Notes under the pieces: model-generated
The model's input: only the letters and a program-made list of their open reading frames with translations
The model's database searches: none
Told to the model about the DNA's origin: nothing
Program-made: the position numbers and the translations under genes
Origin: Takakia lepidozioides
Taxonomy: Eukaryota > Plantae > Bryophyta
Assembly: GCA_030704615.1 (NCBI GenBank)
Contig: CM060732.1
Coordinates: forward strand, 43,834,001 to 43,898,000
Length of the DNA: 64,000 bases
Direction: 5' to 3'
Shown: positions 1 to 64,000 of the stretch, piece after piece
How positions within the stretch are numbered: position 1 is the first letter of the stretch
Layout of the letters: each line of letters starts with the position of its first letter

Positions 1-500
1 GGATGAAACCCGTCGTCAGCGCTGCAATGTCTCCGGACCTTTGACTGACAGAGACGAAATCTGCACAATCAGAATTTCCAGCACTCTTTCTGCAAAACCG
101 ATGGATCCAATTTCGAAGACGGGAATTCACAAGCAGCTCTGGATCGGACCTTCAAAGTTCACTACAACTGAAAAGGAAATAAGAAATTCTTTCAAATCGT
201 TCAAATAAGGAATTCAGTCGTTCAAATTTCGCAACAGTCACCGTCGTCCTTCCCACCAAACAGGAGCGGTCGTCGTAGCAGAAGGATATTCGAAATGAGC
301 ACTTCGGTGACCCCTACGATGTGACAGAATCCACAAGCACCTAACGCACTCATTCAAAACAACCAGCACTTTGTTTCTTTGGAATGCACCAGTCATCGCA
401 GACAAAATCAAAACGACAATGTGCCTCCTACACGAAATTTTCTTTTACAATTTCCTCATTCTGTGACCTTTATGATTCCAGAAGCAAACATTCGGATACA

Positions 501-503
<3 letters not shown>

Positions 504-544
<41 letters not shown>

Positions 545-545
545 G
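504..545. repeat. (TC)n microsatellite upstream of FPG
   Basis: About 20 near-perfect TC units read directly. Confidence 0.95.
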
Positions 546-908
546 TGCAAAGCAGAGATGGCGGTGCGTGGTACAAAATGGCGAGACTCCATCAATGATC
601 AGGCGCCATAGTTTTCATCCTGCAGTGGATGCATATCATCCCACATCCAACTCCGTCCGCCACATTAATAGGATAGATGAATGAAGGTCACGAGTTACGA
701 GAACTACTTCAAGCGAATCTCAAGATGCCATAAGTATCTCGGGCACGTGTGAGGCTGCTCGATTTGGAGTGTGTTGAGGGAAGAAGAGTGAAATAGTTCT
801 CACTCTTCTTCCCTCAACACACTCCAAAGCTGAGAATTGTTGCGTGAAGAAGGCAGGGATTGAATCACGCACGAATTACTCTCACGCATCCAGCTGTGGA
901 AGATCAGG

Positions 909-3900
909 ATGCCGGAGCTACCGGAGGTGGAGGCGGCGCGGAGATTAGTGGAGAAGTATTGCATTGGGGGAGTTATATTGGAAGCCACAGTGGCAGACGA
1001 TGCCAAGGTTATCGAGGGGATTTCTTCGTCGTCGCTGGAAGAATCTCTCAAATCGAAGCGCATATTGGCCGCTTCTCGCAAAGGGAAGCATCTCTGGTTG
1101 GAGCTTGATCAGCAGCCATGGCCATCGTTTCATTTTGGTAGGTTTCTCTGTTTCTTTCGTTGTCTGTGTCTGGAGGTAGGCGAGTTGGGTAAGAGCAACA
1201 TCCCTGGTGAAATATGCAGCTGAATTCCTGGAGGGTGCGGGTTGGTGCACAAGGGTGTTTGCATTGCATTCAGTGCGCTCAAGGATACTGTCATACCAAA
1301 GGTCAGGTTCTACAGTGCACGGATGCACCAGTCAATCCTGTGGGAGAGAAAGAGAATACACATTGTACAAGGGTGGAATGGTGCAGGCATGACTGGAGCG
1401 GTGCTTATCAAGGGTGTCAAAGGGCCGCAGTATAAAAGGTGTAACATGTTTCCTACCGATTTTCACACACCACAAAGATAGGCACATGTGACAATGTCCT
1501 TGGATCAGGCCCCTTCTCTCAAATTTCGGTCGTGACGTCCCGTCTGCCTGAGGTCCGGTGAATGTGAAATGTGCGATTACCTTACCGATGCTAGTGTACT
1601 TTGGAACATGAGCAGCTCAGCTCTGAAGGACGAAGACGTCTGGCCTTCTAAGTTCTCCAAAGTCCACATCAAGGTATACCAGCTGTGGCCTTGCCCTGCC
1701 TCTGCCTTGACATCTCGTGAAGCTAGCTGGCACAGAGAGGGAGAGAGTGTGAGAGAGAGCAACTTTTGATAAACCCACGCCAAAACAGCTGGTTGGTCAC
1801 ACAAACAAAGCACTAGAGAGTTTCTGACCTTAACTCAGCATAGTTTTCATATACAATTCACTTTTAACAGTTGACGGATGTTGGGCACTGTCTTGTCCTT
1901 TTTTGTTGTGGTCCAATTGAGTAACCTCTTCGATATCTGTCTTCATTTTGTTTGCGTCTACCATTTTCATGCACAATGCTTTTCCATTGTCAAAGGAATC
2001 CTTACTTATATTGAAGGCTTTAGAGGTAGTTGAACTTGATGCGGTGGAGGTTCTGCATGCCATATATGTGCCACTAACTGGAGCAATCCCTCCAGGCAGC
2101 TCCCTCAGCTGCCACGAGTCTAATAGATGGAAGGGCTGGTCTGGGTGGGGTGATTGGAGACAGCTAGACACTGGTGTGGAGATGAGTTTCACTGACAAGC
2201 GCCGGTTTGCCCGTGTGCGCCACCTGCCTGATGTATGCTCTCCTTCAATTGTACAACTGTACTCTTGCAAGCTATACAGATCGTATGAAAGCATATCTAT
2301 TCCAGACCTAGAGAGAGAGAAAGATGATGCCAGCTTAAGTTAGTGTAAATAAGAGCCTCTTCCACTTGCTGGTACTGCCTCCTTTCGGGTAGGGGCCCCC
2401 CCAGGCCTACAGAAATGGTTGAGTTAGAGATGTGTGTTATCAGATGTGTGTGTGATGTGTGGTATAAAAAGTGTGTGAGCAGAGAGTTAATGACGGGCAT
2501 GGTATGGTGGGTGCAGCCTTCAGCAGTTCCGCCCATATCAGAACTGGGTTCTGATGCTTTCACAAATTTGCCAGACGAGGGGCATTTTGGGACAGCGGTC
2601 CAATCCAAAAAGACATCCATTAAATCTCTTCTTCTTGATCAGGTTTTAATCCTTGTACTGGGCGGTATGCATATGGAGAGATATGTCCAGCCTTTCTTGG
2701 CATCGCCATGCTACCATTTGTAGCTCCCTTGTCCCTTTTCAAAAAACGATTTCCATATATGAGTGGACGGACATAAGGGCGAAAGTGTAGAAAATTAGAT
2801 GCACATATAATGGATAAGAACACATTTGACACTGGCTCTACATGGTCTTTGTATTCAGAGTTTTCTAGCCGGCATTGGGAACTGGGTGGCTGATGAGGTG
2901 CTCTATCAGGTACATGACCCTCCCTCTCTAAAGTGGCCTTGTCTATAAGACTATCAAACAATCTGCAACTTCATGAGCTAAAAGTCATAAACACATAGTC
3001 ATGATGAGTGAAGCACAGATACCTGGATGGTCTTGTGAGGAAGGAGATGCAATCAATGTGAGGGTGACATATGACAGTGATAAGGGCTCAACTGTGCGAA
3101 GGATTGCAGGCTAAAATTCACCCTGAGCAGACTGCCGCCAGCCTTTCGGACGAGGATTGCAAGCATTTAAGAGCTTCCATCCAAGAGGTGTGCCCTAGCT
3201 TTGTACTGTACCTTATCCTTTGTTGCATATACCAGAGGGCTCTCTGACTTACTGGGCGGTGGAGAGACTTGGTCTGTAGGTGTTGGAAACGGCGGTGAAA
3301 GTTGATGCAGATAGTCAACAATTTCCAGAGCACTGGCTCTTCCATCACCGCTGGGCCAGGAAGCCCGGGTCTTTGAATGGTGAGCTTGTATGCATGCCTA
3401 TACATGGCACAACTTTGCTATGATGTGTGGTGTGGCTGCCAGCATTGACCATGAGGCTTGTCATGCATCAGGCTCCTCCACTTCAATGACAACCAGTAGA
3501 ATTCATTTGCCAATGGAATAGGTTTCTTCTCTTCCATTGGTTTCATTGGTTAGGGCAATTTCTCGGTGCTGAGCTTGAACCTGGAAAGATATGATGGGTC
3601 TGAGATGCAAATGAAGTGCGGGAGGTGATTGACAGTCTTTCACATACATCTGTCTGAAAATTATCTGTAGCCTTTGGAGTGAGCATTTGGAATTGATAAT
3701 GGAAGTGTGGCATGTTATTTGGGGCTGTGCAGGGAACCAGATAGAGCTAATTACAGTCAATGGAAGGGTATGTCTGCTCTCGATATCTCTGAAAAGTGAA
3801 ACATATTTGTGTGTTTGTTCTGTTTTTTGCCAGAGTGGTTAGCTCACAGCATCCACCTTGTCAGTAAGTTTTAATCATTAAAGCTCTAATTTGTTGTCTC

Positions 3901-4579
3901 TGCACTCCCTTGTTCATCCCATATATACTCCAGTTGATTGCACAGAGGCTCTGCTGATGCTATAGTTCTTGTTGTTGTATTGGACCAGACATCTGCGTTT
4001 GTACCAGCTGTGCAAAAGTATTCTGGACCTGACCTTCCTGTCCGACGCAAAGCAGGGGGGAAGAAGACATCCCCCAAAAAGGATTCAGCTTCAGAAAGTC
4101 AAGAAGGAGAAGGCAGCAAAGGAAAGACACGCAGGAAAGGCAAGCAATCTATAACCAGCGAAGCAGCAGTAGAGGTGGTGAAGCCTGCTACGATTCGCAC
4201 GCGCCACAAAGCTGATGCAAGTTCTGCTGTGGCCATCCCAGTTGAAAGCATACGTCAAGGCAGACCCAAGTCTACAGACAGCACTCCCGAGCAAGCTGCT
4301 AAAAACAAGTCTTTACAAAATGTGGGAGCTAGTAACCCTGCTGACATTTCTGCAGGAAGATTAGGGGATGAAGTGCTTCCTCCAAGAAGAGCATCAAAGC
4401 GTCATGGCACTGCTGCAGGTGGAATGACTGGCAGCCAACAGGAGACAAAACAAGCGAAGGTTTCTCATGGCAGAAAAGCTCCAGCTGCTAATCAGGGAAG
4501 CCAGAAAGTGAAACTGACTAGGACCAAAAGTACTGTTGATGCTGTGGAGGTTCGGTCTTCAAAGAGAAAGCGGTCCTAG
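909..4579 (+). CDS. FPG: Formamidopyrimidine-DNA glycosylase (plant FPG/MutM homologue), 10 exons: 909-1137, 1387-1438, 1616-1673, 2164-2232, 2517-2642, 2859-2909, 3110-3187, 3280-3379, 3733-3767, 3989-4579
   Basis: N-terminal catalytic MPELPEVE; RKGKHLW, FHFGMTG, FTDKRRFA, H2TH motif [39 protein letters not shown]. All introns are GT-AG and frame-consistent; long K/R-rich tail. Confidence 0.95.
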
Positions 4580-6439
4580 TCTTGAAGGGATCTGTCAGGT
4601 AGCAGCTGTCCCCAGATACAAGCAGCTCTGTGCCTGCTCCTGAGAGAATTGTAGAGACTCTTAACCAGGGAAAAGGGGGGGTAATCGGCTCAGTTACGCT
4701 GGCGCTGGACAGGGGGTGAGCCTGAGGACAGCAACGTAAGCAGGGCACACTGGGCAGCGTCCCACCACTTTTTGGCCATACCTCTCTTTATTTGAGTGTT
4801 GTACACAACTACAGCACCATGCCTAGCAGATTATGTTAGATTGGGCTGGAAACCACCCCCCTTGGCCGTTGCCTTTCCAGCATATTTAATCCTTTTGACA
4901 AGGGTGGGGATTGACCAGCTCATTCACCTATATTGTAGCACTGCTGCCCCTCCCTTCTGGTGCCATGCATCATGCAATGTACCCTGCCCGTCTTTTGGAA
5001 TGAAGATTGTCGTGTCTTTCTGTAGGCGTTGTGCATTTTTTTTATAGGAGTAGGTAATTATGTGCATATGAGGCATGTGAAAGCTATATTTGGAAGTGCA
5101 ACTTACTTGGAAGGATGGAAGTGGTATCCTGTGTCAGCAGCAACCTGACAGTGTGAAATATAAACTGACACGACAGCTGGGTGAGTTTCATTTCTAGTTT
5201 CATATCAAGAAATCAACAGGGATGCAATGTGTAAATGACTTTTCCTCCTTTTAGTTCTCCCTTGGCGCCTTCTCATGGATGTTTCATTCATTCTTTTGGA
5301 AGAGAGTTGTTGGCAAGCGTTGCTGTTGCTCCAGCACGCATTATGTCTGTGCCTTCCATGGATCATCTTCGGTGAAGCTCCCTCTCCTTCCTTTGTTTCT
5401 CCTTTCTTGCTTGTGGTAGGATGTACTTTGGGGCAGTGTGAGCTGGCTCCTCTTCCATCCAGCTTTCGTTGCGCCTGACAAGCCTTTGTAGGTTGTTATG
5501 GATAGCTGAAGAAGTGACAGCGAGTTTTTCCCCAGCAAAAGAAAGGGTGATGCTTATGTAAACTGTGTGATGCACAATTCCTCCTGGATCCCAATCATGC
5601 TCCATTTGAAATGAAGATGCTCTGGAAACATTTGTTTGAGGGCACTACATAATGTGGCCTCTGCAAACAGGAAGTTTGCTTGTCCTTGTGACAAAGGATT
5701 TTTTGGAACAGAGGTTCATATTCTACAGCTCTATAGGAAAGTCTACAGCGGCATCCCTCGAGTATGGATGCACATGCATTTCTACTCCATGTGCCCTGCG
5801 TTTGTTAGGATGACTGGAAACCTTTGTACAGGAATAAATACATGTTTAGTTCTGAATGATGATCTGTCTATAGCTTTCCATGGATTACACGGAACCTTAT
5901 ATAACTCAAGTAAACTTATGTTCTGGACATGTAGCATTTGCTTCTTCAGAAAGCAACTTGGGTGTTGAAAAGCAGATCAGTTGCTCAGGAACTCTGAGTC
6001 CTAGTCCAATTTGCCCTAACACACACAGCTCTAGTTTGACTCCTCTCCCCAGCAAACTTTTTGTGTAGCATCGTCAACTGGGCCTGCCTGGTCTATCAAA
6101 ATCAGAAGTTGGTAGTTCAAAATCCTACACACAATATGATAGAAATAAAGGAATTTATTGTGCCACCGAGTAGAGCCTGAATAGACTTGAGAGAGAAAGA
6201 GAGAAATTTCAACCAAAAAGAGCAATATTTCAGTCACCTACATGCTGAAGGTTTGAAGGAAAAACTTAACCCCTAAAAGCCGGACCGACCCAAATTGGGT
6301 CGGTTTGGCTTGTCCCTTTATTGCGTTGGTCCTACCAGTTGCAGATGAAGTCCGATGAAGTCAGACCTTTGAATGAAAAAGAAGCGCCTACAAGTAAGGA
6401 TTCCAACGCACTAATGTGCGCCCCATACAGTAAAGCAAA

Positions 6440-8690
6440 TCTGCCAAAAATGATCACTCCTCAGTTCACATTTCAGTGACAACACCCGGCTTTAGAATGA
6501 AAGGCAGGGGGCTACTTCAAGCTCAACCCAACTTTTCTAAAGGATCAAGAGGTTGTTAAAGCTCTGGAAAATGCGTGGACAACTGTTGTTACTCCCTTCC
6601 ACTCACCCACAGCTCGATTCCTGGCAAAGATGCGTATATTGAGGAACCTCTGTCAGGATATATCCAGGGAGAAAGCTGAAGAAAGCAATTGCAGGCAGAA
6701 AGCTTTGACAAAATGTCTGGAGGTATGCCAGTACCAATTGCAGACGGGAAATGAGGGCCCATACACAATGACGTCCTACAGACTTGCCAAAAGGAATCTA
6801 TCACTTCTGTTGCATGCCAGGGAGAACTTCATGAGTTAATTGGTCACTAAAGGGCGAAAAAATGACAAAATACTTCTTTACCAAAACAGCACAAAGGAGA
6901 ACAGCGACTCTGGTACCGGCCTTGCATGATCCTGACACTGGATTGCTGGTCGAAGACCCCAAAAAGATGGCATCGGTGGCCGCAAGGTTTTTTCAGCATC
7001 TCTTCCAAGGGCAGCCCCCCTCAGATCAAAAAGACCATGCTATGGCGACTCTCATCAGCTAGGTCCCTTTGTGCTCGTGACAGGGAAAAAACAAGCCCGG
7101 CATCACCATTTGACATGTAGGAACTGGGAAGGGCAGTGGATTCTATGGCCTCTCAAAAATCACCAGGCCTAGACGGCCTCCCTATGGAGTTGTTCAAAGT
7201 TCTCTGGCAAGCTATAGGAGATGATTTCCTATCAATGGCCAATGACATCCTTCTAGCCCATGAGAGCCTCCACAGGGCTGAGATGAACAATCAGCCATTG
7301 GCGTTCCTGATGCTGGATTTTGAGAAGGCTTTCGACTCCATTGACTGGCCTTTTCTCCTGAAGGTTTTGGAAAAAACAGGGCTAAGGGGTCATTTCCTGG
7401 CATGGGTTCGGATACTGCTTCATTCGGCCTCTAGCAAGGTAATGGTTAATGGGGTAATCTCCAGATCCTTCCCATTATCCAGATCAGTACGACAAGGTTG
7501 TCCACTCGCCCCGTTCCTTTTCTTGATTGCGGCGGATTCACTGGGTCATCTATTGGACTCTAGACACGACATCATTGGTCTTCAATTGCCCACCTACAGG
7601 CCCGAAATGCTGAAATTATCTATGTATGTAGATGACACGGTGCTCCTACTAGACAATACAAGGAAAAACAACATAGACAAAGCGCTACATGCCCTCCATA
7701 CTTTTTGCATTGGATCAGGCCTAAAAGTGAATTAGGGAAAGTCCATGGGAATCCTCTCCTTCCTGCAAGATGGGGCTCCCACAACACATTGTCAATCATG
7801 GGGCCAAGACCTTGGTTTAAGGTGGCTACAACCGAGGGAGTCACACACCTTGCTGGGTCACCAGATGGGCATACATCTTACGCAGCACAACCGAATGAAA
7901 GAGGTGCTTTCCAAACTTAAGAGAAGCCTGGCTTTTTGGAGCTCGACAATGCTTTCTATAGTGGGCAGAGCACTAGTAGCCAATCAAGTTCTGGAAGGCT
8001 CGCTATGGTTTTATGCTGCAGTATGGGACCTAGAGGCTGCCCTTCATAAGGAGATAAGAGCCCTCATTAGAATTTTCATCTGGGGGGCCACCCCCACTAC
8101 GCCATTGAGACGGGCACTAGTCTCATGGGACCAGCTGTGCCAAAAGAAAAAGCGGGGAGGCTTGGGAATTTTGGACATGCAGCTCAGATCAAAGCACTAA
8201 TGGCAAAATGGATACCGAGGGCAATAAAACACAGGAGTACTCCCTGGAGCAAACTCATTCAGCCTTATTTGATGGGGTCTATCCCCGCATCTTCTCCCCT
8301 CTGGGCTCATTCTCTCAAGTGGATTGTCCAAGGTAGAAATGCAGGAATTAAGCTAGGTTCCAGACCATGGCAAACAATTTGGAAAGCATGGCATGCCCTG
8401 AGGGGCAATCTCACGCAAAGAATGTCTGCCGCTATACAAGAATGCTTCCGCCAGTCACTGTTCATCAACTTCAACATGGACTCTACCCCTCTGCTGAAAC
8501 ATACCCCGGCCTGGGCTTTTTTGGAAGGGAAAGGCTTCACCCACATCGCCTATATTAGAGAGCAGGACCAGTTCTTGACGGAGGAGCAAGTCTCTACATC
8601 CCTGGGTGGAAGAAGGTCTAGAGCTTGGAACACTGTCCTGTCAAATATCCCACAATACATGATGCCCATCCTTGATGGGGGGTGCTATTC
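6440..8690 (+). mobile_element. Decayed L1-clade LINE ORF2 fragment (end of APE endonuclease, RT with internal deletion, post-RT region)
   Basis: SDQHP..GYFKLNPTFL (endonuclease end), KSPGLDGLP, LDFEKAFDSIDW, RQGCPLAP, YVDD, KKRGGLGI. Stops and frameshifts present; the segment between FLSMAN and DILLAHE is missing. Confidence 0.9.
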
Positions 8691-10724
8691 TGTGAGCCCG
8701 GAGGTGTGAGCCTGTGAGCCCAGGAAACCGTGAGCCCAGCACAGGCTCACGCCACGTCAGCATGCATACAGGGCCTATTTCCGCGGGTGTCACCTATTAC
8801 CGCAGGTTGATCAGCCATTTCCCGGACCATCATTTCTATACATTGCATCCATCTAGGCGTTATCAACATACCAAGCCCCCTGCATTGGAATGTGGGTACG
8901 TCGTGAGGAGGTGCACACTGACATCATCCAAAGCGGATTCCTGCGAAATCTTTCCTTACTCACCACCCTTGCGAACATGCCAGGTATGTGCGAGAGCATC
9001 ATGGATGCTCACCAGATTTGAGAATGCCTGAACGTTCTTTGATCACGTGGACTTCACCGTGATGGATTTACCAATAGCAGGAATGGTTTGGAGACCAACG
9101 AGCAAATGATGCGAGAATGCTCTACACGAACCAAAGTCATTTGTTTGTTTTTGCAATGCACTCAAGCCTGTGAGGTCCGCAAAACACTAAATAGATTGAA
9201 AGAACAATCCGGGCAGTCCATGCAACCCCCATCTCCAACAATAGTTTGTTCCCATGAATTTGCATCCCACGCACACATTGCAAACAGGACAACAAGGACA
9301 CACAACCATCCCATTTCAAATTTGGCCCCGAATAAAAGCAAAAGAAAACTTCATATCAAGTGTCACAGTCATCAGAATCTGTCTCGACCTCCTGTGCTAT
9401 GTCATCCACAAAGATTCTGGCCCCAACACCACGTCTTCTACCACGGTCGTCGATGGGTGGACTGCGAGTGCCATGAACGGACATGCTTGCTGCGAGTGCC
9501 TCCGCATAGACAGGTAGCACGTAAGACCGAGGAGGACTTGAAAGAAGTCCAAATAGGTGTGATAGCCCTGGAGGGTAAGTGGAAGCACACGGACTCCTGC
9601 ACAAGTCGACAAAAACTCATTTTGAACACAATGATGCAATGCACAAGTCCAACGAAGAGGATGTCTCCCATGTGCACTTTGCCTCAAGAACAGTGATTCT
9701 GGATATTGAAACAACAATGCAAACATCCACAGGTTGAACTTACTCACAGGCAAAGTCGGAGTCCAGCTCCTTGTCGGAAGTCTCCCCTATATCAATATCA
9801 CCGGGAAGGGGTTTCAGAAGGACTTGAGAAGTGTGTCCACCCAAACCCATCGGAAGGTTCTTGTAAATCTCGGCATCCCCTTCAATCCCAAAAAGATGTC
9901 GCGCACTGGCCTTGCAAGCGTGGTACAAAGCACCTGCAGTGGAATAGAATGAAGGAAACAGACATTGAAGACACATTTGGAACGGTGGGAAGTGCTGAAA
10001 GTGCAAGCTCAAACAAACCTCATGAAATGTGAATGTTGAAGAGACGAACCTGTGCCCATTGACAAATCTTGTGGTTTTTGCTTGAGAATGAGAGAAACCA
10101 GGTTGTTATGCAAGGAGCACCGTGGAGCTCTTGGTTGTTAGAAGCGGAGACGATGTGGGTTACGAGGTGCTAGACCTTGGCATTCGATTTTCAGCTCAGA
10201 GATGAAAGCACCATACTGCAGGTAATTCCAGAGCACCTTGATGGTTTCAAATTGTGTACATGCATGAGCAAGCACGATTGGGAAGAGGACCAGTCAAGAG
10301 TAGGTTATAGTGGCTTTGGTGGCAAAGCTGAGAACTGGACTTGGGAATGCGAGCTTTCATTGTGTGAAGGATTGCAAGACCAAGCGAAAGGGCTGATTTG
10401 GCTTGGGGCAAATCAGTGCACTTTGTGGAGTATGTTGAGAGTGGGTTTCAATCTCGAGCTTCAGCATTGAGAGGGCTCTTGTCATGGCAAGAGCAGGGCT
10501 GGAACAGGAGCTATGAGGTGCGGCAAGGCCATGGAATGTGCACCTAGGGTTTCAGAGCTTGGAAGAAGAGCTCTTGCACCACAAGAGGAGTGTCTTGTGG
10601 TTGGAAATGTAAGCCTTAGGGTTTCAGGAGCTTGGCAAAGGCTGTGGAGTGCTTAGTCTTGTCTTAGAGAGCATCAAGGAGCCAAGGAGCCAAGATAGGG
10701 GGCTGATACCTCTTGTATGAAGAG

Positions 10725-11035
10725 GTTGCATGTGTAGAGCATGTATTCAGCTCAAGCTTGGAGGGCAAGCAAGGAAGAGGGAAGGGCTGACTTCCCTTAT
10801 GTGAGGGCAATGCATGTGTGGAGCATGTTTTCAGCCTGTTGAAGGCTTGTACTTTCAGGTTTGGGAGTGCAAGAAAAGAAAGAAGGGGCTGGTTTCCCTG
10901 TAGGGCATGTGTGGAGCATGCTTCCAGCCCGCTGAAGCTTGTATTTTCAGGTTGGTGGGTGCAAGAAAGGAAGCAAAGGGGCTGATTCTCTTGTGGTGAG
11001 AGTGGGGCATGTGTGGAGCATGCCTTTAGTCCATT
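10725..11035. repeat. Four degenerate ~85-100 bp tandem units with core GCATGTGTGGAGCATG
   Basis: Core at ~10728, 10812, 10905 and 11007 with similar flanks (cagcc..gaagcttgta..ttcaggtt..gcaagaaagg). Confidence 0.8.
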
Positions 11036-11528
11036 GGGCTTTTGTTTTCAAGCTGTAGAGAACTAGAAGAGAAGATAAGGGGCTCTTATGTGACAGTTCG
11101 ACACTTGTAGAACGTGTTCTTAGTTGGGGTTTCAACCACAAGCCTAGATAGAGCATGGCTCTTGAAGTGGCAGATGTAGGGGGCTGGAATAGGCTCTAAA
11201 ACAGATGTTATGGCCAAGGAAAACATTTGAATGAGTGCTCACAAGGGCTGGAAACCAGCAAGGCTTGGCTGTTTGCCATTGAGTTTGGTGGCGTGTTTGG
11301 GGAGTCTAAGTGAGAAAGAATGCTTGGTTTGTGGCAACCATCTTCCTCATGGCTTAGGGCTACTATTGGTGGTGTGTGGGAGCCAAAAGAGCAAGAATAC
11401 CTTGCTGATTTCTTCACAGCCACCATAGCTCGGTGCAAAGAAGCCTAGAGTCCAAGAGACACAAACCCTAGCGTGGCGTGGCTAAACCCCTTGGAGAAAT
11501 GGCTAAACTGCCATGAGTGGCCATGGAT

Positions 11529-12544
11529 GGGCTGTGAGGGGCTGTGGCGGGCTGTGACAGGCTGTGCCCAGTGGCCTGTGGGGCTGTGACGGGCTGTGAC
11601 AGGCTGTGCCCAGTGGCCTGTGGGGCTGTGAGGGGCTGTGACAGGCTGTGCCCTGTGGCCTATGGGGCTGTGACGGGCTGTGGCGGGCTGTGACAGGTTG
11701 TGCTCAGTGGCCTGTGGGGCTGTGAGGGGCTGTGAGGGGCTGTGACAGGCTGTGCCCTGTGGCCTGTGGGGCTGTGACGGGCTATGAGGGGCTGTGACAG
11801 GCTGTGATGGGCTGTGGCGGGCTGTGACAGGCTGTGTCCTGTGGCCTGTGGGGCTGTGATGGGCTGTGACAGGCTGTGGTGGGCTGTGCCCTGTGGCCTG
11901 TGGGGCTGTGACGGGCTGTGACACGCTGTGATGGGCTGTGAGGGGCTGTGACAGGCTGTGCCCTATGGCCTGTGGGGCTGTGACGGGCTGTGAGGGGCTA
12001 TGGCCTTTGGGGCTGTGACCCCTGTGACCTGTGTAGGGCTGTGACAGGCTGTGCTATGTGGCCTGTGGGGCTGTGACGGGTTGTGAGGGGCTGTGACAGG
12101 TTGTGGCGGGCTGGGACAGGCTGTGCCCTGTGGCCTATGGGGCTGTGATGGGCTGTGAGGGGCTGTGGCCTTTGAGGCTGTGACCCCTGTGACCTGTATA
12201 GGGTTGTGACAGGCTGTGCCATGTGGCCCGTGGGGCTATGAGGGGCTGTGAGGGGCTGTGACAGCCTGTGGCGGGCTGGGACAGGCTGTGCCCTGTGGCC
12301 TGTGGGGCTGTGACGGGCTGTGAGGGGCTGTGGCCTTTGGGGCTGTGACCCTGTGACCTTTGTAGGGCTGTGACAGGCTGTGCCTGTGGCCTTTGGGGTT
12401 GTGATGGGCTGTGACAGGCTGTGACATGTGGCCTTTGGGGCTGTGACGGGCTGTGACAGGCTGCGGCCTGTGGGGTTGTGACCCTGTGACCTGTGTAGGG
12501 CTGTGACAGGCTGTGGCCTATGTGGGGCTGTGACGGCTGTGACC
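11529..12544. repeat. G-rich minisatellite, 10-11 bp unit (G/A)GGCTGTG(AC/AG/GC/CC) with higher-order blocks
   Basis: About 1 kb of continuous GGGCTGTGAC-like units. Confidence 0.95.
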
Positions 12545-13269
12545 AGTGAGTTGTGTGGGCCTGTGCTGGTTTGTGGTGGCCCGTGTTGACCTGTGGACGG
12601 CCTGTGCTGACTCGTGGAGGCACTTGTGGATTGCCTAAGGACTGGCATGTGCCGAATTTTGAAGCTCGTGGAGGGCGGTTTGAGGAGTATCTTCATGATA
12701 TTCCATGGTCATGCAAGTGAGGGAAGAGAGGAGAGGAAGAGTGTTGGGATGAGGGCATGCTGGGGTTAGGCATTGCTTTACCTTCTCTTCCTCGTAGTTT
12801 CCACCCTCTCATTAGGCCAAGACCTTTCCGTAGGTGGAGGCAAGAGTCAGTCCGGATTTGGGCTGGGGTGTCCTTGCAGGAGCAACACCGTGGAGTTGTT
12901 TTTGGTGTGGGGGAGTTGTCGTTCTGATTTCTTGTGTTTGGATCCCCTCCATACCTGCATGCTTGACTGTGCGCCATGCTAGTTTTGTGTGGGCGCTTGT
13001 TTTTATAGGTGATTGGTCCGGATTTGATCACCGGCCAGTCCTAGAGCATGTTGTTGATGGTGAGGCTGGGGTGATAACCAGCCAGACCATCATTGTTTCT
13101 CCTATGGTGAGGTTGGAGGTGATGACCAGCCAACCATAGGAGTGCTTGCGGTGGATGCAGGTACAGGTGTAGGCTATGTTAGGAACTTAGTATTCCAAAC
13201 CATAAGCCGCAACAGGTTCTCTACCCGGTTACCTTGTGGAGAGGGGGTTAGAGACATGTTCATGACCGG

Positions 13270-14364
13270 TTGAGTGTCAACACGGACGTGCCACTAGTTG
13301 CTGGGGACAGTGCTGGTTCGAGCATTAGTGATACTAGTGGGTACACGAGACGAGGTGTGCGGTTTAGGCCACCTTCACCTCCTGTGTCTTCTACAGAAGG
13401 TTCTGATTTGGATTGTGAATCAGGAGGACTCATACCGGCGGTGCAAGTTGTTTCCTTGCCATTGTTGTGGGACACAATGGAGGAGATGTATGGAGCTACC
13501 AAGGGGCCACGAAGGTACTCTGGGGCGGTGGGCACGATTGAGTTGGATGATTTTATCCAAGAGTTTGATAGTTGGTGTGATTTGCAGCAAATGCGCAATC
13601 CACAACTATGTACGCCTTTCATGGCATGGAAGGGGCTGTTTCAGCACCTTGAGGGGCCGCCTATGGATGATTACCATGAGTTCAGGCGGGGGCATGAGGT
13701 TGAGATCGATTTTGCTGGCAGAGCGGATAGAGCTCAACATGGTGGAGGAACGAGTGGTCATGGTGGGATTTGCTAAGGAGACACCACAGGGTAGTAGTGC
13801 TCCTAGCCAATCACTACCTCAACGTGCTCAAGGCAACAAGGGGGCTCATGTGAAGTTCAGGGAAGGGAAGAGAGGACCTCAGATGCAGGGGTCTCTCCCT
13901 TCATTTGCTGGCCAACAACGGGCGGATGTGGTGTGCTGGACATGTGGAGGACCCCATGTCAAGAAGGATTGCCCAGAGGGAGGCAAAGGCCGACACATGC
14001 ACAGCCTGCACAGTTGCAGTGTGGGCATTGTGGCAAGCACGGGCATGGAGAGGCCCAGTGTTATGGTTTGCATCCCGAGTTGCGCCCAGGCCAGTTCCAA
14101 GGGAACAATGGTGGCCGGGGGCGAGGGGAAGCAGCCCAAAGAGGACGAGATGGCCAGGTACGGGGTGTAGGCCAAGGGCAAGCTCAACATGGCCAAGGAC
14201 GCGGAGGTCAGGGTGTTGACCAAGGCATGGCCAACCGGCTTCAGCAGCTAGAGCAGAGGCTTGCTGCCATGGCTACAGCTCAGGTGGTACCGGCTCCAAG
14301 GCCGGATGGTCCACCTCCTGCTCCTGAGGGAGGAGATATGGAAGGCATGGGATTCATGTGCTGA
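13270..14364 (+). pseudogene. gag: Gag (capsid largely deleted near 13708) with two zinc knuckles
   Basis: CWTCGGPHVKKDC (CX2CX3HX4C) and CGHCGKHGHGEAQC (CX2CX4HX4C), followed by a G/Q/R-rich segment; frameshifted. Confidence 0.8.
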
Positions 14365-14949
14365 GCAGCACTACCACTAGTGCAGGTGGAGTCTGCTGCA
14401 GCCGTGACTCAAGGAGTAGCACAAGTTCCTGAGCCACGAGATGCAGAGGTGGAGTTGGATCCACAGCGTGGGGAGGCAAGCTGTCAGGCTAGGCTTCCTC
14501 AGTCATTCACATTGACGGAGACAGTGTTGACGCCATCCATGGCACCTAGTTCTTGCCCAACTGTTACCGAGGCGGAGGTTATTATGCCATTGGGGAGAGC
14601 TACACGGGTAGCACCACTACCTAGTGTTGCCAAGGCTACGACAGCTAGTGTGCTGCTGGGAGCGGCCACATCTGTGTGTCAGGCTCCATTGTTCTCGGCT
14701 ACCATGATTGCGACGCCGGGGGTAAGACCAGCTGAGGTGTTCAGGCTGGCAGCTACACTTTGTGAGAGTGGGGAGGTTACTTCATCTTCTGCGGAGATAG
14801 TGGGAGGTGTAGTGCCGGAGGGATCCTCGGATTTGAGGGTCAAGACTGCCACGGCGGTGCCATGGCAAGCTGCAACTGCCAGGTTGATGGAGCTTCCGGC
14901 TAGGCCAGCCATTGAGCGCGCCATGGTGACACCTGGAGTTGTCATGTTA

Positions 14950-15330
14950 GACAACCAAGATGACATTTTCTGTTTGAGTGGACCGGCAGGCAAGAGGTAC
15001 CGGCCACTGCGGGTTTTGTTGGACTCAGGAGCTCAGCCATTGATACTGGGCAGATCTGCTATTGCAGGCTTGGGCCTCACGGAGGCGGATATGGAGTCTT
15101 GTCATTTCCAGATACAGACGTCTCTGGGAGGATCGGAGCAGGCTCGGGGCATGACACGGCGTGAGTTGGCTATCAGACTACGGCCGGATCACCCTACAGA
15201 TGGCTCAGTGATGCGAGCCAAGACCATTGTGACAGACGCGGTCTCGTACGATATCCTGGTTGGTGGGGCAATGTTGTACCCCATGGGCTTCACCCTGGAT
15301 TTTTGGGAGGAGTCAGCTTCCTATAGGCCT
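14950..15330 (+). pseudogene. Retropepsin aspartic protease domain
   Basis: RVLLDSGAQ (DSG at 15022-15030), flap IQTSLGG, YDILVGGAML. Confidence 0.88.
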
Positions 15331-15732
15331 GCATGGCAGTCAGGGAAGGGCCGGCGTGTGCAGCTCCGTGTGACGTTCATAGGAGAAGTTGCGGTTGCCC
15401 AGCGAGGCAAGATGCCGACACTAGCAGCATTCACAACGGCAGTGAGTTGGCCTGGAGAGTTGTTTGAGGGCAACGCTCATTTAGAGGATGTGCCACCTCT
15501 GGGAGAGCAGGATGACATGTATGGTATGGCGGAGTTGCCTACCATGGTTGCTCAGACTCTATTGTGGGGCACGAGTAAGGATTTGCAGCGGGATGTTGAT
15601 TGACGGGTGCAACAAGCCTGGGTGGAGGCTTTTGTACCGTCAGGAGAGGAGGAGAGTGCGGGGATTGCACCAAGACCACCTCAGTTGTCTCCATTGGACA
15701 CCCCACCTATTGTGTGGCAGTATCCGGATGAA

Positions 15733-16670
15733 GGCATTTGTCTTCTGGACTTGTTTGGCGGGATCAGCACCGGATTGACTGTTGTGTTACAGGCTGGTGT
15801 ACGAGTTCGGCGTTACCTGTATGTGGAGAGGGATGAGACTGCACGACGCGTTTCACTTCGCCATGTTACTCAATTGGTGTAGCGGTACCCTAAGTTGTTG
15901 CCAGTGTCTGCAGTTCGTGGATATCAGCAGGCCTTGCCAGCAGATATTTCGTTGCTGGGGGGGGCAGGATTTGGAGCGGGTTGGCTCCATTGATCTAGTA
16001 GTGGCAGGTTGGCCCTGCCAAGGACATTCATCAGCCGGGCATGACAATGGATTGCGAGACTCGAGGTCGGGTCTGTTTTGGGAGATGGTGCGGGTTTTGC
16101 GCCACTTACAGCTTCATCAAGCTGTATCTCCAGCATACATCTTGGAGAATGTGCCACTGATGGGCGATTCTCGGGCCAGGGTGATGGCCAGTGTGCATCA
16201 AGTCCGGTCATGGCTTGGGTCAGCAGTGTTGCTAGATGCAGCTACAGTGGGGTCACGGGCTCATCGTCCACGGCTATGGTGGACTAACTTGATGCCACCC
16301 GCACTGCTCAAGCGTGCATTTGATGGGGTGCAGCGGCCAGCACATCTCACAGTGGATAGCATTCTGGACACAGGAAGGCAGTCTCAGCGTGTGAGACATG
16401 ATGATCGTTTGCCTTTGGCAGGTCAACCACGAGCAACATTACCTACACTGCTCAGCTTCCCAGGATCGCATGCTTTCCGGGATTGTGGACCTGACCTACT
16501 GTGGGATGCTTAGTTGCAGCAGTTAGTGGAGCCTAATGCTGACGAGCGTGAGCGGGCAATGGGTTTTACCACTGGTACCACGACGGTGCCGTCTCTTTCT
16601 GAGGCAGCACGTCGTCAGGTGTTGGGGCAAGCAATGGATCTCAATTGCTTGACCTGCATTACCAGCTTGG
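15733..16670 (+). pseudogene. C5 cytosine DNA methyltransferase, DNMT3-like, embedded in the retrotransposon pol
   Basis: Motif I LLDLFGGISTG, II YLYVERD, III ADI, IV DLVVAGWPCQGHS (PC 16013-16018), V SGLFW, VI YILENV (ENV 16145-16153), VIII DAATVGSRAHRPRLWWTNL, IX ERERAMGF, X RRQVLGQAMD. Two TAG stops (15880, 16511) and a frameshift at or near a G8 run (15957-15964). Confidence 0.93.
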
Positions 16671-17157
16671 CTATGGCTGAGCAATGCAGAGTGCGGAGTG
16701 CACTTCCCTCGCTTGTCTCTCTGCCTACCGAGACGGTACAGGCAGTGAGTGGGGGCGAGCATGTGAGGACCACGGGGTGTAGGCATCCATGGCACACGTG
16801 GGAGGTGCTTGAGGTTCAGAGGGAGTTGGCAGCCAAGGCGGCTGTGATGGATGAGGTTGGGGATTCTTCTCGGGTTGAGGAGGTCCTCAAGGATGAGATG
16901 ATGGGGCAGGATGAGGCCTTGTCATTGACTGAGCAGGCAGGGAGTACTGCTCAAGAGGTTGCATCATAACAACCACGGGACGCGTCCTCTACCTCTAAGT
17001 CTGCTGGACTTAAGGTTGCAGTTACGAAGGGCAATTGGGAGCCTGTCATTGGACCTATTGTCACTAGAGGAGAGAGACGACCTATACGGCGGTTCTTGAG
17101 GCTTACAAGAATTTCTTTGCCTCTCGTGCTACGGTGGAGGAGCATGAAAGACATGTT

Positions 17158-18660
17158 CAGGTTGTGCATCGACCGGGTTTGGTCAATAGGGATGCGGATG
17201 GATTGAGTCACAATCCATGCACAAGCCAGCAAGATGAAACTGGAGCTCGGTGGCATGGTGAGACGGACGAGGAGATGGTGTCGGGATGGCATGCATCTGC
17301 CTTTTTGTGTATCTTGGCATTGGGAGGTCAGGTTGGACCTACAACAGGGATGATTGTAGACGGAGTGTCTGAGGACCCTGAGGCTAGTGATGAGCCAGGT
17401 GGTGCCAGAGATATACATGAGGATTTGGTTGTGTTGAACTACCTCCGCACTGGAGACACGACAGCTAGTGTGACTGCGAAGGAGAGGGATCGGATCCTAC
17501 AACGAGCCAAGAGGTTCAAATGGGAGGGGATACACCTGCTTCGAGTGTGGGAGGATGGTCGGGTGATGATCGTGCCTCATCCAACACAGCGTGCATGGTT
17601 AGTGCGGCATGTCCATGAGGAGTTGGGGCATTTTGGAGTGCGACGCATTCATAGTTTACTACAGGGGCAGTATTGGTGGCGTGGTATGCACAAAGAGGTG
17701 CAACAGTTTGTGGCTAGGTGCATGGTGTGTGACAGGGTGTGTGCTTCATTCAACGCCCCTACACCACAGTTGCATCATTTACCCATCATGGGATTGGGCT
17801 ACAGGTGGAGTCTTGACTTCGCAGGGCCTTTGCCACTGACGATGCGTCACCACAGATATGTGTTGGTGATGGTGGAGCACTTCTCCAAGTGGATTGAGTT
17901 GGTTCCATTGCTTGACAAGGCTAGTGAGGGGGACTGCGTATGCATTCCTGGATCGTGTGCTTAGCTGATTCGGTGCTCCAGCTGAGGTACTCACGGACCA
18001 AGGGAGAGAGTTCTTGGGGGAGTTTCAGGCTTTGTGTGATAAAGCCTTGATAGACCACCGTACCACTTCTCGGGATCATCCTGAGGCCGATGACTTGGCA
18101 AAGAGAGTGGTGCAGACGGTGAAGATGGGTTTGCGCAAGTATGGCTTGCAAAAATGACACCTAGGAGATTGGGATCTTCAGGTACCTTGGCTAGCTATGG
18201 GTTACAGGTTTAGCAAGCAAACATCACTTGCCTCCTTTTCACCATATTTCCTTCTCTTTGGCCGAGAGCCAGATTTGCCTGCGTCTATTTGCAGGGAGGC
18301 TGCAGTAATCCTCAACCTTGATGATCCGGATGTGTGGACACAAGCATGTGCCCAGCGGGCAGAATTGTTCAAGAGAGTTATGCCTATGGCTTTTGAGAAT
18401 CTTGCTATTGCCCAACACCGAGACACATTGAGGTATGCCACTATACGTGGAGAGGGATATCGGCCAGATCTTCGGCGTTTCCACCCTGGGGACTATGTGT
18501 ATCTGCAGCAGACAGCGCCTACGACCTTGGATGTCACAGCAGGACGTGTGATTCTAAGGGTCAGGGAGGTGTTGCCTTCAGGAGTGTAGATTCTGGAGGG
18601 TCGAGATGACATGGTATGGAAGGACCATGTGCGTAATTGTGCGCCATGTCACCTTCCACA
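17158..18660 (+). pseudogene. RNase H C-terminal remnant and DDE integrase
   Basis: QVVHRPGLVNRDADGLS (RH end); HHCC HEELGHFG..CMVCD; WSLDFAGP, LTDQGREF, HPEADDLAKRV (catalytic E mutated to K); SPYFLLFGREP; FHPGDYVY. Confidence 0.92.
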
Positions 18661-18712
18661 TGTGGATGGGATGATAGATCCCAACCTTGCAGTGGTACCT
18701 ACAGGATTGCAT

Positions 18713-18856
18713 TGCATGCTATGTGGGCATGCTTGTGGTGCCGCCACTATGCTGGTGTGTGATCGATGCTCAAGAGGTTGGCACATGGGATGCTTGACAT
18801 CACCTCTTGAGAGGGTTCATGATGGAGATTGGTTATGTCCACACTGCTTGGGATAG
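18713..18856 (+). pseudogene. PHD finger at the integrase C-terminus
   Basis: CMLC..MLVCDRCSRGWHMGC..DGDWLCPHC is a canonical C4-H-C3 with the conserved W; it lies in the integrase frame apart from a TAG at 18587. Confidence 0.92.
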
Positions 18857-19116
18857 TGGCAGTGGATATGACTAGTGGCAGCTCACAAGACTTGGGAGAC
18901 CAAGCTCATATGAGTCAATATCCAAGATCTCAGGCTCAAGTTCACAGGTTGCAAGATGGCGACTAACGATGGGGCAACTCTTGTACCCGACCTCTTGATC
19001 TATTGAGTTTGAGTGTAGTAGGGACAGTGGTGGAGGACTTAGTGAGGCTATGGTCACTATCACATCTTGTGGCTACCTGGACTTAGAGGGACCTAAGCAC
19101 CAGCTAGGGGGGCGAT

Positions 19117-19304
19117 TGTGTGGACTAGTGACTGCCATAGTAGGCAGCATAGTGGCAGCCTAGTGACTGACTAGTTGTAGTCTAGTGGTTGGACTAGTGG
19201 TTGGACTAGTTGTGGACTAGTGATATACTAGTGTGTGGCGTGCACATGTGTTGTGTGGTTTTGGACAGCGATGTAGTTGTGTAGCGATATGTATGCGCAC
19301 GACA
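19117..19304 (+). repeat. LTR-like repeat copy 1 (TGT...ACA) immediately after the polypurine tract
   Basis: Starts TGTGTGGACTAGTG, ends GCGCACGACA, preceded by AGGGGGGCGAT. Confidence 0.7.
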
Positions 19305-19625
19305 ACTGTCAAGTTATTTTACCACTAGTGTGAAACTAGCTAGGAAATAACTAACTTTTACATATTGACATTTGGGATTGGCCCAAGTGTCAGTCCAGGG
19401 GTCAAGACAGATTTATGCCTTGGAGTGGTTATCTTCACGGCAAGCGTGGAAGGCTCATCTTTCTCGAGTTGAGCCTCATCGCGCCTAGCTATGGCGCCGT
19501 AGTGTGGATTCCCCATGGCGTGGGGTGCACTTGGCTTGACTTGTATTTGAGTGATGAGGTTATATATGCATGAGTTTATGCTTCAGATTTGTGAGCTCGT
19601 GCTTGTATTCTTCATCTTTATCTAT

Positions 19626-19801
19626 TGTATGGACTAGTGACTGCCATAGTGGGCAGTATAGTGACAGCCTAGTGACTGACTAGTTGTAGCCTAGTGGTTG
19701 GACTAGTGGTGGATTAGTGATATACTAGTGTGTGGCGTGCACATGTGTTGTGTGGTTTTGGACAACGATGTAGTTGTGTAGCGATATGTATGCGCACAAC
19801 A
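19626..19801 (+). repeat. LTR-like repeat copy 2 (TGT...ACA)
   Basis: Near-identical direct repeat of 19117-19304, slightly shorter, 321 bp downstream. Confidence 0.75.
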
Positions 19802-20329
19802 CATCTTTATCTTTCTTGCAAAGAAGGAGTGCACCAAAGGAATTTCCATTGCGCTCAAAATTCCAGCTTTTATGAAGCCTTTTATTTCTCTGTTCATGGG
19901 AATATCCATTCTACCCCCCTAATTGGACGTACAAAGGAGCCACTTGAAATTTTCAACATTTGATCCTCAAATTGGGAGAGCACACCTGTAACCCTCCTTG
20001 CTTTATGAATGTGGAGGCCCATGCCCCAAGAAAATTATCAAACCAGCAAGTCACCTTGGTCAAAGGGAATTTTTTCATCAATTTTTATGTGGTTATAGAT
20101 TTCACCATGGATTTTTGCTAGAGTCGACCCTCTTTAAATGTTATCTCCGTATATCTCTTTTATTGTTACGTTTTTTATACTCTGTAGAATATTACACTAG
20201 GAAAGAGTCAAAGAGTGTTATTTGTTAAATGTTAGGAAAGTCATATTCTATATGGTGTAAAACCACCCTCTATATTTGTTACATGTCATTATGCACCTCC
20301 AATTAGTTGGTGGGATTTAGAACCTCCAA

Positions 20330-20583
20330 TACAATTGCCACGCCTCAAACAAGGATTTGTTTTCACATTCATGCCTCAAGGTCTTCAGAAACTCAAGCAA
20401 CGCAACTCTGTTTGCATTACTTTCTGCTTCTGTTAATCCAAATTGCAAGATGAACCTCTCCCACCATTGCTTAGACATATTGATACGAGTCTTTTCATCA
20501 CTTAGATAATATTTTGGATTGAAGAGCTTTAATGTATTAAAACTAAAAGGTCAGGAAATATCTCATTCAAGCTATCCACAATC
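20330..20583 (-). mobile_element. hAT-like transposase C-terminal fragment
   Basis: Manual translation IVDSLNEIFPDLLVFNTLKLFNPKYY...LFEAWQ resembles the RFPD..IFxP segment preceding the hAT dimerisation domain. Confidence 0.45.
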
Positions 20584-23025
20584 GCTATTGAGCACCACCA
20601 TTGAGCACTCTACTATCAATATACCACTATTGAGTATTGTACCAACGTACCATTATTGAAGTCCACTAAGGTCTGAGAGCCAAGCTTACCACTATTGAGC
20701 ACTATACCAGTATATTACTATTGAGATCTACTGAAGTCTTAGAGCCACTAGAGAGTTTGCTTGAGCCTTGGAGCACGTATATGAAAGATGGACATGTTTT
20801 AGGGTTTAAAAGGAAATGAAGGGCAACTGGCATCGATTCTCCAAGCTAGACTTGCTAGTAAGAATACTAATAGTTATCAATAATTTGTACTGTTCTTTTA
20901 TAATTTTTACCTTCTTTTGTCAGGTTTTTTTTTTTCTTTTTGCCTTCACTGTGACGGACAATGTTTTGTCAATTCTTTTGATAGGCAATTTTTTTTGTCA
21001 TTTTTTTTTGCCATTTCAAAGGTGTTGTGACAGGTGCAAAAAACAACCTTAAGTTATAGTAAGGGTGATCAAGGTTTGTTGCCCCCCTAACTGACCCCTT
21101 TGTCTTTTCTTGTAGGTGGCCCGTAGCCTTGCATAATGCTATTGATTTTTATCCAAACTAAGCTATATTTTAGGAGAGAGGATGAATTTTGACATCTTCA
21201 TCTAAAACTTATATTAATTATCACTTAAGGTGTCATGGCCCACATAGCAAATTGGCGCCAATAGTTTAGTGGGGCAAAATGGACAGTCCATGGAACCATC
21301 CTTTCTCATTTTTAAGGGGCGGTTGCTTATTGGGGGGGGGATTGGGAGTACCCATGGAAGCTGGCCCTTACACTATATGGCATGTGGAACATAATCCGCC
21401 CTCGAGATTTTGCATAGTATATTTTTATGGAGACTATTAGATAGAATAGCACAGCTATGGCGACCAATGCATTCCATGTCGCGTAAATGCCCGTTCTCCA
21501 AGATCAGTGCATTGTGCGGCATGGAATGCACTACTTATACCAGTATCCGGAAAAAGATACCTCATGTATGAGTGATCTAAAAAGGCCGCCCCTCGGACTT
21601 CATTGCCTTATAGGTGTCAGGAGCAACCACAACTAAAGGATTTTTTCTATAAGATGAGAATGGGAATGTGTTTAATGGTGGATGTGGTTGTGGGACACTG
21701 GAGTTTTGTCATGGAAATCTCTATGCCGTCATCCCTGTTAGTCAAGAGCAGCTAAACACATTTCCCAAGTCATACAAATCTTTCTTCAAAAACAATCTAG
21801 TGTAAAAGCTTCCTCTTCTTCCACTTCTTCCACCTCTTCTTTTAGTGTTTTCTTGACATGCCAGGGGATCTTTTCAAGAATAAAAAGCTTGAGCCTCTTG
21901 AATTTAGAATCTTTCCGTGGAATTTTAACACCCTTACACCTAGCTTTGGAATCTTTTCTTAAGATCCTTGCAAGCGTCAAAGCGTCAAAGCGAGACGATT
22001 GTTAATTCCCCCCACCCCCTTTAGTCGTGCCATCAGCCAACACTGCTGCCCAAAATCCGGAGCATATTCCAGGCTTTTCTGTCTGTATGTCGCAATTTCT
22101 TCCGCAAGAGTTGCCATATCTTTCTGCCATCCGACCCGCCTACATTATTTCCCTTACTGTGGGTTACTTGGACAAGAATTAGGAAGCTATTGGGGATTGA
22201 AAAAGAGCCATAGGGAGCAATTTATGTACTAAAACCAACTTGTAGGATGCTGAAAGGAAATTTCTTGAGGACTTTCCATAACCGGACTCATGGGACATTC
22301 CCCAGGAGCATCAGATGCTTTGTAACAGGAGATTGTGGATGAAAAACATTCGTCCCTTATGGGAACGTCCCCATCCACAGTACACATCCAATTCCTATGT
22401 TTCAACTACCTTACTTGGACGACGCACATCTATTGGGGATGTACACTTCCATACTCTACATTCATCACTCGCACTCTGCAAATAATGAAAGCAGGATCGG
22501 ATGTACAAGGATGCTTTGTGGATGAACTGTGAATGAACGCCTAATGGATGCTCAGCGGACGAACGCGCTCTGAATGGATGCTGATGGATGCCTACAGATA
22601 TGTGAATATGGATGCTTGATGCTCAATAGATGCCTTTAAAGATGCTAAATGGAACAACGGAGGCATGAATTGGAGCGGAATGGATCAAAGGATGCTGAAA
22701 CGATGCTATTATCCGATGACCTAGTTCTTCTTGATAGGCTGACAAGATGGATGGATGATTAATGGATGTGGCAGTAGGGGAGTGGATGGATGAGCAACGC
22801 TATCCACACACGGGGCAGGGGCGGGGGCCGTCGGATGTGGAGGGAGAGCGAGGGAGATGCGGAAGAGAGGCAGGCAGAGTGCGAGGTGTGTTGGGGCGAG
22901 TGTTGAGGAGGGGGTTTCTCTCCTTCCATTCGTGTGGGAGGGAGTTAAGGGATTGCAGCTTAGAGGAAGCTGCAATTGTTGCAATCGAGGAGGTGCTTGT
23001 GGGATACTGCAAGACCAAGCCAGCA

Positions 23026-24334
23026 ATGGCGGCTGTGCTGGAGGTCGGCGTGGCCGCATGCAGAGCTTTGCCGGTAGCGTCGTCTGGATCTTCAGCGATG
23101 GGATTGGCATCGCCGTTGAGACTGCAGGGATGCAGTGGGAGTTCGTTCCCAGTCTGCAGAGGTCTGAGGATTGGTCTTCGCAGCAGGTCCCGTCCAGCTG
23201 CGGTTGGTGGCACGTCCCAGTCGTCTCAGCGTTCTGTAGGAGTCGTTGCCGAAGCACAGGAAACCGTGACAGGAGGTATGTGGTCAAGTTTGTGTAGTTG
23301 CTATCACCTTGTTCGTAGGGAGTTTTGGTTAATATCTCGTCGGGGACAGCATCTTCGTGTTCCGGTCCCCATTCTCGACCACTACTGTTTTTTTGGTTCT
23401 TGCATTGCTACCACTATAACCTCAGTTAAAGTTTAGGTAGGCTGATTCTAAGATTCCATGGCCACCACAAGGTCATTCAGAGTGTAGAGCCTGAGACCAG
23501 ACCCTTCAGCACTTTGCTCCAGGAAAAAGCTTTGGCACTGCCCCGGAGCTCCTAGAAAATATAGCGCCGTGAAGATTCCACTCCTGCACGCCTCTCTTCG
23601 CTTCTTTTCTTGTGGATGTACTCAATTATGGAAGCCCTAGGTCTACAAGGCAGGGAAACTTGGCGTTGTTAACTTTGACCTAGTCATGAAGCCAGCATAA
23701 TCTCTGGTTTTAGCAGCATTCAGAAAGTATCCCTTGCTCCTTGCTACTCCCTTTGACCTGCTGTGTTGCCACTCAGTGGAACCAGTGGGGATGACTCAAA
23801 ATTGACAAACGAAGCGGAACTATTTTTCACTAGTTGCTTTCTATTGGCAGTTGCTTCTTTACTTTGTTTCTGATTACTCTGTGCATTTGGCGCTTTGATA
23901 TCACTTCAATTTGTCTATTTGCATGCCATTACTTGAAGTTACCGTAGCACAGCATCAGCTGTTATGAATGGGGATGCAGTTTGTTCACCTAGTGTTGTTT
24001 CAATGTCGCAGCTGCAGGTATTGTATCAGACCAAACGTTCCAAAAGCTTGTGTTGGAGAGTGATATTCCAGTCCTGGTCGACTTTTGGGCCCCATGGTGT
24101 GGACCCTGTCGAATGATTGCACCTGTAATAGATGAACTTGCAAGACACTATGCGGGTAAGATTAAGTGCTTGAAGCTCAACACAGACGAGAGCCCCCACG
24201 TGGCCACTGAATATGGCATTCGGAGTATTCCCACTGTCATGATTTTCAAGAGAGGGGAGAAGAAGGACACAGTGATTGGAGCTGTGCCAAAGTCTACCTT
24301 GACAGTGACAATCGAGAAGTACCTTGATTGGTAA
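23026..24334 (+). CDS. TRXM: Plastid thioredoxin m-type; exons 23026-23275 and 24012 (or 24018)-24334
   Basis: Transit-peptide-like exon 1 ending [11 protein letters not shown]; [41 protein letters not shown]; GT-AG intron. Confidence 0.93.
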
Positions 24335-26349
24335 GGGGCCTTAAAAGTTTGAGAGCGGGGAGGCAGGCTGGCTGGGGGAAGAGAGGGCAGTTGATAGAAA
24401 CAAGTTCACTTTTTAATGCTGTGGCAAGTGCCAGAGTTATAAGGGCTGATAGGCACAATTGGGAGGGAGTTGGCTTCATGAAATTTTCTTTGTTCCTGAT
24501 CGTATATGTGGTTTGTGCTGGAAGTTACCACTTAATCTTCATTATGTGCATTTGCAGCTGCTTAGAAAAGTCTCACAGACAGCATATCTGTAATTTGATT
24601 GATTGAAATGTTATATGGAAAGGGACGAAAGGAGGCAATGTTCTTGATGAATATAGTAGTAAGTCAGAGCTTGAGCATACAGTTGTAAATGTTCTAGCTT
24701 TTTCTTGGGGATAAAACCTTTGGGCTTGACTAAAAGAAATCAATGGATATTTGTGGTTCAATTCGTGTTTGAAGTTTGTAGATCTGGATATTGATTTATG
24801 GGAATGGTTTTTCTGTTGATTTTCCATGTGTATCAGATGGGAGTCTGAAGTATGACACAGATCTGCCATCGGCAAAAGGGTCTGGGCTTCATAGCTAGGG
24901 CTCAGTGTGTAGGTTGGTCACTGTCATCAAGATCTTCAAGAGCATCCCTCCCCAGAAGTATTTATTATTGCTCTCTTGGTCAAGTTGAATCTTTTGGGAA
25001 GGGATTTATGTTTCACCGTCATGCTATGGCCCATTTCAACTGCAAAACAGGCAGCAAATGAATGCCTTTGGCTGTCTCTATTGGAGAAGACGAAGGGGCA
25101 AGGAATTGTGTAGTGATGTAGCTGTGCCTCTCTGTAATTGTGTCTCACTGTATATCCCTTTTTCAAGGTTAACTTTGATTGGATGCGGATTCTTTCTGTT
25201 TGGTTGTTAGAAGGGTGCAGTACATTAGTTCACTCGTGCCATGTATTCAGAGGCAAGGGTTGTATTTAACTTAATTGCTGAATGAATTCACACTTGAATT
25301 GTTTGGCTTTACAGAGGTTTGTTCCTGTGTGTCAACTGGCAGAGCACTTCCAGTCTCTTTCCAAGCCACTTTCCTGCGCCTCTGCTTTATACATGATTGG
25401 GTTGTAAATCTCAGAATGCGAAAGTACAGATTCTTCATTTTGTTTCCCAGGAATGCATAGAGTAATTAACATGTAAGAAACAGAGTTGTCTTCACGTCAA
25501 AAATTCACTTGTGGTCATCTAGGAGTTGGCCCATGCCCCTGTCCCTCTTCCATTCGCTCCTTCAGGATCAATTACGAAGGAGTCTGCTTTGTATTCGTGG
25601 AATGAGATATGGTAGGTACATCCCACCCTCAAGTATCGCTCTTACGGGAGTAAAAGCAGCAAAAGGTAGTTGGAAATTTGGAAAATAACAGGAGTGACAG
25701 TTGACTACCGAGTTTTGAAGGAAATAGCCCTATTTTCTGTCCATCCACTGCTGGATAGAATAATCCTCTTATGTAATTTCATCCATGTATATCATCCATA
25801 GTTGACAACTTCATCCCTTATTTCTATTTTATTTAGAGAAGTTCGGCGATTTCATCCCAGAGAAAACAGGGAATTTACGAAAGAATATTCGATTTTATTT
25901 TTTGAGGTCGAAATATTGCGACAATTCGAAATAAAAACACTGGTTGGAGCTCTGGTGTTTTGCGGAGTTTTCTTTTCTGTCCCTCCCAAAAAAGAAAAAG
26001 TTGGAAGATTTTCAGCCACAGTGATAGTCATCCGGAATTCATCCATCCAACCGAAGAGAATCGCTTATCCGGCAGCCTCGTCTTGTCCGACTCTCGCTTG
26101 CAGCGCAGGACCGCGGAGAAGAGCTCCACCATGGCTGCAGATTCAAGCGTGCCTTGCTGACCAGGTTGCTTACATGGCTGTGTAGTTCTCAATCTCAATG
26201 ATCGCTTATATGATATGTGTAATTCTGGGATTTGAAGGTGAGCAGAATTTTTCGGTTACATTGTTGGCTTTCTTCTCATCAGTCGAGGAGAAGGGGAAAA
26301 GGTGGATGCTGTAGCACGTAGTGGTGGTTAGGGTTGTCTGGCATCGACC

Positions 26350-29300
26350 ATGTTGCCCTCCCAATGTCTGTTGGGGCAGGCAACTGGTCCCCAGCCTGCA
26401 TTTCCGCTGTACTCGGGCCTCTCGCGGAACAGGTTTTGTTCTCCGAGGCCGGCGGCGGGGCTATCCACAAGTCTGGCATACCCTCGCCGAGTGAGGCAGC
26501 AGAAGAAGCATGCATGTAGGGCGCTTGAGGGACAGCTTCCAAACACCTCATCAAAGTCTTCGCAGAAAATAGGCATTTTCGGCACCCAGCAGGAGCTTTC
26601 AGGGCCTCAGAAGTTCTTGGAAGGCCTACCGGCATCAGCGAGGTATGCCACAAGTGCGGTGATTGTTGTGGGAGCACTGGCAGCTGGGTATGCACTTGGT
26701 GCCCGCGCCCGCGGGACCACGGTAGCTGCTGTGGGCGGAGCCGTTGCTTTGGGTGCAGTAGGGGGAGCCTCTGCATTTGCGTTGAATGCAGCAGCACCAC
26801 ATGTAGCTGCCATACAGCTGCGGAACACACTTGTCAATCACACTGACCCAGCCAACTTGCAACCAGATGAAATCGATGCCATTGCCAACAAGTGTGTCTT
26901 TGGCTCACCATTCTGCTTTAAGTTTGTCATAGCCATGCAGAAGGAATGTATATAGCTTCTGTTTTTCTTTTTTAATTTGATGTGTGTAGTTCCTTATAGA
27001 AAAGGAAGTTTGCTCATAAATTGCTTGAACGTCAAATTGATATACCGTCTGTTCTACCCCATGTTGATGGGATCTCATTTTCTTCTGCAAATGAGAGCCC
27101 ATAAAGATATGAATTGGTAGGGTTTTTCCAGGGGTTAAGTTAGCTTGTCCTATTCTAACCATCAAGTGATGTTGTAGTATAAAGTTAGCAGCGTCTTATC
27201 CATGGTGGGAATCTCAGAATCTCTAAGCCAGATGTGGGTGTGACGCCTGACTTGATTGCCTGAGGGGCACTCAGCACAATAGTATAAGCATGAAGAAGTG
27301 GTCAAGTGTGTGATTTTTGTCATTAGAGGAGGATTGGGATTTAGGGCAGCTCGTCTAGGAAGAGGATGGATGGCTATCTATCAGCAAGCTATGCACTAGT
27401 GGGTAGACAGGTTCCAAATGATTGAAGCATGCTGTGGCCGGTTTTGCGAACGTAATAAACCTGAGAATGTATTGATTTGCATTCAAAATATCAGAATTGA
27501 ATGAAGATGTTGATATTATGGGGTCCTCTCAACTTTTCAGGAGCGTTTCTCAACACTGAACTGAGAGATGTAGGCATACTAGATCTCCAACAAGCTTTTC
27601 ATGAATTGCTTATCTAGAGATTTGGGGTCTGATTGATACTAGACGTTCTGGGATGATATTCATGGAGAGTATGTGGGCGTAGGTATGGTGTAAGCAGACA
27701 GAATGAGCGCTTCAATGCAGAGCTGCGGGACCTATATAACCGGTGGGTACTTCATGAAGAGTTCCACCAGCAACTTTTATGTTAGTTTCTCTTGTCCATG
27801 CTGCAGCAGATGCCAGTGTTTGATTGGCATTTTTTGGTGAATGGGTGTACATCTGATGGTGAAATAGTGTATGATGTGGCATATCCCATAGCTATCTCTG
27901 TCTGTTCAAAGATTAGTTTCTGCAGTTACAATCCTATGTCATATTCATCCGCCTAATTTCCCTGGTAGCCACACATTGTGGTATCGGATGGCAGTTACGT
28001 GACAGGAATTCTGCCACCAGGCAATGAAGATCTGAAAGGAGATGAGGCAGATTCCATTACCTCTTTTAAAAATGCATTGGGTTTGGATGACCCTGATGCT
28101 GCCAGCGTGCACATGGAGGTGAGCAGTTTATCTGAAGACCTACCATATTTGACTCCCACTGCATTTGAAGTCCCCATTAGGAACTCCCACAGTCTATCTT
28201 CTGGTAAGCAACTGCTTGGCAGGGTCCCGGTCCCATTTCCATTCGTAAATCTACAACTGACCCAGACACTGGGAGATTAGTGAGAAGTACTGTCAAGTGG
28301 AGGGAGCATGGCATCGTACACGTGGAGAATCAATCTCAGAGCAAGGCGCCTCTTTGTGGTGCTGCAGATTGGTAGGCGCATATCCAGGCAACGATTGGAG
28401 ACTGGTGACAAAGAGGGTGCGGTTGAAGAGCGCAGGGTATGCATCATCTCCATCTATTGCATTTTGTTGGGGTTCAGGACTGGTAGGGGTGTTTCCACAG
28501 GTGTATGGGATAAGAGATTCTGGACAAGTGTTACCCTAAGGAATGTTCTGGACTTTATTCGGAATTTGTAGACCATTAAGAACAACCCAATTGAGCTTTA
28601 TGCTGCCATGCTTCCTTGCCAAGAAACACAGCTTCTAAACCACTGCTGTCTAACAATTATATTTCCTGAGCTAGATAGAGCTCATATTTACCATAAATAC
28701 CCACCACTGTAGCCTGGCACTACCACACCATATGGAACTCCCCGACAGGTGACGATAGTTGAGTGTGTTCGAAATCGCCAGTGAAATTGTCAATGGAGAG
28801 ACCTTCTATGGATGCCTAGAGCTTGGGAGCTTCTGATAACTACTCGTTTTCATAGTTGCAGTTCTAGATGTTGACTATGGGTTAACATGCTGCCATGCTT
28901 GCAGACATTTCAAAAATTGGTGTATGTGTCCACACTGGTTTTTGGAGAGGCTTCCAAGTTTCTTCTTCCATGGAAGCGTGTCTTCAAGGTGACTGATTCA
29001 CAGGTAAGGGTCTTCTCTATGTTGGTAACTTCAGAGTAGCATGCCAGCAGTTCACAGGGTTTGAGAAAGAACAGGAGGGCGATTCATGACATCATGCACA
29101 GGGTGTTACTTGCATTGGGAGGGAATCTTCTATTTAAGTAAGGAACAGCTGGTTCTGTGGTTCTTGTTTTTCTGAAGACTAAGATTTTGATGTGTCCTGA
29201 GTGCAGGTGGATGTGGCCATCCGTGACAATGCTCAGCGCCTCTTTACTTCTCATTTGGGTACCCTTGGTACTGGTAAGCTGTTAGGACATCCTCACAATG

Positions 29301-32300
29301 CAAGAGAGTTTTGTGAGGTAACGTTTTACTTTCCTTGAATGAGGCTAGCATTGCTGAAGTGATTCTGTGCACTAGCACAGATTGTGTGAGACATGCCATG
29401 AACTCATCCAACGCAGCTTTGCCAGTACACATGTGTTTTAGTTGCTGACATAAGCGCTGATGAGGTAGTGAATTATGTTGTGTCTCACATGCATGTATGG
29501 ATGCAGATGTGGATGTGGAGCAGATCAAGGACTTGAGAGTGACTCAGCTCAAAATTAAGCTCTCTGATGAGGTTACTCTCACTTAAGTGCTTCTGCTTTT
29601 ATTTTTGTTTGCTGAACTGGCAATAATAATAGTTTTGTAGGTGAGTGAGTTCTTATTGTTGTCAGGGGTGCAAGCAATGATTTCAATTGAGGGGATGAGA
29701 AGCACTGTCCCTTGTGTCGAACTAAGTTAGTAGGTTGCTTTGCAGTGCTCAACCTGTATGGCTCGACGGGTGTATACAGGTTGCTGCTGAGATGTTTAGG
29801 AGCTACACACAGAAGCAGATTGAGGTGTACATCAATCGCGCATTAGAGGTGCTGAAGTCTCGGGCAAGGATCAAGTACGTTGAGTCCAATGAACCACATC
29901 CAATGGCCCTGCAATGTTTTGCATAGTTTTTGGTATTGTAGGACTGAAGGAAATCTCAAAGCGATGTGTGCATGCAAGCAGGGATACAGGGAAGATGGTG
30001 AGAGAGCTGGACAATGTGCTAGCCTACAATGCAAAATTGGCTGCCGTGGCAACTCAAGCAGATGCTTCATCCCTTCTCCCGGGCATTGGCCCTGTGTCTG
30101 TTCTGGGTATGGCCACAATGTCTTCTATGTATGGACTTCTGTCTTTCAAGATGCTGCAGTAGTTTGCACGAAGGATGCTACATGCATGTTGTTTGCTTTG
30201 CATGTATTCTCTTATAGCACCCGTAGAAACTCCAAAAGCCCTCTTTCTCTAACAATGTTAGCTCAATTTTTTTCTTTTTCCTCTTCATTCAGCCTATCAT
30301 TAGGGAGTGAGCTAATATCATCTTGGATATAAAGTTGTCAAGGGTTACAAACAACGACCGCGCTGTGTTAGGTCTATTGGCAAGTTTATGTTTTTGTTAC
30401 AAAGTGGCTTGGAAGAGTCAGCAGACCCCTATGTCATCATGTTCTTGACATTGGCATCACTGAAAGCACATGTAGACACTATTGTGTGTTGTTATTGAGA
30501 CTGCTTCTGTAGAAGCAGGGGCTCTAACAAGCGTACAGTGCCTTGTCCTGGTGGATAATCAGGGGGTCAGTATGAGACAGACCGTCAGATGGATGATCTG
30601 AAGCAGCTCTACCGTGTGTACTTGACTGAAGCTTTTGCCGACGGTCGATTGCAGGACAGCAAGGTATGGACTGTTGCACTCTAGTCATTGGCGTTGTAAA
30701 GTGGCAAACTGGCAGAAACTTAGTCGGAAGGTTTGTGTGATGGTATGTCCATGACTTTTGAGCGAAGTATTACATGTCATCTACATCCACTTTTGGGAGC
30801 TGATGAAGCTTGTCTCTGCCACACATGATGAAGTTGATGGTCTGAGACTGTCATTGACAGCATAATGTTAGAAGTTGCACTGTTGAGTTTCTAACTCGGA
30901 AACATCCATTTGGGTTAACTTGTTAATGTCTGTATGGATTGTTACTCTGTACTTGCATAGATGACCGTCATTGTAAAGTCTCCATCCTGCACTTATTTCT
31001 TGCTATTTCACTGGTTAGTCTCCTTACAGCATTCTGGGGTGGATGAGGGCAGGTTGCAGAACTGACGCAGTTGAAGAATACATTTGGATTGGGCAAGCGT
31101 GAAGCAGAAGCTGTACTGCAGGAGGTCACGGTGAAGGTGTACCGGCGCAGGCTCTCACAAGCCGTGCAAGGGGGTGACCTTGAGGCTGCCCCCAGCAAGG
31201 CAGCTTTCTTGGAGGATCTATGTGACACTCTCCAATTTGATCCTGCCAAGGCCAGCCAAGTTCATGAAGGTAAGTTTCAGACAGTGTAATTTAATTTGAT
31301 GTGAATTTATTTGATAGTAGAGGATGCAGTTTTGTGGGTCATCTTTGCTTGCGTTGTTGCATTGTTTCCTCAAATCCTATCCCGGAAGCATTGAAGATCG
31401 TCCTTGTCCTGGATCAATTTTTTGGTATTCTTGTTTGGGATGTGGGGAGATGGATAGGAATAGAGTGTAAAATGCATTTTGGACAAACAGCTATAGAATG
31501 TCACTACCAGCTGAAGATGACAATAGAGGACAGTTTCCTATATGGCCGGTAGACTTGGTTCTTTGATCTATACGTGGTTGATGGGTCCTGAAGATGTGTG
31601 CTTGTCCCAGCCTCAATCAGAATGTGAGTATTAACAGTGAAGTAAATTTCTGCGGCGCGTGCAGAAATTTACAGACAAAAGTTAGAGCAGTGTGTGGCGG
31701 ACGAGATCTTGGATGATGCGGATGTGGCAGCTCTGTTGCGACTGCGTGTGCTCTTGTGTATTCCACAGGACACTGTGGATGCTGCGCACGCTGACATTTG
31801 CGGCCGCCTATTTACCAAGGTCTCTCTCTCTCTCTCTCTCTCTGTGTGTCTCTCTGTCACACACATCCTTGGGCCCTTCAGGCCTAGCACACGTTATAAA
31901 GCATCACTTATGTGAGATGGTCACCATCACGCCACTCTGCAACTTCTTTTCTCTGTCTCTTTGTCTCTCTCAATGGCCTCTTTATATGGAGGTAAGTCTT
32001 ACTACCAACGTCAGCCCCTGACAGAGGTAGGTTCTGTCCCTTTTGTTCCCGCTCAAACTGGGCGCGGGGTCAATGGCCACAAGGCTACGGCAAACAACGT
32101 CTTATGAGTACAATCTCTCTCGATGGCCACAAGGCTACAGCAAGCGTCGTCTTATGAGTACATTCTCTCTCTCTCTCTCTTGAACATGGTCCCTGCACCT
32201 CTGTTCACCAACTTTGAAAATCTCGAGGCTGAGCCTAAAGTCCTGGCCCTGCTGGGGCCTAGCAGTCCCTCACACAGGTAGTGTCTATTCCCTATGTTTC

Positions 32301-34943
32301 CTTCCAAACTGGGCGCAGGATCTAGGGTCACAAGGCTATGACAAACAATGTCGTATTAGTACATTCTCTCTCTCAGTCCCTCGGCACTAGACTGAAATTT
32401 AAGCTCAGGCCGGGAAGCCTACCTTTTAACAGCAAACAGAAGCAGAGAGGAAAGGGGATTGCAAATGCCTGTTGTGTGGGCAACCTGAAGACAATATTCA
32501 CTTTCTGATTCATTGTCCTGGGTACTCTCACCAGAGAGACGTCCTCTTCAAATCCATTAAGGGAATTGTTCCTGTACCTCTGTTTACCAACTTTGAAAGT
32601 CTCGACGCTGAGCCAAAACCCCAGGCTCTTTTGGGGCCTAGTTATTGGGCAAACCACACACAGCAGATTGATGCTTGTGTAAAGGGATTTCTAGAGGATA
32701 TCTTGGAAACTCGGATCAATTGTCTGTTCCAAGGTAAGTCATACTACCGGTGTCAACCCCTGACAAAGGTAGTTTCTGTCCCTTTGTGTTCCGCTCAAAC
32801 TTAGGGCGGGGTCAATGGCCACAAGGCTACGGCAAACGTCGTATGAGTACATTCTCTCTCTCTCAGTCCATCAATTTTGTATATACTCATGGGTGTTTAG
32901 TGTTCTTCTTTCTTTCATTTTTCTGTGGCTAACCTGCTTTTGACATTCAACTACGTTAAGTTTCGTATCTGTAATTTGTCGGAAACTGCTGGGCAAAGAA
33001 ACCTCATTTCAATTAGAAGATCATTTTAAATGGCATGGCAGATAGTGGACGAGGCAATAAGCGCAGGGGTGGATGGCTATGATGCTGACATGAAGGCAGC
33101 GGTCCAAAAGGGAGTGACAGGCTTGCGTCTCACGCAAGAGGCTGCCATGGCCATTGCCAGCAAGGCGGTCTGTGCTCTCATTCCATCTTGTATTCTCACG
33201 ATGATTGCTACGTTGCTATTTTCATTGACTGTTAGCCTGCTGTCCACCTTACTGCTTCCATCATGAGAAAATTGTGCAACATTGCTTTGAACATGTTGGA
33301 TATTGTTTCAGGGTAATTTATGAGGTGGGTATTATTGGAAAGAGTAAACTATGCTTTGAGATGAAGTCTCACATGTCCAATATTGGCGGGCTTCTGGTCA
33401 AGCAGGTGCGGGCTGTCTTTCTGACGTATGTAAAGAGGTCAAAGACTGCCGGCAGTCGAGTGGAGTCAGCAAGGGAGCTGAAGAAGATGGTTATTTTCAG
33501 TAACTTGGTGGTCTCAGATCTTGTCTCCGATATCAGAGGTGATTCCCCAGTTGAGGTTTCTGAAGAAACTGAAGAGAAAACAGAAACAGAGAAAACAGAG
33601 GCCGAAATTAATGAGGAGGAGGAGTGGGAGAGCCTGCAAACACTGAGAAAGACAAAGCCTGGAGCGGACATTGAACTAAGAATGGAGAAAAAGTCACAGA
33701 GCGAGATAACCCTGAGTGGAGAGTTGGAGCTCAGGGATAAGACTGATCTATACCGTACGTTCTTAATTTACTGCTTGTCAGGGGAGACAACAGGCATGCC
33801 TATGGGCACCCAGATTGTTACACAACGTGACAACACTGAGTTTGTGCGCCTCGGTCAGCTGGGCGCTATCTTGGGTCTTAACCCAAAGGAAGTGGCCGAT
33901 GTCCACAAGGGCCTAGCTGAGCAAGCATTTCGACAGGAGGCACAAGTCATATTAGCTGATGGGCAGCTATCAAAAGGGCGCATGGAGCAGTTGACAGAGC
34001 TCCAGAAGCAGTTGGGCTTGCCATCAGAGGCAGCACAAAAAGTAATACGCAGCATCACTACTACCAAGATGTCGGGGGCCATTGAAGCAGCAATCAACCA
34101 AGGCCGACTCAGTGTAGATGAAGTTAAGGAGCTGCGGGGGGCTGGCGTGGATGTAGATGGCATGATTCCCAAGGAGGTTCGCCAAAAACTGTTCAAGAAA
34201 GTTGTGGATGGGGTATTCTCCTCTGGATCTGGGGATTTCAATGAAGAGGATCTTTATTCCAAGATACCATCAGAGCTGGGAATTAGTGCCGATGTTGCGA
34301 GGAAAACAGTGCAGGATCTGGCTACAGAGCGGCTCTCCAACTCCCTGGTGCAGGCAGTGTCCCTGCTACGTCAAAAGAATCCAGACGGTGTGGTGAGTAT
34401 CTTTGCCACTTACAGGATTTTAAGGCAGCAGGCAAACGGACAGACCGATTGAGTCCAAGAGAAATAGAGGGTCGGAAAGACAAGTATTGCATCAGCTTAA
34501 GTATTTATGGAGATGCTCACTTTCCAAGTTAGCTAACATTTTACCAGAAGTTAGCTACTATTTTCTCTGGCTGGAGCACATGTGACTTTTCTCTTATCTA
34601 TTCCTTTGTGGGTATAACTAAGATCTCGCATTTTAAAAGACATTTTGGTATGTGGCCCACCAAGACATGAATAACAGAGGTGGGTGGAATGGTGCAGGTT
34701 TTGTCACTCAACAATTTGTTGGCATGCGATAAGGCAGTGCCATCACCACCACTGTCATGGGCAGTACGTGAGGAACTCATTGACTTATTTTGCATCTATC
34801 TGAAGAACTCTCCACCTGAAGAGAAAGCTGCTCGCCTGCAGGAGCTTCTGGTAATTGATGATTCCACAGCTTCAGGATTAAAGGAGATGGTGACCTCAGG
34901 AGGATTCTCATTGGGGTTGGAGGAGGAGGAGTTTACCTTCTAA
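26350..34943 (+). CDS. TIC110: Chloroplast inner envelope translocon TIC110, 15 exons: 26350-26891, 27683-27742, 27995-28118, 28368-28436, 28905-29003, 29207-29273, 29507-29571, 29780-29875, 29982-30106, 30563-30663, 31053-31269, 31665-31819, 33042-33167, 33406-34392, 34698-34943
   Basis: Two N-terminal hydrophobic helices; LPPGNEDLKGDE, FKNALGLDDPDAA, FLLPWKRVFKVTDSQ, FGLGKREAE, LAEQAFRQEAQVILADGQL, SLNNLLACDKAVP, C-terminal EEEEFTF; GT-AG phases are consistent. Confidence 0.95.
31983..32864 (+). mobile_element. Four stacked 3'-end fragments of an RTEX-like LINE inside TIC110 intron 12, each ending in (TC)n
   Basis: The end ...ccacaaggctacggcaaac..gtc(t)tatgagtaca-tctctc recurs at ~32112, 32162, 32363 and 32851; the longest copy encodes RLKFKLR.GSLP..CLLCGQPEDNIHFLIHCPGY. 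Confidence 0.8.
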
Positions 34944-35469
34944 AATTTCAGGGGAAGGAAGCAACTTTCTGATTGTTAGTCAGGCTATTAATTGGTACAT
35001 TTACTAGCCGTGAATTTCTGTGAAGAGAACATGTCAATGAGAGCTGAGTAGCTATAGGTTTTTGTCCACTGCGTACAGCACATGTTATCAATTGAGTGGC
35101 GCATATGTTGGCCTTCAATGAGTTTGTCACTGGCAGAGGCGGGAATCTTCTTTAGGTAAGAGCAGAGGAAGCAGAGCAGGTCTGCAGTTTGAGCTTCTGG
35201 ACCTTCTGCTTTGAGTAACACGGTTGTAATTGACACAATGAAGATGCTGGAATCAGCCTCATTGGGTCTAGTTCACATTGTCAACAGCAGCCATATTTTC
35301 GTATTTTGTACGAGCAAATCATGGTGCAGGAGTTCTGAGAGAAGGGGGGGATCAAGAGATGAAACGAATGTCAAAAATCTTGGGCCAACTTGGTTGTGGC
35401 TGCAGCTATTATTGGGGGGCAGAGTTGGGCAGCAGCTACCCTTTGAGGTTTACAACATTGCATTGAGGA

Positions 35470-35793
35470 TTAGCAAGAGTGAGTGTTATATAGCATTTTG
35501 TTTGTGGCAGCATCCTGGCTTCCATTTAAGCAGGGATTCTCTCTGCATCCCGTGTTATCTCCTAATTGACATGAAATTTGGAGGCATCAAACAAGGGCCC
35601 CCATAAGCAGAGCAGCTGGTTTGATGGGTGGTTTGTCCATGGAGTCATCTGCCTCATCCAGGTGCTTTCCATGGCCTGCACTATGTGCCACAGGAGTGAG
35701 GTGATACCTTGACATGAAATCAAAGTAGTGACTGCCTTCTTCATGAACTAGGCCCCACGTGTGGACAGAGAAGGTGAGAACGACCACCCTCAA
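35470..35793 (-). pseudogene. PLS-class PPR L2/S2/E-region remnant
   Basis: GLVHEEGSHYFDFMSRYHLTP..HLDEADDSMDKPPIKPAALL.GAL resembles the GLVEEG..YF..M..P..LDEA..MP..P..WGALL consensus; disrupted. Confidence 0.55.
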
Positions 35794-37621
35794 GTGTTTC
35801 TGTTATTGGGCTCCTCACAGGGATATGTTGCTTTCATGGAACAGTTTTGATTGCTTCTTTTTTCCGGCTCTAGTAGTCGAAATATTCCATATGTTTGGGA
35901 TTGTTTATTCCTCGGCAATGATTTGTATCCTGGGCTCCCGTAATTCCGACTCACACTTTCTCTGGAAGGACAGCCTTCCCCCGCAATGGGAAATCCCCTC
36001 ATGAAGGGGAAGAAGGAGACTACAACTGGCGACACCGGAGGGCAAAAGACTCCGAGTTAAAAACTCAGCTCAGATTCTAGTAGTTATTAGTGCTTAGCAT
36101 TCATATTGGGCCCTCACTAATTCCTATCTGTCTTCTGAGCTCATCTGCTGCCTGCCTTGCCTCTCTGTTGTTTAGTTTCTTGCTGCTCTGGACTTCTGCT
36201 CCTGGCTCTTTGAGCTGGTTTTCCTTCGCTGTCTTTGGGCGCTGTTTTGCGCACTGTCTCCTTGTGGGTAGGTTCCCCACTGCGAGCATTCACAGCCTTC
36301 ACAGTGGTTATCTTTCTACCTTTAAGAAAAGAAAAAGAACAAAAAACATGCTATTAATTCAAAGACAATTGATGTACATGTCTACATCTTGATTTTCGAC
36401 ATCTCATATATTGTTTTTGTGTCCCCAGATGCTTTGTGGGGGGGGGGGGGTTGAAGGGGAAAACGTATTGAAGGAGGCGTAAATTATTGTATCTCTCGAC
36501 CCCCAAGGCTTACTGCCTTTTGGGACATTTCCGAGGTGGTATGTGTCGATTACCACTGGGCTACAACTTGGCTGTCTGCTTTCCGATGATTGTTTGCAGT
36601 CAGAGCTCAGGAAGGATTTCCAAAGTTATGGGAACTATGGACACTAAACTCAGTTATCAGTTGGAGAGAAACAGTTCTTCAGATAAATGCCCTGCTAACT
36701 TTAAAAAAGGTACCTAGGAAATGGAACAAGGAATTGAAATCTGAAGTAAGTTTTAAGCCACACCTAAAGGGTAAACTTTCCTTCTTTACAAGGAAGGGAA
36801 TGGTTCTATCAAGGAGTGGAAGAGAAGGCTTGGGCCAGAGCCTTGGCCATCTACAAAAAAGTAGGGGCATTGATGGCTTCAGAAGGGGGAGATACTGTCT
36901 CTTCAGCCTTCAAGAAAAAGGGTGGTTGTAAAGAAGCATGAACAGCAGCAGAACTGATCCAAAAGTTTTCTCATCTTCCTACCCAAGAAAGCTTGAAAAG
37001 CAGTAAAAAATAGATTGTTGTCCTGTTGAATTCTAGCAAAAGAGCTCTAACTGTGATTAAATTTTAGTGTCAAGATGGACATGATGCCACCTTCTTTCAT
37101 TCTGATGAGATGATGGATGTGGGTAGAGGAAAATGTTTGATTTCCAAGACGGGTAAAAGCACTTTCATAAACTCACAACAGGGATGTTGGCAGAGCCACA
37201 AGCTGGTCACCAAGACTTTGCACCAACTAACCATCTTTGCATCACCAGTACGATTACACAACAAAAATGTGCACTATCTACAGGATGCAATTCTTGGAAC
37301 TGTCCAACTAACATGGTTTATATGCACACAATTTAACAACTTAAAAGCCTGGCAAGGCAGAAACTATTTTTTGTGTGCAGGGGGAGAATCATCTGTGCAG
37401 GTTACCTGCTCTACAAAATCTGAATACCGCCGCAAGTACTTTCTGACGAAGCACTTACAATTGCAAAATTTCCAAGCTTTTCACATTACTCAAATGAATA
37501 GCTATGTTGTTAATATAGACTGCCTATTGTCAAGGGGGAATGATGCTTCGGCATCACCTTCCCATTACAGAGACAAGGCGAACAGAGAGAAAATGTCTTG
37601 AGTGGGTGCAAGCAGATGAAT

Positions 37622-40600
37622 TCAGCCCCCAACAGCTCCTTGATGCAGAAAGCGCTCCTTGTAAGCGATTGCAGCATCTACGTATTGTTGCTTCTCCACG
37701 GATATGGAGCTTTCCTGCAGGTACAGTTGCATTCCATTAGCTCAGACCACAACAGCTCATGAAATCATACCTTTCGACATTCTGTCAAGCCACTCAGCAT
37801 AGCAGATATTGCTTTGGGTAGAATTCAATGGCTACAGTAATTTCACCATAGCCGAGGACTTTCTGGATGCCTATGGTCGACACCCACGAGTTGCCCTGTT
37901 TGGTACAGGGTGAGGACAATGGTGAGCCTGAGCAGAAATTGCAAGCCATGGCCATAGCATATACTTGTTAAGTCAAGGCCAATACGTGCTCTAATGCACT
38001 AGAGGCAATTAGAATCATTACCTGCTCGTCTTACACACAGTAGAGTAAGTGAACTACCTTTAAGATAGTGTGGTAGTCCTCCTCTGTGTATTCATTGCTG
38101 CTGCTTCTATCTGTGCTGCTAGACCTGCTGGAAGCATTGCTGGCTCTCTCCATGGAAGCTCTGCTGGCTCTCTCCTTCTCCATGAGCTGTCTCATGATGA
38201 CACCCTCCTCGAGTTCTGAGCTATGGTGCCAGTAGTTGCCCAAGAACGTCTTTGCCCCATCAAGACTGGGGAAGTAAGGTGGCTCAAAGTACAGCTGGGA
38301 GAGTGCATCAGTGGCGGAGATCTCCGTCTGTGAGGTGCCCTTATATTCTCCACTTCCCATCACAGTAACCACAAGCTGCTGATAGGAGAAGTAGAATTGC
38401 CTGACTGCAACTTCAATTGCTTGAAACGATTGCAGGAGATGGATGGTTTCTGAGTGCTGTGCTGAGGGCCGGCCGAAGGAAGGTTTCCCCTGGGTGGGCA
38501 TACCGTGGGAATGGTAAAGAACCATAATGGCCTCTTGAAGCCTTGGTCCTCCCTTGGGATCAGCTTCCACTCCCACCACTTCGGGAACCAGATGCCTTAG
38601 CTCCTTACAGGCCTTGCTCACATTTCGCAGCATCGTTGATCGCAGGCAATACGCTCCTAAAACCCACAAAATACACGGCCCTTCAATAGCCTCATAGCTC
38701 TTCTGTAGCTAAACAGACTGTAAGAAATAAAGAAACTTCATAGCATGCACAGAGTGAGGGTGCCTGGGACAAGGCAGAAGAAACCAAAGAGAGAGAAGAA
38801 GGGCAGGAGAGCCAATGTGCCGATTGGACTAAACGGAAGTTGGAAATCAGATTTACAAAACAGCATTAGAGCCATTGTCTTTCCTTTCCGGGACCTGGTA
38901 CTGACCAAGGGAGTGGGAAGGAGGAGAGGAGAGCATCAGAGAGGGGCATTGGCAGAGAGATGTACTCAGTGATTGTTTCCTGCAAACGTTGGCTATGAGG
39001 TTACCTTAACAGAAGAAGAAATTTGTTCTGTTCCCTGTAGGCCTCGAGGGGGACACCTAGAACAACAACAAGAGAAACTAAAACGGTATATCAAACCCCA
39101 AACGTTGATCAGATGGGCAGAGAGAGAATGTACTCATGAGGCGTTGTTTTCTGTAGCCTTGTGGCTGTAGACCCCATGACCAGTTTGGGCACAATGAAAG
39201 AGAGAGAGAGAATGAAATGAAATGGTACTTTATAACACGCTCTATAACGCCCAAGGAAAACCTAGAAAGAGGAGGAAAATTTTCTCAATGTCCAGAGAGA
39301 GAGCTGCCAAAGTCCATAGACTACTGGAGATGTGCCTGTGTTTTTCTAAGAAAGTTAAGCCATAGGAATCTGCTTTACCTCCCCCAATGTGATCCAAGCT
39401 GTTGTCTACACCCAGGTGTGAACTGGGACTGATGGCAAGCTCATGCTTCAGCCGCATAAAATCATCAGGGTCCATGACCTGGAGCAGGTCCATGGTGGAA
39501 ATTATAAGCTTCCAAATGCGCTCCACAATCCAGCATTTCTTTGCAGCCCCCTCATGGTCACCAGCTTTGACCCTTCCCTCCACACTCTGTAGCAATCCTT
39601 GTGCAACTGCCAACCATGCCTCCATAATTTGATGAGTGGTGGACAGGATGTGATCCTCTGGATGCCCAGGTGTGGCTTGCCGATGCGCATAGACCTACAC
39701 CAACGTTATCCCCACACTTGGCTGACATTCTGACTGCAATTCCCAAAATTTTAAGGTAGAAAACTTCCAACCAGTATAATATAATCCAGAGTCCACCATC
39801 ATCTGCAAACATTTATGAACTGTGATGAATCGAATTATATATATCCAGAAGACTGCACTCCGAAGACACCCAGATACTGATCAATTTCGTTGTATTCATA
39901 AATACCTGGAGCTAGCAGTCCAATGTCAATTGAATGCGCACATCCAATCGAAAGAAATGTGCTCTCCCAATCCACAACTTATGACCGTTCTAATCGAGCA
40001 ACAGAAAGCGGCGATCTTTGGGGTGGGGGGGCAAGAGAGACAACCATAGAATCAGTCTTCTGGAGCTGAATATCGGAGGCGGAAAGGAAGAGGGAATAGC
40101 AGGGCCTCCATTCAAATGAAGGAAGTAAATGTAACAGGGCGTCTATGTTACAGCTACCGAACTATACAACGGATCATCAACCCCACAACTCTTCCCCGTC
40201 CTGGTCTTTGGCACTAAGAATCCTACAAGAGGGAAGAGTTTCTTGAGGATGTTCTTACCTCCAATGGTTTGCAAATCTTGTCGTACTCCAAAATTGGCTT
40301 GCCTGAAAGATTTGGCTCCCCTAGGCCAAGCGTGAAAGGTGCCCGCAGCATGTGGTATTCGATTGCAAAATGCAACCGGGCACCGACACTCTGACTTGTT
40401 TTCCAGGCTGCTAACCGGGGCAGAAGGCTCTCCTGACTCGATCTGCTCACAACTGGTCTTGATCCAGATTTATGCCACACGATCTGAGAAGCGGTGGCAA
40501 TGTGACCGGCACCCGAGAGCATGGTGGGGGCCTTGTTGTCACCTTCAACTATGAAAGAGAGAAGCTCGAGCTGCGAATTGGCTAAGGATTCCAGTCGCCG

Positions 40601-40936
40601 CAACCGCTCGTGTCTATCAATGTAGGGCCTTGTGTCCTGTAACACACCCGAAATCATCCTGAACACCATCTCGAGGCTGTGCAGAGCAGGCCTGACTATG
40701 CACTCGTTAGGCCATACGCCGGGCCAAAGGCGAGTCTTGCGTAGCTTAGACAGCTCAGGAAGTCGAACGTAGAGCTCATAAGCCTCCACTCCATCGGCTG
40801 ATGGCTGGACCAGAGCATCAATATCAAAATTTGCCAGAGAGACTGAAAGCGGAGTCCCCGGAAACAACGCAGAATGCAGGCCCCCGGAGCCTCTCGAGCT
40901 TAATTTCCTGGCATCTATACCCCGGAAACTGACCAT
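37622..40936 (-). CDS. HSPRO: Nematode-resistance-like HSPRO/Hs1pro-1 family protein; exons 40936-40259, 39694-39379, 38656-38058, 37714-37622
   Basis: YELYVRLPELSKL, WPNECIVRPALHSLE, SQESLLPRLAAW, FTLGLGEPNLSGKPILEYD, MDPDDFMRLK, GVEADPKGGPRLQEA, IHLLQSFQAIE, FEPPYFPSLDGAKTFLG. GT-AG introns; the last exon is less certain. Confidence 0.9.
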
Positions 40937-43900
40937 GATGATACAACCCAGAAAGCTTCTTCAGGTACTAGAACTGCTGGATCTCATACAAGACCAACCA
41001 ACCATTACTTGGACTGGTGTCCTGACAAACCAATCGACGCTGAAGAATACAGAAACCTGAAAAACTATTGCGAGAAATCTCAATGAGTAGGAAGTTTGAG
41101 TCCTCAACACTCCAGCATCCCAAACTTAAATTTGTAAGCTACAGTGACTCAAGACACCGCTACTTCGCAAGCTCGAGTCCCCACAACACAGCAGGAACAG
41201 CACTCATTCCTCCAACGTCCAAGGAGAAGAATCATGGCACCGCAAGACTTCAACTGCTCACCCCATCCTCGCTCTGTGCCAAGGAAAATACTTGGGACCT
41301 TCGCAGCTCACTGTAAGATCTCTGCCTTCGATGTGGTGTCAAATCATATCTCAAGAGCTTCAAACTCATAAACTCTACACCTTGCAGCTCTCTCTCTCTC
41401 TCTCTCAGTCTCTCTATCTCGTTGTAGCAATCTCTATCTCTGTATCTCTCGTTGAGAAATCCAAGCTTGGTAAGGACAGATCAGAGGTGGTGTCTGCAGC
41501 AGGTCAGGCGTGTGCCACCAACAAGCTACATTCTCCCTCCCTTTCTGCCATTTTGTCTGCCTCGCTGGCCTTCCGCACGTGCGACATCACTTCAGTTTAT
41601 CCAACTCTGGATAGACCTATATTTTGGGGATGACGAATTTTCTTCTGATTATTATTATTAAATATTTTTATTAAGTTTTTATATTAATCTTAATGCTACT
41701 ACTGTCGGTTGCCGTGCAACTACATCGTACATAGACTTAAATTTAAAAACCTAATAATAAAATAATGGGAAATAAATTAAAAACCCAAACAAGAATAAGA
41801 ATAATGTATTAAACGGGTCATTTTGTTTCACCAAAATTGGACAGCTGTTGATGCTTGCATGCACAGGCGACATCCATCCATGTGTCGACTTCCCATCACC
41901 TGGCCTTGGAATGCGCGCAGTTGGTAGGAGTCCATCCATCCGTGAAACCGTTGCGTTGAATTGGACGAGGACAAGGAAAAGAGGGTGACCTAATTAGGGG
42001 CGACAGAATACGGGGGATAATCACGGCGGCTAGCGCACATCGCAGCCGTTGGATGGTCATAACGGTACGATGGCGGCTGGCTTCGGACCGAGCGCGTTAC
42101 GTGTCTGAGTTATCCTGCTCCCGCACACGCAACGCCGCTTTCTGTGGGATGCTGCAGATCTGCCTCCATCTCGCTTTGAATCGTTGAGTTTTGTGGATTC
42201 AGCTTGTCCAGAGCAGATGCATGTGTGTGCACCCTGGATTTTCGCAGCAGCTCGGAGCAGGGAATTGCCAGGGATACTTACCGATGTGAGAGAGAAGTTG
42301 TGCGCAAGCAAGCTCGGAGAGATATCCGGCCTGCTGACAGCACATGCAAAAAGCACATGGCGAAGTGTAAATGCTAGTGGAGATTGGAATGCACACAAAA
42401 ATTATACGGCAAAGTTGGCTGCCTGTCAAACTGTGATAGACAAGTTAAGTAGGTTGATTATCGAGCAGCGCGGTTTGTAAGTTGAAATATGTTACACAAT
42501 GGGAAATTAAGTACGCCCTTCGATGGGTGGAAGGGCCGAGGAAGTTCACCATGTTAGATACAGATCATTCAGCCGCATACCCACCATCTAGGTGCTACTA
42601 AGTAGTAAGCACCTGGCGAAAGGAAGTGCGGGGGAGAACCGACAGAGAGTCTAGGTACTCAACTTTCAATTTGGTAGAGCACATGGCAAAGTAAAGGCTG
42701 TCACTGACGTAATCAGTATAGCCGCAACGGATAAGACGGTGATGTAATGCGTGTGTGCGCCACCGGCCGTCGGCTCCATTTGCGCAGATGATCGTCCTTC
42801 TCTGAAGGCACATTAAAGATGCATTCCGAGTTTGGTCCAATGAGACCTCTCTGCAGCACTTATCCTCAGAAGCCATGACTTTGTCAGTTTCCGAGTTATC
42901 ACTCAGAAACTGCTATCATCCTATATGCACTTTAAAGTTTAGAGTGTCTTCGTGTTCTTATTTAAACCTTGTATTTCAAATCCTCGATCGGATCTCGGAT
43001 GTGCACAAACTGTGTTCAATAAGCTCGTGCGACGTGGGGCTCTCTCGTCAACGATGTCGGTAGCCACATGGTAGTGCAATTGTGGAAGGCAGCGTGGACC
43101 TGCTACATGATTCGTCATCCTCCAAGCTCCTTCTGTCCGAAGGGGATAGGTGGAAGAAGGGTTGTACAAGACCCTTGTCAGCATGCTTTACAAGTCAGTC
43201 ACCTACAGCTGCTACACCGGACGGGCTTACCTACGTACTGCACTTGCAGTGCCCGTCATGTCTGTCCCATTCCGTCAACAAGTAGTAGGTCAAGAGAGAG
43301 ACTTGAGGCCTGCAAATTTCTGAGATCTTCTTGAAGAAAATTGCTCCAGGGAAAACTGCTCGAGAGAAAGTGTGAGGTGTTTCCCCGACATGATGATACA
43401 GTAAGTAACCGGCAGCATGTGTGATGCATGTGAGCAGAAAGCAGATATAAGGCCAGCATGCGGGAAGATGAAGCTCCCATGTGCCTGCGTGAGCTGTTTC
43501 GAGCAGACAGCAGACACATTTTATTTCAAGAACGGGGATTCGATCCATGGCTCTTCGACTTCAGTTCAAAGACTGGCGTTAGCTAGCTAGCAGACGCGGT
43601 TTTCTACATGGGTCCCAAGTCGGGCCGTGCCTTCGTTCAAATACTTGTGCCAGTGCTGCATATTTATCCGTAATGAGCTGCGCCCAAGCCTAATAAGCGA
43701 ATAGATACTGGACGTCTCTCTAAAAGCCCACCACGGGCCTTTAACCTTTTCCTGATGCTCTTAATGTAAGTGTGAACAGAACAGGAGCTGGGCTGCTGTC
43801 GTTCCATCTGCGTGACCAGATCCAACTTCGTATACAGATTGCGATGATTCATGACTCATGCTGCGTTGACTCATGTTTCTGTAAGTGATGCATGGCACAT

Positions 43901-45296
43901 ACCTAGAATTTGTTAGGCAGGACGGCAGGACCCACCTTGACATCGCCCACGCTCAAATCATGGGCCTCCTACCCTGCTTCATCCATCTTCCTGCGCATAA
44001 CAAAGGCCCCACCTTGACCACTGTGACGAGCTACCTTCCAAGAGATTTCAATTCATCGCAATCTTCTAAGGAGTGAATTCGAGAAGAGGGACACCACTCT
44101 GCCAACATGAAACCTAAATAATCTTTCAGATTGTGTGCACTGAAGAGGACCTCATCTTACTATCTAAACACTCATCATCCTTTATTAGACCTGCTAACCT
44201 TGTTCAAGCACTGCCAATACGACTTAACCACCAGGCTGGTACCTGGTCCATCTTCACTGGAGATGAACAAAAAACGGCAATAATTGTTTAATCAAGTGGT
44301 ACAGCCAGAATGAAACTTTTGAAGTTCATCCTCCATGGGTGTTGTGAATTTGTGATGATGAGACAAAAATGCATCATGTTGCGTGCCACACGAGTATTGC
44401 ACACAGCCCAAAAAGCACATTCTAAAAGAGACGCATGTTGGATTGTCTACAACTGTGCCGAAATGATCTCTACCAGTTGATGGTTTCAAGCTTCGTGACA
44501 GATGATTCCTTGTAGGTTTTGTCCATTTCATAAGTCACTGCCGGAGCTGCGCTCATACTGAAAACACAAAACACCCACCCTTCGAGAAATTTGTGGACAA
44601 ATTATCAGGGGACCACAAGCAAGATTGACAAAAGCTGAATGGATATAGTTACTGCTCAACTTTCTCAGTTTTCTTTTAGTACGTTAATTACAAGGAGCTT
44701 TTGGAAGATTTCCAAAACTTAGAACAGGTTGATGTCCACCTCAATGCCTTCTGACATATCACTTTTGATTTGATGACAAGGGCCTCCGGACTCCAGTCCG
44801 TCCCCCTTTTTATGAAAAACAAAACAGAGACTATTTCCCGTACATTCTTAAGTGTACCTAGATGTCACAGGGATCCGTGCCACATGAAGTAATGGCTCCT
44901 TTCCTTGTCCTAACAGTCAAGTCTGACGGTGAAGCTACTGTGTGACGTCATTCGTCAACTCCTTGTATGGATTTGTCACCGTCTGTATTTTCCTGTGACA
45001 CTGTGACATGTGTCTGAAAGGTGGATTAAATTCGAAGTCACATTATTGCAAAGTTTGTCAGGAACAATAATCCCTGTGCGAACTTGAAGGAAACGATATC
45101 TAATAAGCCATAGCACTTCAACCCAAATATCTAGTGCTTTTAGTTTGGAAGGTGGACGCCTTCTAAGGGCCATAAATGGGGCTAACTTACGTGGTTGCCC
45201 AACTCTCCTCCAAGGAGTTAAGGGACTCTTCAGTCCTGAATCCTCAGTTACCCACACATTAAATAATCAGTTGACCAAGTTGCTGCCCTTTTGTAC

Positions 45297-45922
45297 GCTT
45301 CTCATTGTTGAATAATTGGGAGTTTAAGGCTCATGTGTGAGCCAGGCAGCTGCCCCATGCATGGACGTCGGGCCGCCTACCACGACCCATGACCCGGCCC
45401 GGTGGGTCTGACGCGAGCATGGGTCTGCCCCAAGGTATGCTCCGCGGAGGTAGGGTTGCCCTAGGTGGTGCTCGGGGTGACAGCGGCTGTTTTCTAGGTT
45501 AAGGGATAAAAAAAATGCCAAGGCTATTGCAAGTAGTGGGTAGTGTAGTGGTTGGGTGCATTGAATAGTATATATGAGGTAGAGGGTTCAATTGTGGCTG
45601 TTCCAAATGTGCATCAATGATGGTTCCAATTGGCATTGGCATGTATATTAATGGTCTTTTTATTGATGGGCGAGTTTTCCCCCAAAATTCTTACGTCCCT
45701 CGGGCGGGCTGCCGCGCAACGAGCAGACCCAAAGCAGACCCTACCCTCGAGAAGACCCGACCTGACCCTGAGCAGACCGACCTGCCAACAGACCATGAGC
45801 AGACCCAACCTGAGTAGACCCGGACCCGCCGGTGGTCGCGGGGCGCCCGACATCCATGCATGGGGCCCGCTGCTTGGCTCATACGTGAGCCTTAAACTCC
45901 CAATTATTCAAAAATGATAGGC
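45297..45922. mobile_element. Mutator-type MITE
   Basis: ~75-bp imperfect TIRs (TTGAATAATTGGGAGTTTAAGGCTCA...) and a perfect 9-bp TSD CTTTTGTAC at 45288-45296 and 45923-45931. Confidence 0.9.
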
Positions 45923-47684
45923 CTTTTGTACTTAGGTTCTCCTTATCGGCCATTTACTTGATGAGTTACATTGTATATAATGTCACCGGGATGCACAAAC
46001 TTCACCACAAAACCATGATTGAGTGAATGTGATGATGGTGATATACTTAGCCAATGAAGAGTTATTACTTGAAGAATAGAAACGTCATGTTAGTAAGAGC
46101 GCCATAATATTTCCAAATATTTCCATAATACCTCAATTGATGTTGAAAGATGATGGCTGATATTGTGACCGCTTTCTTTGTTACATAATTTTGCACCAAC
46201 GTAAATTAGCTGTTTGCACCAAGTCTTTTCTGCCTGCTTGGCATTACCCTTCACACCATGGTTGTCAAAACCAACACTGGTCAAACAGACACATGAAGAC
46301 ACCATTGGAAAACGTTGCAACTTCTAAGTAAGTAGGAGCCCTTCAGTCACCGTTTCAGTGGGAAAGTCCTTGAATCCCTCCTATCAATTTAGTTCTACGT
46401 ACAACAGCCAATCTGCAAGTGGGAAAAGAACACTCGACCTATGAGATGAAAACTTGATGCTTATATGCTATATAGAGAATTTGAAAGCAAAGACGCCAAA
46501 GTTGCAAATGATCAATGTTTGGACCAACGTTGGGCCGATATGGAGTACCTAACCAGGATATCAATGTATCCAGACCCGGAACCATTTTTTAGGATCCGGG
46601 TTAGATGCATAACCAGCGGATATGCAAATATGAAAAAAAAAAAAAATCTATACCCGTCATCTCAGCCCTAAACTTAATAAAACCGGATGCATACCCGGAT
46701 CCGCTATTTGTCATGTCTAAAACCAAAAGTTTTTAATACTCAAAATCGGCGGATACTAAAAAAAATTAATATCCGCCCAACATTGGTTTTGACTTAGCGC
46801 AGCCTTCCATGTACCCGGCCCATCCTTAAAGGGAGGAAACGGACAAAAATGGCCAGGTACACTTCTCGCTTCCATGCATGGGGCGGCGGGGCCCGGTCGC
46901 CGAGTTCCCGTGTCGGTAGCGCAGCCCGATAAAATGGGAAGAGAGCTCGGCGGACGACCCCGCGAATTGAATGCAATCTCCACACCTCGTGCTAAAGTCC
47001 TGCTTACCTGCGGTACCCTCTACCAAGTCACGCTAAAGTCCAAAACGATTACTCGGCCGCTGAGCTCCACATGACCTTGGAAATGCTTGAGGGAACCCAA
47101 CCATTTTTTTTTAGCACCCGGCGAACTTTTTTTTTGCGACCAGGCTCCTCCCACATGAAAGGACGCTCTTACAGTGCACATATAAGAAGATCCATTTTCC
47201 AGCTTGAAATTATCAATTGAATTACCCCATAATTGTGTCAACGTTCTTCAAAATCGTCTATCATATCATGTGGAAAGCTGCTGTGATTACCATTCCACTG
47301 CAGCAATATTCATAGGTGCACGGCTAGCCGAAATAACGCTCTGTACTACTGGTTCTGATATAATTTCTAGATTCTTATATATAGGGTGCAGATGCTTGTC
47401 AGTACATGTAAGCACTAGTACTAGGAGGGGAGACTGTTTCAAGATTCCAGAAGTTCTTGCTAGACCTTCTGATGTGTTGCATCACATGGATTGGCATAGA
47501 CACTAGATTATAATGGATATCACAAATTTTCTTTGTCTTTTGCCAATGCAGTTTTTCTTAGATATATTTGGCTCCCAAGTTGAACCATTGGAGCATGAGA
47601 ATAAGAACTTGATGCACACGTGCAATCTTTGACACAATGGTACGCCAGTTTCCTGCATGTCAAATTTTTCCCCTCTCTCAAGAG

Positions 47685-48000
47685 TGACAGGGAAGTGAAG
47701 GGGAGTGTAAGTCTGTTTCGGGGTGACACTCAATTACATCGCAGGGAGTGTAATCTACTCCACTCAGGGTTACACGGCGGGGAGTGTAACTCCACTCAGG
47801 ATCACTTGGAGTTATACTAGGTTACACGGAAGGGACTCCAACTTCACTTGGTGTAACTCACGCTTGGTCTCGAAATTTGATCAAGTCAAAATTTGGCCAA
47901 GTAGAAAATGGACTAAGACAAGTTATGGAAACTAGTTTTGGCTCAGAACCACTCACTCGCTACGGCCATTCACTCGCTCATAGAACACTCACTCGCTCGC
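47685..48000. repeat. Short reiterated motifs (GGGAGTGTAA, CACTCAGG, CACTCACTCGC), probably subterminal repeats of the adjacent pogo element
   Basis: Motifs are visibly repeated two to three times each; position is downstream of the transposase. Confidence 0.45.
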
Positions 48001-48329
48001 TTTGGCCATAAGCCTGGGCAAATTTAACAAATGCGAGAAACTAAAAACCACAAAACTTCTTCGAAATTAGGGCATGTTCTCTTTCTTTCTCATGGTAGGA
48101 TAAAAACGTATAGTGCTTGATACTGAGTCTTGATACTGAAGCAAAGCAAAATATTTTGTCTAATCTGACATGCTATAGAATGAGCTCCATTTAAATGAAC
48201 AAACATGTAATATAACTAGCTACTATCATAATAGACAATGAATCAGATATGAACATGTCTATGCATTGTCACAACAATAACTTGCCATTGTGCTTGGTCT
48301 TTAATGACATAGTTGGAGCATCAACAAAT

Positions 48330-50627
48330 TTGTGATGGCGGTAAGTGCACGTCGCATTCGCTCATGACCTGGATTTCCATTCAGTCGCTTGTCTCCTCTC
48401 TTTCTTGCGGCTCTTTGAGTAGGAGTTGACATTCCACGGTTTACACCATGATAGATGTTTGGATTAGCAGTCAACTTACTTTTTATGGCTTGGTGGAAGC
48501 ATTGCCCATAGCTCTGACATTATGTGCTTACCAATAAGCATCAAACCCCGCTCTTTGGCGTTTCTCTATGGCTTTCTCACTTGCTTTCTCTGCTGCAAAA
48601 CATGTGTCGTCTCTTTGTTTTAGTCACACCTTTTCTTCTCTCTCGTCATTTCTTTTTTCTTTCATTTTCAGCAGCCTCTCTCATAAGGGCTTTCTGTTGC
48701 ATGATTGTTGTATACTCCGTAGAGGTCATAACAATGGAATTGGCATAGTCAACTAATGGCTCATTTCCTTTTATAGGCTTAGCTGGAAATTGAGGCAATG
48801 CAAAGAGGGACTGGTTTGACTCGTAAGTATCTTATGTGCATTGCACATATATTTGTGAACATTGTCCATTATCATAAACCTGATTTGTGGCTGTTTGCAA
48901 ATTGGCAGCAACGTTAGAGTCCACAAAAAAATGTTGCGCTTGGTTTTTTTTCCATGTAAGTAGCATCATTCGTTGGCTGGAAATATATGTTCACTTGCTA
49001 TGTCAATGAGTGAAGTGCTCTCACCAAGAGGTAGAGAAGGCCGCACACTTGTGTTGGTGTTGTCGTTGCTCTTTGATGCTTGATGTTCGTTCGTATGAAG
49101 TGGACTGTTTTCATCATGGATAATAGTGCAGCTGCTCCAGCAATAGTATTTGCTTCAATCTCGACGTGATCTGCTTCATCATTCTTGCTCTCTGACCCTG
49201 TTATAGGTTCCTTTGTTTTCAGCATCAACTTGTTCAAAAGATCCACCTTTACTCTCCATTGCTCGAGGATTGAAAGACCAAATTCTGGTGGTGCGAAAAC
49301 CAGCTTGAATATTTTGAGGTAATAGAGCCTCCTTAAGTTAACAGCTTGGTCAACCCATGATGCCAATGTCTTTTTGTTAGGTTCTACTAGGTTTCTTTTC
49401 TGCATTTCAGAGAATGCTTGAATTTTAGTTTTGAAAGGCTTGAAGCAAGCCACATCGAGGGGTTGTACAGCTGCATGTGAGGTATGGGCTGGAAGTGTCA
49501 CCATGTCCAGCCCAATCTCCATAGCATACTGAATTGCTTCAATTGTGACGTGGCTGCCATGCCCATGCAATATTAGCAAGTGTTGATTTTCCGTCGAAAA
49601 CCCACCGGAAACATTCTTTTGGAAAAAAACCAGCCATTGTTTAAATAACGTGGCCAAAATCCATGACTTTTCTTGCATTACCATGCAAGCCCCTGTCTCA
49701 CAATCTTGAATATAATCCTCCATGATTCGTTTGCCTCTGAAAATGAAGTAGTTAGGGATTCTCTCTCCCTCAACATTTACACATGCATTTATAGTCAACA
49801 ATTCCCTAGACTTGGATATGGTGATGTAGACATAATGCAGATTTTTTTTAACAAGGACCCTAGCTCCAGAAGTTTGCCTAGCTTGATACCCTGTTTCATC
49901 GCTATTCCAAATATGTGTGGAATGTTTCGTATATACAACATTTTTAAATTGTTGTAAAAGCTTTCAAAATGTTTAGAAGTAAGTGTTTTAGCCCTTGCCA
50001 CGTCTAGCCCTTCAGCCACTCTGATTGCAAGTTGTGGATGTCTTCTTCTCAACCACTTCAACCTTGAAGAACCTGGAATGCCATTTGTGAAAGGTGTGGC
50101 TTTGATTTGAGTTAACTCAACCACTTTTAGCTTCAATTGGTGGAATGACCGATATCTTACATACGTAAAATCCATTCCACCACTTGGTCTTCCTCTTCCA
50201 CTGATAGAACACCTTTAGCACCTACTTTTCTTTGCTTTGTTTCTCCATTGGGGTGATCTAGCTGCAAGGAAGTATAAGGAATGTTCCAATGCTGACCTGT
50301 TTGTTTGATGCTCATGGTACCTCTTTCCACTACATCCATTGCTTCTTCCAACGCATCATCACTCCACAACCTTCTTTTTGTCTTGTTTTTCCCTCGTCTT
50401 CTCTCGCTTTATTGTTGACTCAGGATTGTGGATGGTAGAGTTGGTGTTACACAAAAGCTAGGGGCTGGAGCTGCCGCTGATTTTGACTGGTTCGCTTTCT
50501 CCCCTCTTTTGTTGGCTTGAGTAGAAGCATTGCAAGTTGTTGATTATGATGTATGTCCACTTTTGACAAGCTTCTTCTTCTTGGCCACGTTTGTAGAGCT
50601 AGGAGAAGCAAATCTTCTTTCAACCAT
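48330..50627 (-). mobile_element. pogo/Tigger-Fot1-type (Tc1/mariner) transposase pseudogene
   Basis: HTH_psq WSDDALEEAMDVV..WNIPYTSL, CENP-B HTH (WLRRRHPQL), NSDETG, YFIFRGK, LILHGHGSH (D>H), LPAHTSH..QPLDVACFKPFK; frameshifted. Confidence 0.88.
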
Positions 50628-52986
50628 TGCAATGTAGTATTGATCCAATTACAAATAGATCAATGATTAAGTAATCATTCATTTTCAAAGTAGCATGAAG
50701 TATATGGGATGTCCATCAGTTTCACTGGCCACTCCAATCCACGATCTTGCACTCCAGCCAATATGTACCAGACACGTGCGTGCACAGGAGGGGGTATTTT
50801 AAACCCCTCCATGTACAACATTATACATATAGAGGGGGGTTTATATCACCTTAAATATAATCTTACAGGAGGGGGTTATTGAATTTTAGGAGTAGTCTAG
50901 TGGTAAGGGCGTAGAATGTGTCGTGATGCACCGTGGGATCAAATCGCGATGCACTGTTGTTTTGCTTTTCTTTTTTTTCTTTTCTCCCCGCGATCTGTCT
51001 CCCGCGGGCTCTCTTTTCCCTCCTCCCCCGCACCCCTTCCGTGTCAGCTTGGTCTTAGCAGGCCATGTTTCAATCTTTGCTCAATCTCGCCGTGCATGCC
51101 ATGGGGCAGTGCAGACAGGCCAAGGCAGTGTTCTTGAGAAGACCACCTTCATAGAACAAGGTAGCCTAACAAAATGAAGACGGGACACTCCCATGGATAT
51201 TATGGAGTATATATCTTTATTTCCTTGGTTCGTGCTTTGGTTTCTGATGCACTACAACTCTTATGGCATGCCATCCATGCACTGAAGCTCATTGCCTTCT
51301 TTCTTCTTTCTTCTTTGTGACCCCCTCTCTTTCTTATTTCTTTTTTCCTCTTATCCCATAAGATCTTTGAGCTTCCTGTAGCCATTGTGAAGTACGATTT
51401 CATTTCATTGCTTTTCTTTCGTTCTGTTCCTCTGCGCCTCTCCACCTATCCTAAGCAGCTGATCGACTTTCAGAATTTTCATCCCGCATGTGGAAACCGA
51501 TATGCAGATGGTCAACTGGAAACAATAGCGGCAGCAGCGCATTGATAGAACAAGGCACTGCTAATGAAGGTACCTTCTTCAACGCATTTCAGCCTGTTTT
51601 CCCTGTTAGTAGAGTCGTCCCTATTTTTTCATGTTGAATTCTGCAAGTTAGCTCGTTGGTGGATCTATGGTGGTTTTGGAGTGATTTTGTGCTCCTTGTA
51701 CCTTCTTCTTCAACCTATTTCAGTCTATTTTGCCCTCTCATCATTAGGGTTTAGGGTGTTTGCTGGAAGAACTTCATGCCATCAGTGTCAGCTGCTAGTA
51801 TCAAGGCTGAGGATGTATTCATGATTTGTCCACAGGCAGGGATAGCTGAGGACCAGGGATAGAGGTCCAGATTCATCCAAGAGGGCCGGATTTCAAACAC
51901 AAGTTTCTTTCTGCTTCCCTGTGGATCAATAGCTACAAGCAATCGCGCGAGGAGATGGTCAACTGGAAACATCAGTGGCAACAGTGCAATTGATAGAACA
52001 AGGCGATGCTAATGAAGGTACATTCTTCAACACATTTCAGCCTGTTTTTCCCTGTTATCATAGTTTTTCCCTGTTTTTACCTGAAGGAGCAGGGATAGAG
52101 TGTGGGTCCAGATTCATCCACGAGGGTTGGACTTCAAGCTCCAGATTACCTTGATTCCATGTGGGTCAGTAGCTACAAGAAACCTACATGGGTAGATGGT
52201 AAACTAAAGGCAGCTATTGCAGCGGCACAGATGATAAAATCAGGCACCTCAACCATGACCACAGCTTCTGAAAGAGGATCAAGAGAGGGAGTCCACAATG
52301 CCTCTTCTGACATTTCTGGGCATGTGAAGATACTTTGTGCGGCAGACAGCCTGACAGAGGCTCTACAGATTCTAAACCAATGAGGCATTTTAGCAGATTC
52401 AGATATGTATGTCTGTCTCTTGCTTAAGTGCATCATTGTCACCAACCAGGGCAAAGGTGGGGCCACTCCTTGGATTAAAACGTATAAATATGTTGGCTTC
52501 CTTTAGCATGCAAAGGAGAGAAGGAAAAGACATAAGCAGTTCGGTTTTCCTTCAGACCTATGTTCGATCCAATCTCAGATGTGGGGAGGTTGATATTTTT
52601 GAGTGTGCAGTTTACCTTCCACTCTCAAACTTCTACAACTCAAAATTTTGCATTGGTAGTAATTCATCCCAATAGTGTCGAGTTCAATCTATTCGCAGCA
52701 GACTCGGCTGTAACTTTGGGAAATTTCATCAGCTAGGTTTGACAACCTACGGTGTTGAAGGGATTTGTAGAGGAACTCAGTGTATGGAGGGCTCACTCTG
52801 TTTTGGGTGATGGCGGCACGTTTTGCAGTTGGCTGGGCTTCACTGCTTGCTCACCGAAGACCATGGCGTGTCTCTCATATTGCAGCGGTACTGTTCATTC
52901 TCCTCGTCAGCTTGTGCAATCCTTACCTTTGGAGATGTACTTCAATGAAGGAAGGGCAGAGGGAGGATGGTTTCCAGTGAGAAGCT

Positions 52987-54036
52987 AGTTAGATTGTACT
53001 CATAAGACGTTGTTTGTCGTAGCCTTGTGGACTTTGACCCCGCGCCCAGTTTGAGCGGGAACAAAAGGGACAGAACCTACCTCTGTCAGGGGCTGACGTT
53101 GGTAGTAAGACTTACCTTCATATATAGAATTAATCCGGGTTTTCCAGATATCCTCTAGAAATCCCTTCACACAAGCATCAATCTGCTGTGTGTGATTTGC
53201 CCAAAAACTAGGCCTCAGGAGGGCCTGGGCTTTTGGCTCAGCCTCGAGACTTTCAAAGTTGGTAAACAGGGGTACATGCACAATTCCCTTGATAGATTTG
53301 AAGAGAGCGTCTCTTTGGTGAGAGAACCCCGGACAGTGTATCAGAAAATGAATATTGTCTTTAGATTGCCCACACAATGGGAAGTGCACTCCCCCTTTCC
53401 TCTCTGCTTTTGTTTGCTGTTCAAAGGTAGGCTTCCTTCCCTGAGTTTAAATTTCAGTCTAGTGCCGAGAGTGGGTGGACCCTTGAGGTCATCCAAGATG
53501 TCCTCCCCCATGTCACTGACTAGAAACAAGTTCAGGGAAGTTTTCTGCCTAACTTCATTTTCATCAGACAATCTCATGGCAACAGACATGGCTTTGGACA
53601 CTACAGCCTCTAAGTCGGATTTATCCAGCAGGGTCAAGACTTGCGGATCCAGGTCCAGGTCCTTGAGAATCTCTTCTACTCTGGTGTTGGGAAAACACCT
53701 TTTGATCTCAGTCCAAACCAGGAAGTGGTTAGAGGTACCAATATCAGTTCTGTCGATCAACACATTGGCACACTGGGGGAACAAATTTTTGTCCATTATG
53801 ATATAGTCCACAATGGAACGTTCCCCAGTTTGGGATTTCTCACGAGTCCACTGCACTTGGTCACCTCTTGTCTTGTTATTCAAGGTCAAAAGCTGAAGCT
53901 CTTCCAGACAGTTAATTAACCGTCTGCCATTAGAATTCAGCTCGTCCTCACCAGAAGACCCAATGATATCGTCCTGATGGAGCCCTTTGCCCACTTGGGC
54001 ATTGAAGTCACCTTGCAATAGCACCACAGACATGAA
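52987..54036 (-). mobile_element. RTEX-like LINE derivative: APE endonuclease fused in frame to the C-terminus, RT deleted
   Basis: GDFNA, NSNGRRL, SIVDYII, SNHFLV; same 3' end as the TIC110-intron copies; 8-bp TSD GAGAAGCT at 52979-52986 and 54037-54044. Confidence 0.85.
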
Positions 54037-55190
54037 GAGAAGCTTTGGAATGAGACACTTTTCTGACCCCAGTCAATGGTGGGACAATGTGGGTGGATGG
54101 TCAACTGGAAACAGCAGCGGCAACAGCGCAATTGATAGAGCAAGGCATTGCTGATGAAGGTACCTTCTTCAACACATTTCAGCCTGAGGGCACCTTCTGG
54201 TTTGACCTGTTTCAGCCTGTTTTTCCTCTCATCCTCCTCAGCCCTGAAGCATATGTATTGAATTCTGTAAGTTAGCTCGTTGGGTGGATCTGCGGTGCTT
54301 TGGAGTGACTTTGCAAGTTACTGCCGAGGTGGCAGCATGACAGTACCTAAAAAAAGATAACAGAGATGGAGAGAAGCTTTCAAGGAATGAATACTTCTCT
54401 GACCCCAGTCAGTGGTGGGACAATGTGAGTAGATGGTCAACTGGAAATAGCAGCGGCAGCAGCGCAATTAATAGAACAAGGGACTACTAATGAAGGTACC
54501 TTCTTCAACACATTTCAGCCTGTTTTTCCCTGTTATTAGAGTCGTCCCTAAATTTCCAGATGGTCGGATTCCAAGCTCCAGATTACCTATGATTCCATGT
54601 GGAAGGATAGCTACAAGAAACCTGCATGGGTAGATGGTCAACTGGAAGCCACTGTAGCAGCTGCAGAGGCATGATGTACGCATTGTTAGTGTGGAGGGAG
54701 GGGTAGCTGTTGATGCAGGGAGAGGATCATGGGTGCAAAATCATCCAAGAGGGCCAGATTTGGAGCAAGGAACAGCGCTGGCAGGAGTTCTATAAATATG
54801 ATCCACAACGGTGGGACAATATTGTCAACAAGGTGAGCTTTCTTCATGCAACATCGTAGGGAGTTTGACAGAACTTTGTATTTAAATATGTTAGTGTGGA
54901 GGGAGGGCTAGCCGCTGATGCAAGGATGGACTGTGGGTTCAGGATCACCCAAGAGGGCTACCAGCAGTGGAAGTAGCAGCATTTGGTCAATAGCAGCAGC
55001 AAGAATTAGCAACGTCAAACTCATCAATCAGGTACTTGCTTCTGTATACATTTCATCCTCTTATCAACGTAGTCCCTGCTTGGACAGCCTATAGGGTTGT
55101 ATAAAACATGACTTTGGAACCTTCCAACCCGGGTGCTTTGTTATTGGTCTATCAAGGTCTGATTTGAAATGTTTTCATTGCATTTTGCAG

Positions 55191-58100
55191 GTGAACTCAT
55201 CATGGAAGAAGAGTTGGAAGTAAAAGTCCTGCTCGTTGGAGGAGATGCATCACCAAACAGGCTTGGTTCTGTGTTCACTATGCAAGGTGTCACATACAAA
55301 TGCATCCGAGCAAAATTCTAGGTGATGAGCTTGTCTCAGCAAAATTTCATTTCCTTTCCATGGGGGATAGTGTCCTTTCAGCCAAGCAGGAAGAGAGGAT
55401 GGTTCTGAAAGGGGATACTGTACACATTAAAATTTCAGACCAAAATGATGGGGACCAAGGATTGAAAAGACCTCTATCTTCCAGTGGTTCTACGATCTTG
55501 CATGAGGACAGACCAGGCGAGGACCCGGCACCAGTGTCTACCAAGATGAGGATGGACCTTGATACACCCTTTGCTGGCGATGGTGGAAATGAAGACCATG
55601 TACATGAGCATGCACTTCAGCAGAGATCTGGTAGATTGTGCAGCACGTTGGCTACATCCAACGATATTCAAAAATGGCAGAAAGAGATTAGAGCCGTTGA
55701 AAGGAAATCTCTGCAGAAGGACGATGTGACAAGTTTGAGCTGATGACAAAGGATCAACAAGGACAAGCAATGTTCCACATATGGTGTGTTGAGTGTGAGG
55801 ATGTTTATGCACGGTCTGGGAAAAACAAATCATATGATGCATGTGCAAACTTTATGAGATCTCATTTGAGGAGTGAGGGGCATCGCATAGCCTATGAGAG
55901 GCGTCATGGGAAGGGTTCATCACAATGTGTCATCAGCCCTGTAAATGCAGATGAAGCATTAGATGCAAAGAAGAACAGGGTGAAGGAGGCATTAGAGAAA
56001 GTCGCTCGGTTTTGTGAGGACAATCCTGGAAACAGATTTGAGATTGTGGAAGCCACAATTGGAGACTATTCGCAGTTGGGTTCCATAAGGATTAGGTGCC
56101 CACTTGATTCGAAGTGGCTACTCTTGTTTCCAAGGACAGGTTCTTTGCAATCTTCTTTGACAGAGCATGTGAAAGGAAAAACTCATGTCGATGCAGAGAT
56201 TTGCCAGAAGGTTGGAAGTAGTGAAGGACCGTGCAAAAAGAGAGGAAGGCCTCCAAAGCCTATGATTGCCAAAGATGTAAAGCAACGGGATCTAAGCTCT
56301 TTCTTGGTCAGTCAACCTGTGTTGCCGTCCCCACCACTTGACAATCCAATTGTGGCATCAACAATGGGAGCATCCTCGTCACAAACTCCATACACTTGTG
56401 TTGACGCTGCCCAACGGGCAGATCTGATTGAGGATTGACAATTACAGCAAAGGTCCCAATGCAACAAAGGAAGAGACAGTTTGTGTTGGGGCCTATGGGA
56501 TGAATGGTGGGAGTACAACCAGCAGAGAATAAGTCAGAAATCATTCCTTCAAGATAGCAAGGGAGGAAAGAATTGGTATGTCGAGCCGTTGACAAATGCA
56601 ACCATCACTCTAAACAATCAAGAGCATAAGGTTGTTGGTACGTTTTGGCACGCGGATTGTTTTAGAGTGTCATTGGATGGGGAGCCATTTCCAAACTTGA
56701 GATGTTCAACATGTTCTTCCATTCCCTTAGAAAATGACTTCAGAATGAGGGTATATAGAGAAAGAGGTGCCATGGAATGTAGAGGGGAGAGAGATACTAG
56801 CAAGGGAATAAGGTTGTCATATCTTGGAAATGCCGAGATTGTCAAACAAGTTTACAAAAACAGACAGGAGTTGAGACAGTTGAGGTTCAAATTGTGGGAG
56901 GCCAAGACCAAAGTGGCATCCTTGTCTGTGCGATATAGGGGTTTGAAGGAGTCTGGGATTGAGGCAATTGAAAGAGGAGATGTTCTCAAATTTTGTCGTG
57001 ATATTGTTGATGCACATAGGAGGGGGATTTTGAAGGAAAAGAAAGTTTGTGGGATTTTCTTGTTGATATGGGCAAGAATATTGACAGGTCTCCACAAGGG
57101 AAGAGGTATGGTACTAGCACAAAAACAATGTTTGAGACTGTGCAGCTTTGGGGGGGTCCGAGATTGCATCATTTTTTGGCTTCAAATGTGGGGGGTCCTT
57201 CTATTGATACTACAAGACAGTCTTTGAGGAAAGGTTTGAAGTATAGAGCGGGAGAAACGGATGATATATTTCAGCATGTGGCTGGAATTTACAGAGATGT
57301 GATGGAAGATGCAAATATTCCAATGGGAAGCATCCCAGTGATGGTGGCCGAAGATGAAACTGTTGTGAAACGATTGGTACGTTGGATTGCTAGGGATGAC
57401 ACCCTTCTCGGGTTTTGTGGGCTTCAAGACAACCATGTATGTATTTCAAATTTTGTGGTGCAAGTGGGAGAAGGGGAATCAGGGTACGAACATATTGTGG
57501 AGGCATTCAAAAACAATGTGGTTGCCCATTATGCTAGAGTGTTGATAGCAAATCCTCTACATGTACGGTTACCTCGATTGGTATTGGTAATCCAGCTCAC
57601 TTGCAATAGATTTGACAACAATTTTGTGAGATCGCAATGGGAAGTGGTGAGACAGTTGTGGGACAAATATGTGAGGGACGTGGTTGGGCCTATAATTGGG
57701 CATGCTTCAGACGAAGATAGTAGGAGGAGAAAAGTGATGTTAGAAAATTATGCCAATGGGGCTGGAAGTAGATTTTGCATCCCTTGGGAAGGATGGTTGT
57801 TTACAGGTCGAGTGTGCAACAGGGGAGATATATATGGACTCCATGATCAGGACTTCATCCACAATGGGAAAAAATTGGTAAATCCCTTGGACAGTGCATC
57901 ACGGACTTTGATGATGGGTGATGAGGTTGCTACATTGAATCATGTGTTATTGGTCTACCATTCATTTTCAGTGGACAAGCATGGACTTCGGGAATATGAT
58001 ATCAAAAGAGAAGATCGACAGAATTGGCAGCTCAACGACTGGCATCTCGGAAGGTGCAAGCTTGTTTGAGGGAGTTACAATCAACTGTGAATCATCGAAG

Positions 58101-59646
58101 AGAGAGGACCAAAGATACTGAAATTTACCTACACATCATTTCATGCTACATCGACATTTTTTTGTCTCCTCACATGTCATTGTGTGAGAGGGTATTATCT
58201 GCTGCGAAGGTATCATTTTTTTTTTCAGATTGTGGAAGTTGCGGCTATTCCACCACGAGGTGTATAATCTGAAATCCTTCTTCATTAGCAGGGAAGCATA
58301 CTTGGATTTACAAATTTCATGCTACTACGTGGTTCTACTTATCAAATTGTTCAAGGATAAGTTTAATCATGTGCAAGTTCCTTTGAGCCTTGTTGGTTCA
58401 GATGTGTGTGAAATATTCTTCAGCAAAGTGGGAGGTATGTTACGAAATGAGAGGACATATGACGGGTGTGATTTGATTGAGAGTGCGGGAGCATCAACAC
58501 GCATATCCGAGTTCGAGGTGAATCCAAAAGGACCCAAGTTCTCAAGAGCTCACAAGAAACAAGAACACATATGGTCTTCTTTGGAGAAGAAGCCAGGTAT
58601 CCCCCTTGCTGATTTGTCCGACTTTTCTACTGTCCAATCAGATGATTGCATTGTGGAGGCTTTGAAAACTGGATTTCTAGAAGCGCAACTTTTATGCCAT
58701 AAACTTGGGATGAAACCAAACAAAGCAACAAACTTGGATTGGTGGAATGGGCCATGGACAATTGAGAGACAAATGGAGGCCGAGCTATTCAAAAGCATGG
58801 AAGAGGAGGGTGATGATGTCGATGCCATAGATTCTATTTGTCCTCTTAATGCAGACACACATATTCAAAATGAGGTCGTGGAAGATGAATTGGTGTGGCG
58901 GGCCTTCGAATTCAATGGAGGATGTTTTGAGCCAACCTTTGGATGATCATGCGGAAGAGGTACTTGTTCAGAGTGAATTGAGACATACTCTGGATGCTGT
59001 CATTGATGAGTTTGAACAAGAGAAAGATGGATCGAAGGCAGTGGTTCCATTTGTCAAAGTAGACGGGAAGACCATATTCAAAAGCACTTTGGTTAGCCAA
59101 CTCAATGGCAACCCTACTCTATCCAAGGATAGATTGACACGAGTAAGAAGTGCATCGATGTTGTTTTGCCGAGAAAACAAACCAACTACCAGCAACAAAG
59201 CCACGAGCTTGGGATTGGGTTCAGATTGTGCTGTATTTTTTGTTGATGAGGAGACTGCGATCCAAACTACAAACAAGAAAGGTAGACCAGGGAAAACCTG
59301 CAGAGGAGCAACCAAAGGCACTTGGTATTTGGGCAGGGTTCAAAGAATGCGGAAGAAAATCAATAAGCGGTTTGTAGAATGTAGGGATTCTGTTGATTTA
59401 TTGGAGCGTCCTTCTCATATGGAGATTAGGTTAGCATGGTACCAAAAAATTCGAGGATGGGTCTATACGTACGATTTGACAGATAACATGATGGTTGATT
59501 TGGATTCCATTATCGCGTTAGCATGTTTAAAGTACAATGTCAAGTCAAACACATATGTTCTTGATGCAAATGACCGAAAAGTCTTTGACAACTTTATCAA
59601 AGGCAATTTTTTTTTAATTAATTTGTTAGATTTTATTATGTTTTAA
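55191..59646 (+). pseudogene. P-element/THAP9-like DDE transposase with N-terminal C2H2-like fingers and AT-hook
   Basis: EDET (57350-57361), ASDEDSRRRK (57710), QDFIHNGKKLVN (D(2)H, 57851), DRQNW, GSDVCEIFFSK (58410); CVEC..HLRSEGH; KRGRPPK; several frameshifts. Confidence 0.75.
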
Positions 59647-59897
59647 ATGAATAAATTCGATATAATATAAAAACATACATATACATATTGGAGGGTTATT
59701 TTTAATGATGGAAAATGAGAATATACATACAGAAGGAGGTACTTTCTAAAAATTGTAAATTTTTGTATATTTACAGGAGGGGATTTTATAATCTTCAAAA
59801 AGTATGTACAGATGGGGTATAAACTATCCAAGGACCCGTATACAGGGGGTTTTTTTATTAGGCGACGAACGCACGTGATACGCACAGTTTATAAAGA

Positions 59898-61048
59898 GTG
59901 CACCCCACGGGATTTTGGCTAATTCACCCAGTACCAGGACCCCCTACTACCAATCCCATACGTAACATAAAATCCACTATTACACGCAAAACACACAAAC
60001 AAGCCTCAGCCTCTACTAGCCATACCAAAGCTCATATCCAAAAATGGACACAATCTACAGTTCTTCACCACAAATTGTCAAACTCCTTCTGGCGCACCAA
60101 GACTGTCGCCGACGCGCAAATTCGACAAACACTCAAATTTCATTATGCCCAATACATGGGACACCAACGCAAGTACATCTTCAAGCCACGCCTATTCTCA
60201 TCCCCCAACTCCCCGTTTTGCTCACGTACACATACAGCACGTGACACATGGCCCCACCTCCTTAGTCAGTGTACTCACCCCATTATATATGGTCTCCGCG
60301 TCACTCATCATAATCACGCAGTCTGGCACATCCATAAACTTATCATGTCCAAATTAGAAACCAGATGGTTCTCACTCATCAATGCTGGTACCTACCAAGG
60401 CCGACCCCCTGACCACACTGTCCCTCACTGGATACTTCAGTATACTTGTCATCACTCATCATGTACCTGCCCCTCTCGGCTCTGCCCGGATATTCTACTT
60501 GTTCAAGCCTTACCCATCAATGCCCCCCTACCCACTTCCCCTTCCCCAGAATTAACCATTCACTTCGTTGAATTCACATACTGTAATGACCGATACCCAG
60601 CTCCCTCCACCCTAGAGAAACAACAGAAATATGCCTCCTCATCCTCACCATCCGCCAGCGTGGATGGCGCACCGGCCCCATATCAGTTATCACAACCAGT
60701 ACTAGAGGTGGGATTCATACTGCCAGTATAAATGCGTTTCACGACAATCTTAAAATCCCTATCCCCTCGATCCATAAATGCTTTAAAGCCATCCACCTCA
60801 CTGCGCTCCGCTCCCTCACTACCATCATCACCAATAAGCAACAACTCGAGTCCAACCCCTCTGCGACACCCCAGGGTACCCCTGGGTACTCTAGGCACCA
60901 CTACCCTATTTCCTACCTCCTCCTGGTTACCCAGTGTCCCCTGGACACTTGTTCTCTTTATAGGGCCCACCCCCAAAAGGGGGCAATAGCCGTAAGGCGA
61001 AGTGGCTCTTAGTTACGCTGGCTTTGGCCGGAGTTTTCTCTCTCTATA
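59898..61048 (+). mobile_element. 3' fragment of an RLE-type LINE (RandI/Dualen-like)
   Basis: Zn motif FC..DTWPHLLSQC, HHNHAV (RHN-like), LINAG, VPHWIL, LCPDILLV, FVEFTYCND..EKQQKY restriction-like endonuclease; ends in a TC run. Confidence 0.7.
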
Positions 61049-62873
61049 TAATAAAGCCCCGATATGATAAAAACCCAAAGTTGTGCATTCATTCATTCAT
61101 CACATAATTAATCCATAATCCTTTCATTTGTGCATGACGATGCAAGTGGGGTCCGTAAGACAATCACTCGTGCGCCTATTACCATACCATGCCTCATTCA
61201 ACAAATGTAACCTATTATAGGTCCACCCATGCCCTGTATTCACCCCATAGGTTGTCGTCATGGGGTGGTGGTTGGTGATAGGGTGCTCTACTCTATTCGC
61301 GTGTTCATGCGAGTACACTCACCTGCTCACGTCAGCAGAGTCACCCACTGCCCCTGCACACTCACCAATTCCCGTAATCCATCTACCAATCTAAACATGT
61401 GTTCTACGTGAAGCCCGAGACATCATGATAAGACGGATATGCAATGCTTTGATGTTGGAAATGGAAGGTTTTTATATGTGTGGGTTTTAGGCTCTTAGGC
61501 GGCCTGGGGTGTTGGAATTGGGTGACTGCCCCACCTGCATTCAATGCTCCCAATAGTTAGTGTCTCCCTATTAGGTGCCTAGTTAGTCTTAACTGAATTT
61601 AGTGCCCCATTCACAGTTAACACTAATAAGAGAATCACTAATTGGAGAACTTAAATCTAATGGCGCCCCACTAAAATATCAATTAGTGCCCTATTTGTAT
61701 GGCGATTCAGCCCTGTGCGTCCTATGAAAACAGCCTTTGCCAAGTGACATATGAGAGCTTGTTGGTCGGGTCTGCCTTTGCTCTACTCCACTGCCCAGCT
61801 CCACTTATTCCAGTCCCTATAACTGCTCCTATACCAATACCATACCAGGCCTGAATAATGTCTCCTCTCCATCCTCGTTAAGCAAACAGACATTGTCTAA
61901 GGGCCTTATCTCTAAACTGCCCCTACCTTCATCTTCCCCCGTTTCTAACCCATGTCTCTGTTTTACAGAACCGTCTCCAGGCAATGGCTCTTCCTCACTC
62001 TCGAGTCCTGGCTACCAAGCCCTCTGGGCACGTTGGTTCTCTACACTTCAAACCGTCCTACAAAAAAGCTACTCCCCCTGCAGAATTATACACATTTTCT
62101 GGACCACTTCAAATTCGTTTTCAATACTGTGCTTCCACTCTTGTCTCACCATGACCTCACTTACTATCCGCTCTCAACTGCCCCACTGGGACATGCTGTA
62201 TCTCTCCAGTTCAAAAGGCTTTACACAAAGGCTACACTCCCCTGGGGAGCCTGCACAAATATTTCCACTTCAAGATCATACTCAATTTTATGCGTCAACT
62301 CTTCATGCATCATCTTGTCTAGCATTTGCTCCCAATCACTATCCACTCACATGTTACTCGTGTCCACTTCCTAAATTGTTCCTATCCACTTACGTCCAGC
62401 CCCTGCACTCACTACAACAGATTGCGGCTTTTATGACTCCCATGGGTGCGCAGTCATGACAAATTTGTGGCAGAAATACCATTTGCAGTCGAAAATGCTT
62501 TTGAAGTCATAATGCAGGTCTGGGGAAGGCGTATATGCGTCTGCATGGCTCTGGACTCAGGTCAAACATGTTTGACCACGAATATTGGCATGGCAGATAT
62601 GACTACCAGTCACAGTCATGGCTACACTGGAATGACGTGTGCATATTGCAAGACAGACATATGACTTCATGACTCTCACTCTAATGCATTCTGCCAGATC
62701 ATCACATGGATGAATCACTACATGACTACACGTGTCGACACATGCTTTTCTGGTGTGGTTTTTTTTTAATGTACGATGTGAAGAAGTTTGTCCATCCTGC
62801 AAATGTGGGCTGTTGGCTCCTGTTAGTACCATGATTTGATATTCTCCCTAATGTTTACAAGGTTCTTGGGAAA

Positions 62874-63325
62874 GTCAGCTTGGTCTTAGCAGGCCGTGTT
62901 TCAATGTCTGCCTGCTCAGCTGCACCGTGGTGCAGGTTCTCACTGACCAATCCGACATTACCTGACTACAGACACAAGCATCACACACAAGAGGTCCTTT
63001 TGTCGGTCAAATCCTCCATGGGTCATGACACAAGGTCAAGGACAGTGTGGTGAGGGCACCTTCTTCTTCGACCTATTTCAGCCTGTTTTGCCCTCTCATC
63101 AGACTCGGCCCTGAGATGCATATTGAATTTTGTAAGTTAGCTCATTGCTCGTCGATAAGTAGGGTTGGGGGTGTTTGCTGGAACAATTCTAGGCTGTCAT
63201 TGTCAGCTGCTAGCAGGAAGGCAAGGATGTATGCATGATTTTGTGCAGAGGCATAGATAGCTGAAGGAGCAGGGATAGAGTGTGGGCCCAGATTCGTCCA
63301 AGAGGGCCGGATTTCAAGCTCCCTT
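62874..63325 (+). repeat. Paralogous copy of sequence from the left part of the P-like element
   Basis: gtcagcttggtcttagcaggcc matches ~51042; 63057-63320 matches ~51570-51900. Confidence 0.75.
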
Positions 63326-63819
63326 ATTTCAGTGTCATCCATTCAGCCAGGGATTTCCTGGTGACATTGCCAAGGCTTTACTCGCAACACGATGCTTGTA
63401 AAGCTTCCTTAGCTTGAATGCTGATTATGCTTGAATTATTAGGTTTGTAAAGCCAGTTTTGAAATTTTCATGGTAATCAGCTCTCTTGAAAATCTGTAGG
63501 TTGCAAGCCATTTACAGCGGGCCGTGGGTGGACTGGAAGATAGCCATTGAAAGTCCTGGTGCAAGTTAATACCAGTGGAGAGCAGTGTAAGCTTCATATG
63601 CCTTTTTGGTGCTAGTTATCTTCATGTATGGTACTGTTGAACACCAACAATCTTTTGATGAGATTCTGTCTTGGTGCACGTGTCTGATAAAGAAAGACGG
63701 TAATGTTTGTTCTGAAACCTGAAGGTGTGAAATGATTCAACACAACAAGAGCATTACGCGTGTCACAGTACAAGCTGTAAGAAAGCAAGAGATACATAGT
63801 TATACAGTCAAACAGACAA

Positions 63820-64000
63820 CTATCAGTTTCTGTGGAATCTCTTGCTAATGGCAGGATGGGTTGGGAATAGCCAAGTCAGGAGGTGAATGCTTGTAAAATT
63901 ACCACATGTCCTTCTGAACACTGCCCCTGCCCTGGTGGACATGTATGCCAAATGTGGGTGCATTGAGGATGCAAAGGGAGTGTTGAACACTGTGGCTGAA
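63820..64000 (+). pseudogene. PLS-class PPR fragment running off the window
   Basis: ALVDMYAKCGCIEDAKGVLN (63930-63989); upstream part frameshifted. Confidence 0.7.

Follow-up and report, generated by a model that had tools for sequence, protein, structure and literature searches.

A decayed moss Ty3/Gypsy element with a DNMT3-like cytosine methyltransferase and its relatives in bryophytes and green algae

Layout and decay of the element

The stretch of Takakia lepidozioides DNA analysed here (64,000 nucleotides, hereafter the window) carries at 13.3-19.8 kb, on the forward strand, a decayed moss Ty3/Gypsy element with gag, protease, C5 methyltransferase, integrase and PHD finger. A TIC110 tree places the host among the mosses. 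The N-terminal part of gag (13252..13710), in which 13477-13710 is 82% identical to residues 1-78 of Marchantia Mp4g09160, is followed by an internal deletion near 13710 in this copy, and loose ends occur at 13709 in other copies. The zinc-knuckle region with its Gly/Arg-rich linker (13807..14364) contains a private stop at 14362. Downstream lie an aspartic protease (14911..15342; LLDSGAQ motif, catalytic Asp of the DSG at 15022) and a DNMT3-like C5 cytosine methyltransferase (15706..16666) with motifs I-X, in which 14 of the 14 key residues checked are kept. Two stops (15880 and 16511), a frameshift near 15960 and a short in-frame deletion near 16421 nevertheless disrupt the methyltransferase. 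The original prediction had the protease frame continuing into the enzyme across a single TGA. One TGA does lie in that frame, at 15601, but it is a private lesion at a position open in the homologues, and the enzyme has the further stops and frameshift just listed.

An in-frame stop with a CARYYA 3' context (16967..16975), a candidate readthrough site, marks the boundary between ORF1 (Gag-PR-MTase) and the RT-RH-IN-PHD part. At a deletion junction (17101..17156) about 1.25 kb, the reverse transcriptase (RT) and most of RNase H, is gone; contig 4 of the RNA run holds 1303 letters between the corresponding places, loose contig ends lie there too, and the loss is limited to the window copy. The remainder consists of the RNase H C-terminal remnant with the linker after it (17143..17316), the integrase with its H2C2 zinc-binding domain and DDE core (17554..18289; frameshift near 17930, stop at 18155) and a PHD finger that closes the integrase ahead of the terminal stop (18713..18856). 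In a Pfam profile search of the window, DNA_methylase (50.6 bits, E 2.5e-13, cut-off 22), Integrase_H2C2 (E 3.6e-14) and PHD (E 1.5e-8) were recovered; because the copy is broken, the protease (Asp_protease_2, E 0.022) and rve (E 0.018 and 0.0024) scored under their cut-offs. No chromodomain match was obtained in Pfam scans of the window and the family proteins.

The 3' end is formed by a polypurine tract (19106..19115) that is kept in related loci, a first copy of terminal repeat B (19116..19304, ending CACGACA), terminal repeat A (19307..19623, starting TGTCA), which an RNA-run contig joins at 19307 from other sequence, and a second copy of repeat B (19624..19801). This second copy is 89% identical to the first, and contig depth falls at its end. 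The window was searched for a 5' copy of repeat A and for a matching target duplication and neither was found; only the 3' end of the element was seen in it. A split layout, A-coding-B-A-B, was present in four of the 25 loci examined (L053, L069, L076 and L095), the rest being degraded or without an end. Target duplications of 4 bp flank three of these four (L076, L053 and L095), the 5' end of L069 being degraded. The related loci thus have the TG...CA ends, polypurine tract and short target duplication of Ty3/Gypsy elements, with split repeats instead of two full identical LTRs. The B-A-B of the window fits the DIRS-like split repeats of the lineage of KnitGypsy-Dnmt3, an element of the charophyte Klebsormidium nitens (PMC5890265).

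In run X3, summed contig depth was 42,000-147,000 on the element and about 10-18 on the single-copy flank, a figure that is not a copy number; contig depth in Takakia over the methyltransferase equals that over the protease and integrase. Contigs from the RNA run span parts of the element at shallow depth, a weak hint only, since contigs cannot show expression level or strand.

A DNMT3-like enzyme carried by an old lineage

All the motifs named in the original prediction lie in canonical order between the protease and the RT position: LFGGISTG (I), GWPCQ (IV), ENV (VI), AHRPRLWWTNL (VIII), ERAMGF and RRQVLGQ. By motifs I, IV, VI, VIII (RxR), IX and X and by fold, the protein is a C5 cytosine methyltransferase of predicted activity. 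Its anticipated DNMT3-like character was borne out: the best profile was DNMT3A (84.5 bits), followed by DRM (45.2), DNMT2 (28.9) and bacterial enzymes (27-29), and a predicted model of the homologue P0009 (pLDDT 85) matched DNMT3B (Z 27.9), DNMT3A (26.7), M.MpeI (24.5), DNMT2 (20-22) and DRM2 (9.8). Profile and modelled fold therefore both place it nearest to DNMT3, with DNMT3A/B as solved relatives, over DRM, CMT, DNMT1 and DNMT2. Neither the motif permutation of DRM nor the chromodomain insertion of CMT is present, as had been predicted. The best of five phage DNMT3-like enzymes scored 71.3 bits against the 84.5 of DNMT3A; host DNMT3 and such phage enzymes are both candidate origins of the element enzyme.

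Among 150 representatives less than 50% identical to one another, the catalytic Cys is found in 147 of 148, the motif VI Glu in 149 of 150 and each of the motif VIII Arg residues in 147 of 149, while the Pro before the catalytic Cys in motif IV is replaced by Glu in 82 of 147. No host DNMT3 was identifiable among the best 150 matches of the representative search. Relative to host DNMT3, the element enzyme carries about 18 extra residues after motif II-III, and the counterpart of the CpG-reading segment of DNMT3A is not conserved, so that its context specificity is not predictable. Host DNMT3 (animal DNMT3A/B; Physcomitrium PpDNMT3, in the available portion of PMC6453930) is its best profile and fold match and shares the canonical motif order; however, identity is only about 22-25%, and the element enzyme is devoid of PWWP and ADD and of the plant DUF domain.

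Fifty-two homologues were found among 1886 candidates, the best in Calypogeia (69%) and Marchantia (68%), with Klebsormidium KFL_009030040 at 44% in the methyltransferase; relatives occur in Marchantia, Calypogeia, Sphagnum, Klebsormidium (KnitGypsy-Dnmt3) and Haematococcus. Nearly all of 80 related loci have the order gag/PR-MT-RT-RH-IN, and the loci and proteins together show the Ty3/Gypsy order PR-(MT)-RT-RH-H2C2-IN with a Ty3-type RNase H and a DDE integrase. The land-plant Ty3/Gypsy element that had been proposed is supported, and the methyltransferase is a family trait of that lineage, which is abundant in this moss. A one-off host-gene capture or nested insertion in the window copy, which its heavy rearrangement and missing RT might suggest, can be set aside, since dozens of loci, as well as proteins of liverworts, Sphagnum and algae, have the enzyme at that position, its contig depth matches that of the other domains, and it has no introns or repeats of its own.

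The position of the enzyme before RT is common to the window lineage and KnitGypsy-Dnmt3; in other relatives, including Haematococcus, the same enzyme is placed after RNase H. In FastTree analyses the Klebsormidium element grouped with the MT-before-RT elements (support 99 for the methyltransferase, 87 for RT). Rooting with phage enzymes in IQ-TREE left the base of the methyltransferase tree unresolved and gave no support for Klebsormidium as sister of the bryophyte clade. Methyltransferase and RT trees of 38 elements were correlated (Mantel rho 0.57, a value reached in none of 2000 permutations) and agree in 16 of 35 splits; the methyltransferase is co-inherited with RT. Judged from sequence, the bryophyte elements probably belong to the same lineage as KnitGypsy-Dnmt3, which would reach chlorophytes, with no separate land-plant capture. 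A first metagenome scan with a single-protein query gave no match. Among viral contigs the matches were confined to 17 weak, generic methyltransferases of phage type (24-57% over short stretches), and the sole match in a prokaryote genome (L098), which holds PR-MT-RT-RH, reads as eukaryotic contamination.

Between the window and the 80 loci, median pS in the methyltransferase is 0.76, near saturation, and dN is 0.25 (protease 0.42, integrase 0.13). The 22 unsaturated pairs of this comparison give a dN/dS of 0.11, and the methyltransferase is under purifying selection; among close copies dN/dS is 0.55-0.65. Protease and methyltransferase share one stop-free frame in none of 67 loci, hence those copies are dead. 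In Marchantia, several Gag-PR-MT gene models share 98-99% identity across the domain and have every motif.

KnitGypsy-Dnmt3 (PMC5890265) is alike in its Gypsy domain set, intronless Dnmt3-like domain, DIRS-like split repeats and purifying selection, and KFL_009030040 is a direct homologue of the window element with the same PR-MT-RT-RH-IN order. It was described as an acquisition of the K. nitens lineage, whereas the lineage found here spans mosses, liverworts and chlorophytes; the accessible part of that paper makes no mention of a PHD finger such as that of the window element. SymbioDIRS-Dnmt3 and SymbioLINE-Dnmt of Symbiodinium (PMC5890265) are likewise retrotransposons encoding a C5 methyltransferase, but belong to different retroelement classes and have no DDE integrase with PHD. 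The same absence distinguishes the EpiLTRs of Cymbomonas and Euglena, as far as the available text of bioRxiv 10.64898/2026.05.21.726589 goes; their C5 methyltransferase is DNMT4-related and accompanied by DAM and a chromodomain. Green-algal Gypsy polyproteins with a PHD finger, namely Chlamydomonas Gypsy-7a_cRei (PMC9940879) and the Chlamyvir clade (PMC6317226), resemble the window lineage in that finger; in the accessible sections of these papers, and comparing by description only, no methyltransferase is reported for them.

The stop between methyltransferase and reverse transcriptase

An in-frame stop followed by CAACCM separates methyltransferase and RT in 54 of 58 anchored linkers (36 TAG, 18 TAA). 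The following hexamer is CAACCC in 49, CAACCA in two (the window and L042) and a one-change variant in three; CARYYA is thus matched exactly in the window and L042 and at five of six bases in 49 loci. All 38 frame-intact copies have the stop, and no other codon is a stop in more than 5 of these 38; the reading frame is the same on both sides of it in bryophyte members, and nine Marchantia gene models terminate 81-83 residues past the methyltransferase domain. Within the window, CARYYA follows 13 of 5433 stop triplets. Most of 53 stop-carrying loci belong to one Sphagnum-clade family, with CAACCC (five of six motif positions) and then an in-frame ATG, and about four independent lineages are represented overall. 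No such stop occurs in L087, L094 and L095 (one related lineage) or in the full-length polyproteins P0043, P0067 and P0085, and it is therefore dispensable family-wide. We regard the conserved stop of the bryophyte members as a new finding; they depart in this from the single uninterrupted Pol ORF, with MT and RT together, expected of the KnitGypsy-Dnmt3 lineage.

The type I readthrough motif, UAG-CAR-YYA, is functional with UAA as well, according to the available part of PMC3542737. The bryophyte context resembles this signal and is a candidate readthrough site; on this resemblance the methyltransferase of bryophyte members likely belongs to the abundant Gag-protease product and not to pol proper. 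The earlier view of the enzyme as an intronless part of pol thus holds in that it lies in the coding frame of the element, but it ends the Gag-protease ORF and would join pol only through presumed readthrough. No stable RNA structure was found 3' of the stop in five sequences (z -1.7 to 0), as expected for a type I motif. Tobamovirus type I readthrough (PMC3542737) and the elements Tca2 and VdLTRE5 (PMC3441728) similarly place one in-frame stop between upstream and RT-bearing frames; in the accessible accounts of these leaky-stop systems the stop follows gag, not protease and methyltransferase as here, and Tca2 and VdLTRE5 are Copia elements described without CARYYA.

Possible roles of the enzyme and its significance

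On balance we favour, by a modest degree, the reading that the window holds a dead copy of an old green-plant Gypsy lineage whose enzyme ends the Gag-protease frame, is probably produced in amounts similar to Gag and packaged, methylation of the element's own cDNA being its predicted task. RT and integrase would then come from occasional readthrough of the conserved stop, readthrough being the presumed means of bypass, and the protease may free the methyltransferase. Its substrate would be DNA, and new cDNA would be methylated before integration; copies marked in advance might pass as host DNA or be kept quiet by host maintenance methylation, and the PHD finger may steer integration. A wider version is more tentative: that the lineage, with an active enzyme, predates the chlorophyte-streptophyte split and moved the enzyme between two places in the polyprotein, the bryophyte enzyme lying upstream of a leaky stop, being packaged at capsid levels and methylating new copies. 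CpG observed/expected in the methyltransferase region is 0.53, as compared with 0.44-0.49 elsewhere in the window; there is no element-specific depletion, hence no self-methylation footprint. Domains of SymbioDIRS-Dnmt3 gave de novo CG methylation in yeast, and that of KnitGypsy-Dnmt3 gave none, a result that is inconclusive because DNMT3B failed too (PMC5890265).

The enzyme might instead act after nuclear entry on insertion-site chromatin, other copies, competing elements or viruses. The high abundance expected with Gag would permit action in trans, the PHD finger provides a chromatin contact, and an antiviral role of transposon methylases has been put forward speculatively (PMC6338049, in the part available). 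We consider this unlikely, as the finger sits on the integrase, presumably a low-abundance product, and not on the methyltransferase, for which a domain scan of family members found no adjoining targeting domain.

Somewhat less probable still is that the stop is spliced out or that RT is translated from an ORF with its own start, either of which would leave the enzyme in ORF1. The ATG downstream of the motif in the large Sphagnum-clade family would suit initiation, and Marchantia models P0004, P0012, P0019 and P0028 join methyltransferase to RT via a predicted intron; yet the ATG is missing in the window, L042 and L079, the predicted joins vary among models, an RNA-run contig spans 16595-17101 gap-free across the stop, and the lack of stable 3' structure fits the type I motif.

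That the domain acts as a modifying enzyme on RNA (genomic RNA or primer) or simply binds nucleic acid, and is no DNA methyltransferase in vivo, appears improbable. The negative yeast assay of KnitGypsy-Dnmt3, the unusual Glu-Cys of motif IV and a position in the Gag-side product, the first to meet RNA, would agree with it, but DNMT2 falls far under DNMT3 in both profile and fold, and hardly any variation is seen at the Cys, the Glu and the two Arg.

The suggestion that early land plants could have obtained de novo methyltransferases from such elements found no support: the multi-exon Dnmt3 of the host clusters with genes of animals and bryophytes, the element copies falling in a divergent clade (PMC5890265). 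As originally supposed, no embryophyte description was found in the searchable literature, a search that left most subscription papers, Repbase reports and theses outside, nor in one supplementary table from the literature on methylase-bearing elements; the available parts of PMC12344493 and bioRxiv 10.64898/2026.05.21.726589 speak of 'streptophytes' only. Within that literature Gypsy methyltransferase elements are in print only from algae, and their occurrence in bryophytes is new. It contrasts with a 2019 hypothesis paper (PMC6338049) in whose accessible text methylase-encoding transposons are absent from land plants such as tracheophytes: they abound in this moss and also occur in Sphagnum and two liverworts.

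Why a transposon should carry an enzyme that normally silences it has been a standing question since 2018, the cases on record coming from species in which genetic tools are scarce. The nearly identical Marchantia models, with all motifs present, allow tests in a transformable species of whether the enzyme is active, what it acts on and whether it affects the host methylome. They carry annotations of ordinary hypothetical genes, and inventories of methyltransferases could be misled by them. From the conserved stop one would expect an unusual stoichiometry, a point of direct relevance to function. If an active enzyme is indeed packaged by way of a leaky stop, the young intact frames of Marchantia would give a model land plant a live source of de novo methylation that is not the host's own.

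Anatomy and decay of the element copy

When translated, the plus strand of 13000-19200 encodes a gag-like start and zinc knuckles, then a protease of the aspartic type (LLDSGAQ) and the methyltransferase (MT, 15706..16666); what is left of RNase H, an H2C2-type integrase and a PHD finger come after these. The C5-methyltransferase motifs of the original prediction are present, in the same frame as the TGA at 15601, and a Pfam scan of 13 stretches recovered DNA_methylase (E 2.5e-13), Integrase_H2C2 (E 3.6e-14) and PHD (E 1.5e-8), while the predicted protease and rve both score below cut-off in this copy. Since it carries stops (14362, 15601, 15880, 16511, 18155 and 18587), frameshifts (near 15960 and 17930) and deletions (within gag, within the methyltransferase, and of RT), the copy is dead.

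Contigs from four DNA runs of one sample, in which summed depth does not equal copy number, cover the element at thousands of times the depth of the single-copy flank, evenly across protease, methyltransferase and integrase, with a drop at about 19800. In one run, X4, the depth of the coding part relative to the upstream 9.5-12.8 kb is far above that of its sister runs from the same sample, which we read as library bias. At least about 96% of the depth carries another letter at the premature stop at 15880, and the two frameshifting bases are missing in 12-31 contigs per run; both lesions are therefore private to the window copy. Loose contig ends at 17101 and 17156, together with a 2173-base RNA-run contig holding 1303 letters between these positions, show that the RT-RNase H absent here is present in other copies. 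Both RNA runs match the window and splice the neighbouring thioredoxin gene, and thus come from this species; they cover the element at low depth, no more than a weak hint that it is transcribed.

Upstream of gag, 8700-13000 is a G-rich, high-depth stretch with ORFs lacking Pfam hits and a tandem array of 10-base units (11512-12560); it is either an extended 5' region of one subfamily or a different repeat. The thioredoxin gene lies at 22895-25215, both introns being seen in the two RNA runs, and TIC110 exons at 26332-34452. One TIC110 exon is 74% identical to Physcomitrium, 72% to Ceratodon, 71% to Marchantia, 66% to Diphasiastrum and 63% to Ceratopteris; no Sphagnum sequence was among the matches listed. 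In a tree of this exon with 19 of the 120 listed hits, Physcomitrium and Ceratodon together form the sister group of the window (SH-aLRT 96). As the element copy also groups apart from the Sphagnum copies, the host is probably a moss that branched early. The window also holds an HSPRO/Hs1pro-1 homologue (40226-40960, minus; Pfam E 2.2e-38), a decayed LINE RT (7121-8709), and a DDE_1 transposase (49001-49963) and LINE endonuclease fragment (53344-54072), both minus. A run of long ORFs resembling one broken gene (55195-59646; two scanned ORFs without a Pfam hit) is possibly an unclassified transposon.

The methyltransferase and its relatives

The DNMT3-like texture proposed from the motifs was borne out by profile and by fold. 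Against solved structures the family profile scored DNMT3A 84.5 bits, DNMT3B about 76, DRM 45, and HaeIII, DNMT2 and HhaI 27-29, and single-sequence searches agreed. The structure model (pLDDT 85) represents the homologue P0009 and not the broken copy in the window; it matched DNMT3A first in Foldseek (E 7e-20), with Z of 27.9/26.7 for DNMT3B/A over 278/270 residues, then 24.5 for M.MpeI, 21.9 for HhaI, 17.9 for ZMET2 and 9.8 for DRM2. Because phage enzymes of similar texture score close behind DNMT3A (71.3 bits, best of five taken from 425 records), the donor may have been either a host DNMT3 or a phage enzyme. Representatives hardly vary in their catalytic residues, and the window copy keeps all 14 positions checked; Glu replaces Pro ahead of the motif IV catalytic Cys in 82/147 (among 150 representatives), which is unusual for C5 methyltransferases. 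Compared between lineages, the domain shows purifying selection of a strength between those of protease and integrase; close copies, which are dead, give a dN/dS of 0.55-0.65.

Other family members carry the domain too, at many loci and in liverwort, Sphagnum and algal proteins. A methyltransferase search found 52 homologous proteins among 1886 candidates, including Calypogeia fissa (69% identity), many Marchantia polymorpha models (57-76%), Klebsormidium KFL_009030040 (44%) and Sphagnum; a profile search of 7970 candidates added 37 long polyproteins, of which Haematococcus lacustris contributed one, and 564 clusters (50%-identity representatives) reached E 1e-30 or better. The best 80 loci were kept from 288 metagenome relatives. 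Their main group clusters with Sphagnum troendelagicum; the window copy groups apart from Sphagnum copies. One contig in a cyanobacterial metagenome-assembled genome (L098), with PR-MT-RT-RH of this family, is probably eukaryotic contamination.

A quick-search tree of 46 rows rooted on five phage enzymes joins the window with Sphagnum, Marchantia and Calypogeia in one clade (99), with no resolution at the base. For 38 elements the MT tree agrees with the RT tree (rho 0.57, 0/2000 permutations as high, 16/35 splits shared), which points to long co-inheritance, kin sharing history and the agreement showing no more than this.

Domain mapping revealed two orders. Bryophytes, Klebsormidium and several further proteins have gag-PR-MT-RT-RH-IN-PHD; H. 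lacustris and 23 further polyproteins (among P0059-P0084) have RT-RH-MT-IN-PHD, an order not described in the literature searched. Among 150 representatives, 3 had the first order, 70 the second and 77 were uninformative. A single branch sets 24 elements of the second order apart in the FastTree MT and RT trees; in an IQ-TREE run none did.

The conserved stop between methyltransferase and RT

None of 67 loci held MT and RT in one stop-free frame, and the linker was therefore examined. Of 63 linkers, 5 lacked an anchor; 54 of the 58 compared, representing about four independent lineages, share a stop at the same place (window 16967..16975). It is followed by CAACCC in 49, CAACCA in 2 (window and L042) and one-change variants in 3. 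L088 has lost the stop, L087 and L095 are without it and L094 has an unrelated one; L087, L094 and L095 are a divergent MT-carrying lineage from the same metagenomes.

Nine Marchantia models end 81-83 residues past the MT domain, and P0403, P0458 and P0017 end 79-85 past it (sister clade, 117-172). Four Marchantia models are 98.5-99.1% identical to the gene model Mp4g09160 in this domain. As rivals to readthrough, splicing could remove the stop or reinitiation could resume beyond it; some other models end earlier or jump into RT at joins that differ. The context fits CARYYA, the type I readthrough motif (PMC3542737), exactly in the window and L042 and at five of six bases in the 49 loci with CAACCC. 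Of all stop triplets in the window, 0.24% have CARYYA after them. Readthrough is for this reason the likeliest bypass and, judged from sequence, a probable one. The methyltransferase would then be made in bulk with Gag and protease, and RT-RH-IN-PHD at a few percent.

Terminal repeats and predicted role

Self-comparison of 25 of the 80 loci gave the layout A-coding-B-A-B in four (L053, L069, L076 and L095; 9.1-9.3 kb, TGTC-like and GACA-like ends), three with 4-bp target duplications. In the window, the polypurine tract is followed by B-A-B (19116-19801), with no 5' copy of A. This DIRS-like layout is as de Mendoza et al. describe for the Klebsormidium nitens element KnitGypsy-Dnmt3 (PMC5890265). 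At the B-A junction, in the window (19297-19311) and these four loci, right end, two bases and left end (GACA-AC-TGTC) resemble a joined pair of integrase attachment sites, a pattern that bears on the origin of the split repeats.

The protease would most likely release the methyltransferase inside the particle, where the freed enzyme would methylate the double-stranded cDNA just made, a role that de Mendoza et al. put forward for SymbioDIRS-Dnmt3 (PMC5890265). The SymbioDIRS-Dnmt3 domains gave de novo CG methylation in yeast; a KnitGypsy-Dnmt3 construct gave none, an outcome the authors call inconclusive (PMC5890265). No CpG footprint of self-methylation was found in the window. Copies in the host have decayed and show many Arg-to-His/Cys/Gln changes, as expected from methylation whichever enzyme was responsible. 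The original suggestion that the element methylates its own cDNA is retained as a prediction that we moderately favour.

No embryophyte element or conserved stop was found in the parts consulted of PMC5890265, PMC6317226, PMC9940879, 10.1101/2021.11.30.470311, PMC6453930, PMC3542737, PMC3441728, 10.1101/363937, PMC6338049, PMC11244446, PMC13398078 and PMC10952607. In the portions seen, PMC12344493 and bioRxiv 2026.05.21.726589 speak of 'streptophytes' only, without either feature, and PMC6338049 states that such transposons are absent from land plants such as tracheophytes.

Confidence is high for the anatomy together with the family history, and the complete explanation, mechanism included, is slightly favoured. 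The finding is real and well supported: land plants carry what is best read as the KnitGypsy-Dnmt3 lineage, which shows a candidate readthrough arrangement and, among its relatives, a second order of domains.
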